Under the pieces are notes generated by a model that worked only from the letters and a program-made list of their open reading frames with translations, did no database searches and was not told the origin of the DNA. A program made the translations under genes and the position numbers. Shown piece after piece: positions 1 through 57,771 of a stretch of DNA of 57,771 nt. Source of the stretch: an uncultured Thermococci archaeon (lineage in GTDB: Archaea > Methanobacteriota_B > Thermococci > Methanofastidiosales > Methanofastidiosaceae). The DNA is taken from contig CAZUMN010000004.1 of assembly GCA_964621955.1 (NCBI GenBank), forward strand, positions 1 to 57,771, read 5' to 3'. How positions within the stretch are numbered: the stretch's first letter is position 1; each line of letters begins with the position of its first letter.

Positions 1-1025
1 CCGCATCTATAGCAGTACTCTGATGTCGGGCCGCAGTTCTCCCTGCACCTCGGGCATACTACTGGCCTTATGTTTCCATCGTCCATGGACTCCTCAGTTT
101 TAATGCCATATACCTTGCTGTAGATGGCCTTGTCGATGTCCCTCCCGGAAAGATGGACATAGACCTTGGGCATCTCAGATCCAAGCTGCCATCCAAGGTA
201 ATGGCACATTTCAGACTCGGTCAATTTTGATGCCAGGTGAGTTGCCCTTGTGTGCCTTAGAATATGTGGTGTGACTTTCTTCTCAATTTTGGAGTTATTT
301 ATTGCTCTTTTTAGCATGTTCTTGTATGATTCATAGAAGAGGGGCCTCCCAAAGTTCTTGTTCCCGGTTCCAACAAAAAGCGATTCGCTGGGATGAACAT
401 TGGGGTGAATCTGAATCCAGTTTTTTATGTAGGGTTCGGCCATCACAAATGGCACCAATCGCTCTCCAGTTTTTCCCCTTACCTTTACTTTTCCGCCGTA
501 GTCGTTAAATGTCAGGTCTTTGAAGGTGATTGATGCAAGCTCGCCAATTCTAAGGCCGCAGTCATAGAGGAGTGCAATTGCGGCCTTGTCCCGGAGATTT
601 GTTGCTGATTCAATCAGCTTTAGTACCTCCTCCCTCGAGAGGACCTGTGGCTTTCTTGAGTGCTTTTTCTCTCCTTTTAGGGCTTTTAGTTCAGGCCAGT
701 CTTCCCCTTTCAACCACTTGAAGAACTTCCTCAATGTCCTCCTGTACTCATTCTTGGATGAGTCAGAGATGTCCTCAATCTCGACCTTTTCCATGACCTC
801 GATTATGTCCTTGGAATTCCAGGTTGAAAAGTCCTTGTCCTTGTATCTCTGGCATATGAGCCTCAAATCTATCATATAGCGGAGAGTCCTTAAGATGCCG
901 ATTCTGCCCGCAATCAGGTAGCTTTTGAACTCTCTAATTGTATTAATATTGGTTTCAGTTATGCCAGAATTAATCAAACGCCCCTCTTCTTTTGAAAGCA
1001 AAACCTTTTCTTTGTAAATTCCCAT
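1..1025 (-). CDS. Tyrosine recombinase/integrase with C-terminal Zn-ribbon (3' end beyond window)
   Basis: Translated by hand (absent from ORF track) from ATG 1025, open to the window edge: LYDCGLRIGE (R), GKTG (K), HILRH (HxxR), LGW, VYVHL (Y nucleophile), then CPRC...CYRC. Confidence 0.92.
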   Translation of the reverse strand, partial: MGIYKEKVLLSKEEGRLINSGITETNINTIREFKSYLIAGRIGILRTLRYMIDLRLICQRYKDKDFSTWNSKDIIEVMEKVEIEDISDSSKNEYRRTLRKFFKWLKGEDWPELKALKGEKKHSRKPQVLSREEVLKLIESATNLRDKAAIALLYDCGLRIGELASITFKDLTFNDYGGKVKVRGKTGERLVPFVMAEPYIKNWIQIHPNVHPSESLFVGTGNKNFGRPLFYESYKNMLKRAINNSKIEKKVTPHILRHTRATHLASKLTESEMCHYLGWQLGSEMPKVYVHLSGRDIDKAIYSKVYGIKTEESMDDGNIRPVVCPRCRENCGPTSEYCYRC

Positions 1026-1102
1026 AAATTGAGAATAGGCATTTGTGATATATACATTATCCTAACGCACTGGGAATAAATAAACGTGTCCTTCCCCCGC
1101 AC
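1..1102. mobile_element. Possible right end of an integrated element
   Basis: Integrase with visibly higher G+C (about half) than flanking DNA; TCCTTCCCCCGCAC at 1089-1102 resembles a tRNA acceptor 3' end. Confidence 0.35.
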
Positions 1103-1159
1103 TTTTTTACTATTAACCTAACACAAGTAATAAAAGCAAGTTATGACTATTTATAGTGA

Positions 1160-1468
1160 TTGTTGAAATTATGGGGGAATAATATAACAGACGTTATAGA
1201 TATTGGAAAAGATGCAGAAGAGGTATTGGAATTTCTGTATGCAAAAAAATTAAAGGAAGGAAGTTTTGTCATAGATAGTCGGGAACTGTCGCGTATTCTA
1301 AAATGGGACATTGGCAAAGTAAATAATGCCATTCACTATAATCTTGGAAAAAACATTATTGTATGTAAAGAAGTTAAAGGTGAGATCAAGGGATATTTAA
1401 ATTATTACATCTCAGATATAACGCCCGAAGGAATAAAATGGATAAAATATACAAGAAAATTTGAGTGA
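1160..1468 (+). CDS. Hypothetical protein, possible winged-helix fold
   Basis: 102 aa; helix-turn-helix-like SRELSRILKWDIGKVNNAIHY and C-terminal ITPEGIKW typical of wHTH wings. Start uncertain. Confidence 0.5.
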   Translation: MLKLWGNNITDVIDIGKDAEEVLEFLYAKKLKEGSFVIDSRELSRILKWDIGKVNNAIHYNLGKNIIVCKEVKGEIKGYLNYYISDITPEGIKWIKYTRKFE

Positions 1469-1490
1469 CATTAATTCTTGACTGGTAAGA

Positions 1491-2342
1491 GTGACAAAAA
1501 TGATTGAGAATCTTGATTGGGAATCTGCAATAAACATCCGCCGTTCAATTCGAAGCTATGAGATGCGTGAAGTTGATGACAAATTGATATCTAGTCTTAA
1601 GAACTTCATAGAGAATATGAAATTGCCTTTCAAGCATGATGTTACAATTAGTTTTTTCAGATCAGATTCTAACAAAAGACTTTACACTGGCTTTGAGTCA
1701 CCCCCAGATGGCATGGCATTTATAGCGGACACAGATATACCTTCAATCTCAACTGCTGGTTTCGTCGGTGAGATGGCAATTCTCTATGCAACGAGCCTGG
1801 GTCTTGGCACCTGCTGGTATGGCCATTATTCGCTTGAAGAATTGGAAAAGATTATACCGCATCTTAAAGTAAATAATACCTTATCAAAACCAAAATGGGG
1901 TTATGGCAAGGGCATAGTTCAGGGCAAGCGCGCAATATGTATTACTCCTTTAGGATACTGGAAAAAAGAAGGTCTTCGATTGGCAGATAGGATAACAGAG
2001 TCATTTATGAGTTACAAAAGAAAACCTGTCAGTGCTTTTTTAGAAAATGGATTAACTGAAAATTCACTTCCCCCCGATATTCTATATGCATTTGATCTTT
2101 CTAGGAAAGCCCCATCAGGAGCCAACAGCCAGCACTGGCGCTTTAAAGTATCATCTGATTTTAAAACAATTTCAATATCAATGCCTATAGGATACAAACA
2201 CATCAAGTGGGAGCATCCTGATGTTGATATAGGTATATGTGCTTGCCATTTCTGGCTTGGCCTTATGATTAAAAATATAGAAAGCAAAGTCTCTATAGTT
2301 GAAGAAGAGGGTAGAGCTGTCTGGCAATTTGATTTAAGATAA
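1491..2342 (+). CDS. Nitroreductase family protein (two-domain, FMN-binding)
   Basis: RRSIRSY, LGLGTCW, KRK and APSGANSQHWRF motifs. Confidence 0.85.
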   Translation: MTKMIENLDWESAINIRRSIRSYEMREVDDKLISSLKNFIENMKLPFKHDVTISFFRSDSNKRLYTGFESPPDGMAFIADTDIPSISTAGFVGEMAILYATSLGLGTCWYGHYSLEELEKIIPHLKVNNTLSKPKWGYGKGIVQGKRAICITPLGYWKKEGLRLADRITESFMSYKRKPVSAFLENGLTENSLPPDILYAFDLSRKAPSGANSQHWRFKVSSDFKTISISMPIGYKHIKWEHPDVDIGICACHFWLGLMIKNIESKVSIVEEEGRAVWQFDLR

Positions 2343-2496
2343 TTGCTATTATTCTACATATAAATTCATAATTAAAACAATATCACTTATATTTTGCGAT
2401 TTATACAATTCAGATAAATACGTTTATAAATTATCTCGCAACCGAATCAATATTGCAACATATTCGCAAATACTAACTGTATAATTAGGTATTATC

Positions 2497-4239
2497 ATGA
2501 ACAAATTATTTAATTCTAAAAATAAAGACACTCACGATCATACCTTAGACATATACAGAAATATTTTAGAAAATACTTTTGACGCCATTCTTTTGGTAGA
2601 TGATGAATTCAGATACATTGACGCAAATCCAAGTGCATGTGCCCTTTTAGGATACAGTAGAACAGAATTAATGAATAAAAAAGTAGGAGACCTCACCCCC
2701 CAAAGAAATCTAGAAATGGGAAAAAAAATATGGATGGACTTCTTAAAAAAAGGAAATCAAAAAGGAGAGTATATTCTCTTAAAAAAAGATCTAAAAGAAA
2801 TTAATGTTGAATATCATGCTGTTGCAAATATCCAGTCAGGGATACATCTTTTCATTATAAACGATGTTACTACAAAGAAGTTAGCGGAAAATACATTGAA
2901 AAATAAAGAGAGCATCCTCCAAGGTATATTTGAATCAAGTCCCGTGGGCATCAATCTCATACAGGATAGAAAATTTATTTGGAGTAACGACATGATGAGT
3001 CAAATAACTGGTTACTCCTTAGATGAGATAATAGGTAGTAATACTAGATTTTTATATCTTTCAGATGAAGACTACGAAAAAGCAGGTTATGATTACAATA
3101 AGAATTTTGCCAAAGGTAAGATAGCGGAAATTGATACCAGATGGAAAAGAAAGGATGGAAAAATAATACATATTCATAAAAAAATGAGTCTTTTAGATCC
3201 GAATAAACCTGATAAAGGGTATATAACATCAGTGATGGACATAACAGAGCAGAAAAGAGCTGAAGATTTGTTAAAGCAGAGTGAAGAAAAATATAGGGAA
3301 TTAGCGAATTCTTTGCCGGAAATAATTTTTGAAACTGATGAAAAGGGAAATCTAACATTTGTAAACAGAAATGCACTTAATATTACGGGCTATACAACAG
3401 AGGATTTTGAAAAAGGATTGAATGCAATGCAATTATTAATTCCTGAAGAGAGAGATTTGGGAAGAGACAACATAAGGAAAATATTTACAGGAAAAAAATC
3501 AAACGGTTTTGAGTATACCGCCTTAAGAAAAGATGGCGGCACATTTCCCATTATAATTCATTCTAGTGCCATTATGCATAATAATAAACCTATTGGCTTA
3601 CGAGGAATAATATTTGATATTTCTGAAAGGAAAAAGGCAGAGAAAAGGATAATGGAAAGTGAGAAAACATTGAGAAGTATATTAACAGCTGCTCCTGTAG
3701 GGATAAAACTAGTCAAAGATCGACAGATAATATGGTGCAATAACAGTATGATTGAAATGACAGGTTACGCTCTCGAAGAATTAACTAATAAAAATTTAGG
3801 ATTTTTGTACCCCAATAACGAAGAATATGATAAAGTCGGGCAGGTATTATATGACAAATGGGCTAACGAAGAGTATAGGGAAATTGAAACAATATGGAAA
3901 AAGAATAGTGGAGAATTAATAAACTGCCATATTAGGATTAGTCCACTTGATCCAACTGATTTTAATAAAGGCATGATTGAAGTTATTACAGACATTACAG
4001 AAAGTAAAAAAGCCCTGAAACAGCTTGATGAGAATCTAGAATATTTTGCTCATCTAATAGACCATATAAGAAATCCATTAACAATAATTTGTGGGTTTGC
4101 ACAAGTTGAAATTGAAAATGAAGTTACTAAACGTCGATTTTTAAAACAGGTAGGTGCAATTGAAGAGATTTTAAAACAACTGGATCAGGGCTGGATGGAC
4201 ACTGAAGATACTAGAAAATTTTTGAAGAAGTATATGTAA
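2497..4239 (+). CDS. Multi-PAS (four PAS/PAC) protein with C-terminal HisKA-like helix pair, no HATPase
   Basis: Four PAS starts (ILENTFDAI, IFESSPVGI, LANSLPEII, ILTAAPVGI) with PAC ends (DITE/DISE); tail FAHLIDHIRNPL...LDQGWMDTEDTRKFL. Confidence 0.88.
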   Translation: MNKLFNSKNKDTHDHTLDIYRNILENTFDAILLVDDEFRYIDANPSACALLGYSRTELMNKKVGDLTPQRNLEMGKKIWMDFLKKGNQKGEYILLKKDLKEINVEYHAVANIQSGIHLFIINDVTTKKLAENTLKNKESILQGIFESSPVGINLIQDRKFIWSNDMMSQITGYSLDEIIGSNTRFLYLSDEDYEKAGYDYNKNFAKGKIAEIDTRWKRKDGKIIHIHKKMSLLDPNKPDKGYITSVMDITEQKRAEDLLKQSEEKYRELANSLPEIIFETDEKGNLTFVNRNALNITGYTTEDFEKGLNAMQLLIPEERDLGRDNIRKIFTGKKSNGFEYTALRKDGGTFPIIIHSSAIMHNNKPIGLRGIIFDISERKKAEKRIMESEKTLRSILTAAPVGIKLVKDRQIIWCNNSMIEMTGYALEELTNKNLGFLYPNNEEYDKVGQVLYDKWANEEYREIETIWKKNSGELINCHIRISPLDPTDFNKGMIEVITDITESKKALKQLDENLEYFAHLIDHIRNPLTIICGFAQVEIENEVTKRRFLKQVGAIEEILKQLDQGWMDTEDTRKFLKKYM

Positions 4240-4265
4240 TTCTAGAATATCTACCAAAAAGGATA

Positions 4266-4754
4266 GTGAAAGGGCGAGTAATTATTTTAGACGGATCCTC
4301 TGGGGAAAAAGAATCTCATGATAAAAAGAGAGTGAAAAATTTTCTTCTCACAAATCTAAAGAGAAACTGTGAAGAGTTTGAACACCTTGTAGAAGCGGTA
4401 AATATTGAAGAAGATCCGGAACTTAAAGGAAAAATTCTCAGTATCTCGAATAAATGTCATGAAATTTCTAATATGTCACTAAATATACTAAGTGAAGAAG
4501 TCGAAGAAGAAATTCTTGGGGAAATAGAAAATTGTGCTATGGGCCTTTCAGATATTAGAAACAGAATAAAGGCATGTGCAAAAAACAAAGATTCAGATTC
4601 GAATATAGAGAATATATTCGATTTTTTTGGGGACATGAGGGATTTGATGGATAGAATGGAATTTATTGATTCTCTCGAATCAGAATCAGCTGATTTACAA
4701 AAAACACTTAGAATAGTAATAAAGAAAAAGATTAAAGAAAACAGAAAGATTTAA
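4266..4754 (+). CDS. Hypothetical all-helical acidic protein
   Basis: 162 aa ORF, GTG start just downstream of the PAS gene; no recognised motif. Confidence 0.6.
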   Translation: MKGRVIILDGSSGEKESHDKKRVKNFLLTNLKRNCEEFEHLVEAVNIEEDPELKGKILSISNKCHEISNMSLNILSEEVEEEILGEIENCAMGLSDIRNRIKACAKNKDSDSNIENIFDFFGDMRDLMDRMEFIDSLESESADLQKTLRIVIKKKIKENRKI

Positions 4755-4853
4755 TTTAAGGATAAATCTTTATAATTATTTTGAAAGTTAATATGCGTTA
4801 ATCTTATAAATAAACGATTTTTTGTTTTTTAATACTTTAGTTTAGGTGTTTTT

Positions 4854-5999
4854 ATGAATAAATTCAGAATTTTTCTTGTTATTTTTATTATATTTTGCTC
4901 TTTATTCTATGGGATACATTCAGTAAGTTCAGACAACGGTAAGTTTACCTTTGTCATTGAGGAGATTGGAAAAAATACTACAACTCAAGGTTATGGCAAA
5001 CCTAAATATGTGGATGTAGAAGGTCAATTTGCAGTTATGAATTGGCACGAAAATCCTGGGGCCATATTTCTTTATAATATATCTGATCCAAAAATTCCAA
5101 AATATATAGGGCATGTCAGAGTAAACAATGGCCCAAATGCAGTAAGGATACGAAATGGATATGCTTATGCATCCCTTAACACAGGCTATTTAGTTATTGC
5201 ACAAATCAGCAATCAAAGCATCAATGTTGTAGGATCAAAAGATTTTGGGAATCAGATGTTTAATATCGATGTAAATGAAGAAGGAACTATCGTTGCTATG
5301 GCCGGAACTTATAATTCTGATGGACTTGTTATTGTTGATATAAAAAATAAATCTAATCCAACGTTAATTAGTAAAACTCCCTTCTCTGCTGGAGGAGTAG
5401 ATATTGAAGGTAGATATGCATTCATAACAAAGTACGATACTTCAGAATTAAGATGCTACGATATTTCAAATCCTTCGGTACCCATCCTTATTAGCAGTAT
5501 TAAAGTTGGGGAAATGCCAGTTCCTGTAAGAGTCTATGGTAAATATGCGTATGTTCAGGAATATAGCCTAAATAAAATACATATAGTTGATATTTCTAAT
5601 CCAGCAAATATGAAAATCGTTCTTTCTGATTTTGAAATACCTGGTGTTGTACCTAACGGTGGCGGCGTTGTAGTTGATACAAAAGGAAGTTTAATGTTTC
5701 TAGCTACCGGTTTGACTGGAAATGGAAAAGTAAGCATCTATGACATTAATAATATTGGAACTCCCAAAATGATAGCACAGTATGCTTATCCAAACAATGA
5801 AATAATTAATATGATTGCAATAAACGAAACTAATATCTTTGTTCCAAATTATACTAATAAATCACTCTCGATTCTTACTAGGCCAATTGTGGCATCTCCT
5901 ATCGAAAAAACTCTTCCTATGAGGGAAATTATGTCCATAATCAACTATCCCGGAAGACCTGTCGGTGCATTTATACATGATGTTAACATGTCTCGATAA
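4854..5999 (+). CDS. Secreted LVIVD-repeat beta-propeller protein
   Basis: Signal peptide; repeats LYNISDPKIP, LVIVDIKNKSNP, YDISNPSVP, IVDISNPANM. Confidence 0.85.
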   Translation: MNKFRIFLVIFIIFCSLFYGIHSVSSDNGKFTFVIEEIGKNTTTQGYGKPKYVDVEGQFAVMNWHENPGAIFLYNISDPKIPKYIGHVRVNNGPNAVRIRNGYAYASLNTGYLVIAQISNQSINVVGSKDFGNQMFNIDVNEEGTIVAMAGTYNSDGLVIVDIKNKSNPTLISKTPFSAGGVDIEGRYAFITKYDTSELRCYDISNPSVPILISSIKVGEMPVPVRVYGKYAYVQEYSLNKIHIVDISNPANMKIVLSDFEIPGVVPNGGGVVVDTKGSLMFLATGLTGNGKVSIYDINNIGTPKMIAQYAYPNNEIINMIAINETNIFVPNYTNKSLSILTRPIVASPIEKTLPMREIMSIINYPGRPVGAFIHDVNMSR

Positions 6000-6026
6000 T
6001 TAATTAAATTATTTTTTATAACAAGA

Positions 6027-7280
6027 TTACTTTCTCGTTAGTTCGACATTATTCTCAAAAATTAGTTTACCGGAGTTATAACTTTTATAATGGGCAATAT
6101 AGCTAAATGCAAAAGGATTGGCCTCTGGATAATTTGGCGATATCCCAACATTTCCCTTTGAGAGTGTTAAGACATTGCTTCCAAGACGACCAAAGAAAAA
6201 TCTGCTTTTTGTTGTATGATCCCCTGTTGGGTCAGCAGGTACCCACCCGTAAGGGGGCAAATAAAATTCAGCCCACATATGCCCCGCTGAGATATCAGAA
6301 CTATAAAGATAACCATGAACTAATCTTGAAGGAATCCCTTGAGAACGACACATTGCAACAAAAAGGGTAGCAAATTCAGTGCAATCACCTTTTCTATTGT
6401 AAAAAGCGTATTTTGCACCCAACTCCTGCTCCTGTACCTCGTAAGTGATGTTTTTTACTACCCACCCATATATAAGATCCGCTTTTTTATAAGGATTAGT
6501 TTCATTTCCCACTACAGCTTTTGCCATTGAAACAATTCCAGGATCGTCAGACTCAACCCTTTGACTTGGCTTTGTGTATTCTTTATACAAGCTTGAAGAA
6601 TAATCATAGGGTTCTACTTTAGAAGAGTCTATTGGAGTTGTGAAAGGATTTGCAGTAAAAGATATATTTTGAATTATTGTGATGGTAGAATTAGTGGGTA
6701 GTGAATTACTAAAATCCCAGTAGCATATCCTTGCACACGCCTCTGGTGCCAAGATAATTTGATCAGGTTCTGGATTTATACGTATAACAGATACATTTTG
6801 CTGAGTTCCACAGTTGACTGGTAAGGCCATCCATAGTTGTGTTTCTCCTACTTCAGCGTCAATATTTGTAATCTTTGTTGTGATAATTGCGTTATATGAC
6901 TGAGGGAGTTGGTACTCTAAGGGGCTATTTGGGGTATTTACCAATCCAATATAATAAAATATAGCAAGCAATAGCATAGCTCCAAGAAGAATTGAAGTTA
7001 TTGTCTTGAATCTCTTTTTATTATTTTCATCTCTTTCAAGTTTTTGATAATAAGTTTCTTTGCCCTCATCTGTCCCCATATTTGATTTATCGATATTTGT
7101 ATATGTCATTATAGGTGTGCCACATCTAGAACAATAAAATAATCCTTTACTATTTTCATGACCACATGAAAGGCAGGATATAGTCTCTTGTTCCAATGGA
7201 TATGTGCCACAATTAGGGCAATAATTAAAAGATGTGTCATATCCGCACATAGGGCATTTCATTAGGACACCAGATATCAA
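6027..7280 (-). CDS. Membrane-anchored transglutaminase-like protein with N-terminal double Zn-ribbon
   Basis: CPMC/CPNC/CLSC/CSRC; one TM; triad GDCTEF, GHMWAEF, WVPADPT. Confidence 0.85.
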   Translation of the reverse strand: MISGVLMKCPMCGYDTSFNYCPNCGTYPLEQETISCLSCGHENSKGLFYCSRCGTPIMTYTNIDKSNMGTDEGKETYYQKLERDENNKKRFKTITSILLGAMLLLAIFYYIGLVNTPNSPLEYQLPQSYNAIITTKITNIDAEVGETQLWMALPVNCGTQQNVSVIRINPEPDQIILAPEACARICYWDFSNSLPTNSTITIIQNISFTANPFTTPIDSSKVEPYDYSSSLYKEYTKPSQRVESDDPGIVSMAKAVVGNETNPYKKADLIYGWVVKNITYEVQEQELGAKYAFYNRKGDCTEFATLFVAMCRSQGIPSRLVHGYLYSSDISAGHMWAEFYLPPYGWVPADPTGDHTTKSRFFFGRLGSNVLTLSKGNVGISPNYPEANPFAFSYIAHYKSYNSGKLIFENNVELTRK

Positions 7281-7327
7281 GTAATTTTTTTTAATTTATA
7301 AATATGTTAGAAAAAATAATAAATAAT

Positions 7328-7819
7328 TTATAAGATTTTTTCCATCCAAACAATGTCAAAATATTTATCAAATTTTTTACCAACTTCTATAAATCTTCCA
7401 CACTCTATAAATCCATTTTTTGCGTGAAAATTAATACTGCCTTCATTTAATGATGAAATACTTGCCAATATCTTAGTTATGTTCAGTTTTTTAGCTTCAG
7501 ATTCTATATACTCTAATGTCTTTTTTCCAATACCCTGGCCAGTTGCCTCTTCTTTAATAAAGTAAGATATTTCAGCAGTTTCTCTAAATACTGAAAAAGG
7601 GCTATAAGAATGTATAAATCCAAATCCTATTACTTCATTATTATTAGATTTCATTACTACTGCAGGATAGCCTTTTGTAATAATAAGAAACATGTCGTAG
7701 AATTCATAAGGAAGTTTAGTATCAGGATATGCAGCAAATCCATTTTCAATATAATAGTTAAAAATATCTATTACGTCCTTTCTGTGATTTTCACCCATCT
7801 GCTCAAAATGTATTTCCAT
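7328..7819 (-). CDS. GNAT N-acetyltransferase (phosphinothricin acetyltransferase/YncA-like)
   Basis: GQGIGK, NEGSINFHAKNGF, GKKFDKYFDIVWMEK. Confidence 0.88.
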   Translation of the reverse strand: MEIHFEQMGENHRKDVIDIFNYYIENGFAAYPDTKLPYEFYDMFLIITKGYPAVVMKSNNNEVIGFGFIHSYSPFSVFRETAEISYFIKEEATGQGIGKKTLEYIESEAKKLNITKILASISSLNEGSINFHAKNGFIECGRFIEVGKKFDKYFDIVWMEKIL

Positions 7820-7966
7820 TGTCTCACTAAAAACAATATTTTGGGCGTTTATTTATAGATTTCTATCCAAGACCTGTAATAGGAAATAGGATTAAATACA
7901 TATTTCTATTGATAAACAATAAATTTATATAATATAAACAATATTGTATACCAAGGGGGTAAATTG

Positions 7967-8068
7967 ATGCAAGAAGAAATAACAACTAGCATAATTATCG
8001 CAATAGCAGTAGGAGTAGTTGCGAGGTATATAGCTCTGCTTTTTTATATACTTAAGACAAAGAATTGA
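7967..8068 (+). CDS. Small single-TM protein (33 aa)
   Basis: MQEEITTSIIIAIAVGVVARYIALLFYILKTKN, with GGGGGT RBS-like motif upstream; below ORF-track cutoff. Confidence 0.4.
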   Translation: MQEEITTSIIIAIAVGVVARYIALLFYILKTKN

Positions 8069-8199
8069 GATTTCTTTTTACTTATTGAATAACTAAAATA
8101 AATAGAATATAGTTTTACATTTTTTCCAAAAATAACTAAAAATTAAAAAATAGGAAGAAGTTATATAAATAGAGGATAATATACAAACTTAGGGATAGA

Positions 8200-8886
8200 A
8201 TGACTGGAGACCTTAAAAAGGAGCTATTGGAGGTAATTAGTTCAGTGGGCCCAGTATCGATAGTGGTGCTTCTCTTTCTGATTTTTATCTCAAAATCAGA
8301 AATACCACGATTCATATTAGGATCTATAATGGTAATAAGTGGAATTACTCTATTTCTTCTGGGGATTAACTTAGGCTTCTTACCTTTTGGTCAAGCTATT
8401 GGAGCAGAATTACCTATGAGAGGCTCTTTAAGCTTTTTAATAATAATGAGTTTTATAATAGGTGTTATTACTACAATAGCAGAACCAGGAGTAAGGGTAC
8501 TTGTTAATCAGGTAGAGTATGCATCTGGAGGCAGCATTCCAGAACTTATTTTGTTTCTTTCAATAAGTGTCGGAATTGGTATTTTTTTATCATTGGCAGT
8601 GTTGAGGATTATTTATGGAATAAGCTTTTCATATCTATTTATAGCAGGATATATCTTCATAATTGCTTTATCCTTCTTTACTCCTTCCACATTTGTAGCC
8701 ATAGCTTTTGATGCTGGAGGGGTTACAACTGGCCCAGTTACTGTGCCTATTATTTTATCTTTAGGAATAGGAATTAGTTCCGTTTTAGGAGGAAAATCAG
8801 CGCTATCCGATGGATTTGGACTTATCGGCCTTTCTTCAATTGGACCCGTCATAAGTATAATGGTGTTGGGGGTATTATACGCTTGA
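8200..8886 (+). CDS. DUF1538 family membrane protein
   Basis: TIAEPGVRVL and AFDAGGVTTGPVTVP motifs. Confidence 0.88.
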   Translation: MTGDLKKELLEVISSVGPVSIVVLLFLIFISKSEIPRFILGSIMVISGITLFLLGINLGFLPFGQAIGAELPMRGSLSFLIIMSFIIGVITTIAEPGVRVLVNQVEYASGGSIPELILFLSISVGIGIFLSLAVLRIIYGISFSYLFIAGYIFIIALSFFTPSTFVAIAFDAGGVTTGPVTVPIILSLGIGISSVLGGKSALSDGFGLIGLSSIGPVISIMVLGVLYA

Positions 8887-9599
8887 TAGAATTTATTCAA
8901 AATCTTAAAGAAATTATAATTGAAGTAGTTCTTGTATTATTACCTCTATCGGTATTATTTTTAATATTTCAGAAATATTTACTTAAACTACCAAAGCAGT
9001 ATACAAAAAATCTCCTTAAGGGTATCTTTCTGACTTTTGTGGGCATGATCCTTTTTTTTCAAGGTATAGATATTGCTTTTCTCCCTGCAGGAGATAGTAT
9101 AGGAGTGTATTTTGGTAATCTCCAATCTAACTGGTTGTTGATACCTTTAGGATTTTTAATGGGATTTTTAGTTACTTATGCAGATCCTGGAGTAATAATA
9201 ATTTGTAATGAAATTGAAAAAGCTTCTAACGGTTTTCTAGGAAGGAATATGGTAAAAAAAATTTTATCGTTTAGCGTAGCTTTTTTTGTATCCCTCGCTA
9301 TGGCCAAACTTGTTTATGGTGTAGCCCTAATTACTATAATTTTGATAGGTTACAGTATTGTGATCTTACTAACATTAGTTTCAGATAAGCAGTACACAGC
9401 CATTGCCTTTGATTCTGGAGGTGTTGTGACTGGCCCTATGGCAGTTACTTTTTTGATGGCTATGTCTTTGGGCGCAGCTTCTGCTATGGATGGAAGGAAT
9501 CCATTAATAGATGGGTTTGGCCTTATTTCTCTAATAGCGTTGGCCCCAATAATACCATTAATGCTATTTGGATTAATAATTCGTTATAAAGGAGGTTAA
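8883..9599 (+). CDS. DUF1538 family membrane protein (second paralog)
   Basis: TYADPGV and AFDSGGVVTGPMAV; overlaps upstream paralog by 4 nt. Confidence 0.88.
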   Translation: MIEFIQNLKEIIIEVVLVLLPLSVLFLIFQKYLLKLPKQYTKNLLKGIFLTFVGMILFFQGIDIAFLPAGDSIGVYFGNLQSNWLLIPLGFLMGFLVTYADPGVIIICNEIEKASNGFLGRNMVKKILSFSVAFFVSLAMAKLVYGVALITIILIGYSIVILLTLVSDKQYTAIAFDSGGVVTGPMAVTFLMAMSLGAASAMDGRNPLIDGFGLISLIALAPIIPLMLFGLIIRYKGG

Positions 9600-9602
9600 A
9601 AA

Positions 9603-9956
9603 ATGGATGATGAACATAAAGGATGCGACCTTATAGTAACTATCGTTAAAAAAGGATGCTCAGAACTGATAATTCAAGCTTCAATTAAAGCAGGTGCCAA
9701 GGGAGGAACTGTTCTATTTGGGAGGGGTACTGGAATCCATGAACATCAGAAAATACTAGGAATCCCTATAGAGCCAGAAAAAGAAATAATATTAACTGTA
9801 GTAAGTAAAACACAGACTGATGATATTCTAAAAGCCATAAGGGAATCTGGAGAATTAGATAAACCTGGAATGGGAATCGGATTTGTAATTTCTCTTGACA
9901 AAGTAATTGGAATGTGCCATTTAATGTCTGATGGAACAATTATTTGCAAATACTAA
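9603..9956 (+). CDS. P-II family signalling protein
   Basis: GAKGGTVLFGRGTG, EPEKEIIL, KPGMGIGFV. Confidence 0.85.
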   Translation: MDDEHKGCDLIVTIVKKGCSELIIQASIKAGAKGGTVLFGRGTGIHEHQKILGIPIEPEKEIILTVVSKTQTDDILKAIRESGELDKPGMGIGFVISLDKVIGMCHLMSDGTIICKY

Positions 9957-10031
9957 AAAGTGTCAAAATAGGCTATCATTAGATAAAAGTTAACAATAGA
10001 AGTATTCATAATTAAAATAAAAAAAATTAAA

Positions 10032-10409
10032 TTACATTTTATAAGAGAAGACTTCTTTGACATCTATTAATACTGCATAATTTGCTGGAGGCAAATGTGG
10101 CATCTTCTCCTTTAATGTTTTAGATACTTTTTCAAATACAGGGCCAGTATTCATTAAAGTTGCCTTCCCCTTTATCTGAACTCCCTTGTTAGTTTCCCTA
10201 TCGAGTACATACAAAGAAACATTCGGATTACTCTTCAAATTTGATATTGTATGGGGTGAGGCAATTTCTGCAAAGACTAATCTATCTTTATCTATCACTG
10301 AGATACTACCCTTAGGAGATACATTTGGAATTCCATTTGTAGTTGATGTCGAAACGAAAGCTAAATGCTGCTGTTGAATTAAATCTATTACATTTTGTGG
10401 CATTTCCAT
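10032..10409 (-). CDS. Pyridoxamine 5'-phosphate oxidase-like FMN-binding protein
   Basis: STSTTNGIPNVSPKGS, TISNLKSNPNV, GVQIKGKA. Confidence 0.85.
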   Translation of the reverse strand: MEMPQNVIDLIQQQHLAFVSTSTTNGIPNVSPKGSISVIDKDRLVFAEIASPHTISNLKSNPNVSLYVLDRETNKGVQIKGKATLMNTGPVFEKVSKTLKEKMPHLPPANYAVLIDVKEVFSYKM

Positions 10410-10514
10410 ATAATCACCACCCTAAAATTGTCAAATGTGTTTTTATATTTACTGGATATTTAGCTAGTTGATAAACCATATAAGTATAGAATTTTTATTT
10501 AATAAAGTGATAAA

Positions 10515-11069
10515 TTGAAAGACATATACGATAAATTAATTGAAATGGCCTTAGATAGGGGTGCCACATCTGCAAGAGTGATACCAATAGATGATGTTTC
10601 AGTTAATGATTGGGTGAGACAAAAATGTGAATTTGGATGTACGCAATATGGAAAGAAATATACTTGCCCCCCCTATGTTCAGCCACCTAAGGAAACAAGA
10701 AAAAGATTAAAAGAATACAATAAAGCCTTGATATTAAAATTTGGAGAAATTAAAGACAGAATGGAATGGAGAGATATTCAGAAACTTATGGCTGAACTCG
10801 AAAGAGAAGCTTTTGTTAATGGCCTATACAAAGCATTTGCCTATGGAGCTGGAACCTGCAAGCTCTGTGATGAATGTACAGCAGAGCATGTCCAAACTCC
10901 AACTCTTTTTGACAAGAGAAAATGTGTTTACAGGCGTATAGCTAGGCCCTCGATGGAGGGTGTAGGAATTGATGTATATCAGACTGCAAAAAATGCGGGC
11001 TATGAATTAAAAGTAGTCCCAAAAGAAGATATGTGTTTCACAAGTTTCTGCTTGTTGCTACTGGAATGA
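10515..11069 (+). CDS. DUF2284 family predicted metal-binding protein
   Basis: KCEFGCTQYGKKYTCPP, GTCKLCDEC, ARPSMEGVGIDV. Confidence 0.85.
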   Translation: MKDIYDKLIEMALDRGATSARVIPIDDVSVNDWVRQKCEFGCTQYGKKYTCPPYVQPPKETRKRLKEYNKALILKFGEIKDRMEWRDIQKLMAELEREAFVNGLYKAFAYGAGTCKLCDECTAEHVQTPTLFDKRKCVYRRIARPSMEGVGIDVYQTAKNAGYELKVVPKEDMCFTSFCLLLLE

Positions 11070-11436
11070 TTTCAATCTTCAATCGCTGTAATTTCACAAT
11101 AAGTAATTACTTTATTTTTCCATTTAATTCAAATTCTATAAATTGAAATTCTGTTCCTTCTTTTATGATTCTTATCGCCGTATTTGCAACTTCTTCCATA
11201 TCTTTAGGTCGTTCTTATTAAAATAATACTGATTTTCTATTGTAATATCTCCTTATTTATAGGAGATAGAATACTCTCTCAAAATAAATAATTAAATTTT
11301 TAATTTTTATCTTAACGTATTTGTATTTAATTTTATTTTATTCCCTAATATAAATCCTTTTAAAGTCGTTGGCATATTTAATGCGAAACTGGACATACAA
11401 AGATGGATTTCGGCCATTTAATACTGAAGTGATAGA

Positions 11437-13023
11437 TTGAAACGAGAGGAAGACAAATCAAAAGAAGAGCTTATTGAAGAGCTAGGAATACAGCGCTCAA
11501 AGATAGCTGATCTTGAAAAAATAAAAAATAGATTAGAGGAACTTGAAAAAGAAAAGGATATTCTCCTTGACAATCTACAAGAACGGGTAAAGGAACTAAA
11601 TTGCCTATATGACATCTCAAAGATAAATGAAGAGCCAAATATGCCCCTTGAGGAATTATTTCAAAAAATTGTAGAAAAAATACCTCTTGGATGGAAATAT
11701 CCAGAAATAGCATGTGCTAGAATTAATCTGGATGGACAAGAATTTAAAACAATGAACTTTAGAGAAACTAAGTGGAAGTTGGATGCTCCGATAAGTTATT
11801 ATAAAAATAATATTGGAAAACTTGAAGTGTTTTATCTTGAAGAAAAGCCAGACCTCGAAGAAGGCCCTTTTCTTACAGCCGAAAGAAAATTAATTCTTGC
11901 CATAGTAGAAAAATTGGGGCACATCATAGAAAGAAAATATTCGGAGCAGGCATTGAAGGAAAGTGAGCAAAAATTCAGAACAGTTTTTAACAATGCAAGT
12001 GATGCAATATTTATTCATGAACTTGATGGGAACTTTATTGAAACTAATCAGATTGCATCTGACCTTTTAGGATATGACAAATTGGAGCTTCTAAATATGG
12101 CTCCCAGCGACATTCATCCACCCGAATATGTTGAAATGCTAAATGAAATGTTTGAGGAACTTAAAAAGAGAAGCTACTATTGTTTTGAAACAGAGATTGT
12201 GACAAAGGATTATAAACTAATCTCAGTTGAAATCTGCAGTAAAATTATCAAACTTAAGAAAAAAACTGTAGTCTTGAGCATTGTAAGAGACATCACAGAA
12301 AGAAAGCTAACAGAAGAAAAGATGAAACGCCAGTTGATGAAGTTTAATCTAGAAGCTGGAAAAGTCTATCTAATAAAAGAAACAAAAAGCCTATTTTCAA
12401 TTGAAGCCTTTAATGACCTGTTGAAAGTTGGTTACTCTGGATACATACTTACAAGGTCCGCTGAATCGGAGTATAATGGACAAATTAAAGGGAAATACAA
12501 CTATTTATGGATTTCAGAAAAAGATAAAAGAAGTTCTCTTTCTCCAGATTTTACAGAAATTGAAAAATACTTAGAGGACATACCCAGAAAAAGCTTTGTT
12601 TTGATAGATAGATTGGATTATCTGCTTTCCAAAAATGGATTTATTAAATTATTATCTTTTGTACATCATCTAAGGGAGATCGCATACCTTAGGGGGATTA
12701 CAGTAATAATTTCGGCCGACTCAGAATTATTCAGCGATGTTGAAATGAAGCTTATAGAAAAGGAGACATCTGACATCTTTCCTGTGGAAAAAGAAAAACT
12801 CCCTGACAATATGCTAGAAATCCTGACATTCGTTTATAACAAGAACTTAATCGGAGTTAAGCCTACTTTTTCAGATATAGGCAGAGAGATTAATATAACA
12901 AGACCAACTATTGGCAAAAGAATGAGTTTTCTAACAACGTCAAACTATCTTATAGTCTCGATTAAGGGTAGAAACAAGGTTGTCGAGTTAACTAACAAAG
13001 GCAGAGAACTTTTTTTGGCATAA
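11437..13023 (+). CDS. Coiled-coil/GAF-like/PAS/DUF835/wHTH signalling protein
   Basis: LQERVKELNCLY; PAS (VFNNASDAI...DITERK); DUF835-like VLIDRLDYLLSKNGF; C-terminal FSDIGREINITRPTIGKR...LTNKG. Confidence 0.75.
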   Translation: MKREEDKSKEELIEELGIQRSKIADLEKIKNRLEELEKEKDILLDNLQERVKELNCLYDISKINEEPNMPLEELFQKIVEKIPLGWKYPEIACARINLDGQEFKTMNFRETKWKLDAPISYYKNNIGKLEVFYLEEKPDLEEGPFLTAERKLILAIVEKLGHIIERKYSEQALKESEQKFRTVFNNASDAIFIHELDGNFIETNQIASDLLGYDKLELLNMAPSDIHPPEYVEMLNEMFEELKKRSYYCFETEIVTKDYKLISVEICSKIIKLKKKTVVLSIVRDITERKLTEEKMKRQLMKFNLEAGKVYLIKETKSLFSIEAFNDLLKVGYSGYILTRSAESEYNGQIKGKYNYLWISEKDKRSSLSPDFTEIEKYLEDIPRKSFVLIDRLDYLLSKNGFIKLLSFVHHLREIAYLRGITVIISADSELFSDVEMKLIEKETSDIFPVEKEKLPDNMLEILTFVYNKNLIGVKPTFSDIGREINITRPTIGKRMSFLTTSNYLIVSIKGRNKVVELTNKGRELFLA

Positions 13024-13113
13024 TTTTACATGTTTTACATGTTTTTTTACAAATCCTTATAGTTATGTAAAGCCCATAATTTATTAACGGTTGGACATCT
13101 AGGAGTGGTAAAA

Positions 13114-13293
13114 ATGAGTTCTATTGGCAAATGGGTTTATGTTTCTGAACAAAAAGAATGTGTAAAATGTGGCGAAATGACGCATACACATACGTGTATG
13201 GTATGCGGGGATATTTGTTGCGATGATTGTTGGAACGAAAGAACTTCAACATGCGATAAATGTATATCAAAAGCATGGTGGAGAGATCTCTAA
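13114..13293 (+). CDS. Small Cys-rich double Zn-finger protein (59 aa)
   Basis: CVKC-x8-CMVC-x3-CCDDC-x7-CDKC; AGGAG upstream of ATG 13114. Confidence 0.65.
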   Translation: MSSIGKWVYVSEQKECVKCGEMTHTHTCMVCGDICCDDCWNERTSTCDKCISKAWWRDL

Positions 13294-13300
13294 AGACTAA

Positions 13301-13380
13301 GGTTATGGTAATACGGCTAAAGGACTAGCCATCTATGCCTCCCCATAGTCCCGATGAGAATCTTCTTGATTTGAGGGACA
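13301..13380 (+). ncRNA. Candidate structured RNA with a kink-turn
   Basis: GTCCC/GGGAC stem, GAT bulge, tandem GA/GA, G-U plus AATC/GATT stem; extra hairpins GGCTA/TAGCC and CTATG/CATAG. Confidence 0.45.
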
Positions 13381-13433
13381 ATCTTTTCTTGAAAATTAGA
13401 TTATTGTAAAATATAAAATTAAAAAGTAATTAT

Positions 13434-14519
13434 TTATTTAAAAAGAATAGGTTTTAGTTCTGCATCAACAAAAGTAACTCCGTCGGCCTTTACATATACT
13501 CTCTTTGTTAATGGTTCGTATCCATCTTTATAGAATGTAACTGTACTGTAACCGATATCTATTCTGTCTAACAGATATGGAGTCCTAATTACTTCGCCAA
13601 CATACATCCCATGTGGTGTTTCGATTGATACTGTTGCACCTAAAGGATCTGAAGTTATACTAAGGGCACCGTGCATATCTTCTGGCAGTAAAGTAGCCTG
13701 GACATAAGTTGTTCCCCCAGCACTTACATCCACTGTTGTGGACCACATCTGGTATCCTTCCATTGAAAGCTGAACGACATGGTGGCCAGGTGTTAGATCC
13801 ATGACTGTATTGGGGGTTGTTCTATATGTACCCCACCATTGTCCATCGACACCAATTGTAGCCCCTGTAGGCGAAGAAGTTATGTAAATAGAACCTTTGC
13901 TTTCGATTGGGGTCAATACTGCATTTATATTAGTATTTTGGCCTGCCTGAACTTTAAGATTAGAGGACCAATCATGGTAACCGTTCATTGAAATTGTCAC
14001 TGAACTTATACCTACGGGTATGTTTGTAAAAGTATAAGGTGTTTTTATAGATGGGCCAACAAATAGCCCAGCAGGGGTAATTAATTGAACTATAGCACCG
14101 GCAGGCTGGGAAGTCACAGTTATAGATCCTGTGGCATTAGGATTATATGTTGGTGTTAAGCTTCCATAAACATATTCATTTTCTCCAGCATTTACATATA
14201 CCTGAGTTGTCCAGTTTTGATACCCCCCTAGAGATAGAGATATTGTAGACCAACCGGGTGTTATGTTTGTAAAGGTATATGGTGTTGTTTGAGTTGATCC
14301 TATATACATCCCATCGGGTGTCACTAGAGATATAGTGGCACCACTTGGATTTGAATTTACTGTTATACTCCCATAGAGATATTGAGGAGGTAGCACAGCA
14401 AATAGTGGGGAAGCAAATAATGCAAATATTAATGCAATTCCTACTAGAGATATTGCAAAAATTCTTTTCTTAGAACTAGTTATTTTAGTTAATTTTTGTT
14501 TCAAGTTTATTTTTTCCAT
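13434..14519 (-). CDS. PEGA-domain repeat surface protein
   Basis: N-terminal TM; four repeats beginning GSITVNSNPSGA / GSITVTSQPAGA / GSIYITSSPTGA / GALSITSDPLGA. Confidence 0.88.
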   Translation of the reverse strand: MEKINLKQKLTKITSSKKRIFAISLVGIALIFALFASPLFAVLPPQYLYGSITVNSNPSGATISLVTPDGMYIGSTQTTPYTFTNITPGWSTISLSLGGYQNWTTQVYVNAGENEYVYGSLTPTYNPNATGSITVTSQPAGAIVQLITPAGLFVGPSIKTPYTFTNIPVGISSVTISMNGYHDWSSNLKVQAGQNTNINAVLTPIESKGSIYITSSPTGATIGVDGQWWGTYRTTPNTVMDLTPGHHVVQLSMEGYQMWSTTVDVSAGGTTYVQATLLPEDMHGALSITSDPLGATVSIETPHGMYVGEVIRTPYLLDRIDIGYSTVTFYKDGYEPLTKRVYVKADGVTFVDAELKPILFK

Positions 14520-14675
14520 TATAACCCTCCTTCCAAAAATTGGAAATATAGAATTTATAAATTTAATGTTTTGTTATAGAATATTCACAAGCAGAAACAA
14601 TAATATTGCAAATAAATAATTTTTATATGGAAATAACACAAAAAATATTTATATGTAGTAGAAAATAGAATTTAT

Positions 14676-15559
14676 ATGCATGATCATGACCACTACAAAG
14701 AAACTAAAAAATATTCTTTATGACATAGCTTTAAACAGTATTTTTACAGTAATAGAGCTTGTAGGAGGTATATTATCTAATAGTCTAGCACTCTTAAGTG
14801 ACACCATACATGACTTTTCTGATTCTGTGGCGCTTGGTATTTCATACTATGCAAATCAAAAGGACAGTCATCACCAACAAAGACTATGACTTTTGGCTAC
14901 AGGAGAACAACCATACTTGCTGCATTCGTCAATTCAACTATCTTGATGGCCCTTACTTTTTTCTTGTTCTACAGAGCCTATTTAAGAATCTTAAATCCCG
15001 AACCAGCAAATGGAAAAATGGTCTTTGTGATTGCAATTTTTGGGATTATAACTAATGAGATAATAGCTTTTAAGATGTTAAAAGGAAAAGATAAAGATCT
15101 GGATATAAAGAGTGTGTTCTGGCATATAACTGAAGACTTTCTTGGATGAGTTTGAGTCTTAATTGCTGGGGCTATATTTATTTTACAGGAGATTACCTAA
15201 TCGACCCAATAATTAGTATATTGATTGGTTTAATTGTAATCTATAGTACATGGGGGATTGTTAAAGAGAGTGCAAATATAATTCTCGAAGAGGTTCCTGA
15301 AGGACTAAATGTAAAATAGATAGAAATTGAAATAAAAAATATACAGAACGTTAATGATGCCCATGATATACATATTTGGTCCCCAGGGACAAACTATAAC
15401 GCTTTGAGTGCGCATGTCGTAATATCAAATATGACAGTTGACCAAAGCCATGAAGTTCTCAATAAAATCAATACAATGTTAAAAGAAAAATTTAGCATAG
15501 AACATACAACAATAGAATTTGAATGCTCCCATTGCGATTCAGATAGAGTCTGTTATTAG
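14676..15559 (+). pseudogene. Degraded CDF (CzcD/ZitB-like) Co/Zn/Cd transporter
   Basis: MHDHDH start at 14676; SNSLALLSDTIHDFSD, TFGYRR, HITED, HDIHIW, HTTIEFE spread over three frames; two frameshifts and in-frame TGA, TGA, TAG. Confidence 0.9.
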
Positions 15560-15615
15560 CTAAAATAGTACATAATGGTAAAATTTAAATATTTATAACT
15601 CTAGTAATAACGTGT

Positions 15616-15891
15616 ATGACAGACGTTATTAAAAAAGATGGGAGACGAGAAAGATTTGATGAGGAAAAGCTTAAGGCATCAATTCTAGCTGCTGCAAGAG
15701 AAGCAGGTGTAATGAGCAAGAGAGGCGTAGAAGACTTAATTGAAAATGTTTCTGCTACCGTCATAGCCTTTTCAAGAGGTAAAAAGGAAGTAGAAACAAA
15801 AACATTAAAAGACATGATTCTGACAGACTTAGACAAAGTTGAAAAGAGAATATCTAAAGCTTGGAGAGAATTTGACAAAACAAAGCAGTAA
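15616..15891 (+). CDS. Stand-alone ATP-cone domain protein
   Basis: VIKKDGRRERFDEEKLKASI...ISKAWREFD, 91 aa. Confidence 0.85.
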   Translation: MTDVIKKDGRRERFDEEKLKASILAAAREAGVMSKRGVEDLIENVSATVIAFSRGKKEVETKTLKDMILTDLDKVEKRISKAWREFDKTKQ

Positions 15892-16003
15892 ATATTTCTA
15901 TAAATACTTAAATATTTTTTTATTTGTTATTAATAATTTTTTTAAATAAACATTAGAAATATATTCGTTAAGTTTAAATGTATTGAACCCCCATTACATA
16001 TGT

Positions 16004-16681
16004 ATGACATACGTTATTAGAAGCAATGGAAAAAAAGAGGAATTCGACGGAGAAAAACTACTATCTTCAATTATGGCCGTCGCAGGTGATGCGGGCATAA
16101 TGAATGAAACTGGCATTGAATCTATCATAAAAAATGTCATGTCTAACACCATTTCTTCAGCCCAAACTCAAGAAGTAGTTCAATCTAAAACATTGAAAGA
16201 TGCCATATTGGCCCAATTATTGAAGATAGGTATCCAAATGGCCATTCAGAAGTTTGGAGCATCTAATGTAACGAAAGAAGATATCATAAGTGAGTTGATA
16301 AATGCAGGTTTGCAGATGTCCACTAAAGGTTCAAAGACTCAATCAGATGATCTTCTAAGCCAATTGTTGGGTGCAGCGACAGGAACAAATTCTAGGTCTA
16401 GCCAATCTAATGACCTTCTAAGCCAATTGTTAGGCGCTGGTCTACAGACATCTAGTAAGAGCTCTAATCAATCAAATGATCTACTAAGTCAACTATTGGA
16501 TGCTGCGGCGGGAACAAGTTCTAGATCCAATCAATCAAACGATATTTTAAGCCAACTATTAGGTGCAGGTTTACAGACATCCAGTAAGAGGTCAAAAACA
16601 AATGCATCAAATGATAATCTAGAGGACATACTGAAGACTGGGATGAAACTAGCTAATGCATGGATGAATTATAACAGATAA
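16004..16681 (+). CDS. ATP-cone paralog with internal helical repeat expansion
   Basis: VIRSNGKKEEFDGEKLLSSI; start set at ATG 16004 by DNA similarity to the 15616 start; ends KLANAWMNYNR. Confidence 0.8.
   Translation: MTYVIRSNGKKEEFDGEKLLSSIMAVAGDAGIMNETGIESIIKNVMSNTISSAQTQEVVQSKTLKDAILAQLLKIGIQMAIQKFGASNVTKEDIISELINAGLQMSTKGSKTQSDDLLSQLLGAATGTNSRSSQSNDLLSQLLGAGLQTSSKSSNQSNDLLSQLLDAAAGTSSRSNQSNDILSQLLGAGLQTSSKRSKTNASNDNLEDILKTGMKLANAWMNYNR
16343..16606 (+). repeat. Intragenic tandem repeat, four units (63/66/63/72 nt) encoding S(N/D)D(L/I)LSQLL(G/D)A...
   Basis: Units start at 16343, 16406, 16472, 16535; alternating AxxGT and AGLQT subtypes. Confidence 0.9.
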
Positions 16682-16781
16682 TCTAATACATTGACTCCTT
16701 AGAATTCTCCCATAAAATTATAAATTTCTAATTTTATATTTTTTTAATATTTTTTAAATAAATAGTTAGATAAGTGATAAA

Positions 16782-17015
16782 ATGAAATCAGATCATATTG
16801 TATCAGATACTTTACAAAAAATTAAAGATGCTGAAAAGGAACTTATCAATTTAAAAAATGAATTTCTTTCAAAACAAGACCCCACTATAAAGGAAAAAAT
16901 TGAAGAAAAGAAAAGAGATTTAGACAGACTTAGAACTTATTATAAAGATCATGTAATGACTTCATGCAATGAAAGTTTTGAAGCTAAGAGGAGAAGGCTT
17001 TCAAAATATGACTAA
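16782..17015 (+). CDS. Small coiled-coil hypothetical protein
   Basis: 77 aa charged helical ORF with GTGA RBS-like motif upstream. Confidence 0.6.
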   Translation: MKSDHIVSDTLQKIKDAEKELINLKNEFLSKQDPTIKEKIEEKKRDLDRLRTYYKDHVMTSCNESFEAKRRRLSKYD

Positions 17016-17097
17016 GGCATTCATCCAACTTAATACAAATTCAGCAATATAATCTTGGTAGGAAAACTATTAATATATGAACTAACAAAATAGTATC

Positions 17098-18105
17098 GTG
17101 AAGAAAATACTGATTATTTTAATTTTAGCAATTATTATAATTTCAGTTTCAATAGGCTACAGATCAATAACTTTAGGGGAGGGTGTATTAGACGTAAAGG
17201 GAGGATTTATTAGAGAAAATAATGTAATCTGGTCTAAATCGCCTTCCATGACACTCAGCATAAATAACAATTCTATCCTTCCAAAAAAAATAGAGATTAT
17301 AGTATTAAACATAAAAAAAGATAGTATAATCCAAAGCAAAGGCAAATCTAGATTAATTAATCCAAATGAGAAAATAATTTTGAGCCTCCCGCCTCTCTCT
17401 CGAAACTCTTACGTTATCAAATTACCCGACTCAAATACATTAAGATTTGCAGTTGTTGGTGATTCAAGACAAGACAGTTCCAAGGATCCATACCCTAGGG
17501 TCTTCAAGAAGATCATGGAAGATATAGATTCTAAAAACGTTATTTTCGTAATGCATGTCGGTGATTTTGTAATCCATGAAGAAGAGAAATATTTTGAAGA
17601 ATTTGAAGATATTATCGGAGATTATGACACTCCTGTTTATACCGTAATAGGAAATCATGATAGCGATATTCAGAACGGCTCATTGTATAAAGAATATTAT
17701 GGTGAGACGTTCTATAGTTTTATGTATATTGACACAAAATTTATTATTCTCGACGATTCAACGGATACCTTAAATCAAGAGAACATATCATTTCTAGAAA
17801 ATGAATTAAAATATGGTGGAGATAAATTAGTCTTTTTACATGTACCTCCTTTTGACCCAAGACCTTCTGGATCACACAATATGAAAGATGGAGAAGAATT
17901 TATGCAAATCATGAAAGATACTCATGTTAGTAATGTTTTTTCCGGTAATGTTCATATGTATTATCAAACTACAAGAGATAATACGAGATATATAATCACT
18001 GGGGGCGGAGGTTCTCCCCTACATACAACTGAAAAAAATGGAGGATTCCACCATTACGTGATTTATGATGAAGGCAATATACAACTGATTAGGATGGATG
18101 ATTAA
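17098..18105 (+). CDS. Membrane-anchored calcineurin-like metallophosphoesterase
   Basis: GDSR, HVGDFV, GNHD, FLHVPP, GNVH (GHxH variant), ITGGGG. Confidence 0.85.
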   Translation: MKKILIILILAIIIISVSIGYRSITLGEGVLDVKGGFIRENNVIWSKSPSMTLSINNNSILPKKIEIIVLNIKKDSIIQSKGKSRLINPNEKIILSLPPLSRNSYVIKLPDSNTLRFAVVGDSRQDSSKDPYPRVFKKIMEDIDSKNVIFVMHVGDFVIHEEEKYFEEFEDIIGDYDTPVYTVIGNHDSDIQNGSLYKEYYGETFYSFMYIDTKFIILDDSTDTLNQENISFLENELKYGGDKLVFLHVPPFDPRPSGSHNMKDGEEFMQIMKDTHVSNVFSGNVHMYYQTTRDNTRYIITGGGGSPLHTTEKNGGFHHYVIYDEGNIQLIRMDD

Positions 18106-18112
18106 CTTCCTT

Positions 18113-19096
18113 TTATTTATCAGATTTAATACTAATTGTAAAAATTGTTCCATTTGGTTTATTGTCTTCCACTTTAATGTCGCCGTTAGATCTTTTGAGA
18201 AGCTCTTTTACTATGTAAAGACCAAGGCCAGAACCTTTATTTTCCCCAGAACTGAAATTTTCATCAAAGATCTTTTCTTTATTATCATCTGGAATTCCCT
18301 TTCCATTGTCAGCTATTTTTATCTCGTAGTATTCCTTCTTTTTAGAAAAATAGATATCAATTTTATCCGTCTTTCCATGAACAACAGCGTTTCTAACGAT
18401 ATTGTCTATAACTGAAGAAAATGTATTTTTGACTTTAATATTAAAGCTACCATGGAGATTTATGTTAACATCATAATTCTTGACTACTTCATCAATTATA
18501 TCTTTCAGATTGTAGGTACTAATATCATTATCAGAAGAGATATCATTTTCAAATTCCCTTACCTTGTTGATCAGATCTACACTTTTGTTCATTGCTTTGA
18601 TGGCCTTATCTTTGAGTTTTGTATCTTTAGTATTTAGCATCTCTAATGACATCAGAGTCACTGAAATATTATTTAATATATCGTGTCTTAATATTTTATT
18701 TAAGAGTTTCAATGTATTATTCAAATCCTTTATTTCATCTGTTTCTCGTTTTTCTTTTGTAACAGATTTAATAAATCCAAATATAACTATGAAAAGACCA
18801 ATAGAAATTAAGATTCCTTCTAGGTAAGTATTGAAGATTTCAGATTCTATAGTGAATTCATCTAGAAAGTCCACCAATAATCCATAAGAAAACATTGCCC
18901 AACCAAAGGTGAATGTTCTGATATTCAATTTAAGAACATAAAAAAACATTACTACAACTAAGAAAAGATAAGTCCCTTCAAATACTATGTTACCCCCCTT
19001 AAATGAAGCATCAATTGGGAACGAAATAAACCATAAAAAAACTATAAAAAAACCAATTATAGAAAATACAAAAATATTAAGATTCTTTTTGATCAT
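18113..19096 (-). CDS. Membrane sensor histidine kinase
   Basis: TM helices; LRHDILN H-box, NIVRNAVVHG, DNGKGI, GSGLGL. Confidence 0.9.
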   Translation of the reverse strand: MIKKNLNIFVFSIIGFFIVFLWFISFPIDASFKGGNIVFEGTYLFLVVVMFFYVLKLNIRTFTFGWAMFSYGLLVDFLDEFTIESEIFNTYLEGILISIGLFIVIFGFIKSVTKEKRETDEIKDLNNTLKLLNKILRHDILNNISVTLMSLEMLNTKDTKLKDKAIKAMNKSVDLINKVREFENDISSDNDISTYNLKDIIDEVVKNYDVNINLHGSFNIKVKNTFSSVIDNIVRNAVVHGKTDKIDIYFSKKKEYYEIKIADNGKGIPDDNKEKIFDENFSSGENKGSGLGLYIVKELLKRSNGDIKVEDNKPNGTIFTISIKSDK

Positions 19097-19152
19097 TTAA
19101 ATCTGAGCCATAAAAAAGACATTCGATTAAATAACTTTCGCTTTCTAAGATA

Positions 19153-19743
19153 TTACCTCATGATTTCTTTTCTAAAATATTTTCTCAAGAACCTATAAAG
19201 TTTCTTATCCCAGTTTGGTGGTGGGTCTTCTCTTTCTGTGAGTGTTAAAATATATGATATCGATTTTTTATCTAAAAGATATTCAAAGTCTTTATCTTCT
19301 ATAAATCTATACATTGCATTGAATATAGGAGAAGGTAAAGGAACGTTAAGCTTTGATAATTTAAGATTTGTAAGCATCAAAGATTTCTTTAAATGTTCTC
19401 TTTCTTTTTCAGATATACCATGATAATCCATTTCATCGTTTCTTTTTTCCCAATCTATTTTTGCCTTTTCCCTAAACAGCTCTAAAGTACTGTAAATCCT
19501 TGGCCATCTTTCAGGATATTCAAGAAGTAATCTTTGTATGGGGATTATATTTTCCTGAATTAGTAAAACTCTCTTCTGTATCTCTTCTATATCACTTTGG
19601 GCGTAATTGACTTCATAGTAATCAAGTTGTTTTATTAGCCACGAATCCCTTCTCCCTTCAGCATTTTTTCTTCCAGAGATGAGAGCTTTATGTACCTCTT
19701 TTGAATCTTTTGTAGTTAATGGGACATTTTTATCATTTTGCAT
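19153..19743 (-). CDS. Hypothetical protein
   Basis: 196 aa ORF downstream of cooS on the same strand; no motif recognised. Confidence 0.6.
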   Translation of the reverse strand: MQNDKNVPLTTKDSKEVHKALISGRKNAEGRRDSWLIKQLDYYEVNYAQSDIEEIQKRVLLIQENIIPIQRLLLEYPERWPRIYSTLELFREKAKIDWEKRNDEMDYHGISEKEREHLKKSLMLTNLKLSKLNVPLPSPIFNAMYRFIEDKDFEYLLDKKSISYILTLTEREDPPPNWDKKLYRFLRKYFRKEIMR

Positions 19744-19790
19744 CCGAACATAAAATGATAAATAAATATAAAAATATTAGTATTTTAAAG

Positions 19791-21695
19791 TCATATCCCT
19801 AGTTTTTTTCTATTCGATTCAATGTGAGAAAGGATTGCATCAGATGCTTTAATTGGATCTTTCTCAACACTTAATATCCCGCCTGTAATATCTTTACAGT
19901 CGACGGTCAAAAGTTTTACAAGATTTGGGCCACCTGTCACAGGAGGAACTGGGTTGACATAGGTATATAATCCGAATGCCAATGCAAATATCGCATCTAT
20001 AGTTGCCTTCTGCTCCATATATTCTGGTGCAACTGCAGCAACGGGTAAATCTGGTACAGGCGCATCCCCTAAAGCCTTGGAAATTACACCAATTAAATCT
20101 GCAAGTCTTCCTGTGTCAGTACATGTCCCATAACTTAGTACTGGAGGGATATTCAATAGAGTGCATAATTTCTTTAATCCTGGGCCTGCCTTGTCTTTAG
20201 CTTCTAAGCTACAGAGCCCACCAACTTGTACTGCGGCATTTCCACATCCAAGAGATAAAACTAGTATATCCCTCTTTATCAACTCAGTTACCATTTTTAT
20301 TGTGTGAACATCCTGGCCTGAATCTCTTAATGAAGTACAAGAAACCATTCCGGCGACGCCTCTTATTGTACCATCTTTAATTGCATTTAATAGAGGTTCA
20401 ATTGTTCCACCTAATGCTTCAACTATACTTTCAGTTGAAAATCCAACTATCGCTTCTTTAGTTGGAAGGCCTACAACAGGGTCAATTGAACTCCTTCGCT
20501 CCTTGAAGTTGTCAATTGCCATTTGTAAAAGTGATGCAGCCTGTTTCTCAGCCTCGTTTGGGAGATAATCCACTCTTTCAGTAATGCCTTCAAATGCTAC
20601 AACCTCGCTTGCAGGCACCAATTTGAATTTGTATTTGTTTGCATATATTGGGTCAATCGGCATGGAACAGTTCATATCTGCCACAAATATATCTATACAG
20701 CCACTTGCCATTATTGCTTCCTGCATAATCCAGTTACCAGTGTATCCATAGAAAACATTGTCCATCTCCCATCTTTGAATTATTTCTTGGCCTGTTTCAA
20801 TATTTGCTATTATTCTAAGGCCTTTGGCGCCTACGGCCTTTGCCTTTTTTTGCCATTCTTCTTTTCTTGCAAGCTGGATCATTGCAAATCCCAAGAAAGG
20901 TTCATGACCATTTGGTAAAACATTGACATAGTCTGGATCTAAAATTCCCAGATCTACTCTCATTTTATGGGGTCTTGGAATCCCAAAAAGAATGTCTTGA
21001 GTAAATTCATTAATTATTTGACTTTGATACGCCATTGCTATTCCGATTCTCATTGCTTTTAAGGCTAAACTTACATAATATCCATCTACATTTGTTAAAC
21101 AAGAACTTGTGGAGAACATTATTTCCCCATGAACCCCTCCAGGGAATATCCCAAGTTTTTTCCATGCATTTTTTCTCTCGGGCGGGGCTAATATTTCTAC
21201 AATTTTGCTTTGCTCAGAATATTTTCTATTAAAGTCCTCTTCAACAAAATCACTAAATCTTAAAGCAATTTCGTTAATGCTCCCACTTGTATCCACTCCA
21301 AGTCTTTTAGCAAATGATCTTAATTTTTCTGGCTCTTTTATTTGAAAAGGAGTTTCACCTTTGGCAGTTGCCCTTAGAGTTTTTATTGTTTGTTCGGTGT
21401 GGTAATGGTAAGTTGAAGTACCCAATACATTCCTCAAAAGCATCATTCTCATTGCCATGCCATCTGCGGTAATCCCACAGACCCCTCTTTTATCAATTGA
21501 TGCGTCAGAACGACATGGACCATTTGAACAAAGGTCACATCGAACTCCGCCTTGGCAGAAAGGACATCTTTTATCAGGGTCTCCCCCAAATCCTTGAGCT
21601 TCGTATCTATCCCAAATATTTGTTATATTGTCATCTTTAATTTTCTTATACATTTTTTTTACAGATTCATGATGAGATACTCTCTCGCCTTCCAT
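19791..21695 (-). CDS. cooS: CooS-family CO dehydrogenase-like protein (deviant C-cluster ligands)
   Basis: CPFC...CDLCSNGPC...VCG, GHEP, DMNC, VSC, LGC, GTCTD, EQKA. Confidence 0.92.
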   Translation of the reverse strand: MEGERVSHHESVKKMYKKIKDDNITNIWDRYEAQGFGGDPDKRCPFCQGGVRCDLCSNGPCRSDASIDKRGVCGITADGMAMRMMLLRNVLGTSTYHYHTEQTIKTLRATAKGETPFQIKEPEKLRSFAKRLGVDTSGSINEIALRFSDFVEEDFNRKYSEQSKIVEILAPPERKNAWKKLGIFPGGVHGEIMFSTSSCLTNVDGYYVSLALKAMRIGIAMAYQSQIINEFTQDILFGIPRPHKMRVDLGILDPDYVNVLPNGHEPFLGFAMIQLARKEEWQKKAKAVGAKGLRIIANIETGQEIIQRWEMDNVFYGYTGNWIMQEAIMASGCIDIFVADMNCSMPIDPIYANKYKFKLVPASEVVAFEGITERVDYLPNEAEKQAASLLQMAIDNFKERRSSIDPVVGLPTKEAIVGFSTESIVEALGGTIEPLLNAIKDGTIRGVAGMVSCTSLRDSGQDVHTIKMVTELIKRDILVLSLGCGNAAVQVGGLCSLEAKDKAGPGLKKLCTLLNIPPVLSYGTCTDTGRLADLIGVISKALGDAPVPDLPVAAVAPEYMEQKATIDAIFALAFGLYTYVNPVPPVTGGPNLVKLLTVDCKDITGGILSVEKDPIKASDAILSHIESNRKKLGI

Positions 21696-21764
21696 TTTTA
21701 CTCCTCACAAATTTATCTTTGTTTTATTATTATATATAGTTTTCTTTAAAAAAAGGAAAATAAA

Positions 21765-22085
21765 TTAATCTGTTAAGCCCAATAATATTGCCAGATTATC
21801 CTTAGCTTTGAGAGAGTGGGGTGCATTCTTAGGCATGAAAATAAATACTCCAGGAGTCATTTCAATCTCTTCATCAACAAGTGTAAAGGTACCTGTCCCA
21901 CTTAAGACTTGTACAATTCCCGCCTTAGTTGAAGTGTGTGTGTCTATATTTGTCCCAGCAGATAGACACATCAATGTATAGTTGTATGTTTTGGACAATG
22001 CTAATACAGTACTAAAAATGCCCTCTTTTGGAAACTGCATAGTTTTATTCAAATCTTTCCAAAATCCTTTTTCCATTATATCCAT
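21765..22085 (-). CDS. Cupin domain protein
   Basis: HTS...VQVLSGTGTF...MPKNAPHSLKA. Confidence 0.85.
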   Translation of the reverse strand: MDIMEKGFWKDLNKTMQFPKEGIFSTVLALSKTYNYTLMCLSAGTNIDTHTSTKAGIVQVLSGTGTFTLVDEEIEMTPGVFIFMPKNAPHSLKAKDNLAILLGLTD

Positions 22086-22909
22086 TCCTCCTTTATTATA
22101 TCTCCTTTGATCCCAACTACTATTAATTTTATCGGAATCTTTCGAGTTGCACTATCTAAAGCCTTCTTGGCTATTTGAAGAAGACCAGAGCAACACGGAA
22201 CTTCCATTACTAAAACTGTTAATGTGTTAATCTTTGCCTCATCTATCATCTTTTTTATTTTCTCTACATAGACATCTCTATTTGAATCAAGTTTTGGGCA
22301 TGCTATTACTAATGTCTTACCTTTAAGGAAATCTTTGTGAAAATCGCCTATGGAAAAGGCTGTACAATCTGCGGCAAGTAAAACATCCTTCCCAAGAAAA
22401 TAAGGTGCATTTGGTGAGACCAGATGAAGTTGAATTGGCCATTGTCTAAGTTGAGAGGACCTCTTTCCTGTCTCATTTACTTTATTTTCTTCTTTTGAGA
22501 ATTCCATAATTTTTGAACCGGGACAAGATGCCCTATGTAAATGACTTTCTTCCTTAATAGGATTTTCTATACCTTTCTCTTCAAGGAAATCTTTTGCCTG
22601 TTTTAGATATTTATCTGCACCGTGATCCTTTAAGTGCTGAAGATGAGCCTTGATAGTATTTTTTCCATGTTTTACTATATTCTCCATTACTTTTCTTTCA
22701 TCGTATTCTTCAGCTTCTCTTTCTTCAACAAATATAGCACCTTCTGGACAGTTTCCAATGCAGGCTCCAAGTCCATCACAAAATAGATCACTAACTAATC
22801 TCGCTTTGCCATCTATTATTTGAAGCGCTCCTTCAGGGCAATTGGGAACACAAATCCCACATCCATTACATTTTTCCTCATTAATATTGATTATTTCTCT
22901 CTTTACCAT
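22076..22909 (-). CDS. 2x[4Fe-4S] ferredoxin-domain protein
   Basis: CNGCGICVPNCP, CDGLGACIGNCP, QWPIQL, AADC, IACPKLD, MEVPCC. Confidence 0.88.
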   Translation of the reverse strand: MVKREIININEEKCNGCGICVPNCPEGALQIIDGKARLVSDLFCDGLGACIGNCPEGAIFVEEREAEEYDERKVMENIVKHGKNTIKAHLQHLKDHGADKYLKQAKDFLEEKGIENPIKEESHLHRASCPGSKIMEFSKEENKVNETGKRSSQLRQWPIQLHLVSPNAPYFLGKDVLLAADCTAFSIGDFHKDFLKGKTLVIACPKLDSNRDVYVEKIKKMIDEAKINTLTVLVMEVPCCSGLLQIAKKALDSATRKIPIKLIVVGIKGDIIKEEWI

Positions 22910-22985
22910 TTTAACACCAATATCTTTTCTATACTAAGTATATAATAGATACCTATATAAACTAGTAAGTTTCTGGTTTGATACC

Positions 22986-23351
22986 ATGATCGACTGCACT
23001 ATTTTCAAAACACTTGAGATTGTAGGGAAAAAATGGTCTCTTCTAATTTTATTAGAGTTATATAGGGGTGAAACTAAAGATAAGAGATTTAATGAATTAA
23101 AAAGGGGTTTAAGAGGAATAACGCCTAAAATTCTCTCATTACGGCTTTCTGAACTAGAAGATCAAGGACTTATCAAAAAAAATATAGATAACTCTAAAGT
23201 ACCAATAAAATGTGAGTATTCTCTAACTGAAAGTGGAGAAGATTTTATCCACATAATTCAAGAAATTAAAGATTGGGGCCTTAAATGGAAATTTGATAAT
23301 CCTGAGTGTTCAGCTACATATTGTAAACAGTGCCAGTTGGCCCTTGAATAA
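22986..23351 (+). CDS. HxlR-family winged-helix regulator with Cys-rich tail
   Basis: IVGKKWSLLIL, RFNEL, ITPKILSLRLSELE, EYSLTESG; tail CSATYCKQC. Confidence 0.9.
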   Translation: MIDCTIFKTLEIVGKKWSLLILLELYRGETKDKRFNELKRGLRGITPKILSLRLSELEDQGLIKKNIDNSKVPIKCEYSLTESGEDFIHIIQEIKDWGLKWKFDNPECSATYCKQCQLALE

Positions 23352-23448
23352 ATAGTACTGCTCCTCGCTAATATTTGAGATTATTAATATATTTTATGTT
23401 GAATAATCTTAATAATACATTTGTTAGATTAGGTATTGATGGATTAAT

Positions 23449-23865
23449 ATGAAGAAAAAAGTTCTTTTTGTTTGCACACATAATTCAGCTAGATCACAAA
23501 TGGCTGAAGGCCTATTGAATAATATTTGTGGGAACGCCTTTGAGGCATATAGTGCAGGCTCGGCACCTACTAGGATAAATCCATTCTCCATTGAAGCTTT
23601 GAAAGAAATAGGAATTGACATATCCTCTCATTATTCAAAAAGTACTGAAGATTATATGAAAATGCAATTTGATTACGTGATTACAGTTTGTGATAATGCT
23701 AAAGAAATATGCCCATTTTTTCCTGGTGCGAAAAATTACATTCACAAAAAATTTGAAGACCCTTCCAGTGTAGAAGGAACAAATGAAGATAAATTAAATG
23801 CTTTTAAGAAATCTAGAGACGAAATAAAGCTATGGATAATAGAATTCTTTTGTAATAAAAATTAG
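23449..23865 (+). CDS. arsC: Arsenate reductase (thioredoxin-type, LMW-PTP fold)
   Basis: CTHNSARSQMAEG, TVCD, CPFFPG, FEDP. Confidence 0.88.
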   Translation: MKKKVLFVCTHNSARSQMAEGLLNNICGNAFEAYSAGSAPTRINPFSIEALKEIGIDISSHYSKSTEDYMKMQFDYVITVCDNAKEICPFFPGAKNYIHKKFEDPSSVEGTNEDKLNAFKKSRDEIKLWIIEFFCNKN

Positions 23866-24287
23866 CTAATAAAAGGAAAAGAAGGTAAAAAAAATTTGAT
23901 TATCAAGTATATCATGATAAACCAGATAATAATTATTGAAAATGTTACTATCCATTTTGACTTTACACTTATTGGTTCACATATAGCCTTGTTTCTACAA
24001 TCCTGAAAAACTTCTCTTGGAATCAATTTAATGATTAGATATATTGTAACTGAGACAATCAAAATATCGTCTAGATACCCGATGATAGGGATAAAATCTG
24101 GTATGAGATCAATAGGGCTGATAAAATATCCTAAAAGCAACAGAATTATGAGCTTGACATACCAGGGGACTCTTGGGTCTCTATATGCTTTATAAAGAGC
24201 ATAAATATCTGTTTCGAGACTTTTTGTTTTTTCTTTCAATTTTTTGATATTAATCATGAAATCCCTAAATAAGATTGAAGTCTTCAA
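23862..24287 (-). CDS. DUF1232 (YkvA) family membrane protein
   Basis: DPRVPWYVK, YFISPIDLIPDFIPIIGYLDD. Confidence 0.92.
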   Translation of the reverse strand: MKTSILFRDFMINIKKLKEKTKSLETDIYALYKAYRDPRVPWYVKLIILLLLGYFISPIDLIPDFIPIIGYLDDILIVSVTIYLIIKLIPREVFQDCRNKAICEPISVKSKWIVTFSIIIIWFIMIYLIIKFFLPSFPFIS

Positions 24288-25671
24288 AGATTATATTTCT
24301 TGGTTTGACACCCAGTTTGATAAATTGATCTGCAAGTTCCATCATCATTTCATTGGGGCCACATATAAAAATTAATTTATTAGTTATTTTCTCTTTGGCA
24401 CCTGATAATTGTATTATATCTTGTGCAGAAAGTCTTCCAAGATCGTTTGAGGTCCATATCCTATATCGGATGTTATTCTTATTTTTGATAATTTCTTTTA
24501 TTTCTTTATCGTAGAATGCATTCGTTTCGTCTTTACATGACCATAGGAAATCAATTTTATTATTTTTTGGTAAATCCTCATATGTTAACATACTAAGGAA
24601 AGGAGTTACCCCTATCCCTCCTGCAATCCATATCATATCCTTTTTTTCAAAAAGAGATTTTTCGCCAAATCTACCATAAGGCCCGTATAGGTATACCGTA
24701 TCCCCAACATTAACTTTTGGTAGATGATTCGAAGTAAAATCCCCTGACCTTTTTGCCGAGATTCTAATCAACTCATCACTCTTAGAACTTGATATAGAAA
24801 ATGGAAATATTTCAAATGATTTTTCAAAATTTAAAAATTTGATAAAGATAAATTGACCAGGATTGAAATTCATTTTTTTGCTAAGTGTTTTAAATTTTAT
24901 TTCAGTTATATCACCAATGATCTTGACATCTTTAACTTCAGCCCTAACTCTAGGGCCAATTAATTGATAGAAAAATAGCATATAGAAATATGAAATAATT
25001 CCGACTAATGAGAAAATAAGAATCCATGCTCTAAGTACTGGATATTGAATTATATCTCGCCCTGCAACTAATGCATGCCAGGTAGCCAATATAAGAACGA
25101 CCCCCATAAACTTGTGTGTAAGGTGCCAGATTTTGTAAGGTAGCCTTATTACAAGAGTAAATATCAAAAGAATAACAAGGAGAAAAAAAGATACAATCCC
25201 ATATGTATAAGGAATATTCAACCCAGGGACAAGATATATTGATATTAAATTCAGATTAGGAAAGACTCTAATAATTAAAAAAAGAGGGTGCAGTAGTATC
25301 ACAATCATTGTAATCTGCCCCAAAAAGTGGTGAGCTTTGTAGACCTTATCGAGGCCCCCAAAAACTGACTCCATGAAATGCCATCTTATTGATAAAAAAA
25401 TTGTTAGAGATAATAAACATATTCCAATCAATGCTGATACTTTAACAATAATTAATAAGAATTGAAAATTCCCCCCCATCCTATTGGAGAACCATAGTAA
25501 AAAAGTGATTAATCCAACGAAAAATATAATCCCAAGACTCTTATACCCAAATTGATTTCGATTGATTTTGTCAAGTAATCCTAATGGAACTATTTTTTTT
25601 ATATTGATTCTGGAATTTTTTCTACTCATGGTAACACTGTTAATAATATCTTTATTTATTAATAGAAACAT
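24265..25671 (-). CDS. Ferric-reductase-like heme b membrane protein with FAD/NAD-binding domains
   Basis: TM His residues (KAHH, LLHP, LTHK, TWHA), PFSISS, AGGIGVTPF, CGP. Start may be ATG 25629. Confidence 0.85.
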   Translation of the reverse strand: MFLLINKDIINSVTMSRKNSRINIKKIVPLGLLDKINRNQFGYKSLGIIFFVGLITFLLWFSNRMGGNFQFLLIIVKVSALIGICLLSLTIFLSIRWHFMESVFGGLDKVYKAHHFLGQITMIVILLHPLFLIIRVFPNLNLISIYLVPGLNIPYTYGIVSFFLLVILLIFTLVIRLPYKIWHLTHKFMGVVLILATWHALVAGRDIIQYPVLRAWILIFSLVGIISYFYMLFFYQLIGPRVRAEVKDVKIIGDITEIKFKTLSKKMNFNPGQFIFIKFLNFEKSFEIFPFSISSSKSDELIRISAKRSGDFTSNHLPKVNVGDTVYLYGPYGRFGEKSLFEKKDMIWIAGGIGVTPFLSMLTYEDLPKNNKIDFLWSCKDETNAFYDKEIKEIIKNKNNIRYRIWTSNDLGRLSAQDIIQLSGAKEKITNKLIFICGPNEMMMELADQFIKLGVKPRNIIFEDFNLI

Positions 25672-25755
25672 TCATTATAAAATTAACGTAGAATGTATGA
25701 TTCTTATAATTTTGTATACATTAGTAATTTAAACGAAATAATTAAGATTTGACCT

Positions 25756-26862
25756 ATGCATTATCACATCATACTGACAACGAAATGCAATTCCCAGTGC
25801 AAATACTGTTACGAAAAGTCAATGAATGATTTTGATTTCGATATTGAACAAAAAGTCACTCTTGATTTATCTGCACCTGAATCTAGTGAAATCGATGTAA
25901 ATGCTCTTAAGAAATTTATTAATAAGGATAAAAATCCTGTGATTATCTTCTATGGAGGAGAACCGCTTCTCCAAATAAATAAAATCAAGGAGATTATTGA
26001 TAATATTGATGCGCCTTTTAGAATGCAGACGAACGGAAAGCTTTTGGATAAACTTCCAATAGAATACCTAGATAAAATTGGTAAGATTTTAGTTTCTATT
26101 GATGGGGATAGAGAGAAGACTGATTCAAATAGGGGTAAAGGGACTTATAACTTAGTAATGAAGAATATTTCGGAAATAAAAGGAAAAGATTATCCTGGGG
26201 AGATTATTGGTAGGATGACTTTGAACTTGCAATCGCCAGATATTTTTGAACAAGTTTTACATTTGGTTGATAGTGGCTTTTCATCCGTCCATTGGCAGAT
26301 AGATGCAGGCTTTTACGCATATGATTATGATAAAGAAAAATTTAGTTTTTTTGTAAAAGAATACAACAGTTCAATCACAAAACTTATTGATTATTGGATG
26401 GGCCAAATGAGGAATCAAAAAGTTCTAAAACTTTATCCATTCATTGGAATAGTGGAGAGTCTTCTCAAAAGTGAGAAAACGTTTCTAAGATGCGGTGCAG
26501 GCCATAGTGGGTATGCTATTCGCACAGATGGAAAATTGGTGGCTTGCCCAATCATGACTTGGATCCAAGATTTTGTTTGTGGCGATTTAGATTCCGACCC
26601 TACAGAATTAAAAAAATTTCCAATGGCAGAAAGATGTAAGAACTGTGAGATTAACACTGTTTGTGGCGGGAGATGTCTCTACTGGCAGCACCTAAAATTA
26701 TGGCCAGAAGAGGGAAATGAATTAATATGTAATACAATAAAACATCTTGTAATCGAGTTAAAAAATAAAATGTCTGAAATTAAAGAACTTATTGACAAAG
26801 GAATAATCAGCTACAAAGATTTTGAATATGAGAAATATTTTGGACCAGAGATAATACCATAA
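25756..26862 (+). CDS. Radical SAM/SPASM protein (TIGR04084/AF0577-like)
   Basis: CNSQCKYC, FYGGEPL, CGAG...ACP, CKNC...CGGRC, YEKYFGPEIIP tail. Confidence 0.8.
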   Translation: MHYHIILTTKCNSQCKYCYEKSMNDFDFDIEQKVTLDLSAPESSEIDVNALKKFINKDKNPVIIFYGGEPLLQINKIKEIIDNIDAPFRMQTNGKLLDKLPIEYLDKIGKILVSIDGDREKTDSNRGKGTYNLVMKNISEIKGKDYPGEIIGRMTLNLQSPDIFEQVLHLVDSGFSSVHWQIDAGFYAYDYDKEKFSFFVKEYNSSITKLIDYWMGQMRNQKVLKLYPFIGIVESLLKSEKTFLRCGAGHSGYAIRTDGKLVACPIMTWIQDFVCGDLDSDPTELKKFPMAERCKNCEINTVCGGRCLYWQHLKLWPEEGNELICNTIKHLVIELKNKMSEIKELIDKGIISYKDFEYEKYFGPEIIP

Positions 26863-26944
26863 TTCGTTCTGTTTTTTGAAATTATTAAGAATAATTCTCC
26901 GAAAGATACTTAAATACCATAATCAAAGTGTAGTTGGAGATTTT

Positions 26945-27508
26945 ATGGACTTATCAATTTTGTTAATACTTGGAGTTGTAGTTGTTATAGCACTTGGTCT
27001 TATTGGGATATTTGTTGGCATCTACAACAGATTTTTTGCATTGAAGAATTCAGCTGAAGCAACTCTTGGACAGATAAGAGTCGCCCTAAAAAAGCGTCTT
27101 GATATGATTGACCAGCTATTGGGTGCTGTAAAGAGTTACGCAAAGTTTGAGAAAGAAACTTTGGAGAATATAACAAAATACCGTGCAAGCATTGGAAGTG
27201 CTTCTCCTCAGGCGATAAGTGAAATTGACCGTCAAAGTGCGGGCATATTGGGAAGACTTATTGCAGTAGCGGAAAACTATCCAGATCTTAAAACTTCAAC
27301 TACAGTAGTTAATCTAATGGAATCAGTGAAAACTGTAGAAGATGAAATTGCAAGACAAAGGTATACCTATAATAACATAGCACAACAGTTTAACACTATG
27401 CTTGATACAATACCATCAAACATAGTTGGAAGAATCATCGGACTCATAAAATTAGAATACCTTAAATTTGAAGAGGCTATTGAAACAAGGCCAAAAATTG
27501 AGTTTTAG
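26945..27508 (+). CDS. lemA: LemA family protein
   Basis: TM then YNR, LKKRLDMI, AENYPDLK, ARQRYTYN; start moved to ATG 26945 after GGAGA. Confidence 0.9.
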   Translation: MDLSILLILGVVVVIALGLIGIFVGIYNRFFALKNSAEATLGQIRVALKKRLDMIDQLLGAVKSYAKFEKETLENITKYRASIGSASPQAISEIDRQSAGILGRLIAVAENYPDLKTSTTVVNLMESVKTVEDEIARQRYTYNNIAQQFNTMLDTIPSNIVGRIIGLIKLEYLKFEEAIETRPKIEF

Positions 27509-27519
27509 AAGATGGAAAT

Positions 27520-29334
27520 ATGGCTGAATCAAAACAGATTACAGTACTAGTGCTAGTTACGCTTTTGATAGGTGCAACTGCACTATTGCTACTGCCTAAA
27601 GGCCCAATCATTTTTGAGGGCGACCTCGTAGTGGATAACTATGAGGTTACTTTTCTTTCAGATGGTACTTTATCTGAGAGATATACATACGAAGTAAAAA
27701 ATTCTGGGCAGTACAGGATGCTTTTCAGATACTGGGATGACATGCTTTCGTTTGAAAGACTTGGAAGGTCATATATTGAATTTGTAGACGTAAAGTATCC
27801 TTCTGGAACTATCGGTTATGCTAAAGATTACAAAGGTGATGTGATATTATTTGGAGATGAATCACACAGTTATACCATAGATTCTTTAGCATATACAAAT
27901 GAAGTGGGCGCATACAATCCTTCATACTTTAATAAAGGTAAGTATGAGATAGAATACAATTACATCCTTCACCCACCTATTCAATACGATAGTGAAGTCA
28001 GTCATTTGAATCTAAAACTCCAGAGAGAACATATACCAATAAAAAATTTTAAGATAATGATTGCTAAAGAAAGTATAGTAAAAGTCTATCCACATCCTCC
28101 TAATTTAAAAGTTTCAGAAGATCAAAACTATATTATTATTACTGGAACTTCTCCAGAAAATGAACTTTTAGAAATTGAACTTCTCTTAAAGCCAGAATAT
28201 ATTAATACTATAAATGGTTTCCCAGAAAATATAAACGGAGTTAGGCAAAAAACAGAAATGGCTAATTTACTTTATACAATACCATTTTATGCAGCAAAGT
28301 TTCTTTATGCATTAACAAGTCTATTGCTTATAATAGTTCCATTCATATTCTTATATATTTATTATAGGCATGGAAAAGAAAAAGGCTTTACAGTGCCAGA
28401 ATTTTTGAGTTTTGTTCCTAATGATAAATTGAAACCTTGGGTAGTCAATCTTCTGTTTAAAGGTGAGGCAAATACTTTTGACATGAATGCTTTCTACGCA
28501 ACACTTTTGGACCTTCATAAAAGACATAAAATTGAGATAAAAGAGAAGGAAAATCCAAAATATATCACAATTAAACTGAAAGATAAAACTGACCTCGATC
28601 ATTTTGAAACAAAGGTAATCGAGTTTATTGAAAGAGTAGGAACTGCTGGAGTAGTTGATACTGAAACAATAGCTTCCCTAGCTAAGAGCGCAAGAAAGGA
28701 TGTTATGAACCAAAAAACTATGCTAAGCTATCAATCATCCCTAAACGGAATTACAAATGTTAAATCAACTGACAGAATGATTATTAAAAACTATATAGTT
28801 GAGGGAAGAACTAGGCCCCTCCCAGTATTGCTTTTGGGGATACTTTTTGCAGTCATTTCTATTATTATGCTCATATTCATACCTTTTGCAACTAATGCAT
28901 CAAGTTCTCTTATTGCTTCCATAATAATTGTTATCCAATCTATAATCGCTATGGCATTCCCAACAACACTATTCGGGATATGGAAAAATGACAGCTATAA
29001 AGAAAAACTTGAATGGGATGCTTTTACTAAGTTCTTATCCGACCTCGCATTGATGAGAAAATATTCTCCAGATGATATCCTCATGTGGGGAGAATGGCTT
29101 GTATATGGAACTGCACTAGGAGTGGGAGATAAAGTTGAAGCTGCAATGAAAGCTCTGAATGTAAACATACAAGACGTAAATGTAGTTCCTTACCATGCGA
29201 TAAATAGGTCTTTTATTCCAATTTCTTCCTACGCACCTCCCAGCAGTGGCGGTGGCGGTAGCGGAGGATTTGGAGGTGGGGGCGGATTTGGTGGAGGCGG
29301 TGGCTTCGGTGGAGGCGGCGTTGGAGGTCGTTAA
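27520..29334 (+). CDS. DUF2207 family membrane protein
   Basis: Follows lemA; WDAFTKFL, WLVYGTALGV, Gly-rich C-terminus. Confidence 0.85.
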   Translation: MAESKQITVLVLVTLLIGATALLLLPKGPIIFEGDLVVDNYEVTFLSDGTLSERYTYEVKNSGQYRMLFRYWDDMLSFERLGRSYIEFVDVKYPSGTIGYAKDYKGDVILFGDESHSYTIDSLAYTNEVGAYNPSYFNKGKYEIEYNYILHPPIQYDSEVSHLNLKLQREHIPIKNFKIMIAKESIVKVYPHPPNLKVSEDQNYIIITGTSPENELLEIELLLKPEYINTINGFPENINGVRQKTEMANLLYTIPFYAAKFLYALTSLLLIIVPFIFLYIYYRHGKEKGFTVPEFLSFVPNDKLKPWVVNLLFKGEANTFDMNAFYATLLDLHKRHKIEIKEKENPKYITIKLKDKTDLDHFETKVIEFIERVGTAGVVDTETIASLAKSARKDVMNQKTMLSYQSSLNGITNVKSTDRMIIKNYIVEGRTRPLPVLLLGILFAVISIIMLIFIPFATNASSSLIASIIIVIQSIIAMAFPTTLFGIWKNDSYKEKLEWDAFTKFLSDLALMRKYSPDDILMWGEWLVYGTALGVGDKVEAAMKALNVNIQDVNVVPYHAINRSFIPISSYAPPSSGGGGSGGFGGGGGFGGGGGFGGGGVGGR

Positions 29335-29406
29335 ATCTATTAAAATAAAATTTTTTTATAATTAAGAAAATTAGAATATATTTAATAAAATGAAATAATA
29401 ACTATT

Positions 29407-30558
29407 TTAGCTGAATAGATCATCTATTCCATATTTAGCCCAGTCGATGCTTCGTCCAAAGCTTTCTCCGCCGCCCACTCTTTTCCTTCTTGCGTCTCTC
29501 TCAAATGGTTGTAGTTCTATGTCTCCATCTGCAGCTCTACCAGATATGAACGGTGATTTTACTCCAGTCATGATGAGCATTACTCTCATCGAATCTTTTA
29601 GACCTTCGTCAACTCTTGCACCCCAAATAATCTTTGCTTCAGGATCCATAATTGAGTTAACAATTTCTCCAACTCTGTTGGCCTCATTTAAGGTCATATT
29701 ACTGCCACCTGAAACGTGGACAAGTGCACCTTTTGCATTTTTATAGTCAACATCCAATAGTTTGCAGGTCATTGCTTCGTGGACTGCTTCCTCAACTCTA
29801 TTCTTAGTATTAGATTCACCGACTCCGATTACAGCAACTCCACCGTCTTGCATGATTGTTCTTACATCAGCATAATCTAAGTTAACAAGACTTGGTTGTG
29901 TAATAGTTTCTGTGATTCCTTTAACCATCTCGGCAAGAACTTCGTCAGATACGCTAAATGCGTAGTCAATTGGCATGTTTGGAACAAGTTGAAGTAGCTT
30001 ATTGTTATCTAGTGTGATAACGGTATCTGCATATCGCCTAAAGGCTTCAAGTCCTTGAATTGCTTTTTCAAATCTGTGAGATCCTTCCATTCTAAAAGGT
30101 AAGGTTACTACTCCCACAACTAACGCGCCACATTCTTTAGCAACTTCAGCAACTACCGGGGCACTCCCCGTTCCTGTTCCGCCTCCCATACCTGCAGAGA
30201 CGAAAACTAAATTTGCGTCTTTAAAAAGATCTTTTAATTTATGCCTATCCTCTTGAGCGGCTTCCCAGCCAACGCTAGGGTCTCCCCCTGCTCCAAGACC
30301 TTTTGTAAGCTCTTTTCCAATAACAAACTTTTTGTCAGCTTGAATATTTTCTAAGTGCTGTCTATCTGTATTCAAGGCAATTGTTTCGGCGCCCATTACT
30401 CCTCCGAGCATTGAAAGTCTATTTATTGTATTATTACCTGCACCGCCACATCCTGCACATATTATTCTAGCGTGTCCAATGCCTTCTAATTCCGCTGCAG
30501 TTTCTTCAAAGTTATTAGTTTGAGTATATCTTGAAGCATTTTCCAAGATGCCTTTCAT
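29407..30558 (-). CDS. ftsZ: Cell division protein FtsZ (FtsZ2-type by context)
   Basis: [24 protein letters not shown]; directly downstream of an RHH gene. Confidence 0.96.
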
Positions 30559-30593
30559 ATAAAACCCCCAATTATATAATTATTTTTTATTAT

Positions 30594-30776
30594 TTACTTA
30601 ATTTTTCCAGATATGCCTTCATTTCTAAGTGACCTAAACCCACCAAGTTCGTTCTTTAGCATGTCTCTGATCGCTGATCTTATGGCTTCACTCTTGTTAG
30701 GGAAGTATCCATAATTAACCAACTCGTCCAACCCGTTCATATATGCTTCTGGTATTTGTACTGATATGAGTTTCAT
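30594..30776 (-). CDS. cdrS: Ribbon-helix-helix regulator, CdrS ortholog
   Basis: MKLISVQIP...LDELV...PNKSEAIRSAIRDML immediately upstream of ftsZ, the conserved euryarchaeal cdrS-ftsZ2 arrangement. Confidence 0.8.
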   Translation of the reverse strand: MKLISVQIPEAYMNGLDELVNYGYFPNKSEAIRSAIRDMLKNELGGFRSLRNEGISGKIK

Positions 30777-30812
30777 TAATGTCCCTCTAGCATCTGTATA
30801 ATACTTAGGAGA

Positions 30813-31073
30813 TATATATATATAAGAGTTTCGGTTATCCAGATATTTCTTATAACCTATCTGGGTATCTTCCTTATATGTTTCTTGTATTATCCTTATA
30901 CCCCCATAATATTATTTGGATATTATATGGACACTTCATATCTATTGTCTGGATACTTCAATAGTGGTATTGTAATATCGCTCACGGATTATCATTATGG
31001 ATAATCATTGTCTTTCATGTGGGTTATCCAGTAAATACTAATTTTGTTAACTACTATATATAGTTTTCGGTTA
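30813..31073 (-). promoter_or_regulatory. Two BRE-TATA-like promoters bracketing an array of TATCC/GGATA boxes upstream of cdrS
   Basis: Minus-strand TAACCGAAA followed by TATATA at 30829-30837 and 31065-31073; GGTTATCCAG at 30833 and 31022. Confidence 0.5.
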
Positions 31074-31182
31074 ATAATGATAAACAATACTTCTTTTAGA
31101 TTTCCATAAAGTATTACCAATTATAAACTTTATTAACAATGCACAACGATAATTTTTTAAGAAAAGAGAATATAGTATAATC

Positions 31183-31632
31183 ATGTTACTGGTATTTGAA
31201 TCCCAAATTCAAGATGCGCAAAATCTAATTGAAATATTAAAGAAAAATGGGGCAGATGCTATTTTTGACGAAAGTAAAGCGTATGGGATTAACCACATAT
31301 CTATGGCTTTGCACCAAACAACTCAAGCATTTATGAATAAATCAAACTTTGCTGACGATTTTTCACTAGAGTATTTGATTAGATTGTCTGGTGAGAAACA
31401 AATATCTAAAGCTTTAACGTTTGGCGTAAAGAACGGATTTAATAGGATAGGAATTATAGTGAATGAAGAAAATAAAGAGAAGATTGTCCAGATTTTAGGC
31501 CGGCCAGTTACCCCCGGAAAATATGATAAGGATTTCATAATAGAGTATTTTGAAATAACGGATATCAATAATAGAATAGAAGCTGAAAAAAAGATATTTG
31601 AAAAAATTGCATTACTTAATACAAAATTATAA
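31183..31632 (+). CDS. cgi121: KEOPS complex subunit Cgi121
   Basis: HISMA...EYLIRLSGEKQISKAL-FGVK. Confidence 0.82.
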   Translation: MLLVFESQIQDAQNLIEILKKNGADAIFDESKAYGINHISMALHQTTQAFMNKSNFADDFSLEYLIRLSGEKQISKALTFGVKNGFNRIGIIVNEENKEKIVQILGRPVTPGKYDKDFIIEYFEITDINNRIEAEKKIFEKIALLNTKL

Positions 31633-31773
31633 ATTAATGTCATATACTTTTTAAGATATTGATATCCATCAGTTATAAATATTAGTTATGGTTAAAGTTA
31701 AGAAACTTACAAAAATTACAATAAGTTTTTTAAATTGGCCCATTGTTTTATCACTGTGAACCCTGAAGAAATA

Positions 31774-32427
31774 ATGGATATTCTTTTTGTTTTAATTAAC
31801 GAAGTATCTGTCATGGTTACTGTAATAGCTGTAGTTGTAAGCTCCGTTAATCATTTTAAAGAAGTTGTTATAGATAAAAGATTTACTTATAAAAATCATA
31901 TTGTTATGATACTCATATTTGGCTCTTTCTCAATATTTGGCAACTATTCAGGGATAGAACTTCCTTCTGGCGCTATAGCGAATATAAGGGATATAGGGCC
32001 ATTAGTTGCAGGTTTAGTAGGTGGACCAGTAATTGGTCTTGGTGCAGGATTAATAGGTGGGATAAACAGGTTCTATGGGGGCGGCTTTACTGCACTTCCT
32101 TGTTCAGTTGCCACTGTTTCGGCAGGTATTATTGGTGGATTAATCTATCAATACAAAAAAAAGGAATTTATTGGGGCATATAAAGCCACGATTGTTGCAG
32201 TCTTATTAGAATTATATCATATGGGAATTACATTAATCCTTGCAAAACCTTTTGATTTGGCACTAGAAACTGTAAAAATAGTAATAATACCTATGACACT
32301 ATCAAATGCCTTAGGGGTTGCAATATTTTCTATAATAATTGCTGGCATAATTAAGGACAAAAAGAAAATAAAAGAACTTGAAGATGATATGAATATTGTC
32401 ACTTCAAAAGAAGAAGACAAGATATGA
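31774..32427 (+). CDS. Stand-alone LytS/YhcK-type 5TM receptor domain protein
   Basis: FGSFSIFGNY, ANIRD, GLVGGP, GGINRFYGGG; no cytoplasmic catalytic domain. Confidence 0.85.
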   Translation: MDILFVLINEVSVMVTVIAVVVSSVNHFKEVVIDKRFTYKNHIVMILIFGSFSIFGNYSGIELPSGAIANIRDIGPLVAGLVGGPVIGLGAGLIGGINRFYGGGFTALPCSVATVSAGIIGGLIYQYKKKEFIGAYKATIVAVLLELYHMGITLILAKPFDLALETVKIVIIPMTLSNALGVAIFSIIIAGIIKDKKKIKELEDDMNIVTSKEEDKI

Positions 32428-32445
32428 GCAGAATAGGAAACAAGG

Positions 32446-32518
32446 CGGGCCTGATGGGATTTGAACCCACGTTCTTCGGGTCCGAAGCCCGACGCCATAT
32501 CCACTAGACCACAGGCCC
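32446..32518 (-). tRNA. tRNA-Arg(TCG), intronless
   Basis: Acceptor GGGCCTG/CAGGCCC, anticodon arm TCGGG-CTTCGGA-CCCGA, T-arm GTGGG-TTCAAAT-CCCAT, discriminator G followed by CC. Confidence 0.97.
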
Positions 32519-32540
32519 CTGTAGAATCTCAATCCAGGAA

Positions 32541-32548
32541 TTTATAAA
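32541..32548 (-). promoter_or_regulatory. TATA box of the tRNA-Arg gene
   Basis: TTTATAAA about 23 nt upstream of the tRNA 5' end. Confidence 0.55.
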
Positions 32549-32614
32549 TATATTCGAAATCCTTAAATATTAATTAAAATAAACCTGTTTAGACTCTTTT
32601 AGGAGAGAAAAATA

Positions 32615-33229
32615 ATGGCCAAAAGACGCAAAGTATCAAAACCTTTTAAGTATAAGCCGGTAAGTGTAAAGGATCTTTTAGTTGAGATGAAAGATATCTC
32701 TGAACTAATGGTTGACTTGGCCTATTCTTCAATCCTTTTCAAAAATAAAGAAATAGCAGAGGATGTTACCGAACTTGAGAGTAGGATGGATGAACTAAAT
32801 TATAGGATAAGGATAACAGCAATGCTAGCTGCTAGAAGCGTTGAAGACGCAGAAAGAATTTCTGCTGTTTTACAATTTGCCTCAGCTTCTGAAAAAATAT
32901 CAAATGCAGCTGGAGATTTGTCCAATATTATCTTAAGAGATATGAAAATACATCCAATTGTTTACGAGGCGCTTGAAGACGCTGAAGAACAAATAGAAAA
33001 ATACGAAGTATCTCCTAAATCGAAACTATCGCACATGACATTAAAAAAGGCAGGACTAGGATCTAAAATTGGAACCTATATAATCGCTGTAAAAAGAAAG
33101 GATTCTATTAAATATAATCCTTCCAAAGGATTTGTTATTAAAGATGGGGATATACTCATTGCAAGGGGTAGTAATACAGGTCTTGAAATATTAAAGAGTA
33201 TATGTAGTGGGATAAAAACAAAGTGGTGA
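32615..33229 (+). CDS. PhoU-like + TrkA-C (RCK_C) protein
   Basis: EMKDISELMVDLAYSSIL, EKISNAAGD, IIAVKR. Confidence 0.82.
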   Translation: MAKRRKVSKPFKYKPVSVKDLLVEMKDISELMVDLAYSSILFKNKEIAEDVTELESRMDELNYRIRITAMLAARSVEDAERISAVLQFASASEKISNAAGDLSNIILRDMKIHPIVYEALEDAEEQIEKYEVSPKSKLSHMTLKKAGLGSKIGTYIIAVKRKDSIKYNPSKGFVIKDGDILIARGSNTGLEILKSICSGIKTKW

Positions 33230-33233
33230 TGCA

Positions 33234-33806
33234 ATGGAAACTGGTATGGCTGATATATTAACGCAGATGAAAAATAATTCAGAACTAATGGTAGCCCTAT
33301 CTTACACTGCCCTACTATACAATAATACATACATCGCAGAGGAAGTAATGGAACTTGAAGAGATTGTAGATAAACTGAACTATGAAATGGGTAAAAAAAT
33401 ACTACAAAAGGCATCTAATGTTAGTAATCCAGAAGACCTACTAAGTCTGATTCATATAACTGAAGCAACTGAAGCCATTGCTGATGCTGCTTCTGAAATA
33501 GCAGATATTGTAACTAGAGGAATTGATGCTCACCCAATATTTAAAGAGGCAATGAAAGAAACGGACCAAATTATTGCAAGGGTAAAAATATGTTCAGGCT
33601 CTATTATAATCGATAAAACTTTCCAAGAAATAAAATTACAAAGTAAAACTGGTATTTACATATTCCTTATAAAGAGGGGTAAAGACTATATTTACTCTCC
33701 AAAGAAAAACTTCACGTTAAACGAGGGAGATATACTATATGGGATTGGTATGGAAAGCGGTATAGAAAAATTACATGAACTTGCTAACTGCAAGCTTCAG
33801 GCATGA
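33234..33806 (+). CDS. PhoU-like + TrkA-C (RCK_C) protein, second paralog
   Basis: QMKNNSELMVALSYTALL, EAIADAASE, IFLIKRG. Confidence 0.82.
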   Translation: METGMADILTQMKNNSELMVALSYTALLYNNTYIAEEVMELEEIVDKLNYEMGKKILQKASNVSNPEDLLSLIHITEATEAIADAASEIADIVTRGIDAHPIFKEAMKETDQIIARVKICSGSIIIDKTFQEIKLQSKTGIYIFLIKRGKDYIYSPKKNFTLNEGDILYGIGMESGIEKLHELANCKLQA

Positions 33807-34845
33807 TTTTTAATTTTAATTTCCCAGTTAATCTCATGAATAAGACAGCCAATCCGCCGGCTATGAACAGATAAATCATTAGAATTTCTAAAGAGATAGA
33901 TCCTAAGATGAACTTGGCAGACTGATATAAAATAAATGAGAATACTGCTGTGAAAAATGTTAGTGCAAGTGTACTTATTACCTCCTTCTTATTTGTAGAG
34001 TAAGCTTCTAAAAATCTACCAAACATCGCTATTGCGAAAGCAACATAAATGAGTTCAATTCTTGATAGAATTGTTGCTATTACTAGTGGTATACTTTGCC
34101 AAGTTGGAAATTGAAGAAGATAGTAATAACTCTGCCATACTCCAATAATGCCCAATAATACGGCAATGAGGTAAAAAACAAATCCGACTCTTTTTGGAGA
34201 AAACTCTTTCTTTAAGAAACTATCAATACCAAATCCCTTGAAGAACAGATAGATTCCCAAGATAAATAAAAATCCAAACCACCCTATCTGAGGTTTTCCT
34301 AATAAAAACGCTGCGCCAAAAAGTAGAAAAACTAGTCCAGGTGCTCCAATCATAAGCCCTGCAAGTTTTCGGTCTTCCATGACCTCCCTTATATATCTAT
34401 GAAGAATAAAGTATGTTTCTTCAATTGTTTCACTTTGCTGTATGACTATCCTATCTATAGATATTATCTGCACCTTCGATTGAATGGCCGGTAAGACATT
34501 CTCATCTTCTCGTCCATCTGTAACAAGAATTACTCCTTTTACTTTAATTTTTTTAAGTACTTGGTCAAGTTGGTCAGAAAGAATTATATCAGATTTAACG
34601 CCAACGTCAGCATCCCCAGTAAGAGCTACTACTTCACAAGGCGTATCTTCTTTTTTTAATTTTCGAAAGACTTGGATTGCCCTAAAAAGAACATTTGTAT
34701 CCGATTCTGTGGGATCAGCTATACCAAGTTCCATGGCTGCATTTAGGATGCTTTTTTCTCCTATTATCGGCCCTTGGATACCTGTTTTTACCCCAAGGTC
34801 ATTATCCCTATCGACCGAAAGCACTAATATTTTCTTTTCAAACAT
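33784..34845 (-). CDS. DUF373 family archaeal membrane protein
   Basis: LVLSVDRDNDLG, DPTESDTN, VTDGREDE. Confidence 0.88.
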   Translation of the reverse strand: MFEKKILVLSVDRDNDLGVKTGIQGPIIGEKSILNAAMELGIADPTESDTNVLFRAIQVFRKLKKEDTPCEVVALTGDADVGVKSDIILSDQLDQVLKKIKVKGVILVTDGREDENVLPAIQSKVQIISIDRIVIQQSETIEETYFILHRYIREVMEDRKLAGLMIGAPGLVFLLFGAAFLLGKPQIGWFGFLFILGIYLFFKGFGIDSFLKKEFSPKRVGFVFYLIAVLLGIIGVWQSYYYLLQFPTWQSIPLVIATILSRIELIYVAFAIAMFGRFLEAYSTNKKEVISTLALTFFTAVFSFILYQSAKFILGSISLEILMIYLFIAGGLAVLFMRLTGKLKLKIMPEACS

Positions 34846-35143
34846 CGGACTCTACCATCTTCATTTTGACTGAGTCTATTTTATCTTGCATAGAGGACTT
34901 CTTATCTAATCTATAATCAATCTTTATGTTAGTTATAATTCTTTCTATTCCCATTTCAAAGATTAAATTATGCGAATAATCGATTAAATTTGATATTTCT
35001 TTCCACTCACCCTCTACAATTGTGCCCATCGGGGTGAGCTGATATTTTAATCCACTTTTTTCTATGTTTTTTATTACTACTGCGATATAACGACTAAGAG
35101 ATGTTCCAACTCCAATTGGAACAAAAGATATTTCTACTATCAA
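34838..35143 (-). CDS. MTH1187/YkoF family thiamine-binding protein
   Basis: EISFVPIG...SLSRYIA...YQLTPMGTIVEG...IKIDYR. Confidence 0.9.
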   Translation of the reverse strand: MIVEISFVPIGVGTSLSRYIAVVIKNIEKSGLKYQLTPMGTIVEGEWKEISNLIDYSHNLIFEMGIERIITNIKIDYRLDKKSSMQDKIDSVKMKMVESDV

Positions 35144-36006
35144 ATATTTCCTCCAGCCTGAAGAATCTTCAGTTCATCCAAGGTGAGTTTTTCTCCATTT
35201 TTAAATTTCTCCAAGATATCCTCACTTTTCTTTGATAGTTCCATTTTCTTTTCTTTTATCTTTTTCTCTTTTTCCTGTTTCTCAGTTTTTCTTGAATTAA
35301 TCTCTAATCCTTTGATCTTTGCTCTTAGTTCTCTTATATTGTCGTATAGTTCATCAACATATTTTTTCTTTTCAATATAATTTTTGTGTGTTGTATCTGC
35401 TTCTTTTTTGATATCTTCAGAACTATTGAAATAGTATATCATACGCTCATGAAACTTAGTGGATTCGTCTGAAAGTTCTAGAACTTTTTTATGGTATTCC
35501 TCAGAATTTTTTTTCAATGTATCTAAATCTTTTCGAGAAAAGCGGGCTTCTTTAGAAAGCGCTTCATAATTTTTTGATTCTTTAAGGTCTTTTTTTAAGT
35601 CCTTTATGATGTCAACAAGCTGCCGTTCTTTATCCAATGAAAGAACTTCAGTTTCAAGTTTCCATTCAATATTATCTATCTTTTTTTCGATTTCTGAAGA
35701 GGAAGTAATATCCTTGTTCTTTGTGGCTTCTTTAATTTTATTCAAAGATTCATAAATTATTCTTAGTTTAGAGCTGTTTTCTTCACGTAGTACCTTATAT
35801 TTCTTTGTTTCCTCGTTAGCTTTATCTCTAAGTTCCTTATTTTCCTTGCCTTTCTTAATCAGATCAGAAACTTGAGCATTTTTTTCATCTCTTTTTTGTT
35901 TTAAGGACAAAAGCTCTTTTTTATATGATTCCGCCTCAGATTCCAAAGCCTTTAATTCTTGTGAAATTCTTATAATTTCATCGTCTACTGAACCTTCCAA
36001 AGACAT
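35140..36006 (-). CDS. Archaeal coiled-coil protein (COG1340-like)
   Basis: Long heptad pattern, LETEVLSLDKER, KFKNGEKLTLDEL. Confidence 0.8.
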   Translation of the reverse strand: MSLEGSVDDEIIRISQELKALESEAESYKKELLSLKQKRDEKNAQVSDLIKKGKENKELRDKANEETKKYKVLREENSSKLRIIYESLNKIKEATKNKDITSSSEIEKKIDNIEWKLETEVLSLDKERQLVDIIKDLKKDLKESKNYEALSKEARFSRKDLDTLKKNSEEYHKKVLELSDESTKFHERMIYYFNSSEDIKKEADTTHKNYIEKKKYVDELYDNIRELRAKIKGLEINSRKTEKQEKEKKIKEKKMELSKKSEDILEKFKNGEKLTLDELKILQAGGNI

Positions 36007-36091
36007 ACCTCAACTTGTAAATATTAGTATCATTTATAATTATTTTGGTTAAATCAGTTAAGAATATATATTTCATCCCATAATTAGACTT

Positions 36092-37513
36092 ATGTCTCTT
36101 ATTTTTGGGGCTGGTAAAATCGGATATGCAGTATCTTTAGTACTTAAAAAGAGAGGCAAAGAAGTAGTGGTCATAGATAAAAATATGCAGGCTTTGAGCA
36201 GGGTCGAAACTATTGGTTGTAAAACTTATCTATTTGATTTTACTAAATCATTTAATCTTATAGGAGTAAATATTTCAAAATTTAAAGAGATAATTATCAC
36301 TACTTCAGACCATAAAATTAATATTGAAGCTTTGAAAATTTCAAGAGAGCTCAATAAAGAAGCTTTGATAATTGTTAACGCCCCTAGTTCAGAACATATC
36401 CAGGGACTTAAAAAAATGGGGGCAGATTTTGTTGTTACTCCAGATAGATCAATGGCACAAATAATAATAAATCAGCTTGAACTCTCAAATTATTGGAGAA
36501 ATAAAGACCTATTAAAAAAAATACTTGAGAAATCCAAGTCATTAGCAATTGTAATGCATGATAATCCCGACCCAGATGCAATGTCAAGCGCTTATGCCCT
36601 TAAAGCAATTGCAGAAAGTTTGAAGGTAAATGTAGATATATATTACGGGGGCGAGATTGGTCACGAAGGAAACAAAATGATGGTTGAACTTTTGAAATGG
36701 GATTTTAAAAAGATAGCCGAACATAAAAAATATGTCTTAAGAGAGTATGACAAAATTGCATTAATCGATATGCCAAATCTGTCTAATACTACTATATTCC
36801 CTTCAGAAACGAAACCAGATATCATAATTGATCATCACTATACTGAAGAAGAAAAAATAAATGCAGAATTCATGGACATAAGGCCTAAAGTTGGTGCGAC
36901 TGCCACCATTATGACTTCTTATTTGAGAGATTTTGGTATTGAAGTAAATGAGCAATTAGCCACAGGATTAATGTATGGGATTCTTGTTGATACAAATAAC
37001 TTTAAACGAAATTTTGAGAAGGAAGATACAGAGGCCGTATATTATTTAAAACCCAAGATTAATAAAGAACTTTTGAATGTTATTGAAAATCCCAATATCT
37101 CTCAAGATACTCTTGATGTTTTGTCTAAGGCAATAAATAACAAGAAGCTTTACGACAAATATGTCATTTCTAATGTTGGGTATGTAGATAATAAGGAATC
37201 ATTGTCTCAATCTGCAGATCTATTATTGAAACTTGAAGGTATTACTGTATCTATAATTATTGGAATAATTGAAGACTATGTATACGTATCTGCTAGGTCA
37301 AGGGACCAGATTATTGATATCAGCAAGATAATTACAAAGGCTTTTTCTAAAATGGGTTCTGCAGGAGGACATATGAATTTTGCCGCTGCAAAGATATCCC
37401 TTGGGGCTTTCGGTTATAGTGAAGACAAGGATATTCTAGTAAAAATAGTAGGGGACACTATATCTGAGTATTTCTTTAAGTCTTTAAAATTAAATAATAA
37501 AGGTTCAATATAA
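36092..37513 (+). CDS. TrkA-N (RCK_N) + DHH/DHHA1 phosphoesterase
   Basis: GAGKIG Rossmann motif; HDNPDPDA, IDHH, SAGGH. Confidence 0.88.
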   Translation: MSLIFGAGKIGYAVSLVLKKRGKEVVVIDKNMQALSRVETIGCKTYLFDFTKSFNLIGVNISKFKEIIITTSDHKINIEALKISRELNKEALIIVNAPSSEHIQGLKKMGADFVVTPDRSMAQIIINQLELSNYWRNKDLLKKILEKSKSLAIVMHDNPDPDAMSSAYALKAIAESLKVNVDIYYGGEIGHEGNKMMVELLKWDFKKIAEHKKYVLREYDKIALIDMPNLSNTTIFPSETKPDIIIDHHYTEEEKINAEFMDIRPKVGATATIMTSYLRDFGIEVNEQLATGLMYGILVDTNNFKRNFEKEDTEAVYYLKPKINKELLNVIENPNISQDTLDVLSKAINNKKLYDKYVISNVGYVDNKESLSQSADLLLKLEGITVSIIIGIIEDYVYVSARSRDQIIDISKIITKAFSKMGSAGGHMNFAAAKISLGAFGYSEDKDILVKIVGDTISEYFFKSLKLNNKGSI

Positions 37514-37571
37514 ATTGAACCATATCGAAATATATAAATATAGTGCATTATAAGCTTCTATTGGTGATGAA

Positions 37572-38444
37572 ATGAAAAAATCTTTTATGATACTTGGTGC
37601 AATTGGAGTAATTGCAATCTTAATTTCAGGATTCTTTATAGGAACTTTTTTTTTAGGACCAAATATATACTCCAAGAGAGTGATTTACGATGAAGGTATT
37701 GCTTACTCTGCAGGATATGGTAGTGCTCCTCAGACCGATATCTATTCAAAAACTGTTTCCCAGAGTTATACGGAATCAAGTGAATTAAATTCAAATGATC
37801 GAAAAGTTGTCAAAAATGGGAATGCAAATATTGAAGTTGAAAACTTTGATTCTTCTATCTCAAAAATTAAAGAATTGGCAATTAAGTACGAAGGATACGT
37901 AACAAACTCCAATATGTGGATTTCCGATTCAGAAACAAAAAGCGGCAATATTACAATAAAGATACCAGAAAAAAGATTTGAAGAATTTAGTGATTCTTTG
38001 GTCCAAATTGGAAATATTAAATCCAAAGAAACTTCGGGATACGATGTTACTGAAGAGTATATAGATTTGCAGGCAAGATTAAAAAACTTGAAAGATCAAG
38101 AAAAAAGATATGCAGAACTTCTAGATATGGCTAAGGATGTTCAAGACGTTCTTGCAATTGAAGTCCAACTTGGGAGAATCAGGGGGGAGATAGAAAGTTA
38201 TGAGGGGAGAATAAAATACCTAGATAATACAACAACTTTTGGCACATTTTATATAAATCTATACGAACCGGAAAAGGTTGTCCATGAGTGGGGCATAAAG
38301 AACGCCTTTGATAAAGCAATAGATGCATTCATAGTTTCAGTTGCGGGAATAATAATATTGGGAGGATTCTTTATACCAATATTAATCCTCCTTGGAATAA
38401 TATACGTAATAGTAAAATATATTAGGAAAAGAGTAAAAAAATAA
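37572..38444 (+). CDS. DUF4349 domain membrane protein
   Basis: DVTEEYIDLQARL, IESYEGRIKYL; N- and C-terminal TM. Confidence 0.88.
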   Translation: MKKSFMILGAIGVIAILISGFFIGTFFLGPNIYSKRVIYDEGIAYSAGYGSAPQTDIYSKTVSQSYTESSELNSNDRKVVKNGNANIEVENFDSSISKIKELAIKYEGYVTNSNMWISDSETKSGNITIKIPEKRFEEFSDSLVQIGNIKSKETSGYDVTEEYIDLQARLKNLKDQEKRYAELLDMAKDVQDVLAIEVQLGRIRGEIESYEGRIKYLDNTTTFGTFYINLYEPEKVVHEWGIKNAFDKAIDAFIVSVAGIIILGGFFIPILILLGIIYVIVKYIRKRVKK

Positions 38445-38453
38445 TATTTTATT

Positions 38454-38612
38454 TTATTTTTTTGGAATTGATTGCGGTACATATTGCGTATTTCTTTCGT
38501 TACCTTTTAACGGAGGTTTACTCAACGTATTTCTTTTCCTGCTAAGTCCCTCTATTATTGAAAATAATGCTATCAATCCTATTACAATCGCTATGAAAAC
38601 ATAGAACTCCAT
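38454..38612 (-). CDS. Small single-TM protein (52 aa)
   Basis: MEFYVFIAIVIGLIALFSIIEGLSRKR...; GGTGA RBS upstream; below ORF-track cutoff. Confidence 0.55.
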   Translation of the reverse strand: MEFYVFIAIVIGLIALFSIIEGLSRKRNTLSKPPLKGNERNTQYVPQSIPKK

Positions 38613-38673
38613 AATTTCACCTTGTCATTGGTTTAAAAAAAAGATATATAAAATTATTGGTTGGAGGTAATTT

Positions 38674-39171
38674 TTATTTGCCGCAACCACAGCCACTAGA
38701 TGATCCTCCATCTCTTCCGCCACCAGCAGAATTACTAGTACTTAGCCCCATTGATTCAGTATCTAATGCAAATAACTTGGATATTTTAGTACTTACTGGG
38801 CCTTTTCCATCATTTGTTCTAAACCAATATTCTATATCCCATTCTTTTGCCTTTGGTGCAAATTTGAAAAGTTCATCTTCATACATCGGCAATACATACA
38901 ATATTCCATCCTTTGCATTATTATCAGTTATATCTGCTTTAATCATTTCTCTTCTTGACCCATTTATAAAGACAAACATATATCTAGGTGTATCTCCATC
39001 AGCGTCTTTATATTCTACTTGAAAATTATAAGAAAATGTGTTATTCTTGAAAGTGTACAAAAGAACTCCGTTTTGAAGTTCTGGAGAAGTATTTTCTGCA
39101 GCCAATATAGGGGAAACAAATAGAGATATCGCAAATATCAATGTTAATAAGACCATAATTATTTTATTCAT
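38674..39171 (-). CDS. Secreted hypothetical protein with Gly/Ser-CGCGK tail
   Basis: Signal peptide; YKDADGD; ends GGGRDGGSSSGCGCGK. Confidence 0.7.
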   Translation of the reverse strand: MNKIIMVLLTLIFAISLFVSPILAAENTSPELQNGVLLYTFKNNTFSYNFQVEYKDADGDTPRYMFVFINGSRREMIKADITDNNAKDGILYVLPMYEDELFKFAPKAKEWDIEYWFRTNDGKGPVSTKISKLFALDTESMGLSTSNSAGGGRDGGSSSGCGCGK

Positions 39172-39240
39172 TTTTTTACCTCCAATACTGCTTAAGATAA
39201 ATTTTTAAAAAATATTTATATAAGCTTTTGTATTGGTATT

Positions 39241-39615
39241 CTATAGAAGTTTCAGATTTCCCACTATCTTATCAATTTCATCTTCTGGGGCTGGCCCTAT
39301 ACCTAAAACAGTGATTGTCCCAGGTGGTATTTCTGTTAATCCCGCATCTTTGATTAGTTCAGTTGTCAGGCCAACGCTTTTTGCCTCATTGAATACTTTA
39401 AGGAGTGAATCTAAATTATCAATCTTCAAAACAACTTTTTTTTGCCCTTCGGAAAACCATTCAGAAAAATATTTATTTTTGTTATTTTCTGATTTTATTG
39501 CACAACTTACTGCGGCATGCGCTACTTGAGCAGATAGTTTTCCTTTTGATAATTTCAAATCATCTCTAACAACAATTGCCATTTTATATTTAAATTTGTT
39601 AAAAAGGCCAAACAA
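39241..39615 (-). CDS. pth2: Peptidyl-tRNA hydrolase (archaeal Pth2)
   Basis: KGKLSAQVAHA, GQKKVVLK, DAGLTEIPPGT. Confidence 0.95.
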   Translation of the reverse strand: MFGLFNKFKYKMAIVVRDDLKLSKGKLSAQVAHAAVSCAIKSENNKNKYFSEWFSEGQKKVVLKIDNLDSLLKVFNEAKSVGLTTELIKDAGLTEIPPGTITVLGIGPAPEDEIDKIVGNLKLL

Positions 39616-40902
<1,287 letters not shown>

Positions 40903-42486
40903 TTATCTCGCCTCGTATTCAATATTAAATCCTTTTTTTATTATGATTGCCTTTTTCCAATTTTTATTCTCTTTTGGATAATCACTTCTATAATGGGCCC
41001 CCCTAGATTCTGTTCTTTCTAGAGCAGATATGGCTACAGCTTGGGCAACAAAAAGAATATTTCTTAATTTGAAGTATTCCAAATAATTTTGTGTTGTGTT
41101 TATCTTTTCAAATTTATTTTTTATTTCAGAGACCTCCTTGATTGCAGTTGTTATTCCTTCTTTGTTTCTAATAATCCCAAGGTATCTCCACATAATCTCT
41201 TTTATCTCTTTAATCAGTTCTTTTTCTGAAGAACTTTCAATAAGTTTAGGTAATGATTCAATATACTTCTTGGTATCTACGTAATCAAAATCATTTGCTA
41301 ACGCAAATTCAGATGCATTTTTTCCTGCAATTTCTCCAAACACTAAAGTTTCAGCTAAAGCGTTGCCTGCAAGCCTATTGGCCCCGTGTACGCCACCTGC
41401 AGTTTCTCCACAGGCGTATAACCCTTTGACATTTGTTTCACATTTATTATTTATTTTTAATCCGCCCATGAAGAAATGACATGAAGGTTTAACAAGAAGA
41501 TTATCTTTAGTTAGATCAATCCCTTTAGTTAAGAAAAACTCTAATTCTTTTGAATATTTTGTTTTAAGAATACTCTCAGGAACTTCTTTATATGATATAA
41601 AAACTCCACCGTCGATACCTCTGCCTTCAAGTGCCTCGGTGAAAATAGCTCTTGACATTACATCTCGAGTAGTTTTTTCTAAAAGGTTTGAATCATATTT
41701 TCCAATGAATCTTTCACCTTTACTATTAAGAAGAACAGCACCATCAGTAAAGATGAATGGTAAAACTAGATAGGATTTAAGTGCTACAGTGGGGAAAAAT
41801 TGTACATATTCCATATCTATCAAAGAAGCCCCAACATCTAATCCTAAGTAATATCCATCACCTTCAACATCGGAAGGATTTGTGGAATTTCTATAGATAT
41901 TTCCTGCCCCACCAGTTGCAATTATAATAGATTTAAATGAGATATCCAAAAAATTTTTTCCATCGCACACTATTCCGGATACAACTCTACCGTTCTTTTC
42001 AAAGAGTTTGATTAAATGCTTTCCTTCCAAAAATTTTATATCGTTATTTTTAGCATATTCCATTAGTTTTAATGGAATTATTCTCCCACACCCAGGGCCT
42101 GGTGGCTCTACTCTTACAGTTCGTGCAACTGAATTCCCACCGGATAGATTAAGGACAAAATTTCCATTTTCTTTTTTATATTGAATCCCAAAATCTTCAA
42201 GTGAAAGAATGGCGCTTTTTGTATTTTGAGAAAGAATTTTTGCTAATTTTGGGTCTGATACATTTGCTGAACCTTTCATTATGTCTTCATAATACAGATC
42301 AGAAGAATCATTTTCAGATAATGGCGCATTTAAAATTCCTTCAGAAATTGAACTGCATCCACCCTTTCCTACATATCCTTTGGTCAATATTATTACGTCT
42401 TTGACATATTTTTTAGATTCTATGGCGGCCCTTATCCCTGCAAGCCCACCGCCAACTACTAAGACATCACAATTTATCTTTTCCAT
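40903..42486 (-). CDS. FrdA/SdhA/NadB-family FAD-dependent oxidoreductase with altered substrate site
   Basis: GGGLAG, ATGGAG, HFFMGG, HGANRLAGN, ESRGAHYRSDYP. Confidence 0.88.
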   Translation of the reverse strand: MEKINCDVLVVGGGLAGIRAAIESKKYVKDVIILTKGYVGKGGCSSISEGILNAPLSENDSSDLYYEDIMKGSANVSDPKLAKILSQNTKSAILSLEDFGIQYKKENGNFVLNLSGGNSVARTVRVEPPGPGCGRIIPLKLMEYAKNNDIKFLEGKHLIKLFEKNGRVVSGIVCDGKNFLDISFKSIIIATGGAGNIYRNSTNPSDVEGDGYYLGLDVGASLIDMEYVQFFPTVALKSYLVLPFIFTDGAVLLNSKGERFIGKYDSNLLEKTTRDVMSRAIFTEALEGRGIDGGVFISYKEVPESILKTKYSKELEFFLTKGIDLTKDNLLVKPSCHFFMGGLKINNKCETNVKGLYACGETAGGVHGANRLAGNALAETLVFGEIAGKNASEFALANDFDYVDTKKYIESLPKLIESSSEKELIKEIKEIMWRYLGIIRNKEGITTAIKEVSEIKNKFEKINTTQNYLEYFKLRNILFVAQAVAISALERTESRGAHYRSDYPKENKNWKKAIIIKKGFNIEYEAR

Positions 42487-42495
42487 TTTATAATC

Positions 42496-44340
42496 CTACC
42501 TAAAACTAGCTCTTAAAGAAAGTCTTCTTGGTAGAGGTAAAGGTCTTGTTGGTTTTCCTTTAATAAGATCTAAGAAGCTAGCTTTGAATTCATTTACAGA
42601 AGTATTCTTCTGAGATGAATCTTCTCTAGATCTAATGTTAATTGTGGAATTCTTAATTTCGTCATCACCTATAACTATAATATATGGAACCCACTCTTTT
42701 TCAGCATCCCTTATTTTCTTACCAAGCCTCAAATCTCTATCGTCTATGTCAGTCCTTATTCCTGATTTTTCTAAATCTTCCAAGATCTTGAATGAGTATT
42801 CCAGTTGCTCTTCGCCTACAGGAAGAACCCTTACCTGGGTAGGCGATAACCACAATGGAAGCATTGGTTTCTTACCTTTCTTAGACTCTAAGAATGCTGT
42901 TTCAAGAAGTGCGTAAAGATTTCTCTCAATTGCACCTGAAATTGAAGCATGCAACATCAAAGGGTATTTTTCTTTTCCATCTTCATCAAAATATTTGATT
43001 TCAAATCTTTCAGTATTTTCTATATCAATTTGAACAGTTGAAAGAGCTGAAGCTTTATTTAATGAATCGACAAAATTAAACTCAAATTTCATCACGAAAT
43101 AGAATGGCCTTTCATCCCACATTTCAACTAAAACTGGCCTATTAATTAATGACATAAGCCTTTCCACAAATTCTGTATTTTCGTCATAAAATGATTTTAC
43201 AAATCTTATAGCAACTTCATAATTTAAATTAAGTCCTTCCATCCATTTCATTGATAATTTAAATTGTTCGATAAACTCATTCTTTGCACTGTCCATGGAT
43301 GTAGCAAGAGTATGCATATCTGGCATAGTAAAAGCCCTTAATCTTCTTAGGCCTACTAGCTCGCCCCTTTGCTCTCTTCTGAAGCTGTAACGTGTCAATT
43401 CGTATAATCTAAGTGGAAGATCTTTGTAAGAAATTATCATGTCGTGTTTCATGAGATATTGGCCAAAACATGCTGCAAATCTTAAGAAATAATCATCATT
43501 TCCCGATTTAACTATATATTGCCTTGCCGGAAATCTATTTAGGTACTTAGAAAGCATTGGATGAGTAATACTATACATTATCGGTGTTTCTACTTCCATT
43601 CCCCCGTATTCTAGTATGCTATCGTTAACTCGAGTTTCTAATAACCTCTTAATTAGAACACCTTTTGGGTACCACCTCAAATTTCCGGGGTCTGAACCTT
43701 TTTCATAATCAACAAGCTCTAAATTTTTCATGTATTCAACATGCGGTGGAACCATATCGACTTTTCTAGAGTGAGTAACTTCATATTCTGCTAATTTTTT
43801 GAGGCTATCATGATTTTTAAAATCAAACTTTTCTTGAGGTATAAGATTTAGGGAAGGGTCTAGTATATACCAGCTAGATTTAATTCTTTCTTCGGCTTTC
43901 AAAGCTTCAGATACGACCTCAGTGTCTCCTTGAGACTTAATACTCCTAGAAAGTTCAGATAGCGGGTGGCCTTTACAGGATACTTTAAAGGCTTTATAAT
44001 AACCAAAAGGTGCCCTTTTTACCTCATATTCTGTTTTTAATTTATTTTCTAAATCTTTCAATAATTTAATAGCTATTTCAGGAGGTGCAAGATTATTGCT
44101 TAAATGCGCATATGGATACAGAAAAACTTTATCTGATTTAACAGATTTTGATACTTCTGCAGCTTCATTAAATGCTTTATCAATTACAGAATCATCGTCA
44201 CCTTCTTCAACAGCAACGAAGACCGAAAGACAATCTTCCATTCTGCCTTTCTTTAAAGAATCTTCAATCTCCTCAGCTATTTTTGTCTTTGAAGTAATTT
44301 CATACTCTAAATAGTCACTATGTATTAAAAGAATCCGCAT
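42496..44340 (-). CDS. thrS: Threonyl-tRNA synthetase, archaeal type with N-terminal editing domain
   Basis: YPYAHLS, PFGYYKAF, CKGHPLSE, FRREQRGE, HASISGAIER. Confidence 0.97.
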   Translation of the reverse strand: MRILLIHSDYLEYEITSKTKIAEEIEDSLKKGRMEDCLSVFVAVEEGDDDSVIDKAFNEAAEVSKSVKSDKVFLYPYAHLSNNLAPPEIAIKLLKDLENKLKTEYEVKRAPFGYYKAFKVSCKGHPLSELSRSIKSQGDTEVVSEALKAEERIKSSWYILDPSLNLIPQEKFDFKNHDSLKKLAEYEVTHSRKVDMVPPHVEYMKNLELVDYEKGSDPGNLRWYPKGVLIKRLLETRVNDSILEYGGMEVETPIMYSITHPMLSKYLNRFPARQYIVKSGNDDYFLRFAACFGQYLMKHDMIISYKDLPLRLYELTRYSFRREQRGELVGLRRLRAFTMPDMHTLATSMDSAKNEFIEQFKLSMKWMEGLNLNYEVAIRFVKSFYDENTEFVERLMSLINRPVLVEMWDERPFYFVMKFEFNFVDSLNKASALSTVQIDIENTERFEIKYFDEDGKEKYPLMLHASISGAIERNLYALLETAFLESKKGKKPMLPLWLSPTQVRVLPVGEEQLEYSFKILEDLEKSGIRTDIDDRDLRLGKKIRDAEKEWVPYIIVIGDDEIKNSTINIRSREDSSQKNTSVNEFKASFLDLIKGKPTRPLPLPRRLSLRASFR

Positions 44341-44390
44341 AGATTCACCATTAAAAAGATTATATTATAGAAGCAATCTTAATGTGTAAC

Positions 44391-44405
44391 TTATATAACT
44401 TTCGG
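44391..44405 (-). promoter_or_regulatory. BRE-TATA promoter of the thrS operon
   Basis: Minus strand CCGAAAG-TTATATAA about 50 nt upstream of thrS. Confidence 0.5.
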
Positions 44406-44463
44406 AATAGATTCCTTATTTTAGGAAGGTAAATCTTTAATAGTTACAAGTCATATATATTTT

Positions 44464-45009
44464 ATGGAAGGAATTCTTGCGATAACTGGTGCAAGTGGAG
44501 TCATATACGGCATCAAATTGTTGGAAAATTTGAAAGGCAACGTACATTTAATTGTAAGTGAAAGTGCAAAGAAAATAATTAAGGATGAAACAAATTATGA
44601 GTTAGATAAATTAAATAAATATGCATACAAAGTATATAAAAATAGTGAAATGGAGGCCCCTGTTGCTTCGGGGAGCTACCCTTTTGATTATATGATTATA
44701 TGCCCTGCTACAATTTCAACTATTTCCAAGATAGCTGTAGGTATTCAAGATAATCTGATTACTAGAGCTGCAGCTGTATCCCTAAAAGAAAAAAGAAAAT
44801 TAGTTATTGTTCCACGGGAAACACCCTTGACTTCAATAAATCTAAAAAACATGGCAACTCTCTCTGACGAGGGCGCTGTTATACTACCTGCAATGCCAGC
44901 TTTCTACCACAAGCCAAAAAATATAGATGAAGTTACAAATTTCATAGTTGGGAGGATTTTAGATCAAGTTGGTGTAGAAAACAATTTATTCAAAAGATGG
45001 GGAACTTAG
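44464..45009 (+). CDS. ubiX: Flavin prenyltransferase UbiX
   Basis: ITGASG, ASGSY, VPRETP, PAMPAFYHKP. Confidence 0.94.
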   Translation: MEGILAITGASGVIYGIKLLENLKGNVHLIVSESAKKIIKDETNYELDKLNKYAYKVYKNSEMEAPVASGSYPFDYMIICPATISTISKIAVGIQDNLITRAAAVSLKEKRKLVIVPRETPLTSINLKNMATLSDEGAVILPAMPAFYHKPKNIDEVTNFIVGRILDQVGVENNLFKRWGT

Positions 45010-45021
45010 GATAAATATAAA

Positions 45022-46377
45022 TTATTTTAATTTTTTTAGTACAAGTTCAGCACAAATTTGAACAGGATCTATAGTTGGAGACAAAGGAGGGCTATAACAA
45101 TTCTCAATTTTTGCCAAATCGTTGATCTTAATCCCTTTTTGAACAGCAAAGCCTACTGCAAGTGTTCTAGCAAATATACCTTCTTCACCTATGGCTTGGA
45201 ATCCCAATATATCGCCTTCAGTAGACGCTAGAATTTTGATAATTATCTCTTTATACCCTGGATAATAATCTGCCCTAGATTTACCTTTGTATCTGGCCTT
45301 AACATATTCTATCCCTAAATTCGATAAATTATCTTCTGTTAATCCAAATGCCCCAATTTTTAAATCGAAGAAATCCATTATTGTAAGATTAATTACGGGA
45401 TTTAATTCTAAATTTCCCCCAACAGAATTTATTCCAGCAATTTTTCCACTCCTAACAGCATTTGTTCCTAGGCTTGAAGAAAATTGCTCACCTGTGAAAA
45501 AATATTTAACGCTTGCGCAATCCCCGCAAGCATATATGCCATCAATAGATGTTTGAAGTCTTGAATCTGTCTTTACCCCTTTTTGGATCTCAATTCCACA
45601 ATCTTTAGCTAAATAAGTATTTGTTCGGGTTCCAGAAGCCATTATAATAATGTCTGCATCTATTAATTCATTATCTGCAATCAATCCATTTACTTTGTCT
45701 TCACCAGATATACTAATAACATTCTTATCTGTTACTAGGTTAATCCCCTTACTCTTCAAATAATCTACAATTAATTCACTCATGTCCATGTCGATTTGCT
45801 GCCTTAATGGCCTATTTTCATTAGAAACTATAGTTACATCTAGTCCTCTATTCTTCAGAGCATAAGCCATTTCTAGGGATATCCGACCTGAAATGCACCC
45901 TTTACATCCTGCTTTGCACCCCCATCCATATGCATATATAATTGCTTTTTTTGACGCATCTATTTTTTTGGATAGATCTTTAGCAGCATCTAAAGTTCTT
46001 ATGAAATAGATACCTTCAGGATATTTATGGCCAATTTTATAATTGCATGGGATAGCGCCAGTTGCAAGAATCAGGGAATCATACTCTATTTCAGAATTAT
46101 CTTCAAGAATTACTTTTTTATCGCGGGGATTTATTTTCTTAATTTCTTTTTGAAGCAAAAGTTTTATTTTTTGTTTTTCATAGAATTCTTTTGGAAATAT
46201 TATAAGCTTATCAAAGTTTTCGATATCGCCAGATACTGCATATGGGAGGCCACATAATGAATATTGAGGAGAATTTTGTTTTTCAATTAATGTAATCTCT
46301 GCATTTTTATCAAATTTTCTTGCTTCTAGAGCCGCTTCTGAGCCTGCTGCGCCTCCTCCAACAATTACAAGTTTCAT
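45022..46377 (-). CDS. NADH oxidase/CoA-disulfide reductase family flavoprotein with a Cys insert
   Basis: GGGAAG, YSLCGLPY, ATGA, YACGDC, YSPP; start moved to ATG 46377. Confidence 0.88.
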   Translation of the reverse strand: MKLVIVGGGAAGSEAALEARKFDKNAEITLIEKQNSPQYSLCGLPYAVSGDIENFDKLIIFPKEFYEKQKIKLLLQKEIKKINPRDKKVILEDNSEIEYDSLILATGAIPCNYKIGHKYPEGIYFIRTLDAAKDLSKKIDASKKAIIYAYGWGCKAGCKGCISGRISLEMAYALKNRGLDVTIVSNENRPLRQQIDMDMSELIVDYLKSKGINLVTDKNVISISGEDKVNGLIADNELIDADIIIMASGTRTNTYLAKDCGIEIQKGVKTDSRLQTSIDGIYACGDCASVKYFFTGEQFSSSLGTNAVRSGKIAGINSVGGNLELNPVINLTIMDFFDLKIGAFGLTEDNLSNLGIEYVKARYKGKSRADYYPGYKEIIIKILASTEGDILGFQAIGEEGIFARTLAVGFAVQKGIKINDLAKIENCYSPPLSPTIDPVQICAELVLKKLK

Positions 46378-46492
46378 ATAAATCGTCTCTAAATATAAAA
46401 ATGAAGTATTATTTAAATATATTTTTAATACCATAGGTATGGTATCTAATTAGATATGAAATATAAATTAAAAAAGAATATTTAATATTTCA

Positions 46493-46840
46493 TTAATGCA
46501 ATTTGTCAAGTCTGTTTACTAAGTCATCTTTCATTAGGCAACTGATAGCGTCATCTACTGTTTGTTCCTCAGTGATTACGGCCATTATATTATGTCTAAC
46601 TAAGTCATTATATATTCCTTGTCCCATTCCATAACATATGACTAAATTACAGTCTTGTATGTTATTAATCATACTTGAATGGTCACAGCTACCACACTGC
46701 CCGTTACTTTTTCCAATATTTTGTCGGTATTCTTCTCTAATTATGACGTTTTCTTTTATTTCAAAAACTCTGAACCCTAGAGTTCTACCAAAGTGATGAG
46801 ATATGGTCACTTTGTCGTCAGTTGCTATGGCTACCTTCAT
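46493..46840 (-). CDS. NifX/NifB-family (FeMo-co biosynthesis-like) protein
   Basis: KVAIAT, HHFGR, VICYGMG. Confidence 0.85.
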   Translation of the reverse strand: MKVAIATDDKVTISHHFGRTLGFRVFEIKENVIIREEYRQNIGKSNGQCGSCDHSSMINNIQDCNLVICYGMGQGIYNDLVRHNIMAVITEEQTVDDAISCLMKDDLVNRLDKLH

Positions 46841-46959
46841 AGATACACCTCTTTATGAATAATTATTCATAATATTTATAAATGTTTGCTAGTAAAAATA
46901 ATAAGACTAGTTATAGATAACGATTTAAGTAAAATAGAAGAGAAAAATTTGGTGTTTAT

Positions 46960-47364
46960 TTGGAGATAGGAACATATTTCTTTAGAGATGATTTATTTTA
47001 CTCTAAAACACATGAATGGATGAAAATTGAAGGCGATACATGTATTATCGGGATAGATGATTATTCCCAAAGGGAGATAGGAGAAATAGCTTATATCGAA
47101 CTTCCTGCAATAGGTACTAATGTCAAACAATTTGGATTATTATGCCAAATCGAATCTGTTAAGACTGTGTTGGATATTTTTTCCCCTATGTCTGGAACAA
47201 TAATAGAAACTAATAAAGAAATTGAAAATTCGCCCGATCTTTTGAATACTAAACCATACGATTCATGGATATGCAAGATTAAATCCTCAGACCTTGATGA
47301 AAAAATAAATTTAATGAACATAAATGAATACATAGAATTCATTAAAGAAGTAATAGAAAAATAA
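46960..47364 (+). CDS. gcvH: Glycine cleavage system H-type lipoyl carrier
   Basis: HEW, GIDDYSQ, IESVKT (lipoyl-Lys), SPMSG, PY. Confidence 0.88.
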   Translation: MEIGTYFFRDDLFYSKTHEWMKIEGDTCIIGIDDYSQREIGEIAYIELPAIGTNVKQFGLLCQIESVKTVLDIFSPMSGTIIETNKEIENSPDLLNTKPYDSWICKIKSSDLDEKINLMNINEYIEFIKEVIEK

Positions 47365-47372
47365 AATTTAAC

Positions 47373-48635
47373 TTATCTCCACACTGGATCTCGCCTAAAG
47401 ATAAAATCCAAATATCCTTTGAACCTAACAAATGCATACAAAGGTCTATAGAAAATAATAATTATTGGAGAAATTAGAAAATAGTAAAGGTCCTTCTTCT
47501 CTTTTACAACTACCAAAGCAGTTAAAACTGATATTAGTTCAAATATCATGTAAGAACAAAATATCATCAAAGAAACCCTTAAATAAAAAATAAGATACTC
47601 GAAGTATTTATCAAAAGTAAATAGAACAGGTAAAACTAATAATATGAATAAAATATTAACAAATCTAAGGCTTAAGAAAACTATATCCATTAATACCATA
47701 TCTGGCGCTGCTACCATTCCTAAAAATCCAAAATGTTTTCTAAAGAAAAGATCCCTATGCTTCCAAAGAGTTTCAATTTCCCCTCTTGACCACCTGACTC
47801 TTTGGCGGTACCAGGTAATTAATTTATCTGGACATATGGTCCATGCTATAGCGTCTGGGGCAAAAAAGACTTTTGCCCTTTTCAATACCTTAAATGTTAA
47901 ATCAAAGTCTTCAGTTACAGTATCATAATCATAGTCTCCAACTGTATTAACAAAGTTCATTCGAAATGCCCCAAATGCCCCTGGAACTATAAGTATTGTT
48001 CTAAAGAGTGACTGTATTCTTTTACCTATTTCCATTGACATCGTATACTCATAAGCTTGACAATTTGCAAGAATAGTATTTCTATTTTCGATCTTAATAT
48101 TGCCAGCAACTGCCATTACATCTTTATCTGAAAACGGTTTTACTATTTCAATTAGTGAACCTATCTCCAGTTTTGTATCTGCATCTACTACTATAACAAT
48201 CTCGTGTTTTGCAATTAATAATCCATAATTTATTGCACCACTTTTTGAACCACTTTTTGTTTCTCTTTTAAAAAGTTTTATCTGACCACGTCTTGCATAA
48301 GGTAATGATTTGTAGTATGACTTATCAGTTGACCCATCATCGATTAAAATAATCTCCTTTATATCTGTCGGATAACTAGCCTCTATCAAAGAAAGAATAC
48401 ATTCTTCAATCTTTGATTCTTCGTTATGCATGGGTACAATTATGGAAATAGAAGGTAGAAATTTTAATTCTGGTAAAGGATTTAGGATTTCTCGAATTCT
48501 CCCCAATATAATAAAGACAGTTTTAACGATGCTTCGAGTACTATCAAGTATTATTAGAAATAAAGACATTTGGATACCTGTAATAAGTGAAAATCCAAAA
48601 AACTCAAAGTATTTTTCTATTATTTCTAATATCAT
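47373..48635 (-). CDS. Processive GT2 glycosyltransferase (PgaC/IcaA/CesA-like)
   Basis: DDGSTD, KSGAIN, VDAD, TED, QRVRW and TM helices. Confidence 0.9.
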   Translation of the reverse strand: MILEIIEKYFEFFGFSLITGIQMSLFLIILDSTRSIVKTVFIILGRIREILNPLPELKFLPSISIIVPMHNEESKIEECILSLIEASYPTDIKEIILIDDGSTDKSYYKSLPYARRGQIKLFKRETKSGSKSGAINYGLLIAKHEIVIVVDADTKLEIGSLIEIVKPFSDKDVMAVAGNIKIENRNTILANCQAYEYTMSMEIGKRIQSLFRTILIVPGAFGAFRMNFVNTVGDYDYDTVTEDFDLTFKVLKRAKVFFAPDAIAWTICPDKLITWYRQRVRWSRGEIETLWKHRDLFFRKHFGFLGMVAAPDMVLMDIVFLSLRFVNILFILLVLPVLFTFDKYFEYLIFYLRVSLMIFCSYMIFELISVLTALVVVKEKKDLYYFLISPIIIIFYRPLYAFVRFKGYLDFIFRRDPVWR

Positions 48636-48657
48636 CTATTTCACTAGGACCTTGCAT

Positions 48658-50190
48658 TTATGAAGGTAATTCCAATGATTCTAAAGCTTCAACGACAGAA
48701 CTTGAATCATCAATCTCAATAGTGTTAATCTTTAAATCATTAAAAGTTTTTTTATAACTATTATCTATTTTGGGAACAGCAACAAAAATAGCTTTAGCAT
48801 AATTTATGTCTTTAGATTTATTATAAAATGATTTTATTTCATTTGAAAATATACCTCTTGGATCAATATAAATATCAAAAATCATAAAAGGGTCTTCGTC
48901 TTTCAAATCTCTAAAGGCCCCCATATCAAATTTCTTTTCAATGCCCTTATTATTAAGTAATATATTCCTTCTAACATCTAATCCTTTTTTTCTCAATTCT
49001 TTTTCTATTTCGCTCAGAATACTTAGTCTCCTTATTAATTTCAATATTTTTGCTCTGTCAGGAACAATTTTCTCCTCTTCTTCCCAAATTGATTCATTTA
49101 CCGTATAAAGTGTTTTACAACTGTTGCATCTTAGACTAATATTTGCTTCACCATAAAATTCACTGCATTTCTCACAGAATATCCAATTTCCAATTTTTCG
49201 ATAATCTACTCCAAGTCTCCTTAATTCTTGATCACATTTTGGACAAATAAGTTTGCCCTCTTTCATAAATTTATTGGAAAAATTAATAGTAGAGCAACTA
49301 TAATGTTCAATAATCTCTCCTTTTACTAAATTCTCAGAGGTACACGAAGGGCATTTTAATACAATTTTATAGTCATATGATTGACAATTTGGGCATTTAA
49401 TAATGAGTGGAAGATTTTTCACTTTTTTGATTATGCCATAATTTGAGAGTACATCAATTCTTTCTTGACTGTATTTAATCGCTAAATCCTCTTCACTCTT
49501 TTCTACAACAGTATGGATTTCACAATCTTTTGGGGTAAAGGAAAATAGAGAACTAAAGAATTCGGGTCCACCTTCTGATTCATATATTTGTTCCAAAGAT
49601 GTTAAATCTTGTCTTCTTTGAAGAACATTTTTCTCCTTTAGTATATCAATTACTTTTTCGGTTAGTTCTTTGTAGCCAAATGGTTTTTCAATGTATGCAT
49701 TTACAGCAGCCCTGTTAATTGCATCTTTTACAACTTCTAAATCAGAATACCCCGTTATTAAAATTCTTAATATGGAAGGATACTGATCCTTTACCTTAGT
49801 CAAAAGATCTATTCCTGACATTCCGGGCAAGACGTTATCAGATATTATTAAATCAAAATTAGAGTTTTCTATTTTTTCCATTGCTTCTTCAGCATTTTGT
49901 GAACAAGTTACATTAAAATTGTAATGAGTGACTGACTCCAAAGTATCTTTTAACATTTCTAATATTTCAAGATTATCTTCAATCACCAAAATATCAAATT
50001 TATTAGAATAATTTCTCCCATTAACATTATTACTTGAAGATATTTCTTGGGTTGTATTCCTATTAATTTTTTTAGAATCGTCTTTAGGTGCGTATTCATC
50101 TAAATCTAAGGCATTATCTTTTTCATTTTTTTTAATAATTAAATTTTGTTTTAAGTGTATTCTAGGCCGTTTTCGATAGAAGCTTTTCAT
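48658..50190 (-). CDS. Response regulator: REC + TackOD1-like multi-Zn-ribbon output domain
   Basis: IEDN, ISDNVLPG, LITG, EKPF; CPNC, CPSC, HYSC, CPKC, CEKC, CNSC. Confidence 0.8.
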   Translation of the reverse strand: MKSFYRKRPRIHLKQNLIIKKNEKDNALDLDEYAPKDDSKKINRNTTQEISSSNNVNGRNYSNKFDILVIEDNLEILEMLKDTLESVTHYNFNVTCSQNAEEAMEKIENSNFDLIISDNVLPGMSGIDLLTKVKDQYPSILRILITGYSDLEVVKDAINRAAVNAYIEKPFGYKELTEKVIDILKEKNVLQRRQDLTSLEQIYESEGGPEFFSSLFSFTPKDCEIHTVVEKSEEDLAIKYSQERIDVLSNYGIIKKVKNLPLIIKCPNCQSYDYKIVLKCPSCTSENLVKGEIIEHYSCSTINFSNKFMKEGKLICPKCDQELRRLGVDYRKIGNWIFCEKCSEFYGEANISLRCNSCKTLYTVNESIWEEEEKIVPDRAKILKLIRRLSILSEIEKELRKKGLDVRRNILLNNKGIEKKFDMGAFRDLKDEDPFMIFDIYIDPRGIFSNEIKSFYNKSKDINYAKAIFVAVPKIDNSYKKTFNDLKINTIEIDDSSSVVEALESLELPS

Positions 50191-50332
50191 TGAGATTCCT
50201 TTAGCATATTTAGGAGAAATAGTTTTTAAGCTTTCTTATTTAAATTAAGAATTATCTATAAAAATTAAAATATATTGAATTAATTGATATAAGAATTATA
50301 TAAAAGACAAATTATAAAAATAAAAATGGGAT

Positions 50333-52621
50333 TTAACATTTTGTATATCCACAACATTTGCAACTTACACAACCTTCAGAGAAAACTAATACTTCACCAC
50401 ATTCTGGACATTGCGCTGGCATTCCATTACTATTAGTTGTTCCGTTTGAGGTAACTACCAAGTCTAGTCTTTCTTGTTTTGTGTTTAGTTCTTTCTTAAT
50501 ATACCTATCCAAAACTATAGCTATTGCATCGGCACAAGAATGAACTGGTATACCTTCGTCCCATGTAGGCATTGGACATCTGATATGTCTTAACTGCTCC
50601 AATATAGACTCAATTCCTATTCCAGATCTCAAGGCCAATGATATTAACCTTGCTATTGCTTCATTCTGACTTGCGGGACAACCCCCAGATTTACCCATTT
50701 GCATAAATATTTCGCAAAGCCCATATTCATCCTCGTTTATAGTAACATAAAGATTACCACAACCAGTTCTTATCTTTTCAGTGAATCCTTTAGTTACTTT
50801 TGGTCTTGGCCTTGGGGCTTTTTGGATAGAAGTTTCTTTTTTATTAACTTTCCCAATATTCAAAACTTGTTCGTCTCTAGATCCATCTCTATATATAGTA
50901 GTTCCCTTGAGTCCACTTCTGTAAGCTAATAGATAAGCTTGCATGACATCCTTTTCAGTTGCACTTTTTGGAAAATTAATGGTTTTTGAAACTGCGTTAT
51001 CTGTATACTCTTGAAATGCCGCTTGAATTCTTATATGCCATTCTGGAACAATATCGTGAGCAGTTACAAATATTTTTTTAATGTCTTCAGGTATTTCTTC
51101 CATATTTTTTAAAGTGCCTTCCCTTGCAATTCTCTTCATTAGCTCTTGATTGTAAATTCCTCGCTCATTAGATATTTCTGCAAAAACAGGATTAATTTCT
51201 AAAAGCTCATCTTTATCCATGACATTTCGGATGTAGGATATTGCGAATATAGGCTCTATTCCACTGGAACTACCTGCTATGAGACTTATAGTACCAGTTG
51301 GTGCTATTGTAGTTACAGTGGCATTTCTAATTGGCATTTCTCTTCTGTCATAAAATACACTATTTTCAAAATTTGGAAAAGGTCCCCTCTTTGAAGCAAG
51401 CTCTCTTGAAGTTTCAGTAGCTTCTTCTTTAACGAACTTCATTACGATTTTTGCGAGGTCGACTGCATCTTCTGAATTATATGGTACCCCAAGCTTTAGA
51501 AGCATGTCTGCAAAGCCCATTACACCTAATCCTATTTTCCTGTTGCCTTTTGTCATGTCTTCAATTTGGGCCAAAGGATACCTATTAACATCAATAACAT
51601 TATCTAGAAAATGAACAGATTTCTTTACAACATCTCTTAAATGGTCAAAATCTATTTCATATCCTTTATTTGTTTCCTTTAAAAATTTTGAAAGATTTAT
51701 AGAACCAAGATTACAAGATTCATATGGAAGAAGAGGTTGTTCCCCACAGGGATTTGTACTTTCAATTTCACCTATAGCAGGAGTTGGATTACCTCTGTTT
51801 AGTCTATCAATAAATACTATGCCGGGTTCTCCATTTTTCCAAGCCATATGGACTATTAGATTAAAAACTTCTTTTGCACTTAATTTACCATCTACTTTCC
51901 CAGTTCTCGGATTTAAAAGTTCATAGTCTTTTCCATTTTCAAATGCTTCAATGAACTTATCTGTAATCGCCACGGATATATTAAAATTATTAAGTTTAGT
52001 ATTCTCTTCTTTACATTTAATGAATTCTAGGATATCGGGGTGGTCCACCCTTAAAATTGCCATATTGGCCCCTCTTCTTGTCCCACCCTGTTTTATCGTT
52101 TCTGTAGCTGTGTCAAATACCGTCATAAAGGAAACTGGGCCACTTGATATACCTTTAGTTGTTAGGACTACATCATTTTTAGGTCTGAGTCTTGAGAATG
52201 AAAAGCCAGTTCCACCGCCACTTTTATGGATTAAAGCTGTGTATTTTATTGCGTCAAAGATACTATCAATTGAATCTTCAACAGGCAAAACAAAACATGC
52301 AGATAATTGGCCAAGTTCTCTCCCGGCGTTCATCAATGTAGGTGAATTTGGAAGGAACTCAAAATTTGTCATCATTTCATAAAACTCTTTAGTTAATCCG
52401 TCGACATCTGCATTTTCGTCATAAAGTAAATCAGCTATTGAGATACTTTTTGATACTCTTAAAAAGAGATCATTTGGAGTTTCTATGACATTTCCTTCTT
52501 GATCCTTTTTTAGATATCTCCTTTCTAATACTTTTATCGCATTATCTGACAAATTTAATGGCTCTTCTGCATAATCAGTACTACCACCCTTATCATAATT
52601 ATAACCCTCAGAAATTGCCAT
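50333..52621 (-). CDS. nrdJ: Adenosylcobalamin-dependent (class II) ribonucleotide reductase with TSCPD and Zn-ribbon domains
   Basis: PNSPTLMN, SACFV, NPCGEQ, APTG, VSKTIN, YRDGSR; no ATP cone and no intein seen. Confidence 0.93.
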   Translation of the reverse strand: MAISEGYNYDKGGSTDYAEEPLNLSDNAIKVLERRYLKKDQEGNVIETPNDLFLRVSKSISIADLLYDENADVDGLTKEFYEMMTNFEFLPNSPTLMNAGRELGQLSACFVLPVEDSIDSIFDAIKYTALIHKSGGGTGFSFSRLRPKNDVVLTTKGISSGPVSFMTVFDTATETIKQGGTRRGANMAILRVDHPDILEFIKCKEENTKLNNFNISVAITDKFIEAFENGKDYELLNPRTGKVDGKLSAKEVFNLIVHMAWKNGEPGIVFIDRLNRGNPTPAIGEIESTNPCGEQPLLPYESCNLGSINLSKFLKETNKGYEIDFDHLRDVVKKSVHFLDNVIDVNRYPLAQIEDMTKGNRKIGLGVMGFADMLLKLGVPYNSEDAVDLAKIVMKFVKEEATETSRELASKRGPFPNFENSVFYDRREMPIRNATVTTIAPTGTISLIAGSSSGIEPIFAISYIRNVMDKDELLEINPVFAEISNERGIYNQELMKRIAREGTLKNMEEIPEDIKKIFVTAHDIVPEWHIRIQAAFQEYTDNAVSKTINFPKSATEKDVMQAYLLAYRSGLKGTTIYRDGSRDEQVLNIGKVNKKETSIQKAPRPRPKVTKGFTEKIRTGCGNLYVTINEDEYGLCEIFMQMGKSGGCPASQNEAIARLISLALRSGIGIESILEQLRHIRCPMPTWDEGIPVHSCADAIAIVLDRYIKKELNTKQERLDLVVTSNGTTNSNGMPAQCPECGEVLVFSEGCVSCKCCGYTKC

Positions 52622-52836
52622 GCTAATATAAATCCCTCCAATTCATATGTTAGTCCAAACTATTTTATTGATTAATTTGTTAATTATAAATCTTTTGGTA
52701 AACGATTTTTAAAATTTGATATTGCAAAAATTATTCCATTAAAACTGTTTTGATAAATCAAAAATTATTTCTAAAGTTCGATTTGATTGTTTTTTTATAT
52801 CATTAATTATTTAAATAAATATTATTTTTTTATATT

Positions 52837-53496
52837 ATGCATAAAACAGCAAGCATTGACATTGAAAAAGACATCATAAAAGAGAATTCAATGATAGCTA
52901 ATGATAATAGTAATCTTCTAAAGAAATATGGAATTAAATCTTATAATGTAATGGGTGCGATAGGCTCTGGAAAAACTTCCCTAATAGAAATTGCCATTGA
53001 TGCTTTAGTGAAAAAAGGAAAAAATGTTGGTATTATTGCTGGAGATGTAGTTGCTGAGTATGACTCCAATAGATTTAGAAAACACCAATGCCTTGTAATT
53101 CCATTAAATACTGGAAAGGAGTGCCATCTAGATGCACATTTGATATCTCATGAACTGGAAGATTTAGAGGAAAGAGGAATTCTCCAAGACCTCGATTATT
53201 TTATAATGGAAAATGTGGGAAATTTAATATGCCCTTCAGATTTTACACTAGGTGAAGACAAAAGAATTGTTATTGTCAGTGTAAGTGAAGGGGATGATAT
53301 AGTATTGAAACATCCAATAATATTCAGATTTTCAGATATATGCATAATCAATAAAATTGATATCGCCGAAGCTGTTGATGCAAGCCCTGAAAAAATGGAA
53401 AGGGATTGTCTTTCACTTAATCCTAAAATAAAAATTATTAAAACATCTGTAAAGAAAAATATAGGGATATCCGAATGGCTAGATATCTTCGAATAA
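52837..53496 (+). CDS. hypB: Hydrogenase nickel incorporation GTPase HypB
   Basis: GAIGSGKT, CHLDA, ENVGNLICP, NKID. Confidence 0.94.
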   Translation: MHKTASIDIEKDIIKENSMIANDNSNLLKKYGIKSYNVMGAIGSGKTSLIEIAIDALVKKGKNVGIIAGDVVAEYDSNRFRKHQCLVIPLNTGKECHLDAHLISHELEDLEERGILQDLDYFIMENVGNLICPSDFTLGEDKRIVIVSVSEGDDIVLKHPIIFRFSDICIINKIDIAEAVDASPEKMERDCLSLNPKIKIIKTSVKKNIGISEWLDIFE

Positions 53497-53522
53497 GATA
53501 CATCCATTAAAGATATTAATAA

Positions 53523-54362
53523 TTATTTATAGTCTTTCAAAAATTTTCGGGTATCTTCGGTATTCATCCACCCCTCATCCAGTTGTTTTATGACATCATC
53601 GATCCTCTCAATCTGGGCTAATAAGTTTTGTTTTATCTCTGGTTCATTTATCCTAACATGTGTGAAGGTGCTAAGTATTGCCAATGGATTTCGGATATGA
53701 TCAATAAGGTGAGCAAATTTTTCAATATTATTTTCTATTTGAACTAAGGCCTTCTTTCTTTCTGTAATATCTCTAAATGCAGTCACTGCACCGATGATTT
53801 CGGCATTTTGTGTAATGAATTTATTATTGGCTTCTGCCATAATTGTACTGCCATTTTTATGATTTAATTCCAGTTCTATTCTTTCGTCAGAAGTATTGCT
53901 TATCCCTTGTCTATACATCTTAGCTAAAGTAGGGATATATTTGACATCAAGAATCCCCACATCCATGAAACTTTTTCCAATTAATTCTTCTTTCTTGTAA
54001 CCTAATTTTGTTTCAATTCTTTTATTAATGTCTAATATTTTTCCGTATTTATCGACATAAAGAATAATATCTCCAACAGTGTCCAGTATAATCTTATTCT
54101 TTCTCTCACTTTCAGTCATAATTTGAGTGGAAGACTTTATTTTGTTAAATCCACGATTAATCAAGTAAAAGACCAATAAAGAAGTCAATAATATAAATAA
54201 TATATCTTTAAAAGTTTGGAAAAAAACCAACGTAGGAACGTCTTTTACACGCATAGCCAAAAATACGTCAGAAAATATAATCCATACGATTCCTGTAACA
54301 AAATAAACACTGACAATAATAATTGGATTCTCAATAGAAATTTTTTCATCTGGTTGGCCCAT
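53523..54362 (-). CDS. 2TM-PAS protein with the same ATPase-less HisKA-like tail as 2497-4239
   Basis: WIIFSD TM, ILDTVGDII PAS, FAHLIDHIRNPL...LDEGWMNTEDTRKFL. Confidence 0.87.
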   Translation of the reverse strand: MGQPDEKISIENPIIIVSVYFVTGIVWIIFSDVFLAMRVKDVPTLVFFQTFKDILFILLTSLLVFYLINRGFNKIKSSTQIMTESERKNKIILDTVGDIILYVDKYGKILDINKRIETKLGYKKEELIGKSFMDVGILDVKYIPTLAKMYRQGISNTSDERIELELNHKNGSTIMAEANNKFITQNAEIIGAVTAFRDITERKKALVQIENNIEKFAHLIDHIRNPLAILSTFTHVRINEPEIKQNLLAQIERIDDVIKQLDEGWMNTEDTRKFLKDYK

Positions 54363-54482
54363 AATTAATACCTTTAGATTTTTACAGGATTACCTTAGTC
54401 ATGATGAGATATATTATTTTATTAACTTATGGGTAAAGCTAAATCTATAGCGAATGATAAAATAATAATTAATATAAAAAAA

Positions 54483-55118
54483 TTAATCTATAAACTCAAC
54501 ACTTACTTCTCTTACATCCCATAGAGTTTCAATCTTTTCCTTAATCTCTTCTCTTATCGAATTGGCGAATTGATGATTGGAGGGCAGATCTATTGTAAGT
54601 AAAACTTTACCGTTGTTGATTTCTATTTTTTTAATAAGATTTGTTCTTACTACATCAAGCCCTGTTAAGGGATTCATTACCTTCTTCAATCTATTGTTCA
54701 CAATCTCTATTGTTGTAGGGACTTTCTCTGCTATAATTCCATGTTTTTCTTCATAATTTTGAATTGCTGCCCTTAGTCCTTCAACTGCCAATACCGAGCA
54801 GTGCGCTTTTATTGTCGGTAATCCCCCTAAAGCATCTGCTGCCTGTTGCCAAGTAATTTTCTTTGCTTCCTCAAGAGTTTTTCCTTTAGCCATATCAGTA
54901 ATAATCGAGCCTGTTGCAATATTGGATGCACAACCATAAGATTCAAATTTAATATCCTCAATAATCTTATTTACAGGATTTACTTTTATATAAACTGAAA
55001 CCATGTCCCCACATGCAGGGCTTCCTTCGGTTGCTTTGCCGTCTGGATTCTCTATTTTACCTACATTATGTGGATGACGAAAATGTTCCAACACTTTTTC
55101 ACTATATGGAAATTTCAT
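54483..55118 (-). CDS. iscU: IscU/NifU scaffold fused to a DUF59 (MIP18/SufT-like) domain
   Basis: ACGD, YGC, KAHC; C-terminal NPLTGLDVV...VSVEF without the usual Cys. Confidence 0.9.
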   Translation of the reverse strand: MKFPYSEKVLEHFRHPHNVGKIENPDGKATEGSPACGDMVSVYIKVNPVNKIIEDIKFESYGCASNIATGSIITDMAKGKTLEEAKKITWQQAADALGGLPTIKAHCSVLAVEGLRAAIQNYEEKHGIIAEKVPTTIEIVNNRLKKVMNPLTGLDVVRTNLIKKIEINNGKVLLTIDLPSNHQFANSIREEIKEKIETLWDVREVSVEFID

Positions 55119-55133
55119 ATCGTTCCCTCCTTA

Positions 55134-56297
55134 TCAATTCTTACCCAACGGGCTAATCTTTCTAAGTTCCTTTACAACTTCGGATATATTATTCACAATC
55201 AAATCAACATCATCAATAGTATTGTATCTACCAAATGTAAATCGAACAGAACCATGCGCCCTCTCGTGATCACCACCGATACCCATTATAACATGGCTTG
55301 CCTCAAGAGATTTACTGAAGCATGCAGAACCTGTACTGACCGAAAACCCCCTCATATCAAGATGAAGCGTAATTGATTCTCCTTCTACATAGTGAAAGGT
55401 AATGTTCGCATTTTGAGGAATTCTTTTTTCTTTATGCCCATTCAAAGTTGTGTCTGGTATCTCAGATAAAACTCTTTTAATGAGGTGATCTCTCATCTGC
55501 TCCATTTTTTTAGTCTCTTCAGGAGTTACTAGTTCAATAGCCTTTGCAAACCCTACTGCCCCGGGGATATTTTCTAATCCTGCACGCTTGTTAAATTCTT
55601 GAAATCCTCCGTCCATCCACTTTGAGAGCGGAGTATTCTTACGGATAAATAATGCTCCCGTCTCTTTAGGCCCATGGATAGTGTGGGCGGACAAAGTAAC
55701 TAGACCAACTGGAATCTCCCTAACATCAATTGGAACTCTTGTGAAGGTATGTGTTGCATCTGTGTGAAAAAGCACACTTTTATTTTTACAAATGTTTGCT
55801 ATTTTAGCAATATCTTGCATTGTGCCAATCTCTTGATTGGCATGCTGGATTGATACTAGAATAGTGTCTTTTCTTATAGATTTTTCAAGTTGATCAAAGT
55901 CAATCAGCCCATATTGGTCAACATCAAGATAGGTAACTTCAAATCCCTGTTTTTCAAGACTCCTTGCACTATTAAGAACTGGAAAGTCTTCAATTTTTGA
56001 TACAATTATATGCTTGCCTTTTTTTTCTTTCAGTGCCATTGCAACTCCTTTTAAGGCCATGTTACTAGATTCAGTGCTTCCTGAAGTGAAAATAATCTCT
56101 CCAAAATCAGCTCCAATGTAATTGGCAATAAACCCTCTAGCCTCATCTAGAGCTTCTCTCGCTTCAATACCTAATGAGTATCCAAATTCTGAAGTTGCAA
56201 CTGCATATACTTCAAAGAAATATTTTTTCATAGATTCTAAAACTCTTTCGTCCAATCTAGTCGCAGCCGCATTATCGAGGTAAATATTTTTTTCCAT
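55134..56297 (-). CDS. iscS: IscS/NifS-like protein lacking the PLP-binding lysine
   Basis: YLDNAA, FTSGSTES, NQEIG, GSAC, SVRF; SAHT in place of SAHK. Confidence 0.9.
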   Translation of the reverse strand: MEKNIYLDNAAATRLDERVLESMKKYFFEVYAVATSEFGYSLGIEAREALDEARGFIANYIGADFGEIIFTSGSTESSNMALKGVAMALKEKKGKHIIVSKIEDFPVLNSARSLEKQGFEVTYLDVDQYGLIDFDQLEKSIRKDTILVSIQHANQEIGTMQDIAKIANICKNKSVLFHTDATHTFTRVPIDVREIPVGLVTLSAHTIHGPKETGALFIRKNTPLSKWMDGGFQEFNKRAGLENIPGAVGFAKAIELVTPEETKKMEQMRDHLIKRVLSEIPDTTLNGHKEKRIPQNANITFHYVEGESITLHLDMRGFSVSTGSACFSKSLEASHVIMGIGGDHERAHGSVRFTFGRYNTIDDVDLIVNNISEVVKELRKISPLGKN

Positions 56298-56315
56298 TAT
56301 GATTCACCATATTAT

Positions 56316-56771
56316 TTATATAAACAGCGTCATGCTTGATTCCATTGCTTCTTGAATATATGTCCCAACGGAACAATAATCATTAATTAGATCTTGTCTT
56401 AGATCTTCAGGCTTTACTCCCATTACCTCCATAGTCATATCACAAGCCAGTATTTTACCCCCAAGTTCTTTGAAGTCTGTTATCATTTTCTCTAAAGAAG
56501 CCACATTAGCTTTTTCCATTTTCTTCTTTATCATCATTTTACCTAATCCCAGCATATGCATCTTTGAGAGTGGGCCTTTTTCAAGCCCGCCTTTCTTTAA
56601 TCTCTGAAGTCCAAAAAAAGTGAAGTACAAAGAAACTTCCATGCCCATTGAAAGTGCCCCATTTCCAATTATTAGTGCACTGTAAATTTTATCCATATCT
56701 CCGCTATGAACAATTATCGTAGCTTTATTCTTTTTTTGATTAGCTAACTCTTGCATATTTTTATCTTCCAC
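56316..56771 (-). CDS. DsrE/DsrF-like (DsrE2-type) sulfur-relay protein
   Basis: SGDMDK, YFTFFGL, ACDMTMEVMG, TLFI. Confidence 0.88.
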   Translation of the reverse strand: MEDKNMQELANQKKNKATIIVHSGDMDKIYSALIIGNGALSMGMEVSLYFTFFGLQRLKKGGLEKGPLSKMHMLGLGKMMIKKKMEKANVASLEKMITDFKELGGKILACDMTMEVMGVKPEDLRQDLINDYCSVGTYIQEAMESSMTLFI

Positions 56772-56983
56772 GTATTGCCCTCCTCTTCAATGGATACAAT
56801 CTTATACCCTAACGCCTTCACGGCCATTGGTATTTCCTTCTTAGACGCAGGATGTGTTCCCTCTATCTCGACTATATCTCCTACTGCTGCTTTTCGCAAC
56901 GCTTTTCTACATTCAACTAGAGGCACAGGACAAGTTTGACCCTTAACATCAATTTTTATTTCCACCATTTCTTCAACTCCCAT
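56744..56983 (-). CDS. tusA: TusA/SirA family sulfur carrier
   Basis: IDVKGQTCPVP. Confidence 0.9.
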   Translation of the reverse strand: MGVEEMVEIKIDVKGQTCPVPLVECRKALRKAAVGDIVEIEGTHPASKKEIPMAVKALGYKIVSIEEEGNTWKIKICKS

Positions 56984-57174
56984 AAGATTATAAGAATATT
57001 AATATACAACCTTCAATATATTTGATTTTTCAATGTTAAAAGCCTAACGGCAATAAATAATATACTTACAAATTTTTATTACTTTTAAAAAAATATAGAT
57101 TTTAAATATGAAAAATATTCAATATAGAATAGAAGAAATATAAAATAAAATAATAACTGATAGTAATAAAAAAA

Positions 57175-57771
57175 TTATCTGCCTATTGCCTCTACAGGGC
57201 ATATGTAGGCACATAATCCGCATCCGGTGCATACTGTTGGATTAATACTTGAGTGACCATCCTTAAATTCTAAAGCAGGGCATCCAGATAGCTTTATGCA
57301 TGCTTTACATGCCCTACACATAGATACTTCTACCTTATAGATAGGCCTCTTATCGATGCCTTTCAGGAGAACACATGGCCCTCTTGATACGATAGCATAT
57401 ACCTGTTCACTTTCAAGTGCTCTTTTTAGAGCATCTTCAATGCTTTTTACATCAGTTGCATTTACGACTTCAACTGGTATATCCATACCGGCAATCAACT
57501 TCTCAATGGACACAGGGCTTGCAGGTTTTCCCATAGCAGTTAGCTGTGTTCCAGGATGAGGTTGATGACCTGTCATAGCAGTAGTTAAATTGTCAAGGAT
57601 TACTGCTACAATCTTAGAATTGTTATATTTCGCATTGATTAATGGGGGTATTCCTGCATGGAAAAATGTAGAATCCCCCAAAGTTGCAACAATTGGCTCA
57701 TTTACAGATTTTGCAAGACCGCATGCTATCCCAAAACTTGAACCCATGGCAATACATGTATCAACTGTCTG
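57175..57771 (-). CDS. iorA: Indolepyruvate:ferredoxin oxidoreductase alpha subunit (C-terminal part; 5' end beyond window)
   Basis: Open to window edge; DTCIAMG, GDSTFFHAG, LDNLTTAMTGHQPHP, two CxxC ferredoxin motifs. Confidence 0.92.
   Translation of the reverse strand, partial: QTVDTCIAMGSSFGIACGLAKSVNEPIVATLGDSTFFHAGIPPLINAKYNNSKIVAVILDNLTTAMTGHQPHPGTQLTAMGKPASPVSIEKLIAGMDIPVEVVNATDVKSIEDALKRALESEQVYAIVSRGPCVLLKGIDKRPIYKVEVSMCRACKACIKLSGCPALEFKDGHSSINPTVCTGCGLCAYICPVEAIGR

Follow-up and report, generated by a model that had tools for sequence, protein, structure and literature searches.

In Fcc3, one carboxylate is bound by Arg402, His504, and Arg544 (the Arg/His/Arg of Motif I) and the other by His365 and Thr377 (Motif II), and the proton path consists of Glu378, Arg381, and Arg402 (Motif III), as described in the papers on UrdA and ARD (PMC7921117; bioRxiv 10.1101/2022.01.20.477176), from which we took the residue roles used here. 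Relatives that do not reduce fumarate have altered this arrangement. ARD, the NADH:acrylate oxidoreductase of Vibrio harveyi, has Met at the distal His, and its proton path is reduced to the shared Arg (bioRxiv 10.1101/2022.01.20.477176). UrdA has Tyr in place of the His, and its Y373H variant gains fumarate activity (PMC7921117). The methacrylate reductase Mrd has Trp for the His and Val for the Thr (PMC4427408).

The protein described here, P0001, is a stand-alone flavoprotein of the FrdA/SdhA/NadB fold from the genus Methanofastidiosum, and its pocket is changed in the same manner: Motif I is intact, and the His of Motif II has given way to a bulky apolar or aromatic residue. The likeness to ARD extends to Motif III, which is down to the shared Arg in both proteins. 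However, ARD keeps the Motif II Thr where P0001 has Leu, and it belongs to a flavocytochrome-c-type branch with FMN_bind and OYE-like donor domains and no Succ_DH_flav_C. UrdA (6t85-6t88) and Mrd are proven non-fumarate enoate reductases with an aromatic residue at the distal His site; like P0001, they preserve the catalytic Arg and the contacts to the proximal carboxylate, but they are periplasmic, work with FMN or cytochrome partners, and come from another subfamily. Similarity between UrdA and P0001 is confined to split segments (E 1e-21), and UrdA keeps the second Arg. P0001 scores below the flavocytochrome c cut-off, carries Succ_DH_flav_C, and has no extra domain of the donor-module kind. 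The branch of ARD, Mrd, and UrdA has its donor modules built in and no Succ_DH_flav_C, which makes the resemblance convergent and not a matter of subfamily homology.

The P0001 locus

The gene for P0001 (40903..42486, minus strand; 527 aa, ATG start) lies in a tightly packed run within the window, the 57,771-nucleotide stretch of DNA analyzed here. Upstream is thrS (42496..44340, minus strand), encoding an archaeal threonine--tRNA ligase (NF003068, 865 bits versus a cut-off of 484) in which Pfam finds the archaeal editing domain PF08915. Downstream is purA (39616..40902, minus strand), encoding adenylosuccinate synthase (NF002223, 572 bits versus a cut-off of 402), and the run ends with a PTH2 peptidyl-tRNA hydrolase gene (39241..39615, minus strand; PF01981). 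We give these three genes for context only. Between the thrS stop codon TAG and the flavoprotein ATG lie 9 nt, and the TTG start of purA, preceded by a GAGG motif, directly abuts the flavoprotein stop TAA. The junction sequence thus agrees with the original prediction, which had placed the gene between thrS and purA with gaps of 9 nt and 0 nt. It had also stated that no Fe-S subunit gene stands beside P0001, and this is the case at the locus, the adjoining genes being thrS and purA.

The further suggestion of a link to a housekeeping operon was not supported. The gene order thrS-X-purA-pth2 is conserved only inside the genus, and in the sister family the neighbors are instead aldo/keto reductase, SIMPL/DUF541, aminotransferase, or sensor genes. 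As synteny stops at the genus boundary, the arrangement carries no functional weight. No conserved neighbor pointing to a substrate or an electron partner was found among the genus and sister-family loci. The purA link, attractive in that PurB releases fumarate and PurA uses aspartate, was rejected as a functional clue since the synteny is limited to the genus. A neighboring UbiX gene (44464-45009) was considered as a sign of an acrylic-acid decarboxylase pathway and was likewise set aside, both for its genus-level linkage and for the role of UbiX in archaea, where it serves the mevalonate pathway.

Active-site residues and their conservation

P0001 was aligned by MAFFT L-INS-i with E. coli FrdA, SdhA, and NadB from NC_000913.3, and we follow the FrdA numbering of the literature. 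The motif coordinates, all on the minus strand, were checked by translation, and pocket size and polarity were judged from the alignment. The dinucleotide-binding (FAD) glycine motif VVGGGLAG (42436..42459) includes G12 and G14, both invariant in alignment A1. Where FrdA and SdhA have the FAD-linking His (RSHT), P0001 reads GGCSS (42349..42363), with G43/C44 at that position. The missing His had been predicted, and from its absence the FAD is presumably non-covalent. The distal-carboxylate His of FrdA, H232, is replaced by F231 in QFFPT (41788..41802), and T244, E245, and R248 of FrdA are replaced by L242, P243, and F246 in LVLPFIFTDG (41740..41769), immediately downstream of a 5-residue hinge deletion. 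On the side of the conserved residues, R274 in TTRD (41662..41673) is the catalytic acid/base Arg (FrdA R287, Fcc3 R402) and is invariant in alignments A1 and A2; H337 in CHFFMGG (41461..41481) is the proximal-carboxylate His (FrdA H355), its HFF motif being common to the non-canonical subfamily described below; and R371 in GANRL (41371..41385) is the proximal-carboxylate Arg (FrdA R390).

These assignments match the original prediction in most respects. Translation and alignment with E. coli FrdA confirmed that QFHPT has become QFFPT and LxTExxRGEG has become LVLPFIFTDG, that the equivalents of His232, Thr244, Glu245, and Arg248 are non-polar, and that the catalytic Arg and the His355 and Arg390 equivalents remain. 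The prediction had further held that the four lost residues bind one carboxylate. That is right for His232 and Thr244, which contact the distal carboxylate, but Glu245 and Arg248 make up the relay that passes protons to the catalytic Arg.

Two other pocket segments differ from FrdA. S115 (42142..42144) stands in place of the pocket Phe F116, changing FGG to SGG, an exchange absent from the list in the original prediction. A clade-specific PPGPGCG loop (42085..42105), three residues longer, replaces the DRTGH/DKTGF loop; Cys133 and Ile136 are located in it, and the equivalent loop of NadB holds Glu121. Cys133 was considered as a catalytic thiol and ruled out, as the deepest member of the clade, P0029, does not conserve it.

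The 21 orthologues, drawn from two families, share the substituted pocket residues without exception, at identities of 74 to 97% in the genus and 49 to 61% in the sister family, and the open reading frame is intact in all of them. Given this invariance and pairwise dN/dS values of 0.06 to 0.12, the residue substitutions, as read from the sequences, are not due to chance. Metagenomic homologues include P0019, P0023, and P0025.

Position in the SdhA/NadB/TfrA family

Pfam detected FAD_binding_2 (PF00890, 206 bits) and Succ_DH_flav_C (PF02910, 80 bits) in P0001 and no extra domain. The AF2 model has a pLDDT of 93.8, and Foldseek gave a TM of 0.89 to both FrdA 5vpn and Sdh1 7d6v. With both domains, the four-domain fold, the catalytic Arg, and the His/Arg carboxylate clamp, P0001 has the hallmarks of the FrdA/SdhA/NadB superfamily; an ESM Atlas look-up returned generic family names only. 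Those of complex II, namely the covalent-FAD His and adjacent SdhB/FrdB and anchor genes, are missing. P0001 fell below every curated NCBIfam cut-off, scoring 488.3 bits versus 718 for TfrA (NF004900), still the best-scoring curated family, 333.3 versus 567.3 for SdhA/FrdA (TIGR01812), 325.7 versus 452.75 for NadB (TIGR00551), and 185 versus 285 for flavocytochrome c (TIGR01813).

TfrA of the Methanothermobacter/Methanobacterium type shares with P0001 an archaeal origin, the same four-domain fold and length, 39 to 44% identity, and the absence of the covalent-FAD His, with Cys at the equivalent position in both. However, TfrA has QFHPT, LVTEAVRGEGG, FGGQ, and DRTGH where P0001 has QFFPT, LVLPFIFTDG, SGGN, and PPGPGCG. 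NadB (1chu, 1knp, 5kxj, 2e5v) resembles P0001 in being stand-alone and soluble with non-covalent FAD, at about 30% identity over the full length, but its His244, Thr259, Glu260, Arg263, and Glu121 are all apolar in P0001 (Phe, Leu, Pro, Phe, and Ile, respectively).

A quick LG+G4 tree of 78 rows separated canonical from non-canonical proteins with an SH-aLRT of 100, and the Methanofastidiosales clade fell on the non-canonical side, opposite TfrA at the main split. Forcing the clade to join TfrA cost 70.7 lnL units with a p-AU of 0.039, a marginal value for a group named after the tree had been seen. Among the 147 nearest full-length representatives of 50% identity clusters, 103 lack the His and Arg248 equivalents and keep the Arg/His/Arg. 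The branch signature consists of an aromatic residue at His232, Phe or Leu at Arg248, HFF, and the Arg/His/Arg core. By this signature and by its placement, P0001 is part of a large, still unnamed branch of non-canonical proteins within the SdhA/NadB/TfrA family. Branch membership is a point that the original prediction did not contain.

Other members of this side of the tree are unnamed SdhA-fold proteins (for example P0124, P0128, P0133, and P0039; from Bathyarchaeia, Clostridia, and others) that share the signature. Among the non-canonical clusters nearest to P0001 are P0133, P0131, P0128, and P0142. They are labelled 'FAD-binding protein' or 'FAD-dependent oxidoreductase', and none reaches any NCBIfam cut-off. 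Their identity to P0001 is only 33 to 41%, and the Methanofastidiosales clade is marked off from them by SGG, the PPGPGCG loop, Cys in place of Asn at the His44 region, and the 5-residue hinge deletion. Some of these relatives have a 2Fe-2S-only SdhB fragment downstream, whereas the P0001 gene has none. Scanning contigs with the family-wide motifs of alignment A2 recovered mostly canonical SdhA, NadB, and TfrA loci; about 12 of the 80 loci were non-canonical, none of them close to the Methanofastidiosales clade. Neighbors seen at a few non-canonical loci, on an anecdotal basis, were a Fer2_3-only partner, a PrpR-type regulator, and an OYE-type enoate reductase.

Candidate activities and their biological meaning

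P0001 keeps the FAD-side clamp (H337 and R371) together with R274, and has Phe/Leu/Pro/Phe in place of the distal site and the Glu-Arg relay. From the residue map and the model, we tentatively regard it as a working flavoenzyme, soluble and made of a single subunit, that binds FAD non-covalently and has the complete four-domain fold. Our preferred reading, to which we give a probability of roughly 40%, is that P0001 may be a monocarboxylic enoate oxidoreductase, as suggested by the pocket residues and by analogy to ARD, UrdA, and Mrd. The bound substrate would have a single carboxylate and otherwise be apolar; its beta carbon would exchange a hydride with flavin N5, and its alpha carbon a proton with Arg274. 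In the reductive direction the substrate would be a monocarboxylic 2-enoate (acrylate, crotonate, or methacrylate type), perhaps carrying a thioether or a longer apolar tail; alternatively, the enzyme would catalyze the reverse dehydrogenation. Arg274 would exchange protons via solvent and not through a relay, as proposed for UrdA. A point against this reading is that no redox donor or acceptor gene lies next to the P0001 gene; for a stand-alone flavoprotein without a donor module in a strict anaerobe, half of the reaction is unaccounted for.

We weighed the established family names against this proposal. P0001 could be a thiol:fumarate reductase TfrA whose Fe-S/CCG partner is encoded elsewhere and whose distal carboxylate is held by other residues; tfrA and tfrB are unlinked in Methanocaldococcus, TfrA is the best NCBIfam match, relatives carry the name 'fumarate reductase (CoM/CoB) subunit A' in public pipelines, the gene adjoins that of a pathway that releases fumarate, and we found no classical TfrAB operon in the own-genus genomes. 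We consider this highly improbable. The score is far under the cut-off, Motif II and the proton relay are apolar throughout and invariantly so, the tree puts the clade away from TfrA, and the purA linkage is confined to the genus. A check proposed with the original prediction, whether TfrA enzymes share the substitutions, came out otherwise: the TfrA-named proteins of Methanobacterium and Methanococcus keep His/Thr/Glu/Arg (QFHPT, LVTEAVRGEGG), and so does a TfrA-like gene with an adjacent TfrB. In sister-family (f3) genomes, a real fumA-fumB-TfrA-like-TfrB operon (TfrB, 445 bits versus a cut-off of 385; TfrA-like, 683.9 bits with NF004900) coexists with the P0001 orthologue. The own genome, 85% complete, yielded no TfrB partner (NF004898) above the cut-off; weak NF004898 matches occurred only in the C16 cluster, which has its own flavoprotein. 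Another SdhA-like paralogue in the own genome has canonical residues and stands beside SdhB-like and HdrB/CCG genes, near a fumarase fragment. An L-aspartate oxidase NadB, making iminoaspartate for NAD synthesis beside the aspartate-using PurA, would fit a stand-alone protein that lacks the covalent-FAD His and matches NadB structures in the PDB to E 1e-56, but it is barely credible in view of the subthreshold score (326 versus 453 bits), the loss of the His/Thr/Glu/Arg set and Glu121, and the distribution of NadA. NadA (PF02445) was found in none of the 16 genus genomes, one of them a single contig, with 12 of the 14 control genomes matched, although the P0001 gene is present in 14 of 14 genus genomes; conversely, families f2 and f4 have NadA without the P0001 gene. 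The cut-offs, the residues kept in TfrA, the coexisting TfrAB operon, and the absence of NadA, together with the divergence of UrdA, ARD, and Mrd from fumarate reductases at these positions, bear out the original view that a fumarate reductase (TfrA) or NadB name is probably wrong. P0001 is very likely not a fumarate or aspartate enzyme.

Other chemistry by the same scaffold on a monocarboxylate, such as oxidation of an apolar alpha-amino or alpha-hydroxy acid (a C-N or C-O dehydrogenation like that of NadB) or flavin-N5 adduct formation as in the APS/PAPS reductase alpha subunit, is unlikely. The family spans C-C, C-N, and N5-adduct reactions, with matches to NadB and AprA/PAPS reductase among those seen; the Arg/His/Arg trio would also bind an alpha-carboxylate, and an aminotransferase gene lies beside the orthologue in one sister-family genome and beside a non-canonical relative at another locus (L121). 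However, the position of NadB Glu121 offers no acidic residue to hold an amino group, AprA/PAPS reductase similarity is much weaker (E 1e-21) with no adjacent AprB-like gene, and the neighbor evidence is anecdotal. A methanogenesis-linked enzyme acting on a large or special carboxylate (the propionate side chain of an F430-type tetrapyrrole, a precursor of coenzyme B, or a thioether acid derived from methylated-sulfur substrates, for instance 3-(methylthio)acrylate or 3-(methylthio)propionate) seems quite improbable to us. Members of the genus reportedly make methane by reducing methylated thiols (PMC7382037), and within the order the orthologue follows McrA, occurring in 14 of 14 f1 and 6 of 7 f3 genomes against 15 of 16 and 7 of 7 for McrA, with both absent from the f2 and f4 genomes searched. 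Yet one evolutionary event in related families may account for this pattern, other methanogens yielded no orthologue (the next matches, at 44% identity or less, are canonical TfrA), and no cofactor-biosynthesis or methyltransferase gene is a conserved neighbor. That P0001 is a fumarate reductase flavoprotein in decay, or a relic of one without catalytic function, as the loss of four canonical active-site residues might suggest, is a very remote prospect given the low dN/dS, the intact frames, the confident AF2 model, and the invariance of the FAD motifs, R274/H337/R371, and the replacement residues across the 21 orthologues down to 49% identity.

Returning to the enoate oxidoreductase reading, it can be joined to the physiology of the host in a broader proposal that we hold to be decidedly unlikely, namely that P0001 is the Methanofastidiosales member of a class of stand-alone SdhA-fold enzymes, widespread in anaerobes, whose substrates are monocarboxylates and not C4-dicarboxylates, and that it serves methyl-thiol substrate chemistry. 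Reduction of acrylate or 3-(methylthio)acrylate, set free along with methylated sulfur compounds, would then be an extra electron sink, or 3-(methylthio)propionate would be fed to methyltransferases.

P0001 and many of its relatives are publicly labelled 'fumarate reductase (CoM/CoB) subunit A', 'L-aspartate oxidase', or 'succinate dehydrogenase flavoprotein'. Metabolic reconstructions of uncultured methanogens and other anaerobes built on these labels would include a fumarate-to-succinate step or de novo NAD synthesis, which these organisms probably lack. The signature of a kept proximal clamp, an apolar distal site, and a lost proton relay offers a simple rule to flag such proteins. Among the 147 nearest representatives, the branch accounts for at least about 100 of the 50% identity clusters, and it has no characterized member. 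Identifying what one member acts on would be a way into all of it, and in the case of Methanofastidiosum could bring to light an unrecognized electron sink or a substrate-conditioning step.

Gene context and active site

The flavoprotein P0001 (527 amino acids) is encoded on the minus strand at 40903-42486, in low-G+C DNA (~32% for the window). It is one of four closely spaced genes on that strand, thrS, P0001, purA, and pth2. The archaeal-type thrS (42496-44340) matches NF003068 at 865 bits and carries the archaeal editing domain; purA (39616-40902) is followed by pth2 (39241-39615), which ends the run. The gaps of 9 and 0 nt noted earlier were borne out by the junction sequences: 9 nt separate the thrS stop from the P0001 ATG, and the P0001 TAA directly abuts a TTG that appears to be the purA start and is preceded, a few bases away, by GAGG. 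In two relatives, the P0001 and purA counterparts overlap by one base. A UbiX-family flavin prenyltransferase gene (44464-45009, plus strand; 241 bits, cut-off 109) is divergent from thrS, an arrangement kept within the genus. Downstream of pth2, a 165-amino-acid open reading frame without a Pfam or NCBIfam match (38674-39171, minus strand) recurs at this location, with 62 to 78% identity, in four genomes of the genus.

P0001 contains the Pfam domains FAD_binding_2 and Succ_DH_flav_C, and its AlphaFold2 model (mean pLDDT of 93.8, from a 42-row alignment) gave a TM score of 0.89 against both E. coli FrdA and M. smegmatis Sdh1. We aligned the protein with 70 relatives and the real E. coli frdA, sdhA, and nadB products from NC_000913.3, using the FrdA numbering of the literature. 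The motifs quoted in the original prediction are each present at the expected position in the translation, and the alignment confirmed both the replacements (FrdA H232 to F231, T244 to L242, E245 to P243, and R248 to F246) and the retained Arg/His/Arg (R287, H355, and R390, corresponding to R274, H337, and R371). The proposed lack of a covalent-FAD His also held, with G43/C44 occupying the FAD-linking His44 position. One further pocket change, F116 to S115, had not been listed. The same substitutions were seen in HMMER alignments to PDB chains 7d6v and 1chu.

In Fcc3, one carboxylate is held by Arg402/His504/Arg544 and the other by His365/Thr377, while the proton path consists of Glu378/Arg381/Arg402 (bioRxiv 10.1101/2022.01.20.477176; also PMC7921117). 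Read with these roles, the residue map shows that the proximal clamp and catalytic Arg are retained in P0001, whereas neither the distal carboxylate site nor the proton relay survives. The earlier statement that all four replaced residues bind carboxylate was slightly loose, since the Glu and Arg belong to the proton path in Fcc3; the conclusion drawn from it, that the substrate is not a C4-dicarboxylate, stands.

In a species-level genome set, all 14 Methanofastidiosum genomes carried an intact ortholog, as did 6 of 7 from the sister family (f3). None was found in two other families of the order (f2 and f4) or in a family elsewhere in the class (f5), where matches were 30 to 38% identical. 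Every homolog with at least 50% identity is labeled Methanofastidiosa or Methanofastidiosum. When 1.84 billion cluster representatives were searched exhaustively with HMMER, the clade formed only one full-length 50% cluster (represented by the ortholog P0019), and the next match beyond it showed 41% identity. Decay of P0001 was considered and ruled out by the residues invariant across 21 orthologs (S115, F231, L242, P243, F244, F246, R274, H337, F338, and R371) and by their pairwise dN/dS of 0.06 to 0.12; these substitution patterns indicate an active site that is maintained.

Fumarate reductase and aspartate oxidase as alternatives

P0001 fell below all curated NCBIfam cut-offs (TfrA, 488 versus 718; NadB, 326 versus 453; SdhA/FrdA, 333 versus 567). 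QFHPT, LVTEAVRGEGG, FGGQ, and DRTGH are kept in the Methanobacterium spp. and Methanococcus aeolicus proteins that NCBI names as the thiol:fumarate reductase subunit TfrA. P0001, in contrast, has QFFPT and LVLPFIFTDG. Genomes of the sister family hold both forms: besides the hydrophobic-pocket ortholog, they carry an operon in which the fumarate hydratase alpha and beta genes are joined by a TfrA-like gene scoring 684 bits and by TfrB, which at 445 bits exceeds its cut-off of 385, as at L039:2248-6943 of genome G044. The P0001 clade is therefore a separate paralog and not the TfrA of the lineage.

A profile search of P0001's own genome gave no TfrB above the cut-off. Another contig of that genome (C16) encodes a second SdhA-like flavoprotein of 549 amino acids with its partners (L001:1291-4151, equal to C16:8.6-11.5 kb). 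It has the canonical His/Thr/Glu/Arg, is longer by ~95 residues at the N terminus, lacks Succ_DH_flav_C, and is followed by a 228-amino-acid SdhB-like 2Fe-2S/4Fe-4S protein and then a 171-amino-acid HdrB/SdhE-like CCG protein. A fumarase fragment (C16:17455-17757) lies a few kilobases away. This cluster is probably the real thiol- or Hdr-type fumarate reductase of the genus, and is a better candidate for fumarate chemistry than P0001.

Quinolinate synthase (NadA) was not found in any of the 16 Methanofastidiosum genomes, which include a single-contig assembly; it was found in 6/6, 6/7, and 3/4 genomes of the other families of the order (f2, the sister family f3, and f4, respectively). An aspartate oxidase would be without use in the genus, for which de novo NAD synthesis from aspartate is probably out of reach. 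The sub-cut-off scores, the separate TfrA paralog, and the NadA pattern support the original view that a fumarate reductase or NadB name is probably wrong, and we put at roughly 80% the probability that P0001 is neither a fumarate nor an aspartate enzyme.

A noncanonical branch of the SdhA fold

Most of the next 150 representatives beyond the clade are also noncanonical, with QF[YF]P, the hinge, and then ..F..GA; in 103 of 147 full-length representatives, the His232 and Arg248 equivalents are both missing and the Arg/His/Arg is kept. The main split of a 78-row maximum likelihood tree (quick search, LG+G4) had an SH-aLRT of 100. On one side are FrdA, SdhA, NadB, and TfrA with a few odd rows, and on the other are 44 noncanonical rows, the Methanofastidiosales clade included. 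Constraining the clade to join TfrA cost 70.7 log-likelihood units, with a p-AU of 0.039, a marginal value obtained with a group delimited post hoc from the tree. The placement is supported by shared derived characters (HFF, Phe at Arg248, an aromatic residue at His232, and loss of the FGG Phe).

Branch members are named "FAD-binding protein," "FAD-dependent oxidoreductase," or, automatically, "fumarate reductase subunit A"; 0 of 8 tested reached an NCBIfam cut-off, and a literature search found no paper on the branch. Within the fumarate reductase/aspartate oxidase family, P0001 is a conserved and probably misnamed member of this large uncharacterized branch.

Distant noncanonical SdhA-fold genes occur in varied surroundings. 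In a Clostridiales/Oscillospiraceae pair (L050:6980-9024 and L121:2625-4673), the gene is followed by one for a 105- to 122-amino-acid protein consisting only of the 2Fe-2S N-domain of SdhB (Fer2_3), and adjoins arginase-family and aminotransferase genes. In a Dehalococcoidia MAG (L070:40-3044), the gene immediately before it combines OYE (Oxidored_FMN) with Pyr_redox_2 and is of the clostridial 2-enoate reductase/dienoyl-CoA reductase type. In Desulfoscipio geothermicus DSM 3669 (L051:1909-8536), the gene for a noncanonical flavoprotein with QFHPAVAL...APFADGA immediately follows that of a PrpR_N-type sigma-54 activator, and a canonical SdhA is encoded next to it together with Fer2_3 and DUF1847 proteins. 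This cultured host is suited to study of the family.

Neighborhood and possible chemistry

The thrS-P0001-purA-pth2 order, and a wider block from DUF7121 to a NifB-like gene, are kept in all four own-genus genomes inspected. The sister-family ortholog is flanked by an aldo/keto reductase and a SIMPL/DUF541 gene, and in other genomes it adjoins an aminotransferase or a PAS sensor. Because the neighbors differ outside the genus, the thrS/purA neighborhood carries no functional information, and the suggested link to a housekeeping operon was not sustained. McrA was found in 15/16 genomes of the own family and 7/7 of the sister family, and in 0/6 and 0/4 of the two other families (f2 and f4), so that McrA and the ortholog occur in the same two families of the order. 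This is the one phyletic lead; the two families may share a single ancestor, and the co-occurrence therefore counts as one observation.

Characterized superfamily members that act on substrates other than fumarate differ at exactly the replaced positions: urocanate reductase (UrdA), which has Tyr in place of the distal His and acquires activity on fumarate through Y373H (PMC7921117), methacrylate reductase (Mrd), with Trp at the His and Val at the Thr position (PMC4427408), and Vibrio acrylate reductase (ARD), with Met at the His position and a proton path reduced to the shared Arg (bioRxiv 10.1101/2022.01.20.477176), a pattern that P0001 also shows. All three keep Arg/His/Arg contacts to a single carboxylate, and in these enzymes the catalytic Arg protonates the enoate (PMC7921117). 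Unlike P0001, they are of the flavocytochrome-c type, which makes the resemblance a convergent one.

By this analogy, we infer an active site built for an apolar, one-carboxylate substrate. P0001 would bind a monocarboxylate with an apolar remainder; hydride would pass between N5 of the flavin and C-beta, and Arg274 would exchange a proton with C-alpha. A 2-enoate reductase, or a dehydrogenase catalyzing the reverse reaction, is our tentative proposal. P0001 has no donor module and no conserved neighbor that would point to an electron partner.

Overall, the original observation was confirmed, and its interpretation was supported in part, for the probably wrong name and not for the operon. P0001 represents no new kind of system, and is a sound lead for enzyme discovery and annotation.

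Follow-up and report, generated by a model that had tools for sequence, protein, structure and literature searches.

A cysteine-rich insertion in the NAD(P)H loop of a flavoprotein disulfide reductase allele of Candidatus Methanofastidiosum

Relatives of the flavoprotein and their linkage to gcvH

The group-3 flavoprotein reductases, which include CoA-disulfide reductase (CoADR), Npsr and NADH oxidase/peroxidase (for example 6pfz, 4fx9, 3cgb and 1npx), are built from two Rossmann domains and a dimerisation domain, and carry an FAD-binding GxGxxG motif, a redox-active Cys42 and a pair of active-site tyrosines. In HdrA, as seen in the MvhAGD-HdrABC structure, a flavin domain of the nucleotide-disulfide-reductase type is fed by [4Fe-4S] clusters and not by NAD(P)H; several clusters are held in separate ferredoxin-like domains of a large complex, and no redox cysteine lies by the flavin. 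In the FFTR-type reductases of anaerobes and cyanobacteria the NADPH motif has been lost, and electrons pass straight from ferredoxin to the flavin without a cluster (PMC12796991, PMC8154056). These enzymes belong to the low-Mr thioredoxin reductase (TrxR) family, use a CxxC disulfide and have no Cys insert. Dihydrolipoyl dehydrogenase (the L-protein or E3), a member of the FAD disulfide oxidoreductase superfamily, has a CxxxxC disulfide, and such an enzyme has been postulated to re-oxidise the lipoyl protein LbpA in the sHdr-LbpA pathway of sulfur oxidation (PMC6067878).

The window analysed here is a 57,771-nucleotide stretch (contig CAZUMN010000004.1) from Candidatus Methanofastidiosum, and it encodes a 451-residue flavoprotein on the minus strand at 45022-46377. 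The reading frame is open to 46434, yet all homologues begin at MKLVI. Its product has the Pfam domains Pyr_redox_2 (PF07992), Pyr_redox (PF00070) and Pyr_redox_dim (PF02852), and an AlphaFold2 model with a pLDDT of 93.3 matches 6pfz, 5l1n and 3nta in Foldseek at TM 0.91-0.93; it thus has the two-Rossmann-domain and dimerisation-domain fold of group 3. The nearest solved structures are A. fulgidus Npsr (AfNpsr, 6pfz) and the CoADRs of B. anthracis and P. horikoshii. The FAD motif (G7-G-G9-A-A-G12; 46342-46359, minus strand) is intact, with G7 and G12 invariant and G9 nearly so. The single redox cysteine, which has the same number as Cys42 of NADH peroxidase, lies in YSLC42GLPY (46252-46254, minus strand), where the S(F/Y)xxC context reads Q-Y-S-L-C, and is invariant in 126 of 126 aligned homologues; Y371 and Y428 are also kept. 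An earlier note on this DNA, made from the sequence without database searches, was therefore right that the FAD motif and redox Cys are intact.

The same note called the protein CoADR-like, which applies to the fold and not to the family. All three NCBIfam CoADR equivalog cut-offs are missed by a wide margin (TIGR03385, 299 vs 578.8 bits; NF007123, 269.7 vs 458; NF010037, 172.5 vs 394), so that CoADR proper, which is marked by a tightly bound CoA in a Cys-S-S-CoA mixed disulfide, was rejected. The protein is likewise far under the Nox equivalog cut-offs and has no rhodanese domain. Canonical dihydrolipoyl dehydrogenase (Lpd, TIGR01350) was rejected as well, the score being 87.8 vs 408.8 bits, with the single Cys42 in place of a CxxxxC disulfide. 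In a neighbour-joining tree without support values, the window clade falls within a gcvH-linked superclade, apart from the PhCoADR-like P0044, at identities of 32-41%.

Genome context links the clade to GcvH/lipoyl proteins. A same-strand gcvH lies directly upstream of the flavoprotein gene in 19 of the best 27 archaeal GTDB loci, as well as in L007 and L095, and no Methanofastidiosa genome is among the GTDB matches listed. Clade members adjoin gcvH in Bathyarchaeia and Promethearchaeota; for example, the gene order in Ca. Bathyarchaeum tardum is LipS1-gcvH-wHTH-flavoprotein. In Desulfobacterota the order is gcvT-H-PA-PB-flavoprotein-lplA-lipA, with the flavoprotein in the L-protein slot; gcv operons are present at L036, L037, L040, L042 and L045. 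At L093, the 41%-identical relative P0026 has an LbpA/GcvH gene on either side; this sHdr-like cluster also contains a lipoate ligase and genes for TusA, DsrE and HdrB/C-like proteins. Such adjacency was absent from about 45 bacterial CoADR-RHD/Nox-type loci. Independently of any insert, these loci indicate a widespread family of single-Cys 'L-proteins' with GcvH or LbpA as partner in Bathyarchaeia, Asgard archaea, Desulfobacterota and the sHdr-like cluster. The family bears on which enzyme recycles lipoyl-GcvH or LbpA where canonical dihydrolipoyl dehydrogenase is missing, and on whether GcvH/LbpA systems run towards glycine synthesis or cleavage. No characterised member of the gcvH-linked CoADR-like clade, and nothing on a ferredoxin-dependent L-protein, was found in the searchable literature.

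In the window, gcvH is divergent from the flavoprotein gene (46960-47364, plus strand), with one small gene between them. Its product passes the NCBIfam gcvH cut-offs (127.5 vs 117 and 123.1 vs 115.85) and carries the predicted lipoyl-Lys68 at 47161-47163, the Lys of ESVK being invariant. Since gcvH is divergent here and Methanofastidiosum relatives share the gene order of the entire region, adjacency within this genus is weak evidence when taken alone. No gcvT/gcvP, lipoate ligase/synthase, HdrBC or TusA/DsrE gene was found within the window. The locus differs from the sHdr-LbpA system in lacking the Hdr-like, TusA and DsrE neighbours and in having a GcvH that scores as bona fide gcvH.

The NAD(P)H site and its cysteine insert

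The earlier note also read a CX3CX2C motif in place of the NAD(P)H-binding loop. Alignments bear this out as a 13-residue insertion, YGWGCKAGCKGCI (residues 150-162; 45892-45930, minus strand), in the NAD(P) Rossmann unit, where strand beta1 leads into the helix that binds the pyrophosphate, so that IIYA-YGWGCKAGCKGCI-SGRISLE stands where relatives have VVIG-AGLIGLE. The codons of C154 (45916-45918), C158 (45904-45906) and C161 (45895-45897), on the minus strand, fill exactly the span 45895-45918 that had been given for them. Ala149 takes the place of the first Gly in GxGxxG, a residue that all 106 other homologues have. The note would have given up its reading had the insert been absent from all homologues; in an alignment of 126 it is present in all 20 members of the clade and in none of the other 106. 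Cys111 (46045-46047, minus strand), four residues past the ATG motif, accompanies it: position 111 is Cys in 20 of 20 insert-bearing proteins, Thr in an insert-less allele described below, and mostly F/V/I/A/S, never Cys, in 103 other homologues. C111, C154, C158 and C161 are thus invariant and co-occur in 20 of 20, which supplies the three to four conserved potential ligand cysteines expected of an iron-sulfur flavoprotein. With C111 as the fourth co-occurring cysteine, a complete Cys4 metal site is plausible.

Arg165 (45883-45885, minus strand), which directly follows the second Gly of GxGxxG, is invariant in the Cys clade and L/F/Y/A elsewhere, and is aligned with the Phe of AGFIGLE in AfNpsr. 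In relatives this position is the aromatic or hydrophobic flavin gate (Y159 in Npx, F161 in Npsr), which caps the flavin re-face. As C161 is four residues from it, chain length would hold the triad C154/C158/C161 to within roughly 15 Å of the flavin. At the end of strand beta2, Ser185-Asn186-Glu187 (45817-45825, minus strand) stands where others have the Glu assigned to the NAD ribose, or where the NADPH-type allele has A-R-K. Ser185 (45823-45825) is aligned with Glu183 of AfNpsr, for which docking models suggested hydrogen bonds to the NAD ribose hydroxyls (PMC7969121), and Glu occupies this position in 76 of the 106 other homologues, so the loss of the acidic residue that the note had read from the sequence is real. 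Glu187 is found in the Cys clade only. The clade-specific substitutions near the insert (C111, Y113, A149, R165, S185 and E187) lie without exception at NAD-site elements, in agreement with a specific remodelling of the pyridine-nucleotide site. The second GxGxxG/A motif and the acidic or basic set at the beta2 end that mark such a site are both missing (Ala149, the insert, Ser185, Glu187), and NAD(P)H binding has quite probably been lost. Residual nucleotide binding may persist, given that Arg192 and often Lys/Arg186, both of the NADPH 2'-phosphate type, are retained in the Cys clade. In the AlphaFold2 model, residues 155-160 inside the insert are the sole stretch with a pLDDT below 50, as would be expected if the loop took its fold from a cofactor, the model being otherwise confident.

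Purifying selection acts far more strongly on the insert than on the remaining gene. In pairwise comparisons of five lineages, codons 148-166 have 7-13 synonymous vs 0-1 non-synonymous differences per pair, whereas the ratio in the remaining flavoprotein codons is about 1:1 to 2.4:1; for the three pairs tested, Fisher p values were 0.004-0.04. The Cys codons switch between TGC and TGT across lineages. An artefact or pseudogene was ruled out by intact reading frames in 19 clusters (NCBI, JGI, ENA, Logan) and by the excess of synonymous over non-synonymous changes.

Searches for similar inserts elsewhere returned little. With residues 102-200, phmmer against 1.84 billion 50%-identity representatives, a search with limited power to pick up unrelated Cys inserts elsewhere in the family, found only the clade's own representative and a chance repeat protein (P0121). 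The 26-residue loop, searched against PDB sequences, gave no match up to E=10, no catalogued Fe-S family in Pfam or the PDB sequence search matched CX3CX2C plus a remote Cys, and a literature search found nothing on a Cys insert in the CoADR/Nox/Npsr family. Within the window, CX3CX2C occurs twice in 55 predicted proteins vs 0.03 expected, the second bearer being a radical SAM/SPASM enzyme. The earlier note had likened the motif to the three-Cys site of radical SAM enzymes. This analogy is weak, because the fourth cysteine, C111, leaves no open iron site; membership of that family was rejected in view of the Rossmann fold, the fourth co-occurring Cys and the lack of a Radical_SAM Pfam match, although the spacing is present. 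The [2Fe-2S] ferredoxins, too, have patterns compatible with C-x3-5-C-x2-C and a further, distant Cys.

An insert-less allele (P0020-22) occupies the same locus in other genomes and is 58% identical to the Cys allele, while the flanking proteins of these genomes are 84-97% identical to those of Cys-allele genomes. DNA identity between the allele types drops from 87-96% to 46-74% exactly across the flavoprotein gene and its promoter, so the allele cassette has sharp recombination boundaries. Both allele types are present in sample ERZ25039527. The insert-less protein carries GxGxxA and V-A-R-K-A-R-P-M-R, and at the corresponding position its model has a perfect Rossmann loop with a pLDDT of 98. 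TPNOX, according to its structure-match description, is an NADPH-specific LbNOX with G159A, D177A and A178R. The GxGxxA, the Ala at the beta2 end, the adjoining Arg and the Arg at +7 of the insert-less allele reproduce this engineered NADPH-switch pattern, which is absent from the window gene except for Arg192 and the variable position 186, with Glu187 added. TPNOX reportedly also carries P184R. Where the NADPH-type allele has Lys174, the Cys clade has the invariant Glu187. That near-identical genomes carry an NADPH-type allele in this very place is what would be expected if only the electron donor differed. Comparison of Cys-type and insert-less loci revealed no partner gene that moves with the cassette, which points to a general cellular electron donor.

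Proposed electron donor, metal site and substrate

The reading we favour, although tentatively and at somewhat short of even confidence, is a disulfide reductase linked to lipoyl-GcvH, in which the pyridine-nucleotide site has turned into a Cys4 metal, probably Fe-S, entry point for electrons. The enzyme would be a homodimeric FAD single-cysteine disulfide reductase that acts as a non-canonical 'L-protein' for GcvH or LbpA. Its substrate side would be unaltered: at one flavin face, Cys42 would undergo exchange with the disulfide of lipoyl-GcvH, or perhaps with some other di- or persulfide. At the opposite face, the NAD(P)H site of an NADPH-type ancestor would have been rebuilt, so that the C154-x3-C158-x2-C161 loop and the co-evolved C111 form a Cys4 site, most probably for [4Fe-4S] or [2Fe-2S]. 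Such a cluster would take the usual place of the dinucleotide pyrophosphate and NMN, within electron-transfer distance of the flavin. Single electrons could be supplied by a general carrier of low potential; the likeliest is ferredoxin reduced through Mvh-Hdr bifurcation or a CooS-type CO dehydrogenase, a choice of donor that we draw purely from physiology. They would run from the carrier to the cluster, to FAD and on to Cys42 and the lipoyl group, yielding dihydrolipoyl-GcvH, and the insert-less allele would drive the same reaction with NADPH. The parts differ in strength: binding of a metal by the four cysteines is probable, while an Fe-S cluster as the occupant and lipoyl-GcvH as the physiological partner are each evenly balanced propositions.

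The four invariant cysteines would suit zinc equally well, and no Fe-S family motif was matched, so a structural zinc site or rigid plug might close the nucleotide pocket while ferredoxin or F420H2 feeds the flavin directly, without an Fe-S relay. Precedents for a cluster-free input include the ferredoxin-fed FFTR-type enzymes (PMC12796991, PMC8154056) and, for F420H2, the DFTR-type thioredoxin reductase of methanogens. A plain plug, however, would need neither four invariant cysteines nor a nearly invariant 15-residue stretch, and the host is an Fe-S-rich strict anaerobe, with IscS and IscU encoded within the window. Zinc sites are usually paired CxxC knuckles, for which the C-x3-C-x2-C spacing is unusual, and we regard this alternative as unlikely. 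The same four cysteines also speak against a metal-free role, in which the loop would be a second thiol/disulfide centre on the flavin re-face, comparable to the CxxC that stacks on the flavin in low-Mr thioredoxin reductase, and the enzyme a dithiol:disulfide transhydrogenase that passes, for example, electrons of dihydrolipoyl-GcvH through FAD to a Cys42-bound substrate. C158-x2-C161 does form a CxxC, the loop takes over the place where nicotinamide would enter and adjoins R165 at the flavin-capping position, and the conserved neighbour is a lipoyl protein; two cysteines would suffice for this chemistry, however, and four are invariant and co-occur. The NADPH-type residues of the allelic partner favour a simple donor swap over new two-substrate chemistry, which would also be without known precedent in the CoADR/Nox/Npsr fold group, and we give it little credence. 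It is also quite improbable that NAD(P)H is still bound and that the insert loops outwards with an accessory or regulatory metal site, such as a redox or O2 sensor, a partner-docking element or a third electron port. G164 at the N-terminus of the pyrophosphate helix, R192 and often K/R186 are kept and the loop pLDDT is below 50, as this would allow. The insertion nevertheless falls within the tight beta1-alphaA turn, the otherwise invariant first Gly is Ala, the ribose-binding acid is Ser, and the invariant Glu187 in place of Lys174 would repel a 2'-phosphate.

The substrate can be considered independently of the donor. Methanofastidiosum lives on methylated thiols (PMC7382037), and a methanogen using methanethiol or DMS might employ such an enzyme as a CoA-disulfide, CoA-persulfide or polysulfide reductase for sulfur detoxification, the gcvH neighbourhood being coincidental synteny. 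The nearest solved relatives are CoADR and Npsr enzymes, the homologue P0014 is labelled CoADR in the public record, and adjacency within the collinear Methanofastidiosum region has little weight. Against this stand the failure at every CoADR equivalog cut-off, the separate branch of true PhCoADR-like proteins in the neighbour-joining tree and the independent recurrence of gcvH/LbpA linkage in Bathyarchaeia, Promethearchaeota, the Desulfobacterota gcv operons and the sHdr-like cluster, so that a CoADR or polysulfide role appears rather unlikely.

The GcvH-linked, cluster-fed reading would share with HdrA the concept of an Fe-S-fed TrxR-like FAD domain in a methanogen, whereas the flavoprotein is a stand-alone enzyme of 451 residues with one site at most. 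With the FFTR-type reductases it would share the surrender of NADPH for another donor; the flavoprotein differs from them by a putative Cys4 site built into the Rossmann loop itself. It resembles dihydrolipoyl dehydrogenase in that its relatives stand in the L-protein slot or right after gcvH, and differs in the single Cys and, for the window allele, the missing pyridine-nucleotide motif. If the Cys4 site holds Fe-S, a 13-residue insertion and one point change would convert an NAD(P)H flavoenzyme to the ferredoxin type, which would offer a compact scheme for rewiring redox enzymes and hint at how anaerobes swap pyridine nucleotides for low-potential carriers. The fullest form of the reading is doubtful: a stand-alone ferredoxin:lipoyl-GcvH oxidoreductase, the first among flavoprotein disulfide reductases whose Rossmann dinucleotide-binding loop has itself become an Fe-S site, kept in wild Methanofastidiosum as an exchangeable allele of the NADPH-dependent form. 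If true, it would be a natural minimal example of a switch from pyridine-nucleotide to iron-sulfur/ferredoxin input. The two alleles, as they occur in near-identical genomes, are a ready matched pair for biochemistry.

The small gene and elements upstream

The small gene upstream (46493-46840, minus strand) encodes a protein of the NifX/NafY family (PF02579) with an invariant C49-x2-C52-x-H54, which scores below the NifX equivalog cut-off (37 vs 112 bits). The earlier note suggested that it could help to load a cluster into the flavoprotein. It is a conserved neighbour and not allele-specific, being 86-91% identical beside both alleles (91% beside the insert-less one), and the lineage of L005, L091 and L092, which keeps the Cys allele, has only a degraded copy or none. 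A role as obligatory or specific partner is ruled out by this distribution, and the suggestion was dropped.

A palindrome upstream of the flavoprotein gene, ACCATAGGTATGGT, was not conserved in the other loci compared. The intergenic region at 46378-46492 (minus strand), which lies inside the divergent recombination cassette, has a promoter-like element, AATATATTTAAATAATA, that is allele-specific: it is common to the Cys-type loci, and the insert-less loci share another element.

The cysteine insert and the remodelled nucleotide site

The flavoprotein gene (45022-46377, minus strand) encodes 451 residues; the mechanical ORF extends to 46434, and MKLVI is the start in all homologues. The product carries Pyr_redox_2, Pyr_redox and Pyr_redox_dim domains (Pfam). 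Among solved structures it is closest to A. fulgidus Npsr (AfNpsr; 6pfz, E=3e-59) and the CoADRs of B. anthracis and P. horikoshii, which its AlphaFold2 model (pLDDT 93.3, pTM 0.91) matches at TM 0.91-0.93. The earlier note's description of the protein as CoADR-like holds for the fold, but its score lies below the NCBIfam CoADR equivalog cut-offs. Nox and Lpd identities were rejected on the same kind of cut-off.

As the earlier note had read them, the FAD GxGxxG motif (G7, G9, G12) and the redox Cys42 are intact, and the codons for C154 (45916-45918), C158 (45904-45906) and C161 (45895-45897), all on the minus strand, lie exactly where it placed them. In an alignment of 126 homologues, the protein reads IIYA-YGWGCKAGCKGCI-SGRISLE where the canonical sequence is VVIG-AGLIGLE, giving an insert of 13 residues (150-162) and replacing the first Gly of the NAD(P)H GxGxxG with Ala149. 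The reported loss of the acidic residue is also real, with Ser185 aligned opposite Glu183 of AfNpsr, which is modelled as hydrogen bonding to the NAD ribose (PMC7969121). In the AlphaFold2 model, pLDDT drops below 50 only at residues 155-160, within the insert; the insert-less allele is modelled there with a classic Rossmann loop (pLDDT 98). The insert DNA (45892-45930) looks like two tandem copies of a 12-nt unit that agree at 8 of 12 nt (GGG TGC AAA GCA / GGA TGT AAA GGG, for G-C-K-A / G-C-K-G), a repeat that hints at how the Cys loop may have originated.

A fourth cysteine, Cys111, sits four residues past the ATG motif and is found in 20/20 insert-bearing proteins; the insert-less allele has Thr at this position, and other homologues most commonly F, V, I, A or S. 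Further substitutions specific to the Cys clade group on NAD-site elements: Y113 (usually Pro in others), Y119/P120, Y148, A149, R165, S185 and E187. R165 follows the second Gly and aligns opposite a Phe of AfNpsr, at the position that forms the aromatic flavin 'gate' of Npx and Npsr. On the substrate side, Cys42, Y371 and Y428 are kept in the alignment.

The Cys insert is more than chance. CX3CX2C occurs twice among the 55 predicted window proteins, against 0.03 expected; the one other instance is in a TIGR04084 (AF0577) family radical SAM/SPASM protein (25756-26862, plus strand). The homologue comparison proposed in the earlier note found the insert in 19/19 clusters at 72-91% identity, drawn from NCBI, JGI, ENA and Logan and several of them named Candidatus Methanofastidiosum, and in no homologue examined outside these clusters. 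A phmmer search with residues 102-200, covering 1.84 billion representatives of 50%-identity clusters, recovered the representative of this clade alone. Across five lineages, codons 148-166 show 7-13 synonymous vs 0-1 non-synonymous changes per pair, compared with a ratio of ~1:1 to 2.4:1 in the remainder of the gene (Fisher p 0.004-0.04 in the 3 pairs tested), and all three Cys codons toggle between TGC and TGT.

Two alleles at one locus

Among insert-less proteins, P0020-22 come closest, at 57-60% identity, and read GFGIIALE ... VTIVARKARPMR. They combine GxGxxA with an Ala that ends beta2, an Arg directly after it and another Arg at +7, a pattern corresponding to the changes engineered into LbNOX to give the NADPH-specific TPNOX, which reportedly include P184R. 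Both alleles share one gene order: gcvH (divergent), NifX-like, flavoprotein, UbiX (convergent), ThrRS, TfrA/NadB-like and AdSS. Flanking proteins define species groups A (window, L001, L006), B (L002, L089) and C (L005, L091); L006 and L089 carry the NADPH-type allele and the others the Cys allele.

A single sample, ERZ25039527, yields both forms (L001 7434-8902 and L006 5917-7320). Between these loci, ThrRS is 96%, TfrA-like 93% and GcvH, NifX-like and UbiX 90% identical, but the flavoproteins only 60%. At the DNA level, the flanks are 87-96% identical, the intergenic region plus gene 46-74%, and UbiX again 84-96%. L002 and L089 show the same contrast. Overall, cassettes ~58% identical lie between flanking proteins 84-97% identical, with sharp recombination boundaries; each allele has its own promoter-like element, and no other gene travels with it. 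Since these boundaries are sharp and divergence within a class follows the genome (L006 vs L089, 86%; window vs L002, 79%), sequence comparison marks the two forms as old, interchangeable cassettes.

Compared with the window, L001 carries one additional gene between UbiX and ThrRS, for a DUF7948/CARDB surface protein of 1173 aa (9852-15361). Its ThrRS is called as two genes, one for the editing domain and one for the catalytic part, possibly through long-read indel errors.

The NifX-like neighbour, which the earlier note had proposed as a loader of the cluster, is a PF02579 member with an invariant C-x2-C-x-H. A specific role at the Cys site is contradicted by its distribution, since a 91% identical protein lies beside the NADPH-type allele of L006, and the Cys allele is kept where the gene is fragmented (L005) or missing (L091/L092). 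In this one Methanofastidiosum lineage, the gene is split by a stop/frameshift in L005 (4607-4956) and leaves a 33%-identical remnant in L091 (2288-2637); the corresponding region of L092 is 723-1072.

Linkage to lipoyl carriers

The neighbouring window GcvH scores above the NCBIfam gcvH cut-offs, and its lipoyl-Lys68 is invariant; gcvT/P and lipoate-attachment genes were not found within the window. Links to lipoyl carriers recur among flavoprotein relatives that share 31-41% identity. Among the best archaeal GTDB loci, 19 of 27, mostly Bathyarchaeia, have gcvH immediately upstream on the same strand, as do L007 and a Promethearchaeota contig. In Ca. Bathyarchaeum tardum (L015 3087-6335), genes for the lipoyl synthase LipS1, gcvH, wHTH and flavoprotein, in this order, form a one-strand cluster; its small winged-helix-like protein (73 aa) recurs in L009. 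In Promethearchaeota locus L095 (4698-6079), the paired gcvH and flavoprotein genes are followed, 1.5 kb downstream, by a pair of HdrC-like and HdrB-like genes (Fer4 + CCG). No gcvH was nearby in any of ~45 bacterial CoADR-RHD/Nox-type loci. In an NJ tree without support values, the window clade appears to fall within the gcvH-linked superclade and the PhCoADR-like P0044 (392 bits to 3kd9) outside it.

The order gcvT-gcvH-gcvPA-gcvPB-flavoprotein-lplA-lipA, whole or partial, was seen in Desulfobacterota, a Brocadiia MAG and an unclassified bacterial MAG (L042 242-9226; also L036, L040, L045 and L037). The flavoprotein there occupies the L-protein slot and is CoADR/Nox-like and single-Cys, with a T-K-R (NADP-type) beta2 end; it may represent a class of glycine-cleavage L-protein that has so far gone unrecognised. 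An sHdr-like cluster (L093 1-9983), with LplA+DUF116, has its CoADR-like flavoprotein between two LbpA/GcvH genes, in the order TusA-DsrE-HdrC/B-like-LbpA-flavoprotein-LbpA-radical SAM-lipoate ligase; no HdrA-type gene was present in the 10 kb seen. The layout is reminiscent of the sHdr-LbpA system, where a step catalysed by a dihydrolipoamide dehydrogenase has been proposed (PMC6067878).

Proposed electron entry and its alternatives

We propose a Cys4 metal centre (C111, C154, C158, C161), probably [4Fe-4S] or [2Fe-2S], that occupies the former nucleotide pocket and takes up electrons one at a time from a general carrier of low potential, with ferredoxin as the most likely candidate. The flavin would gather two electrons and reduce the lipoyl disulfide of GcvH through Cys42. 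Plant-type ferredoxins have the spacing C-x4-C-x2-C ... C, which the window protein also resembles. The presence of an NADPH-type allele at the same locus suggests that the physiological direction is reductive. Methanogenesis in this organism depends on H2 and reduces methyl thiols (PMC7382037). Reduced ferredoxin could come from a Ni-CO dehydrogenase of the CooS type (TIGR01702, 730 bits), whose gene lies alongside those for a cupin and a protein with a 4Fe-4S ferredoxin domain (19791-22909, minus strand). Fe-S assembly genes, an IscS-like cysteine desulfurase and an IscU-FeS_assembly_P fusion, lie ~8 kb from the flavoprotein (54483-56297, minus strand).

Other readings of the four cysteines can be envisaged. 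They might hold a structural Zn plug, with the flavin reduced directly in the manner of FFTR/DFTR. The cysteines could instead form a thiol/disulfide relay on the flavin re-face, or an accessory site in a protein that still binds NAD(P)H. The substrate may likewise be of the CoA-persulfide type. Among known systems, group-3 flavoprotein disulfide reductases share both fold and substrate-side chemistry with the flavoprotein, whose genomic role resembles that of the L-protein. Its probable loss of NADPH use has a parallel in FFTR, and its putative cluster has one in HdrA, where Fe-S clusters supply a disulfide-reductase flavin. None of group-3 reductases, L-protein, FFTR and HdrA has a Cys4 site in the GxGxxG loop like the one proposed here, and no description of such a site or of the gcvH-linked clade was found in the searchable literature.

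Two further window flavoproteins were observed. The TfrA/NadB-like FAD protein (40903-42486, minus strand) is under all NCBIfam cut-offs (488 vs 718 bits for thiol:fumarate reductase TfrA), with no TfrB partner adjacent. A 468-aa membrane protein (24265-25671, minus strand) combines a ferric-reductase-like transmembrane domain with FAD_binding_8 and NAD_binding_1, a NOX/FRE architecture that would not be expected in a methanogen living as a strict anaerobe.

Follow-up and report, generated by a model that had tools for sequence, protein, structure and literature searches.

A Lys-less IscS encoded with TusA, a DsrE2B-like protein and IscU::DUF59: a putative variant of the minimal ISC system fed by sulfur carriers

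Four intact, tightly spaced minus-strand open reading frames for TusA, a DsrE2B-like protein, an IscS-like protein and an IscU fused to DUF59 were read in a 57,771-nucleotide stretch of DNA from an uncultured archaeon of the Methanofastidiosaceae (contig CAZUMN010000004.1; “the window” below is this whole stretch). Functionally, the four belong together as a single unit that derives from the minimal ISC (MIS) Fe-S assembly system. Our overall explanation, which appears probable on balance, is that the unit is a variant of MIS in which a PLP-dead IscS-IscU pair is fed by TusA and DsrE. That the cassette is a sulfur-trafficking module for the assembly or repair of Fe-S clusters we consider quite likely; the full relay drawn below, combined with independence from cysteine, is advanced tentatively and with some doubt.

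Table 1. Coordinates of the operon, its flanking regions and the domains of IscU::DUF59 in the window
Feature	Positions	Strand	Remarks
tusA ORF	56983..56744	minus	79 aa as ORF
DsrE-like ORF	56771..56316	minus	151 aa counted from GTG
IscS-like ORF	56297..55134	minus	387 aa, MisS-like, type I cysteine-desulfurase paralogue
IscU::DUF59 ORF	55118..54483	minus	IscU-like, DUF59-fused
IscU scaffold domain, about aa 1-128	54735..55118	minus	Pfam NifU_N, 141 bits
DUF59 / FeS_assembly_P domain, aa 140-207	54498..54701	minus	Pfam PF01883, 56 bits
Intergenic region upstream of tusA	56984..57174	minus	AT-rich; sequence reading
Intergenic region downstream of iscU::DUF59	54363..54482	minus	opens with T-run, TAA then TTTTTTT

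As read from the sequence, Shine-Dalgarno-like motifs precede the genes, T-runs lie on both flanks of the operon, and the intergenic gaps, in operon order, are -28 nt (-13 nt if the DsrE-like protein starts at ATG 56756), 18 nt and 15 nt. This ATG is a likelier start than the GTG, with a 13-nt overlap with the end of tusA, and the true start of TusA is likely M6 at 56968, with GGAG 8 nt upstream. The upstream intergenic region begins past the stop codon and T-run of an indolepyruvate-oxidoreductase-like gene (Pfam TPP_enzyme_C and Fer4) and probably contains an archaeal promoter belonging to the operon itself; the T-run after iscU::DUF59 is likely an archaeal terminator at the end of the operon. 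Neither the operon nor its flanks contain genes for chaperones, ferredoxin or A-type carriers (HscBA, IscA, IscR and IscX are also absent). In this respect, the cassette resembles MIS (MisS-MisU), a pair of IscS-like and IscU-like proteins without HscBA, ferredoxin, IscA, IscR or IscX (PMC13066941). As defined, however, MIS has two components, one of them an active PLP desulfurase, and no extras, whereas in the cassette MisS is PLP-dead, two sulfur carriers have been added and IscU is fused to DUF59.

The fold of the IscS-like protein is clear from Pfam Aminotran_5 (236 bits over residues 5-366) and from IscS/NFS1 matches in the PDB (E 1e-88 to 1e-104), the closest solved relative being Archaeoglobus fulgidus IscS2 (4eb5, E 2e-104), while its scores fall under the NCBIfam equivalog cutoffs for NifS (439 vs 530.75) and IscS (389 vs 548 and 378 vs 643). 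We mapped its residues by alignment to E. coli IscS taken from NC_000913.3. The Schiff-base lysine, K206 in E. coli, is replaced by T206 (codon ACT, 55680-55682), H104 by D104 (GAC, 55986-55988), Q183 by H183 (55749-55751) and T243 by L241 (55575-55577), with further pocket changes to V33 (E. coli N35) and Q155 (E. coli N155). H104, N155, Q183, T243' and N35 (E. coli numbering) are positions that we take to be PLP or substrate contacts in the IscS structure. Retained are T75, N154, D180, S203, H205 and R352 (E. coli R354), along with the mobile-loop Cys326 (E. coli C328) in STGSACFS (TGC, 55320-55322). A preliminary description of this DNA had already reported the four substitutions T206, D104, H183 and L241, as well as Cys326, the IscU ligands, the TusA CPVP and DsrE ACDM motifs and the intact reading frames, and all of these hold at the codon level. 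Judged by these residues, the protein is incapable of Lys-dependent PLP chemistry, and its binding of the cofactor appears doubtful, given Asp in place of His104, His in place of Gln183 and Leu in place of Thr243.

These changes are shared by a whole family. Of the 121 sequences made up of the window protein and 120 homologues (74-98% identity), 119-121 have D104, H183, T206 and L/I241 (119 for T206), and C326 is present in all 121. Nine positions are invariant within the family and also within 78 canonical relatives, yet differ between the two groups; five of these, as placed by the E. coli alignment and the IscS structure, belong to the pocket (family/canonical: V33/N, D104/H, Q155/N, H183/Q and T206/K), and L241/T goes with this set but falls under the invariance filter. 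On this pattern, the PLP site is to be read as a case of directed remodelling, not decay. It is conceivable, although in our view improbable, that the former PLP pocket was rebuilt for a new ligand and that the cassette is a self-sufficient, desulfurase-independent Fe-S machine that spread horizontally among strict anaerobes of both domains. V33, D104, Q155, H183 and T206, near the retained D180 and H205, would then form a site rich in Asp and His and potentially able to bind Fe(II) or some sulfur species, with iron possibly supplied via the IscS-like protein and inorganic sulfane sulfur entering via TusA and DsrE.

The family is under strong purifying selection, with dN/dS of 0.03-0.08 for the IscS-like protein and similar values for the other three genes; relaxed selection among the homologues, a possibility raised in the preliminary description, was not seen. 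A pattern scan detected relatives in at least about 500 GTDB species genomes of anaerobes, including methanogens, Dehalococcoidia, Syntrophales, Nitrospirota and others. At 50% identity, the family falls into a single cluster (597 bits), the next matches being at 450 bits and below. It is thus an old, discrete, cross-domain family, and the earlier suggestion that a desulfurase “has become” a shuttle, which implied a local event, is not borne out.

The preliminary description had set, as a test of its proposal, the co-occurrence of Lys-less IscS with tusA and dsrE elsewhere, and this association was readily apparent. Among the best 80 species loci, 73 contain tusA-dsrE2-iscS-iscU::DUF59 in identical order. 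An association with tusA/dsrE was found in 76 of these 80 loci vs none of the 78 canonical Lys-bearing loci in a control set of 80 (45 with adequate flanks; the other two loci are Lys-less). Fisher's test gives p = 8e-41 with every locus counted, and about 1e-4 to 2e-5 with each of six sampled Lys-less lineages counted once. Among eight informative other Lys-less lineages, tusA adjoins iscS in five (P0127, P0135, P0140, P0142 and P0236), of which P0142 has H/A/D/S at the four PLP sites, the same pattern as A. fulgidus IscS; tusA is missing in the remaining three and in the two Lys-less loci of the control set. In three Anaerolineae loci, the IscS-like protein is encoded without IscU, TusA or DsrE inside 4 kb. 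Overall, Lys-less IscS is genomically coupled to TusA, specifically. No fifth conserved gene lies beside the cassette in the best 80 loci, where the flanks are unrelated; in particular, these loci have no conserved adjacent rhodanese, sulfide:quinone reductase or transporter.

Both putative carriers retain their cysteines. TusA matches Pfam PF01206 (76 bits vs a cutoff of 28.6) but stays below the NCBIfam equivalog cutoffs for TusA (35 vs 78), YedF (45 vs 79) and YeeD (28 vs 147), and the structures closest to it are TM0983 (1jdq) and YeeD/TsuB (8k1r). Its active-site Cys18 lies in the CPxP motif (TCPVP; TGT, 56930-56932) and, like Cys110 in the ACDM sequence of the DsrE-like protein (TGT, 56442-56444), is invariant in 76 of 76 family members. 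The DsrE-like protein matches PF13686 (DrsE_2, 115 bits) and reaches 62 bits against the NCBIfam DsrE2 cutoff of 210; the structure nearest to it is 2qs7 (E 3.6e-21), the DsrE2B of S. solfataricus (PMC11094781). From these matches, “DsrE2B-like” seems a fair name.

In E. coli, IscS passes persulfide to TusA and then to TusD, a DsrE homologue, so that proteins of the IscS, TusA and DsrE types are known physical partners. This IscS-TusA-TusBCD (DsrEFH-like) relay has three protein families in common with the cassette, although the window TusA and DsrE-like proteins are not orthologues of the E. coli carriers, as they score below the equivalog cutoffs. In the E. coli relay, the sulfur comes from cysteine at IscS and ends up in tRNA, whereas the IscS-like protein of the cassette would be unable to start a relay and its partner is an Fe-S scaffold. 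The three families, a type I desulfurase fold, a CPxP-Cys TusA and a DsrE-fold carrier with an active Cys, relay persulfide between them (PMC13066941). In sulfur oxidisers (rDsr, sHdr), TusA/DsrE2/DsrE3 cascades deliver cytoplasmic sulfane sulfur (PMC11094781). Those cascades share with the cassette the pairing of tusA with dsrE-type genes, and the window DsrE-like protein is nearest to the soluble trimeric DsrE2B; however, they deliver to dissimilatory enzymes, either DsrC/DsrAB or sHdr, whereas the cassette has no dsr, shdr or rhodanese genes and occurs in strict anaerobes, including many methanogens and organohalide respirers.

The acceptor end of the cassette has the features of an Fe-S scaffold. 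By alignment with E. coli IscU, the IscU domain keeps C36, D38, C63, H106 and C107, with the three cysteines invariant in 76-77 family members, and has LPTIK where E. coli has LPPVK. The best structural match is A. fulgidus IscU (4eb5_C, E 1e-41), and the domain scores 156 bits as NifU/IscU vs only 64.5 as SufU (cutoff 92.5), without the SufU insertion. The DUF59 domain at the C-terminus lacks a conserved Cys, and the fusion, which does not figure in the preliminary description, is family-wide. Together with the Fe-S assembly role of DUF59, the complete set of scaffold residues and the scores argue against a purpose outside Fe-S biogenesis, such as tRNA or cofactor thiolation or DNA phosphorothioation with the IscU-like domain as a SufU-like acceptor. 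Such a purpose might be brought to mind by the established participation of E. coli TusA and DsrE/TusD homologues in tRNA 2-thiouridine synthesis and by the PADLOC DndA and SspA matches of the IscS-like protein, but no dndBCDE, sspBCD, mnmA, thiI or moaD-type genes are conserved near the cassette in the best 80 loci, and we consider it extremely improbable. Dnd/Ssp phosphorothioation itself was rejected, given that the dndBCDE/sspBCD partners and the catalytic Lys are absent; the DndA and SspA matches reflect shared desulfurase ancestry.

The Lys-less IscS of A. fulgidus, captured with IscU in complex structures 4eb5, 4eb7 and 4hvk, has no desulfurase activity and ligates a [2Fe-2S] cluster on IscU through its Cys (PMC8918507; PMC7585200). 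Like the window protein, it has lost the Schiff-base Lys (D199), keeps the loop Cys and is encoded next to iscU. Our alignment places Ala at Q183 and Ser at T243 (E. coli numbering) in addition to the Lys loss; thus, the four PLP-site losses of the window protein stand as described earlier, but A. fulgidus is not the single-substitution case that it was taken for. A. fulgidus IscS still has the stacking His, which is D104 in the window protein, and holds PMP or PLP without a covalent bond; its IscU has no DUF59 fusion. We know of no DsrE2-like gene coupled to A. fulgidus IscS-IscU. In a crude neighbor-joining tree of 50%-identity representatives, subject to possible long-branch attraction and not including A. 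fulgidus itself, 15 of the 20 Lys-less sequences, among them the window protein and the H/A/D/S types, fall in one 16-member clade, and one representative with the A. fulgidus-like H/A/D/S pattern has tusA directly upstream.

The A. fulgidus protein has been proposed to work with sulfide, and its iscS2U2 genes failed to complement an isc/suf mutant of E. coli, even when Na2S was supplied. That experiment left out tusA, an omission that suggests an explanation for the failure. The same protein is the model for a different reading of the cassette, in which the IscS-like protein does no more than support IscU structurally and ligate the cluster, free sulfide enters IscU directly, and TusA and the DsrE2B-like protein act in parallel, either to buffer or detoxify reactive sulfur or in thiol protection. 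The ligation of the cluster by the A. fulgidus Cys, the proposed use of sulfide and the absence of tusA from some Lys-less lineages are compatible with this reading, and DsrE4-type relatives have been proposed to detoxify reactive sulfur species (PMC11094781). The near-absolute coupling of tusA/dsrE2 to this type of IscS, in fixed order, with overlapping or nearly abutting genes and with no counterpart in the 78 canonical loci, speaks for a direct functional connection and makes a parallel role improbable, somewhat more so than the rebuilt pocket considered above.

The window operon is most sensibly regarded as orthologous to the isc1 cluster of Methanosarcina acetivorans (Deere et al. 2020, PMC7585200), which consists of MA0807 (IscU1), MA0808 (IscS1), MA0809 (“DrsE superfamily”) and MA0810 (“SirA-like”). 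The two have in common the gene set and order, the STGSACFS loop, which IscS1 retains, and the loss of the Lys and other PLP residues (PMC7585200), and the mass of IscU1, 24.2 kDa (PMC7585200), matches the size of the window IscU::DUF59 fusion; the window host, however, is a member of Methanofastidiosa, another archaeal class. Three Methanosarcinaceae loci (L057, L070 and L081) belong to the best 80, and the first of these, from Methanosarcina sp. KYL-1, has the arrangement HIT-tusA-dsrE2-iscS-iscU::DUF59 with an IscS identity of 73%. The preliminary statement that this operon had not been described as a system therefore holds in part: the cluster was drawn in Fig. S1 of Deere et al. 2020 and the PLP-site loss of IscS1 was noted, but the flanking genes were given as of “unknown function” and no sulfur-relay role was proposed for them (PMC7585200). 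That paper does not describe the occurrence in about 500 species, the spread across domains or the general link of TusA to Lys-less IscS. Two observations count against our explanation: M. acetivorans IscS1, when expressed alone, formed inclusion bodies, and only IscS2/IscU2 were consistently detected in proteomes.

M. acetivorans also has an active IscS2, plus IscS3 (PMC7585200), and in Altiarchaeales and three Dehalococcoidales loci, the cassette has a canonical H104/Q183/K206/T241 iscS-iscU pair at a distance of 1.5-2 kb. Because of these neighbors in four loci, cysteine is possibly still the ultimate source of the sulfur, and a true desulfurase could load TusA in trans; the label “cysteine-independent”, used in the preliminary description, thus goes further than the data. 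Taken to its end, this line of thought yields a cassette in which a canonical desulfurase encoded elsewhere persulfurates TusA, much as IscS does in E. coli, and the four proteins serve as a specialised line for particular targets or stress, in keeping with the lack of a conserved sulfur-mobilising enzyme in the cassette across the best 80 loci. It would then be hard to see why a dead IscS is kept at a dN/dS of about 0.05 alongside a working one, and the window contains no second class-V aminotransferase. We consider this cysteine-fed cassette unlikely.

In the reading that we favor, with the cassette as a carrier-fed, PLP-dead variant of MIS, IscU::DUF59 would be the scaffold on which clusters are built and probably a delivery module as well. 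The IscS-like protein would no longer generate persulfide from cysteine but would still bind IscU as a dimer, and its Cys326 could be a persulfide acceptor and donor, a transient cluster ligand, as in the Lys-less A. fulgidus IscS, or both. Sulfane sulfur would reach C18 of TusA and C110 of the DsrE2B-like protein, replacing the lost desulfurase step; from the carrier, we infer, it would flow to Cys326 and on to IscU. The order given in the preliminary description, from DsrE to TusA, the IscS-like protein and IscU with sulfide or polysulfide as the donor, is likewise conjectural. The cargo of TusA and DsrE proteins is sulfane sulfur, and uptake of sulfide (S2-) would need an oxidising step. 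In sulfidic habitats, the carriers might be loaded by polysulfide or thiosulfate chemistry; a canonical desulfurase in trans is the other candidate. All this suggests a route to Fe-S clusters that does not begin with cysteine desulfuration by the IscS-like protein. Among the questions of Fe-S biogenesis are the sulfur source of anaerobes and methanogens whose Fe-S assembly is independent of cysteine desulfurases and the purpose of dead archaeal IscS, such as that of A. fulgidus; the cassette, with dedicated persulfide carriers genetically tied to Lys-less IscS-IscU in several lineages, is a candidate answer. Among the groups that carry the family are several of environmental importance (methanogens, Dehalococcoidia, syntrophs and Nitrospirota), and the hypothesis is testable at once because the family is present in the genetically tractable M. 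acetivorans.

Some cassettes lie near stress-related genes, namely, rubrerythrin (8 loci), Cu-ATPase (6) and nitroreductase (6), and one locus (L002) is flanked by SOD and DJ-1/PfpI. Such neighbors, including a rubrerythrin/ferritin-like cluster in Anaerolineae, could point to the repair or salvage of Fe-S clusters damaged by oxidative or metal stress in strict anaerobes, whereby sulfur flow may reverse, with sulfur from damaged clusters recovered onto the IscS-like protein and the carriers and then re-used. They are, however, lineage-specific, found in a minority of loci and absent at the Methanofastidiosum locus, and dedicated repair seems quite improbable, more so than a parallel role of the carriers. 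The Anaerolineae variant cluster has the order Crp/Fnr - rubrerythrin - ferredoxin - DUF59 - IscS-like - ferritin-like - thioredoxin-reductase-like, so that a separate DUF59 gene lies immediately upstream of iscS in place of the fusion.

The four genes of the cassette form a compact minus-strand unit (56983..54483) of intact ORFs. The tusA gene overlaps the dsrE-like gene, the remaining junctions are 18 and 15 nt long and contain Shine-Dalgarno-like motifs, and there is an AT-rich spacer of ~190 bp upstream of tusA and a T-run downstream of iscU. The family alignments suggest that the true start is M6 both in TusA (ATG at 56968) and in the DsrE-like protein (ATG at 56756). IscU is fused to a C-terminal DUF59 domain, a feature absent from the preliminary description of this operon. 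The window belongs to Methanofastidiosa, judging from homologues named Methanofastidiosum and from a locus at 98% identity.

Coordinates of the cassette genes and of other features of the window and of related loci (L-numbers)
Feature	Coordinates	Strand	Remarks
TusA-family protein, 79 aa	56983..56744	-	Pfam TusA, 76 bits
DsrE2B-like (DrsE_2-family) protein, 151 aa	56771..56316	-	Pfam DrsE_2, 115 bits
IscS-like protein (IscS*), 387 aa	56297..55134	-	Pfam Aminotran_5, 236 bits
IscU-like protein, 211 aa	55118..54483	-	Pfam NifU_N, 141 bits; C-terminal FeS_assembly_P/DUF59, 56 bits
T206 codon of IscS*	55680-55682		ACT
PAS-domain protein	53523-54362		N-terminal membrane segment; 120 bp downstream of the cassette
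HypB-like GTPase	52837-53496		follows the PAS-domain protein
Flavoprotein, Nitro_FeMo-Co and lipoyl carrier genes	45022-47364		
Prismane/CO-dehydrogenase family protein and nearby 4Fe-4S ferredoxin-domain protein	19791-22909		Prismane/CO-dehydrogenase family protein 634 aa, 465 bits
Two DUF1538 membrane proteins and P-II-like protein	8200-9956		DUF1538 genes in tandem
Further PAS sensor proteins	2497-4239; 11437-13023		
Anaerolineae IscS* cluster	L013:1621-6343		
Second iscS-iscU pairs	L043:6710-8369; L049:7215-8829; L060:6709-8318; L078:6701-8297		

Alignment with E. coli IscS and IscU (NC_000913.3) bore out all sequence statements of the preliminary description, including the T206 codon. In IscS*, the E. 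coli residues H104, Q183, K206 and T243 are replaced by D104, H183, T206 and L241, whereas D180, S203 and H205 are identical, and R354 and C328 are kept as R352 and C326. The window IscU retains C36, D38, C63, H106 and C107, TusA C18 lies within CPVP and DsrE-like C110 within ACDM. The cysteines that are invariant across the family are TusA C18, DsrE C110, C170 and C326 of IscS*, and C36, C63 and C107 of IscU.

Among the window protein and its best 120 homologues (74-98% identity), D104, H183 and C326 are present in 121 of 121 sequences, and T206 and L/I241 in 119 each. Setting 81 members of the family against 78 canonical relatives revealed only nine positions that differ between the two groups yet are invariant within each (family/canonical: V33/N, D104/H, Q151/M, Q155/N, D162/P, H183/Q, T206/K, A247/I and I337/L); positions 33, 104, 155, 183 and 206, along with L241, we take to line the PLP/substrate pocket, relying on the E. 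coli alignment and the IscS structure. When 1.8 billion representatives of 50%-identity clusters were searched, the family comprised a single full-length representative (69% identity, 597 bits) and two fragments with the same residue pattern, after which the matches dropped to 450 bits and then to 395 bits at no more than 51% identity. Measured against six other Methanofastidiosa loci, dN/dS is 0.03-0.08 for IscS*; IscU::DUF59 and the DsrE-like gene lie at 0.04-0.07 and tusA at 0.04-0.21. Relaxed selection in the homologues, which would have spoken against the proposal in the preliminary description, was not observed, and a pseudogene is ruled out by the intact ORFs, the low dN/dS of IscS* and the fixation of the substituted residues. 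These alignments show a PLP pocket in IscS* that was remodelled and then frozen, with no decay. An AlphaFold2 model of IscS* built on a 13-sequence family alignment was unusable (mean pLDDT 47, pTM 0.43), a result that reflects the shallow alignment and is uninformative on the protein; a homologue at ~49% identity has a crystal structure.

The family-specific peptides SKIEDFPV and DGGFQEF[ND], scanned against GTDB at one genome per species, matched 572 stretches, of which 500 encode a relative; the family spans about 500 species from both domains. The best 80 of these 500 loci (70-98% identity) come from archaea (Methanofastidiosa, Methanosarcinaceae, Methanolobus vulcani PL-12/M, Methanohalophilus, Methanobacteriaceae, Methanomassiliicoccaceae and Altiarchaeales) and bacteria (Dehalococcoidia, Anaerolineae, Syntrophales, Thermodesulfovibrionales/Nitrospirota, Clostridia and Atribacterota). 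The order tusA-dsrE2-iscS*-iscU::DUF59 on a single strand is found in 73 of the 80; the other seven include two rearranged Anaerolineae loci, two loci cut by contig ends and three Anaerolineae loci where IscS* lacks these partners. The flanks of the cassette are unrelated between lineages, and clustering of all neighbouring ORFs detected no rhodanese, transporter, SufBC or other gene as a conserved fifth member among the 80 loci. The NJ tree of the family mostly follows taxonomy, with a few cross-domain neighbours (Atribacterota/Methanofastidiosa and Altiarchaeales/Clostridia), which, together with the 70-79% identity between archaeal and bacterial copies, points to extreme constraint combined with some horizontal transfer. 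An assembly or binning artefact is an unlikely source of the cross-domain spread given the bacterial genes that flank the bacterial loci (PolA, RF-1 and Lon, for example) and the presence of members in closed MAG chromosomes as well as in the isolates Methanolobus vulcani PL-12/M and Methanosarcina sp. KYL-1.

The control consisted of 80 loci from metagenomes that carry the nearest canonical relatives; 78 of them have H104, Q183, K206 and T241. HMMs that still picked up divergent TusA in other loci (54-108 bits) gave no TusA or DsrE match near canonical, Lys-bearing iscS in any of these 78 (flanks of at least 1.2 kb upstream and at least 1.5 kb downstream in 45 of the 80 loci); the two Lys-less loci inside the control set also lack tusA. 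The co-occurrence of Lys-less IscS with tusA and dsrE anticipated in the preliminary description was thus found elsewhere, in 73 of 80 loci versus none of the canonical ones. Fisher's test gives p = 8e-41 per locus, but because the loci are not phylogenetically independent, the honest figure is ~1e-4 to 2e-5, with each of six Lys-less lineages counted once.

PLP-dead IscS is common among the nearest relatives: of the 150 closest IscS representatives clustered at 50% identity (P0121-P0270, mostly from metagenome assemblies), 21 lack the Schiff-base Lys, which is replaced by T, L, D, P, M, G, S, Q or I, and nearly all of the 21 retain the loop Cys. Genomic context was checked for nine Lys-less representatives, eight of them informative (P0170 is on a short contig). 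The arrangements are iscS*-iscU::DUF59-tusA (P0127), iscS*-iscU-tusA (P0140 and P0135), iscS*-tusA (P0236) and tusA-iscS* (P0142, with the H/A/D/S pattern of A. fulgidus IscS); P0185, P0149 and P0130 are without tusA. In a crude NJ tree, where long-branch artefacts are possible, 15 of 20 full-length sequences without the Lys fall within one clade of 16 that includes the window family and the A. fulgidus-like pattern, which suggests that the Lys was lost once, long ago, and that the lineages then diversified.

A. fulgidus IscS carries D199, binds PMP, shows no desulfurase activity and contributes its Cys as a ligand of [2Fe-2S] on IscU, with the sulfur source acknowledged as an open question (PMC8918507); iscS2U2 from this species failed to complement an E. 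coli isc/suf mutant, also when Na2S was supplied (bioRxiv 2024.03.20.586028). In the M. acetivorans isc1 cluster (MA0807-MA0810), IscS1 (MA0808, loop STGSACFS) is missing the Lys and further PLP-binding residues, goes to inclusion bodies when produced alone and was found in the proteome (Table 1 of that paper), IscU1 (MA0807) is a 24.2 kDa protein, and Fig. S1 labels MA0809 'DrsE superfamily', MA0810 'SirA-like', MA0811 HIT and MA0806 hypothetical (Deere et al. 2020, PMC7585200). The Methanosarcina locus L057 has exactly the isc1 arrangement, and the cassette is, by gene content and order, the predicted orthologue of this uncharacterised cluster. A 2026 review still considers the minimal ISC system (MIS, MisS-MisU) the least-studied one (PMC13066941). 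In the literature covered, we encountered neither a suggestion that the cluster is fed by TusA and DsrE, nor an account of the distribution of the cassette or of a general TusA link to Lys-less IscS, nor any paper combining cysteine desulfurase, TusA, DsrE2 and Fe-S cluster. The earlier statement that the operon had not been described as a system holds only in part: isc1 had already been seen in one organism and its loss of PLP residues noted. The present analysis adds how broadly the family is distributed (~500 species in both domains), that the PLP pocket was remodelled in concert, and that the coupling of TusA to Lys-less IscS is specific and recurrent.

What the data show directly is that the genes are coupled and conserved and that catalytic residues have been lost; the cassette is a real, widespread and strongly constrained MIS/ISC variant. 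Proteins of these types are established partners in the IscS-TusA-TusD relay of E. coli. In the most likely mechanism, IscS* would bind IscU::DUF59 as in the A. fulgidus complex, with IscU::DUF59 serving as the scaffold and probable delivery module; TusA C18 and DsrE2B-like C110 would deliver sulfane sulfur, standing in for the lost PLP step, and C326 of IscS* would pass on persulfide, ligate the cluster transiently, or do both. What we infer for this relay is which way sulfur flows, which carrier comes first and how the carriers are loaded. The sulfur carried by TusA and DsrE is S(0) rather than sulfide, and there is no conserved sulfur-mobilising enzyme nearby in the 80 loci. Loading of the carriers in trans by a true desulfurase is a serious rival because canonical iscS-iscU genes lie 1.5-2 kb away at one locus from Altiarchaeales and three from Dehalococcoidales, and M. 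acetivorans has an active IscS2; within the 57,771-nt window, no second desulfurase or SufBC was detected. In these four loci (L043, L049, L060 and L078), where dead and live IscS systems adjoin, the second pair has H104/Q183/K206/T241 and a short IscU without DUF59. Thus, the Lys-less IscS, its constraint and its coupling to TusA and DsrE stand, whereas the cysteine independence and the exact route from sulfide or polysulfide via DsrE, TusA and Cys326 to IscU put forward in the preliminary description are hypotheses, directly testable in M. acetivorans.

A role of the cassette in stress or repair is also alive, with oxidative-stress or copper-export neighbours at some loci and the Anaerolineae variant, in which Crp/Fnr, rubrerythrin, ferredoxin, DUF59, IscS* and ferritin-like genes cluster. 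In this variant (L013, also L014 and L018), IscS* (78-79% identical) occurs without tusA, dsrE and iscU; the L013 cluster further encodes a nitroreductase, and its ferredoxin is of the 4Fe-4S type, its DUF59 protein stands alone, and a ferredoxin-thioredoxin-reductase/rubredoxin-like protein is present. Such a gene set is suggestive of redox stress as the setting and of IscS* partnering DUF59 directly. Two other assignments were rejected: DNA phosphorothioation, for which PADLOC reported DndA/SspA matches yet there are no partner genes, and a SufU-like sulfur acceptor, ruled out on residues and scores.

Homologues of the PAS-domain protein and the HypB-like GTPase next to the cassette occur at ~6 related loci, including those of Methanofastidiosum (L009 and L012), and PAS sensor proteins are abundant in the window. 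Elsewhere in the window, a dihydrolipoamide-dehydrogenase-like flavoprotein (Pyr_redox_2 and dimerisation domain), a small Nitro_FeMo-Co (NifX/NifB-like) domain protein and a glycine-cleavage H-type lipoyl carrier, encoded by adjacent genes, form a trio unusual for a methanogen-lineage archaeon. The Prismane/CO-dehydrogenase family protein, a candidate hybrid-cluster or CooS-type enzyme, is encoded near a 4Fe-4S ferredoxin-domain protein, and the two DUF1538 proteins followed by the P-II-like protein represent a recurring trio.
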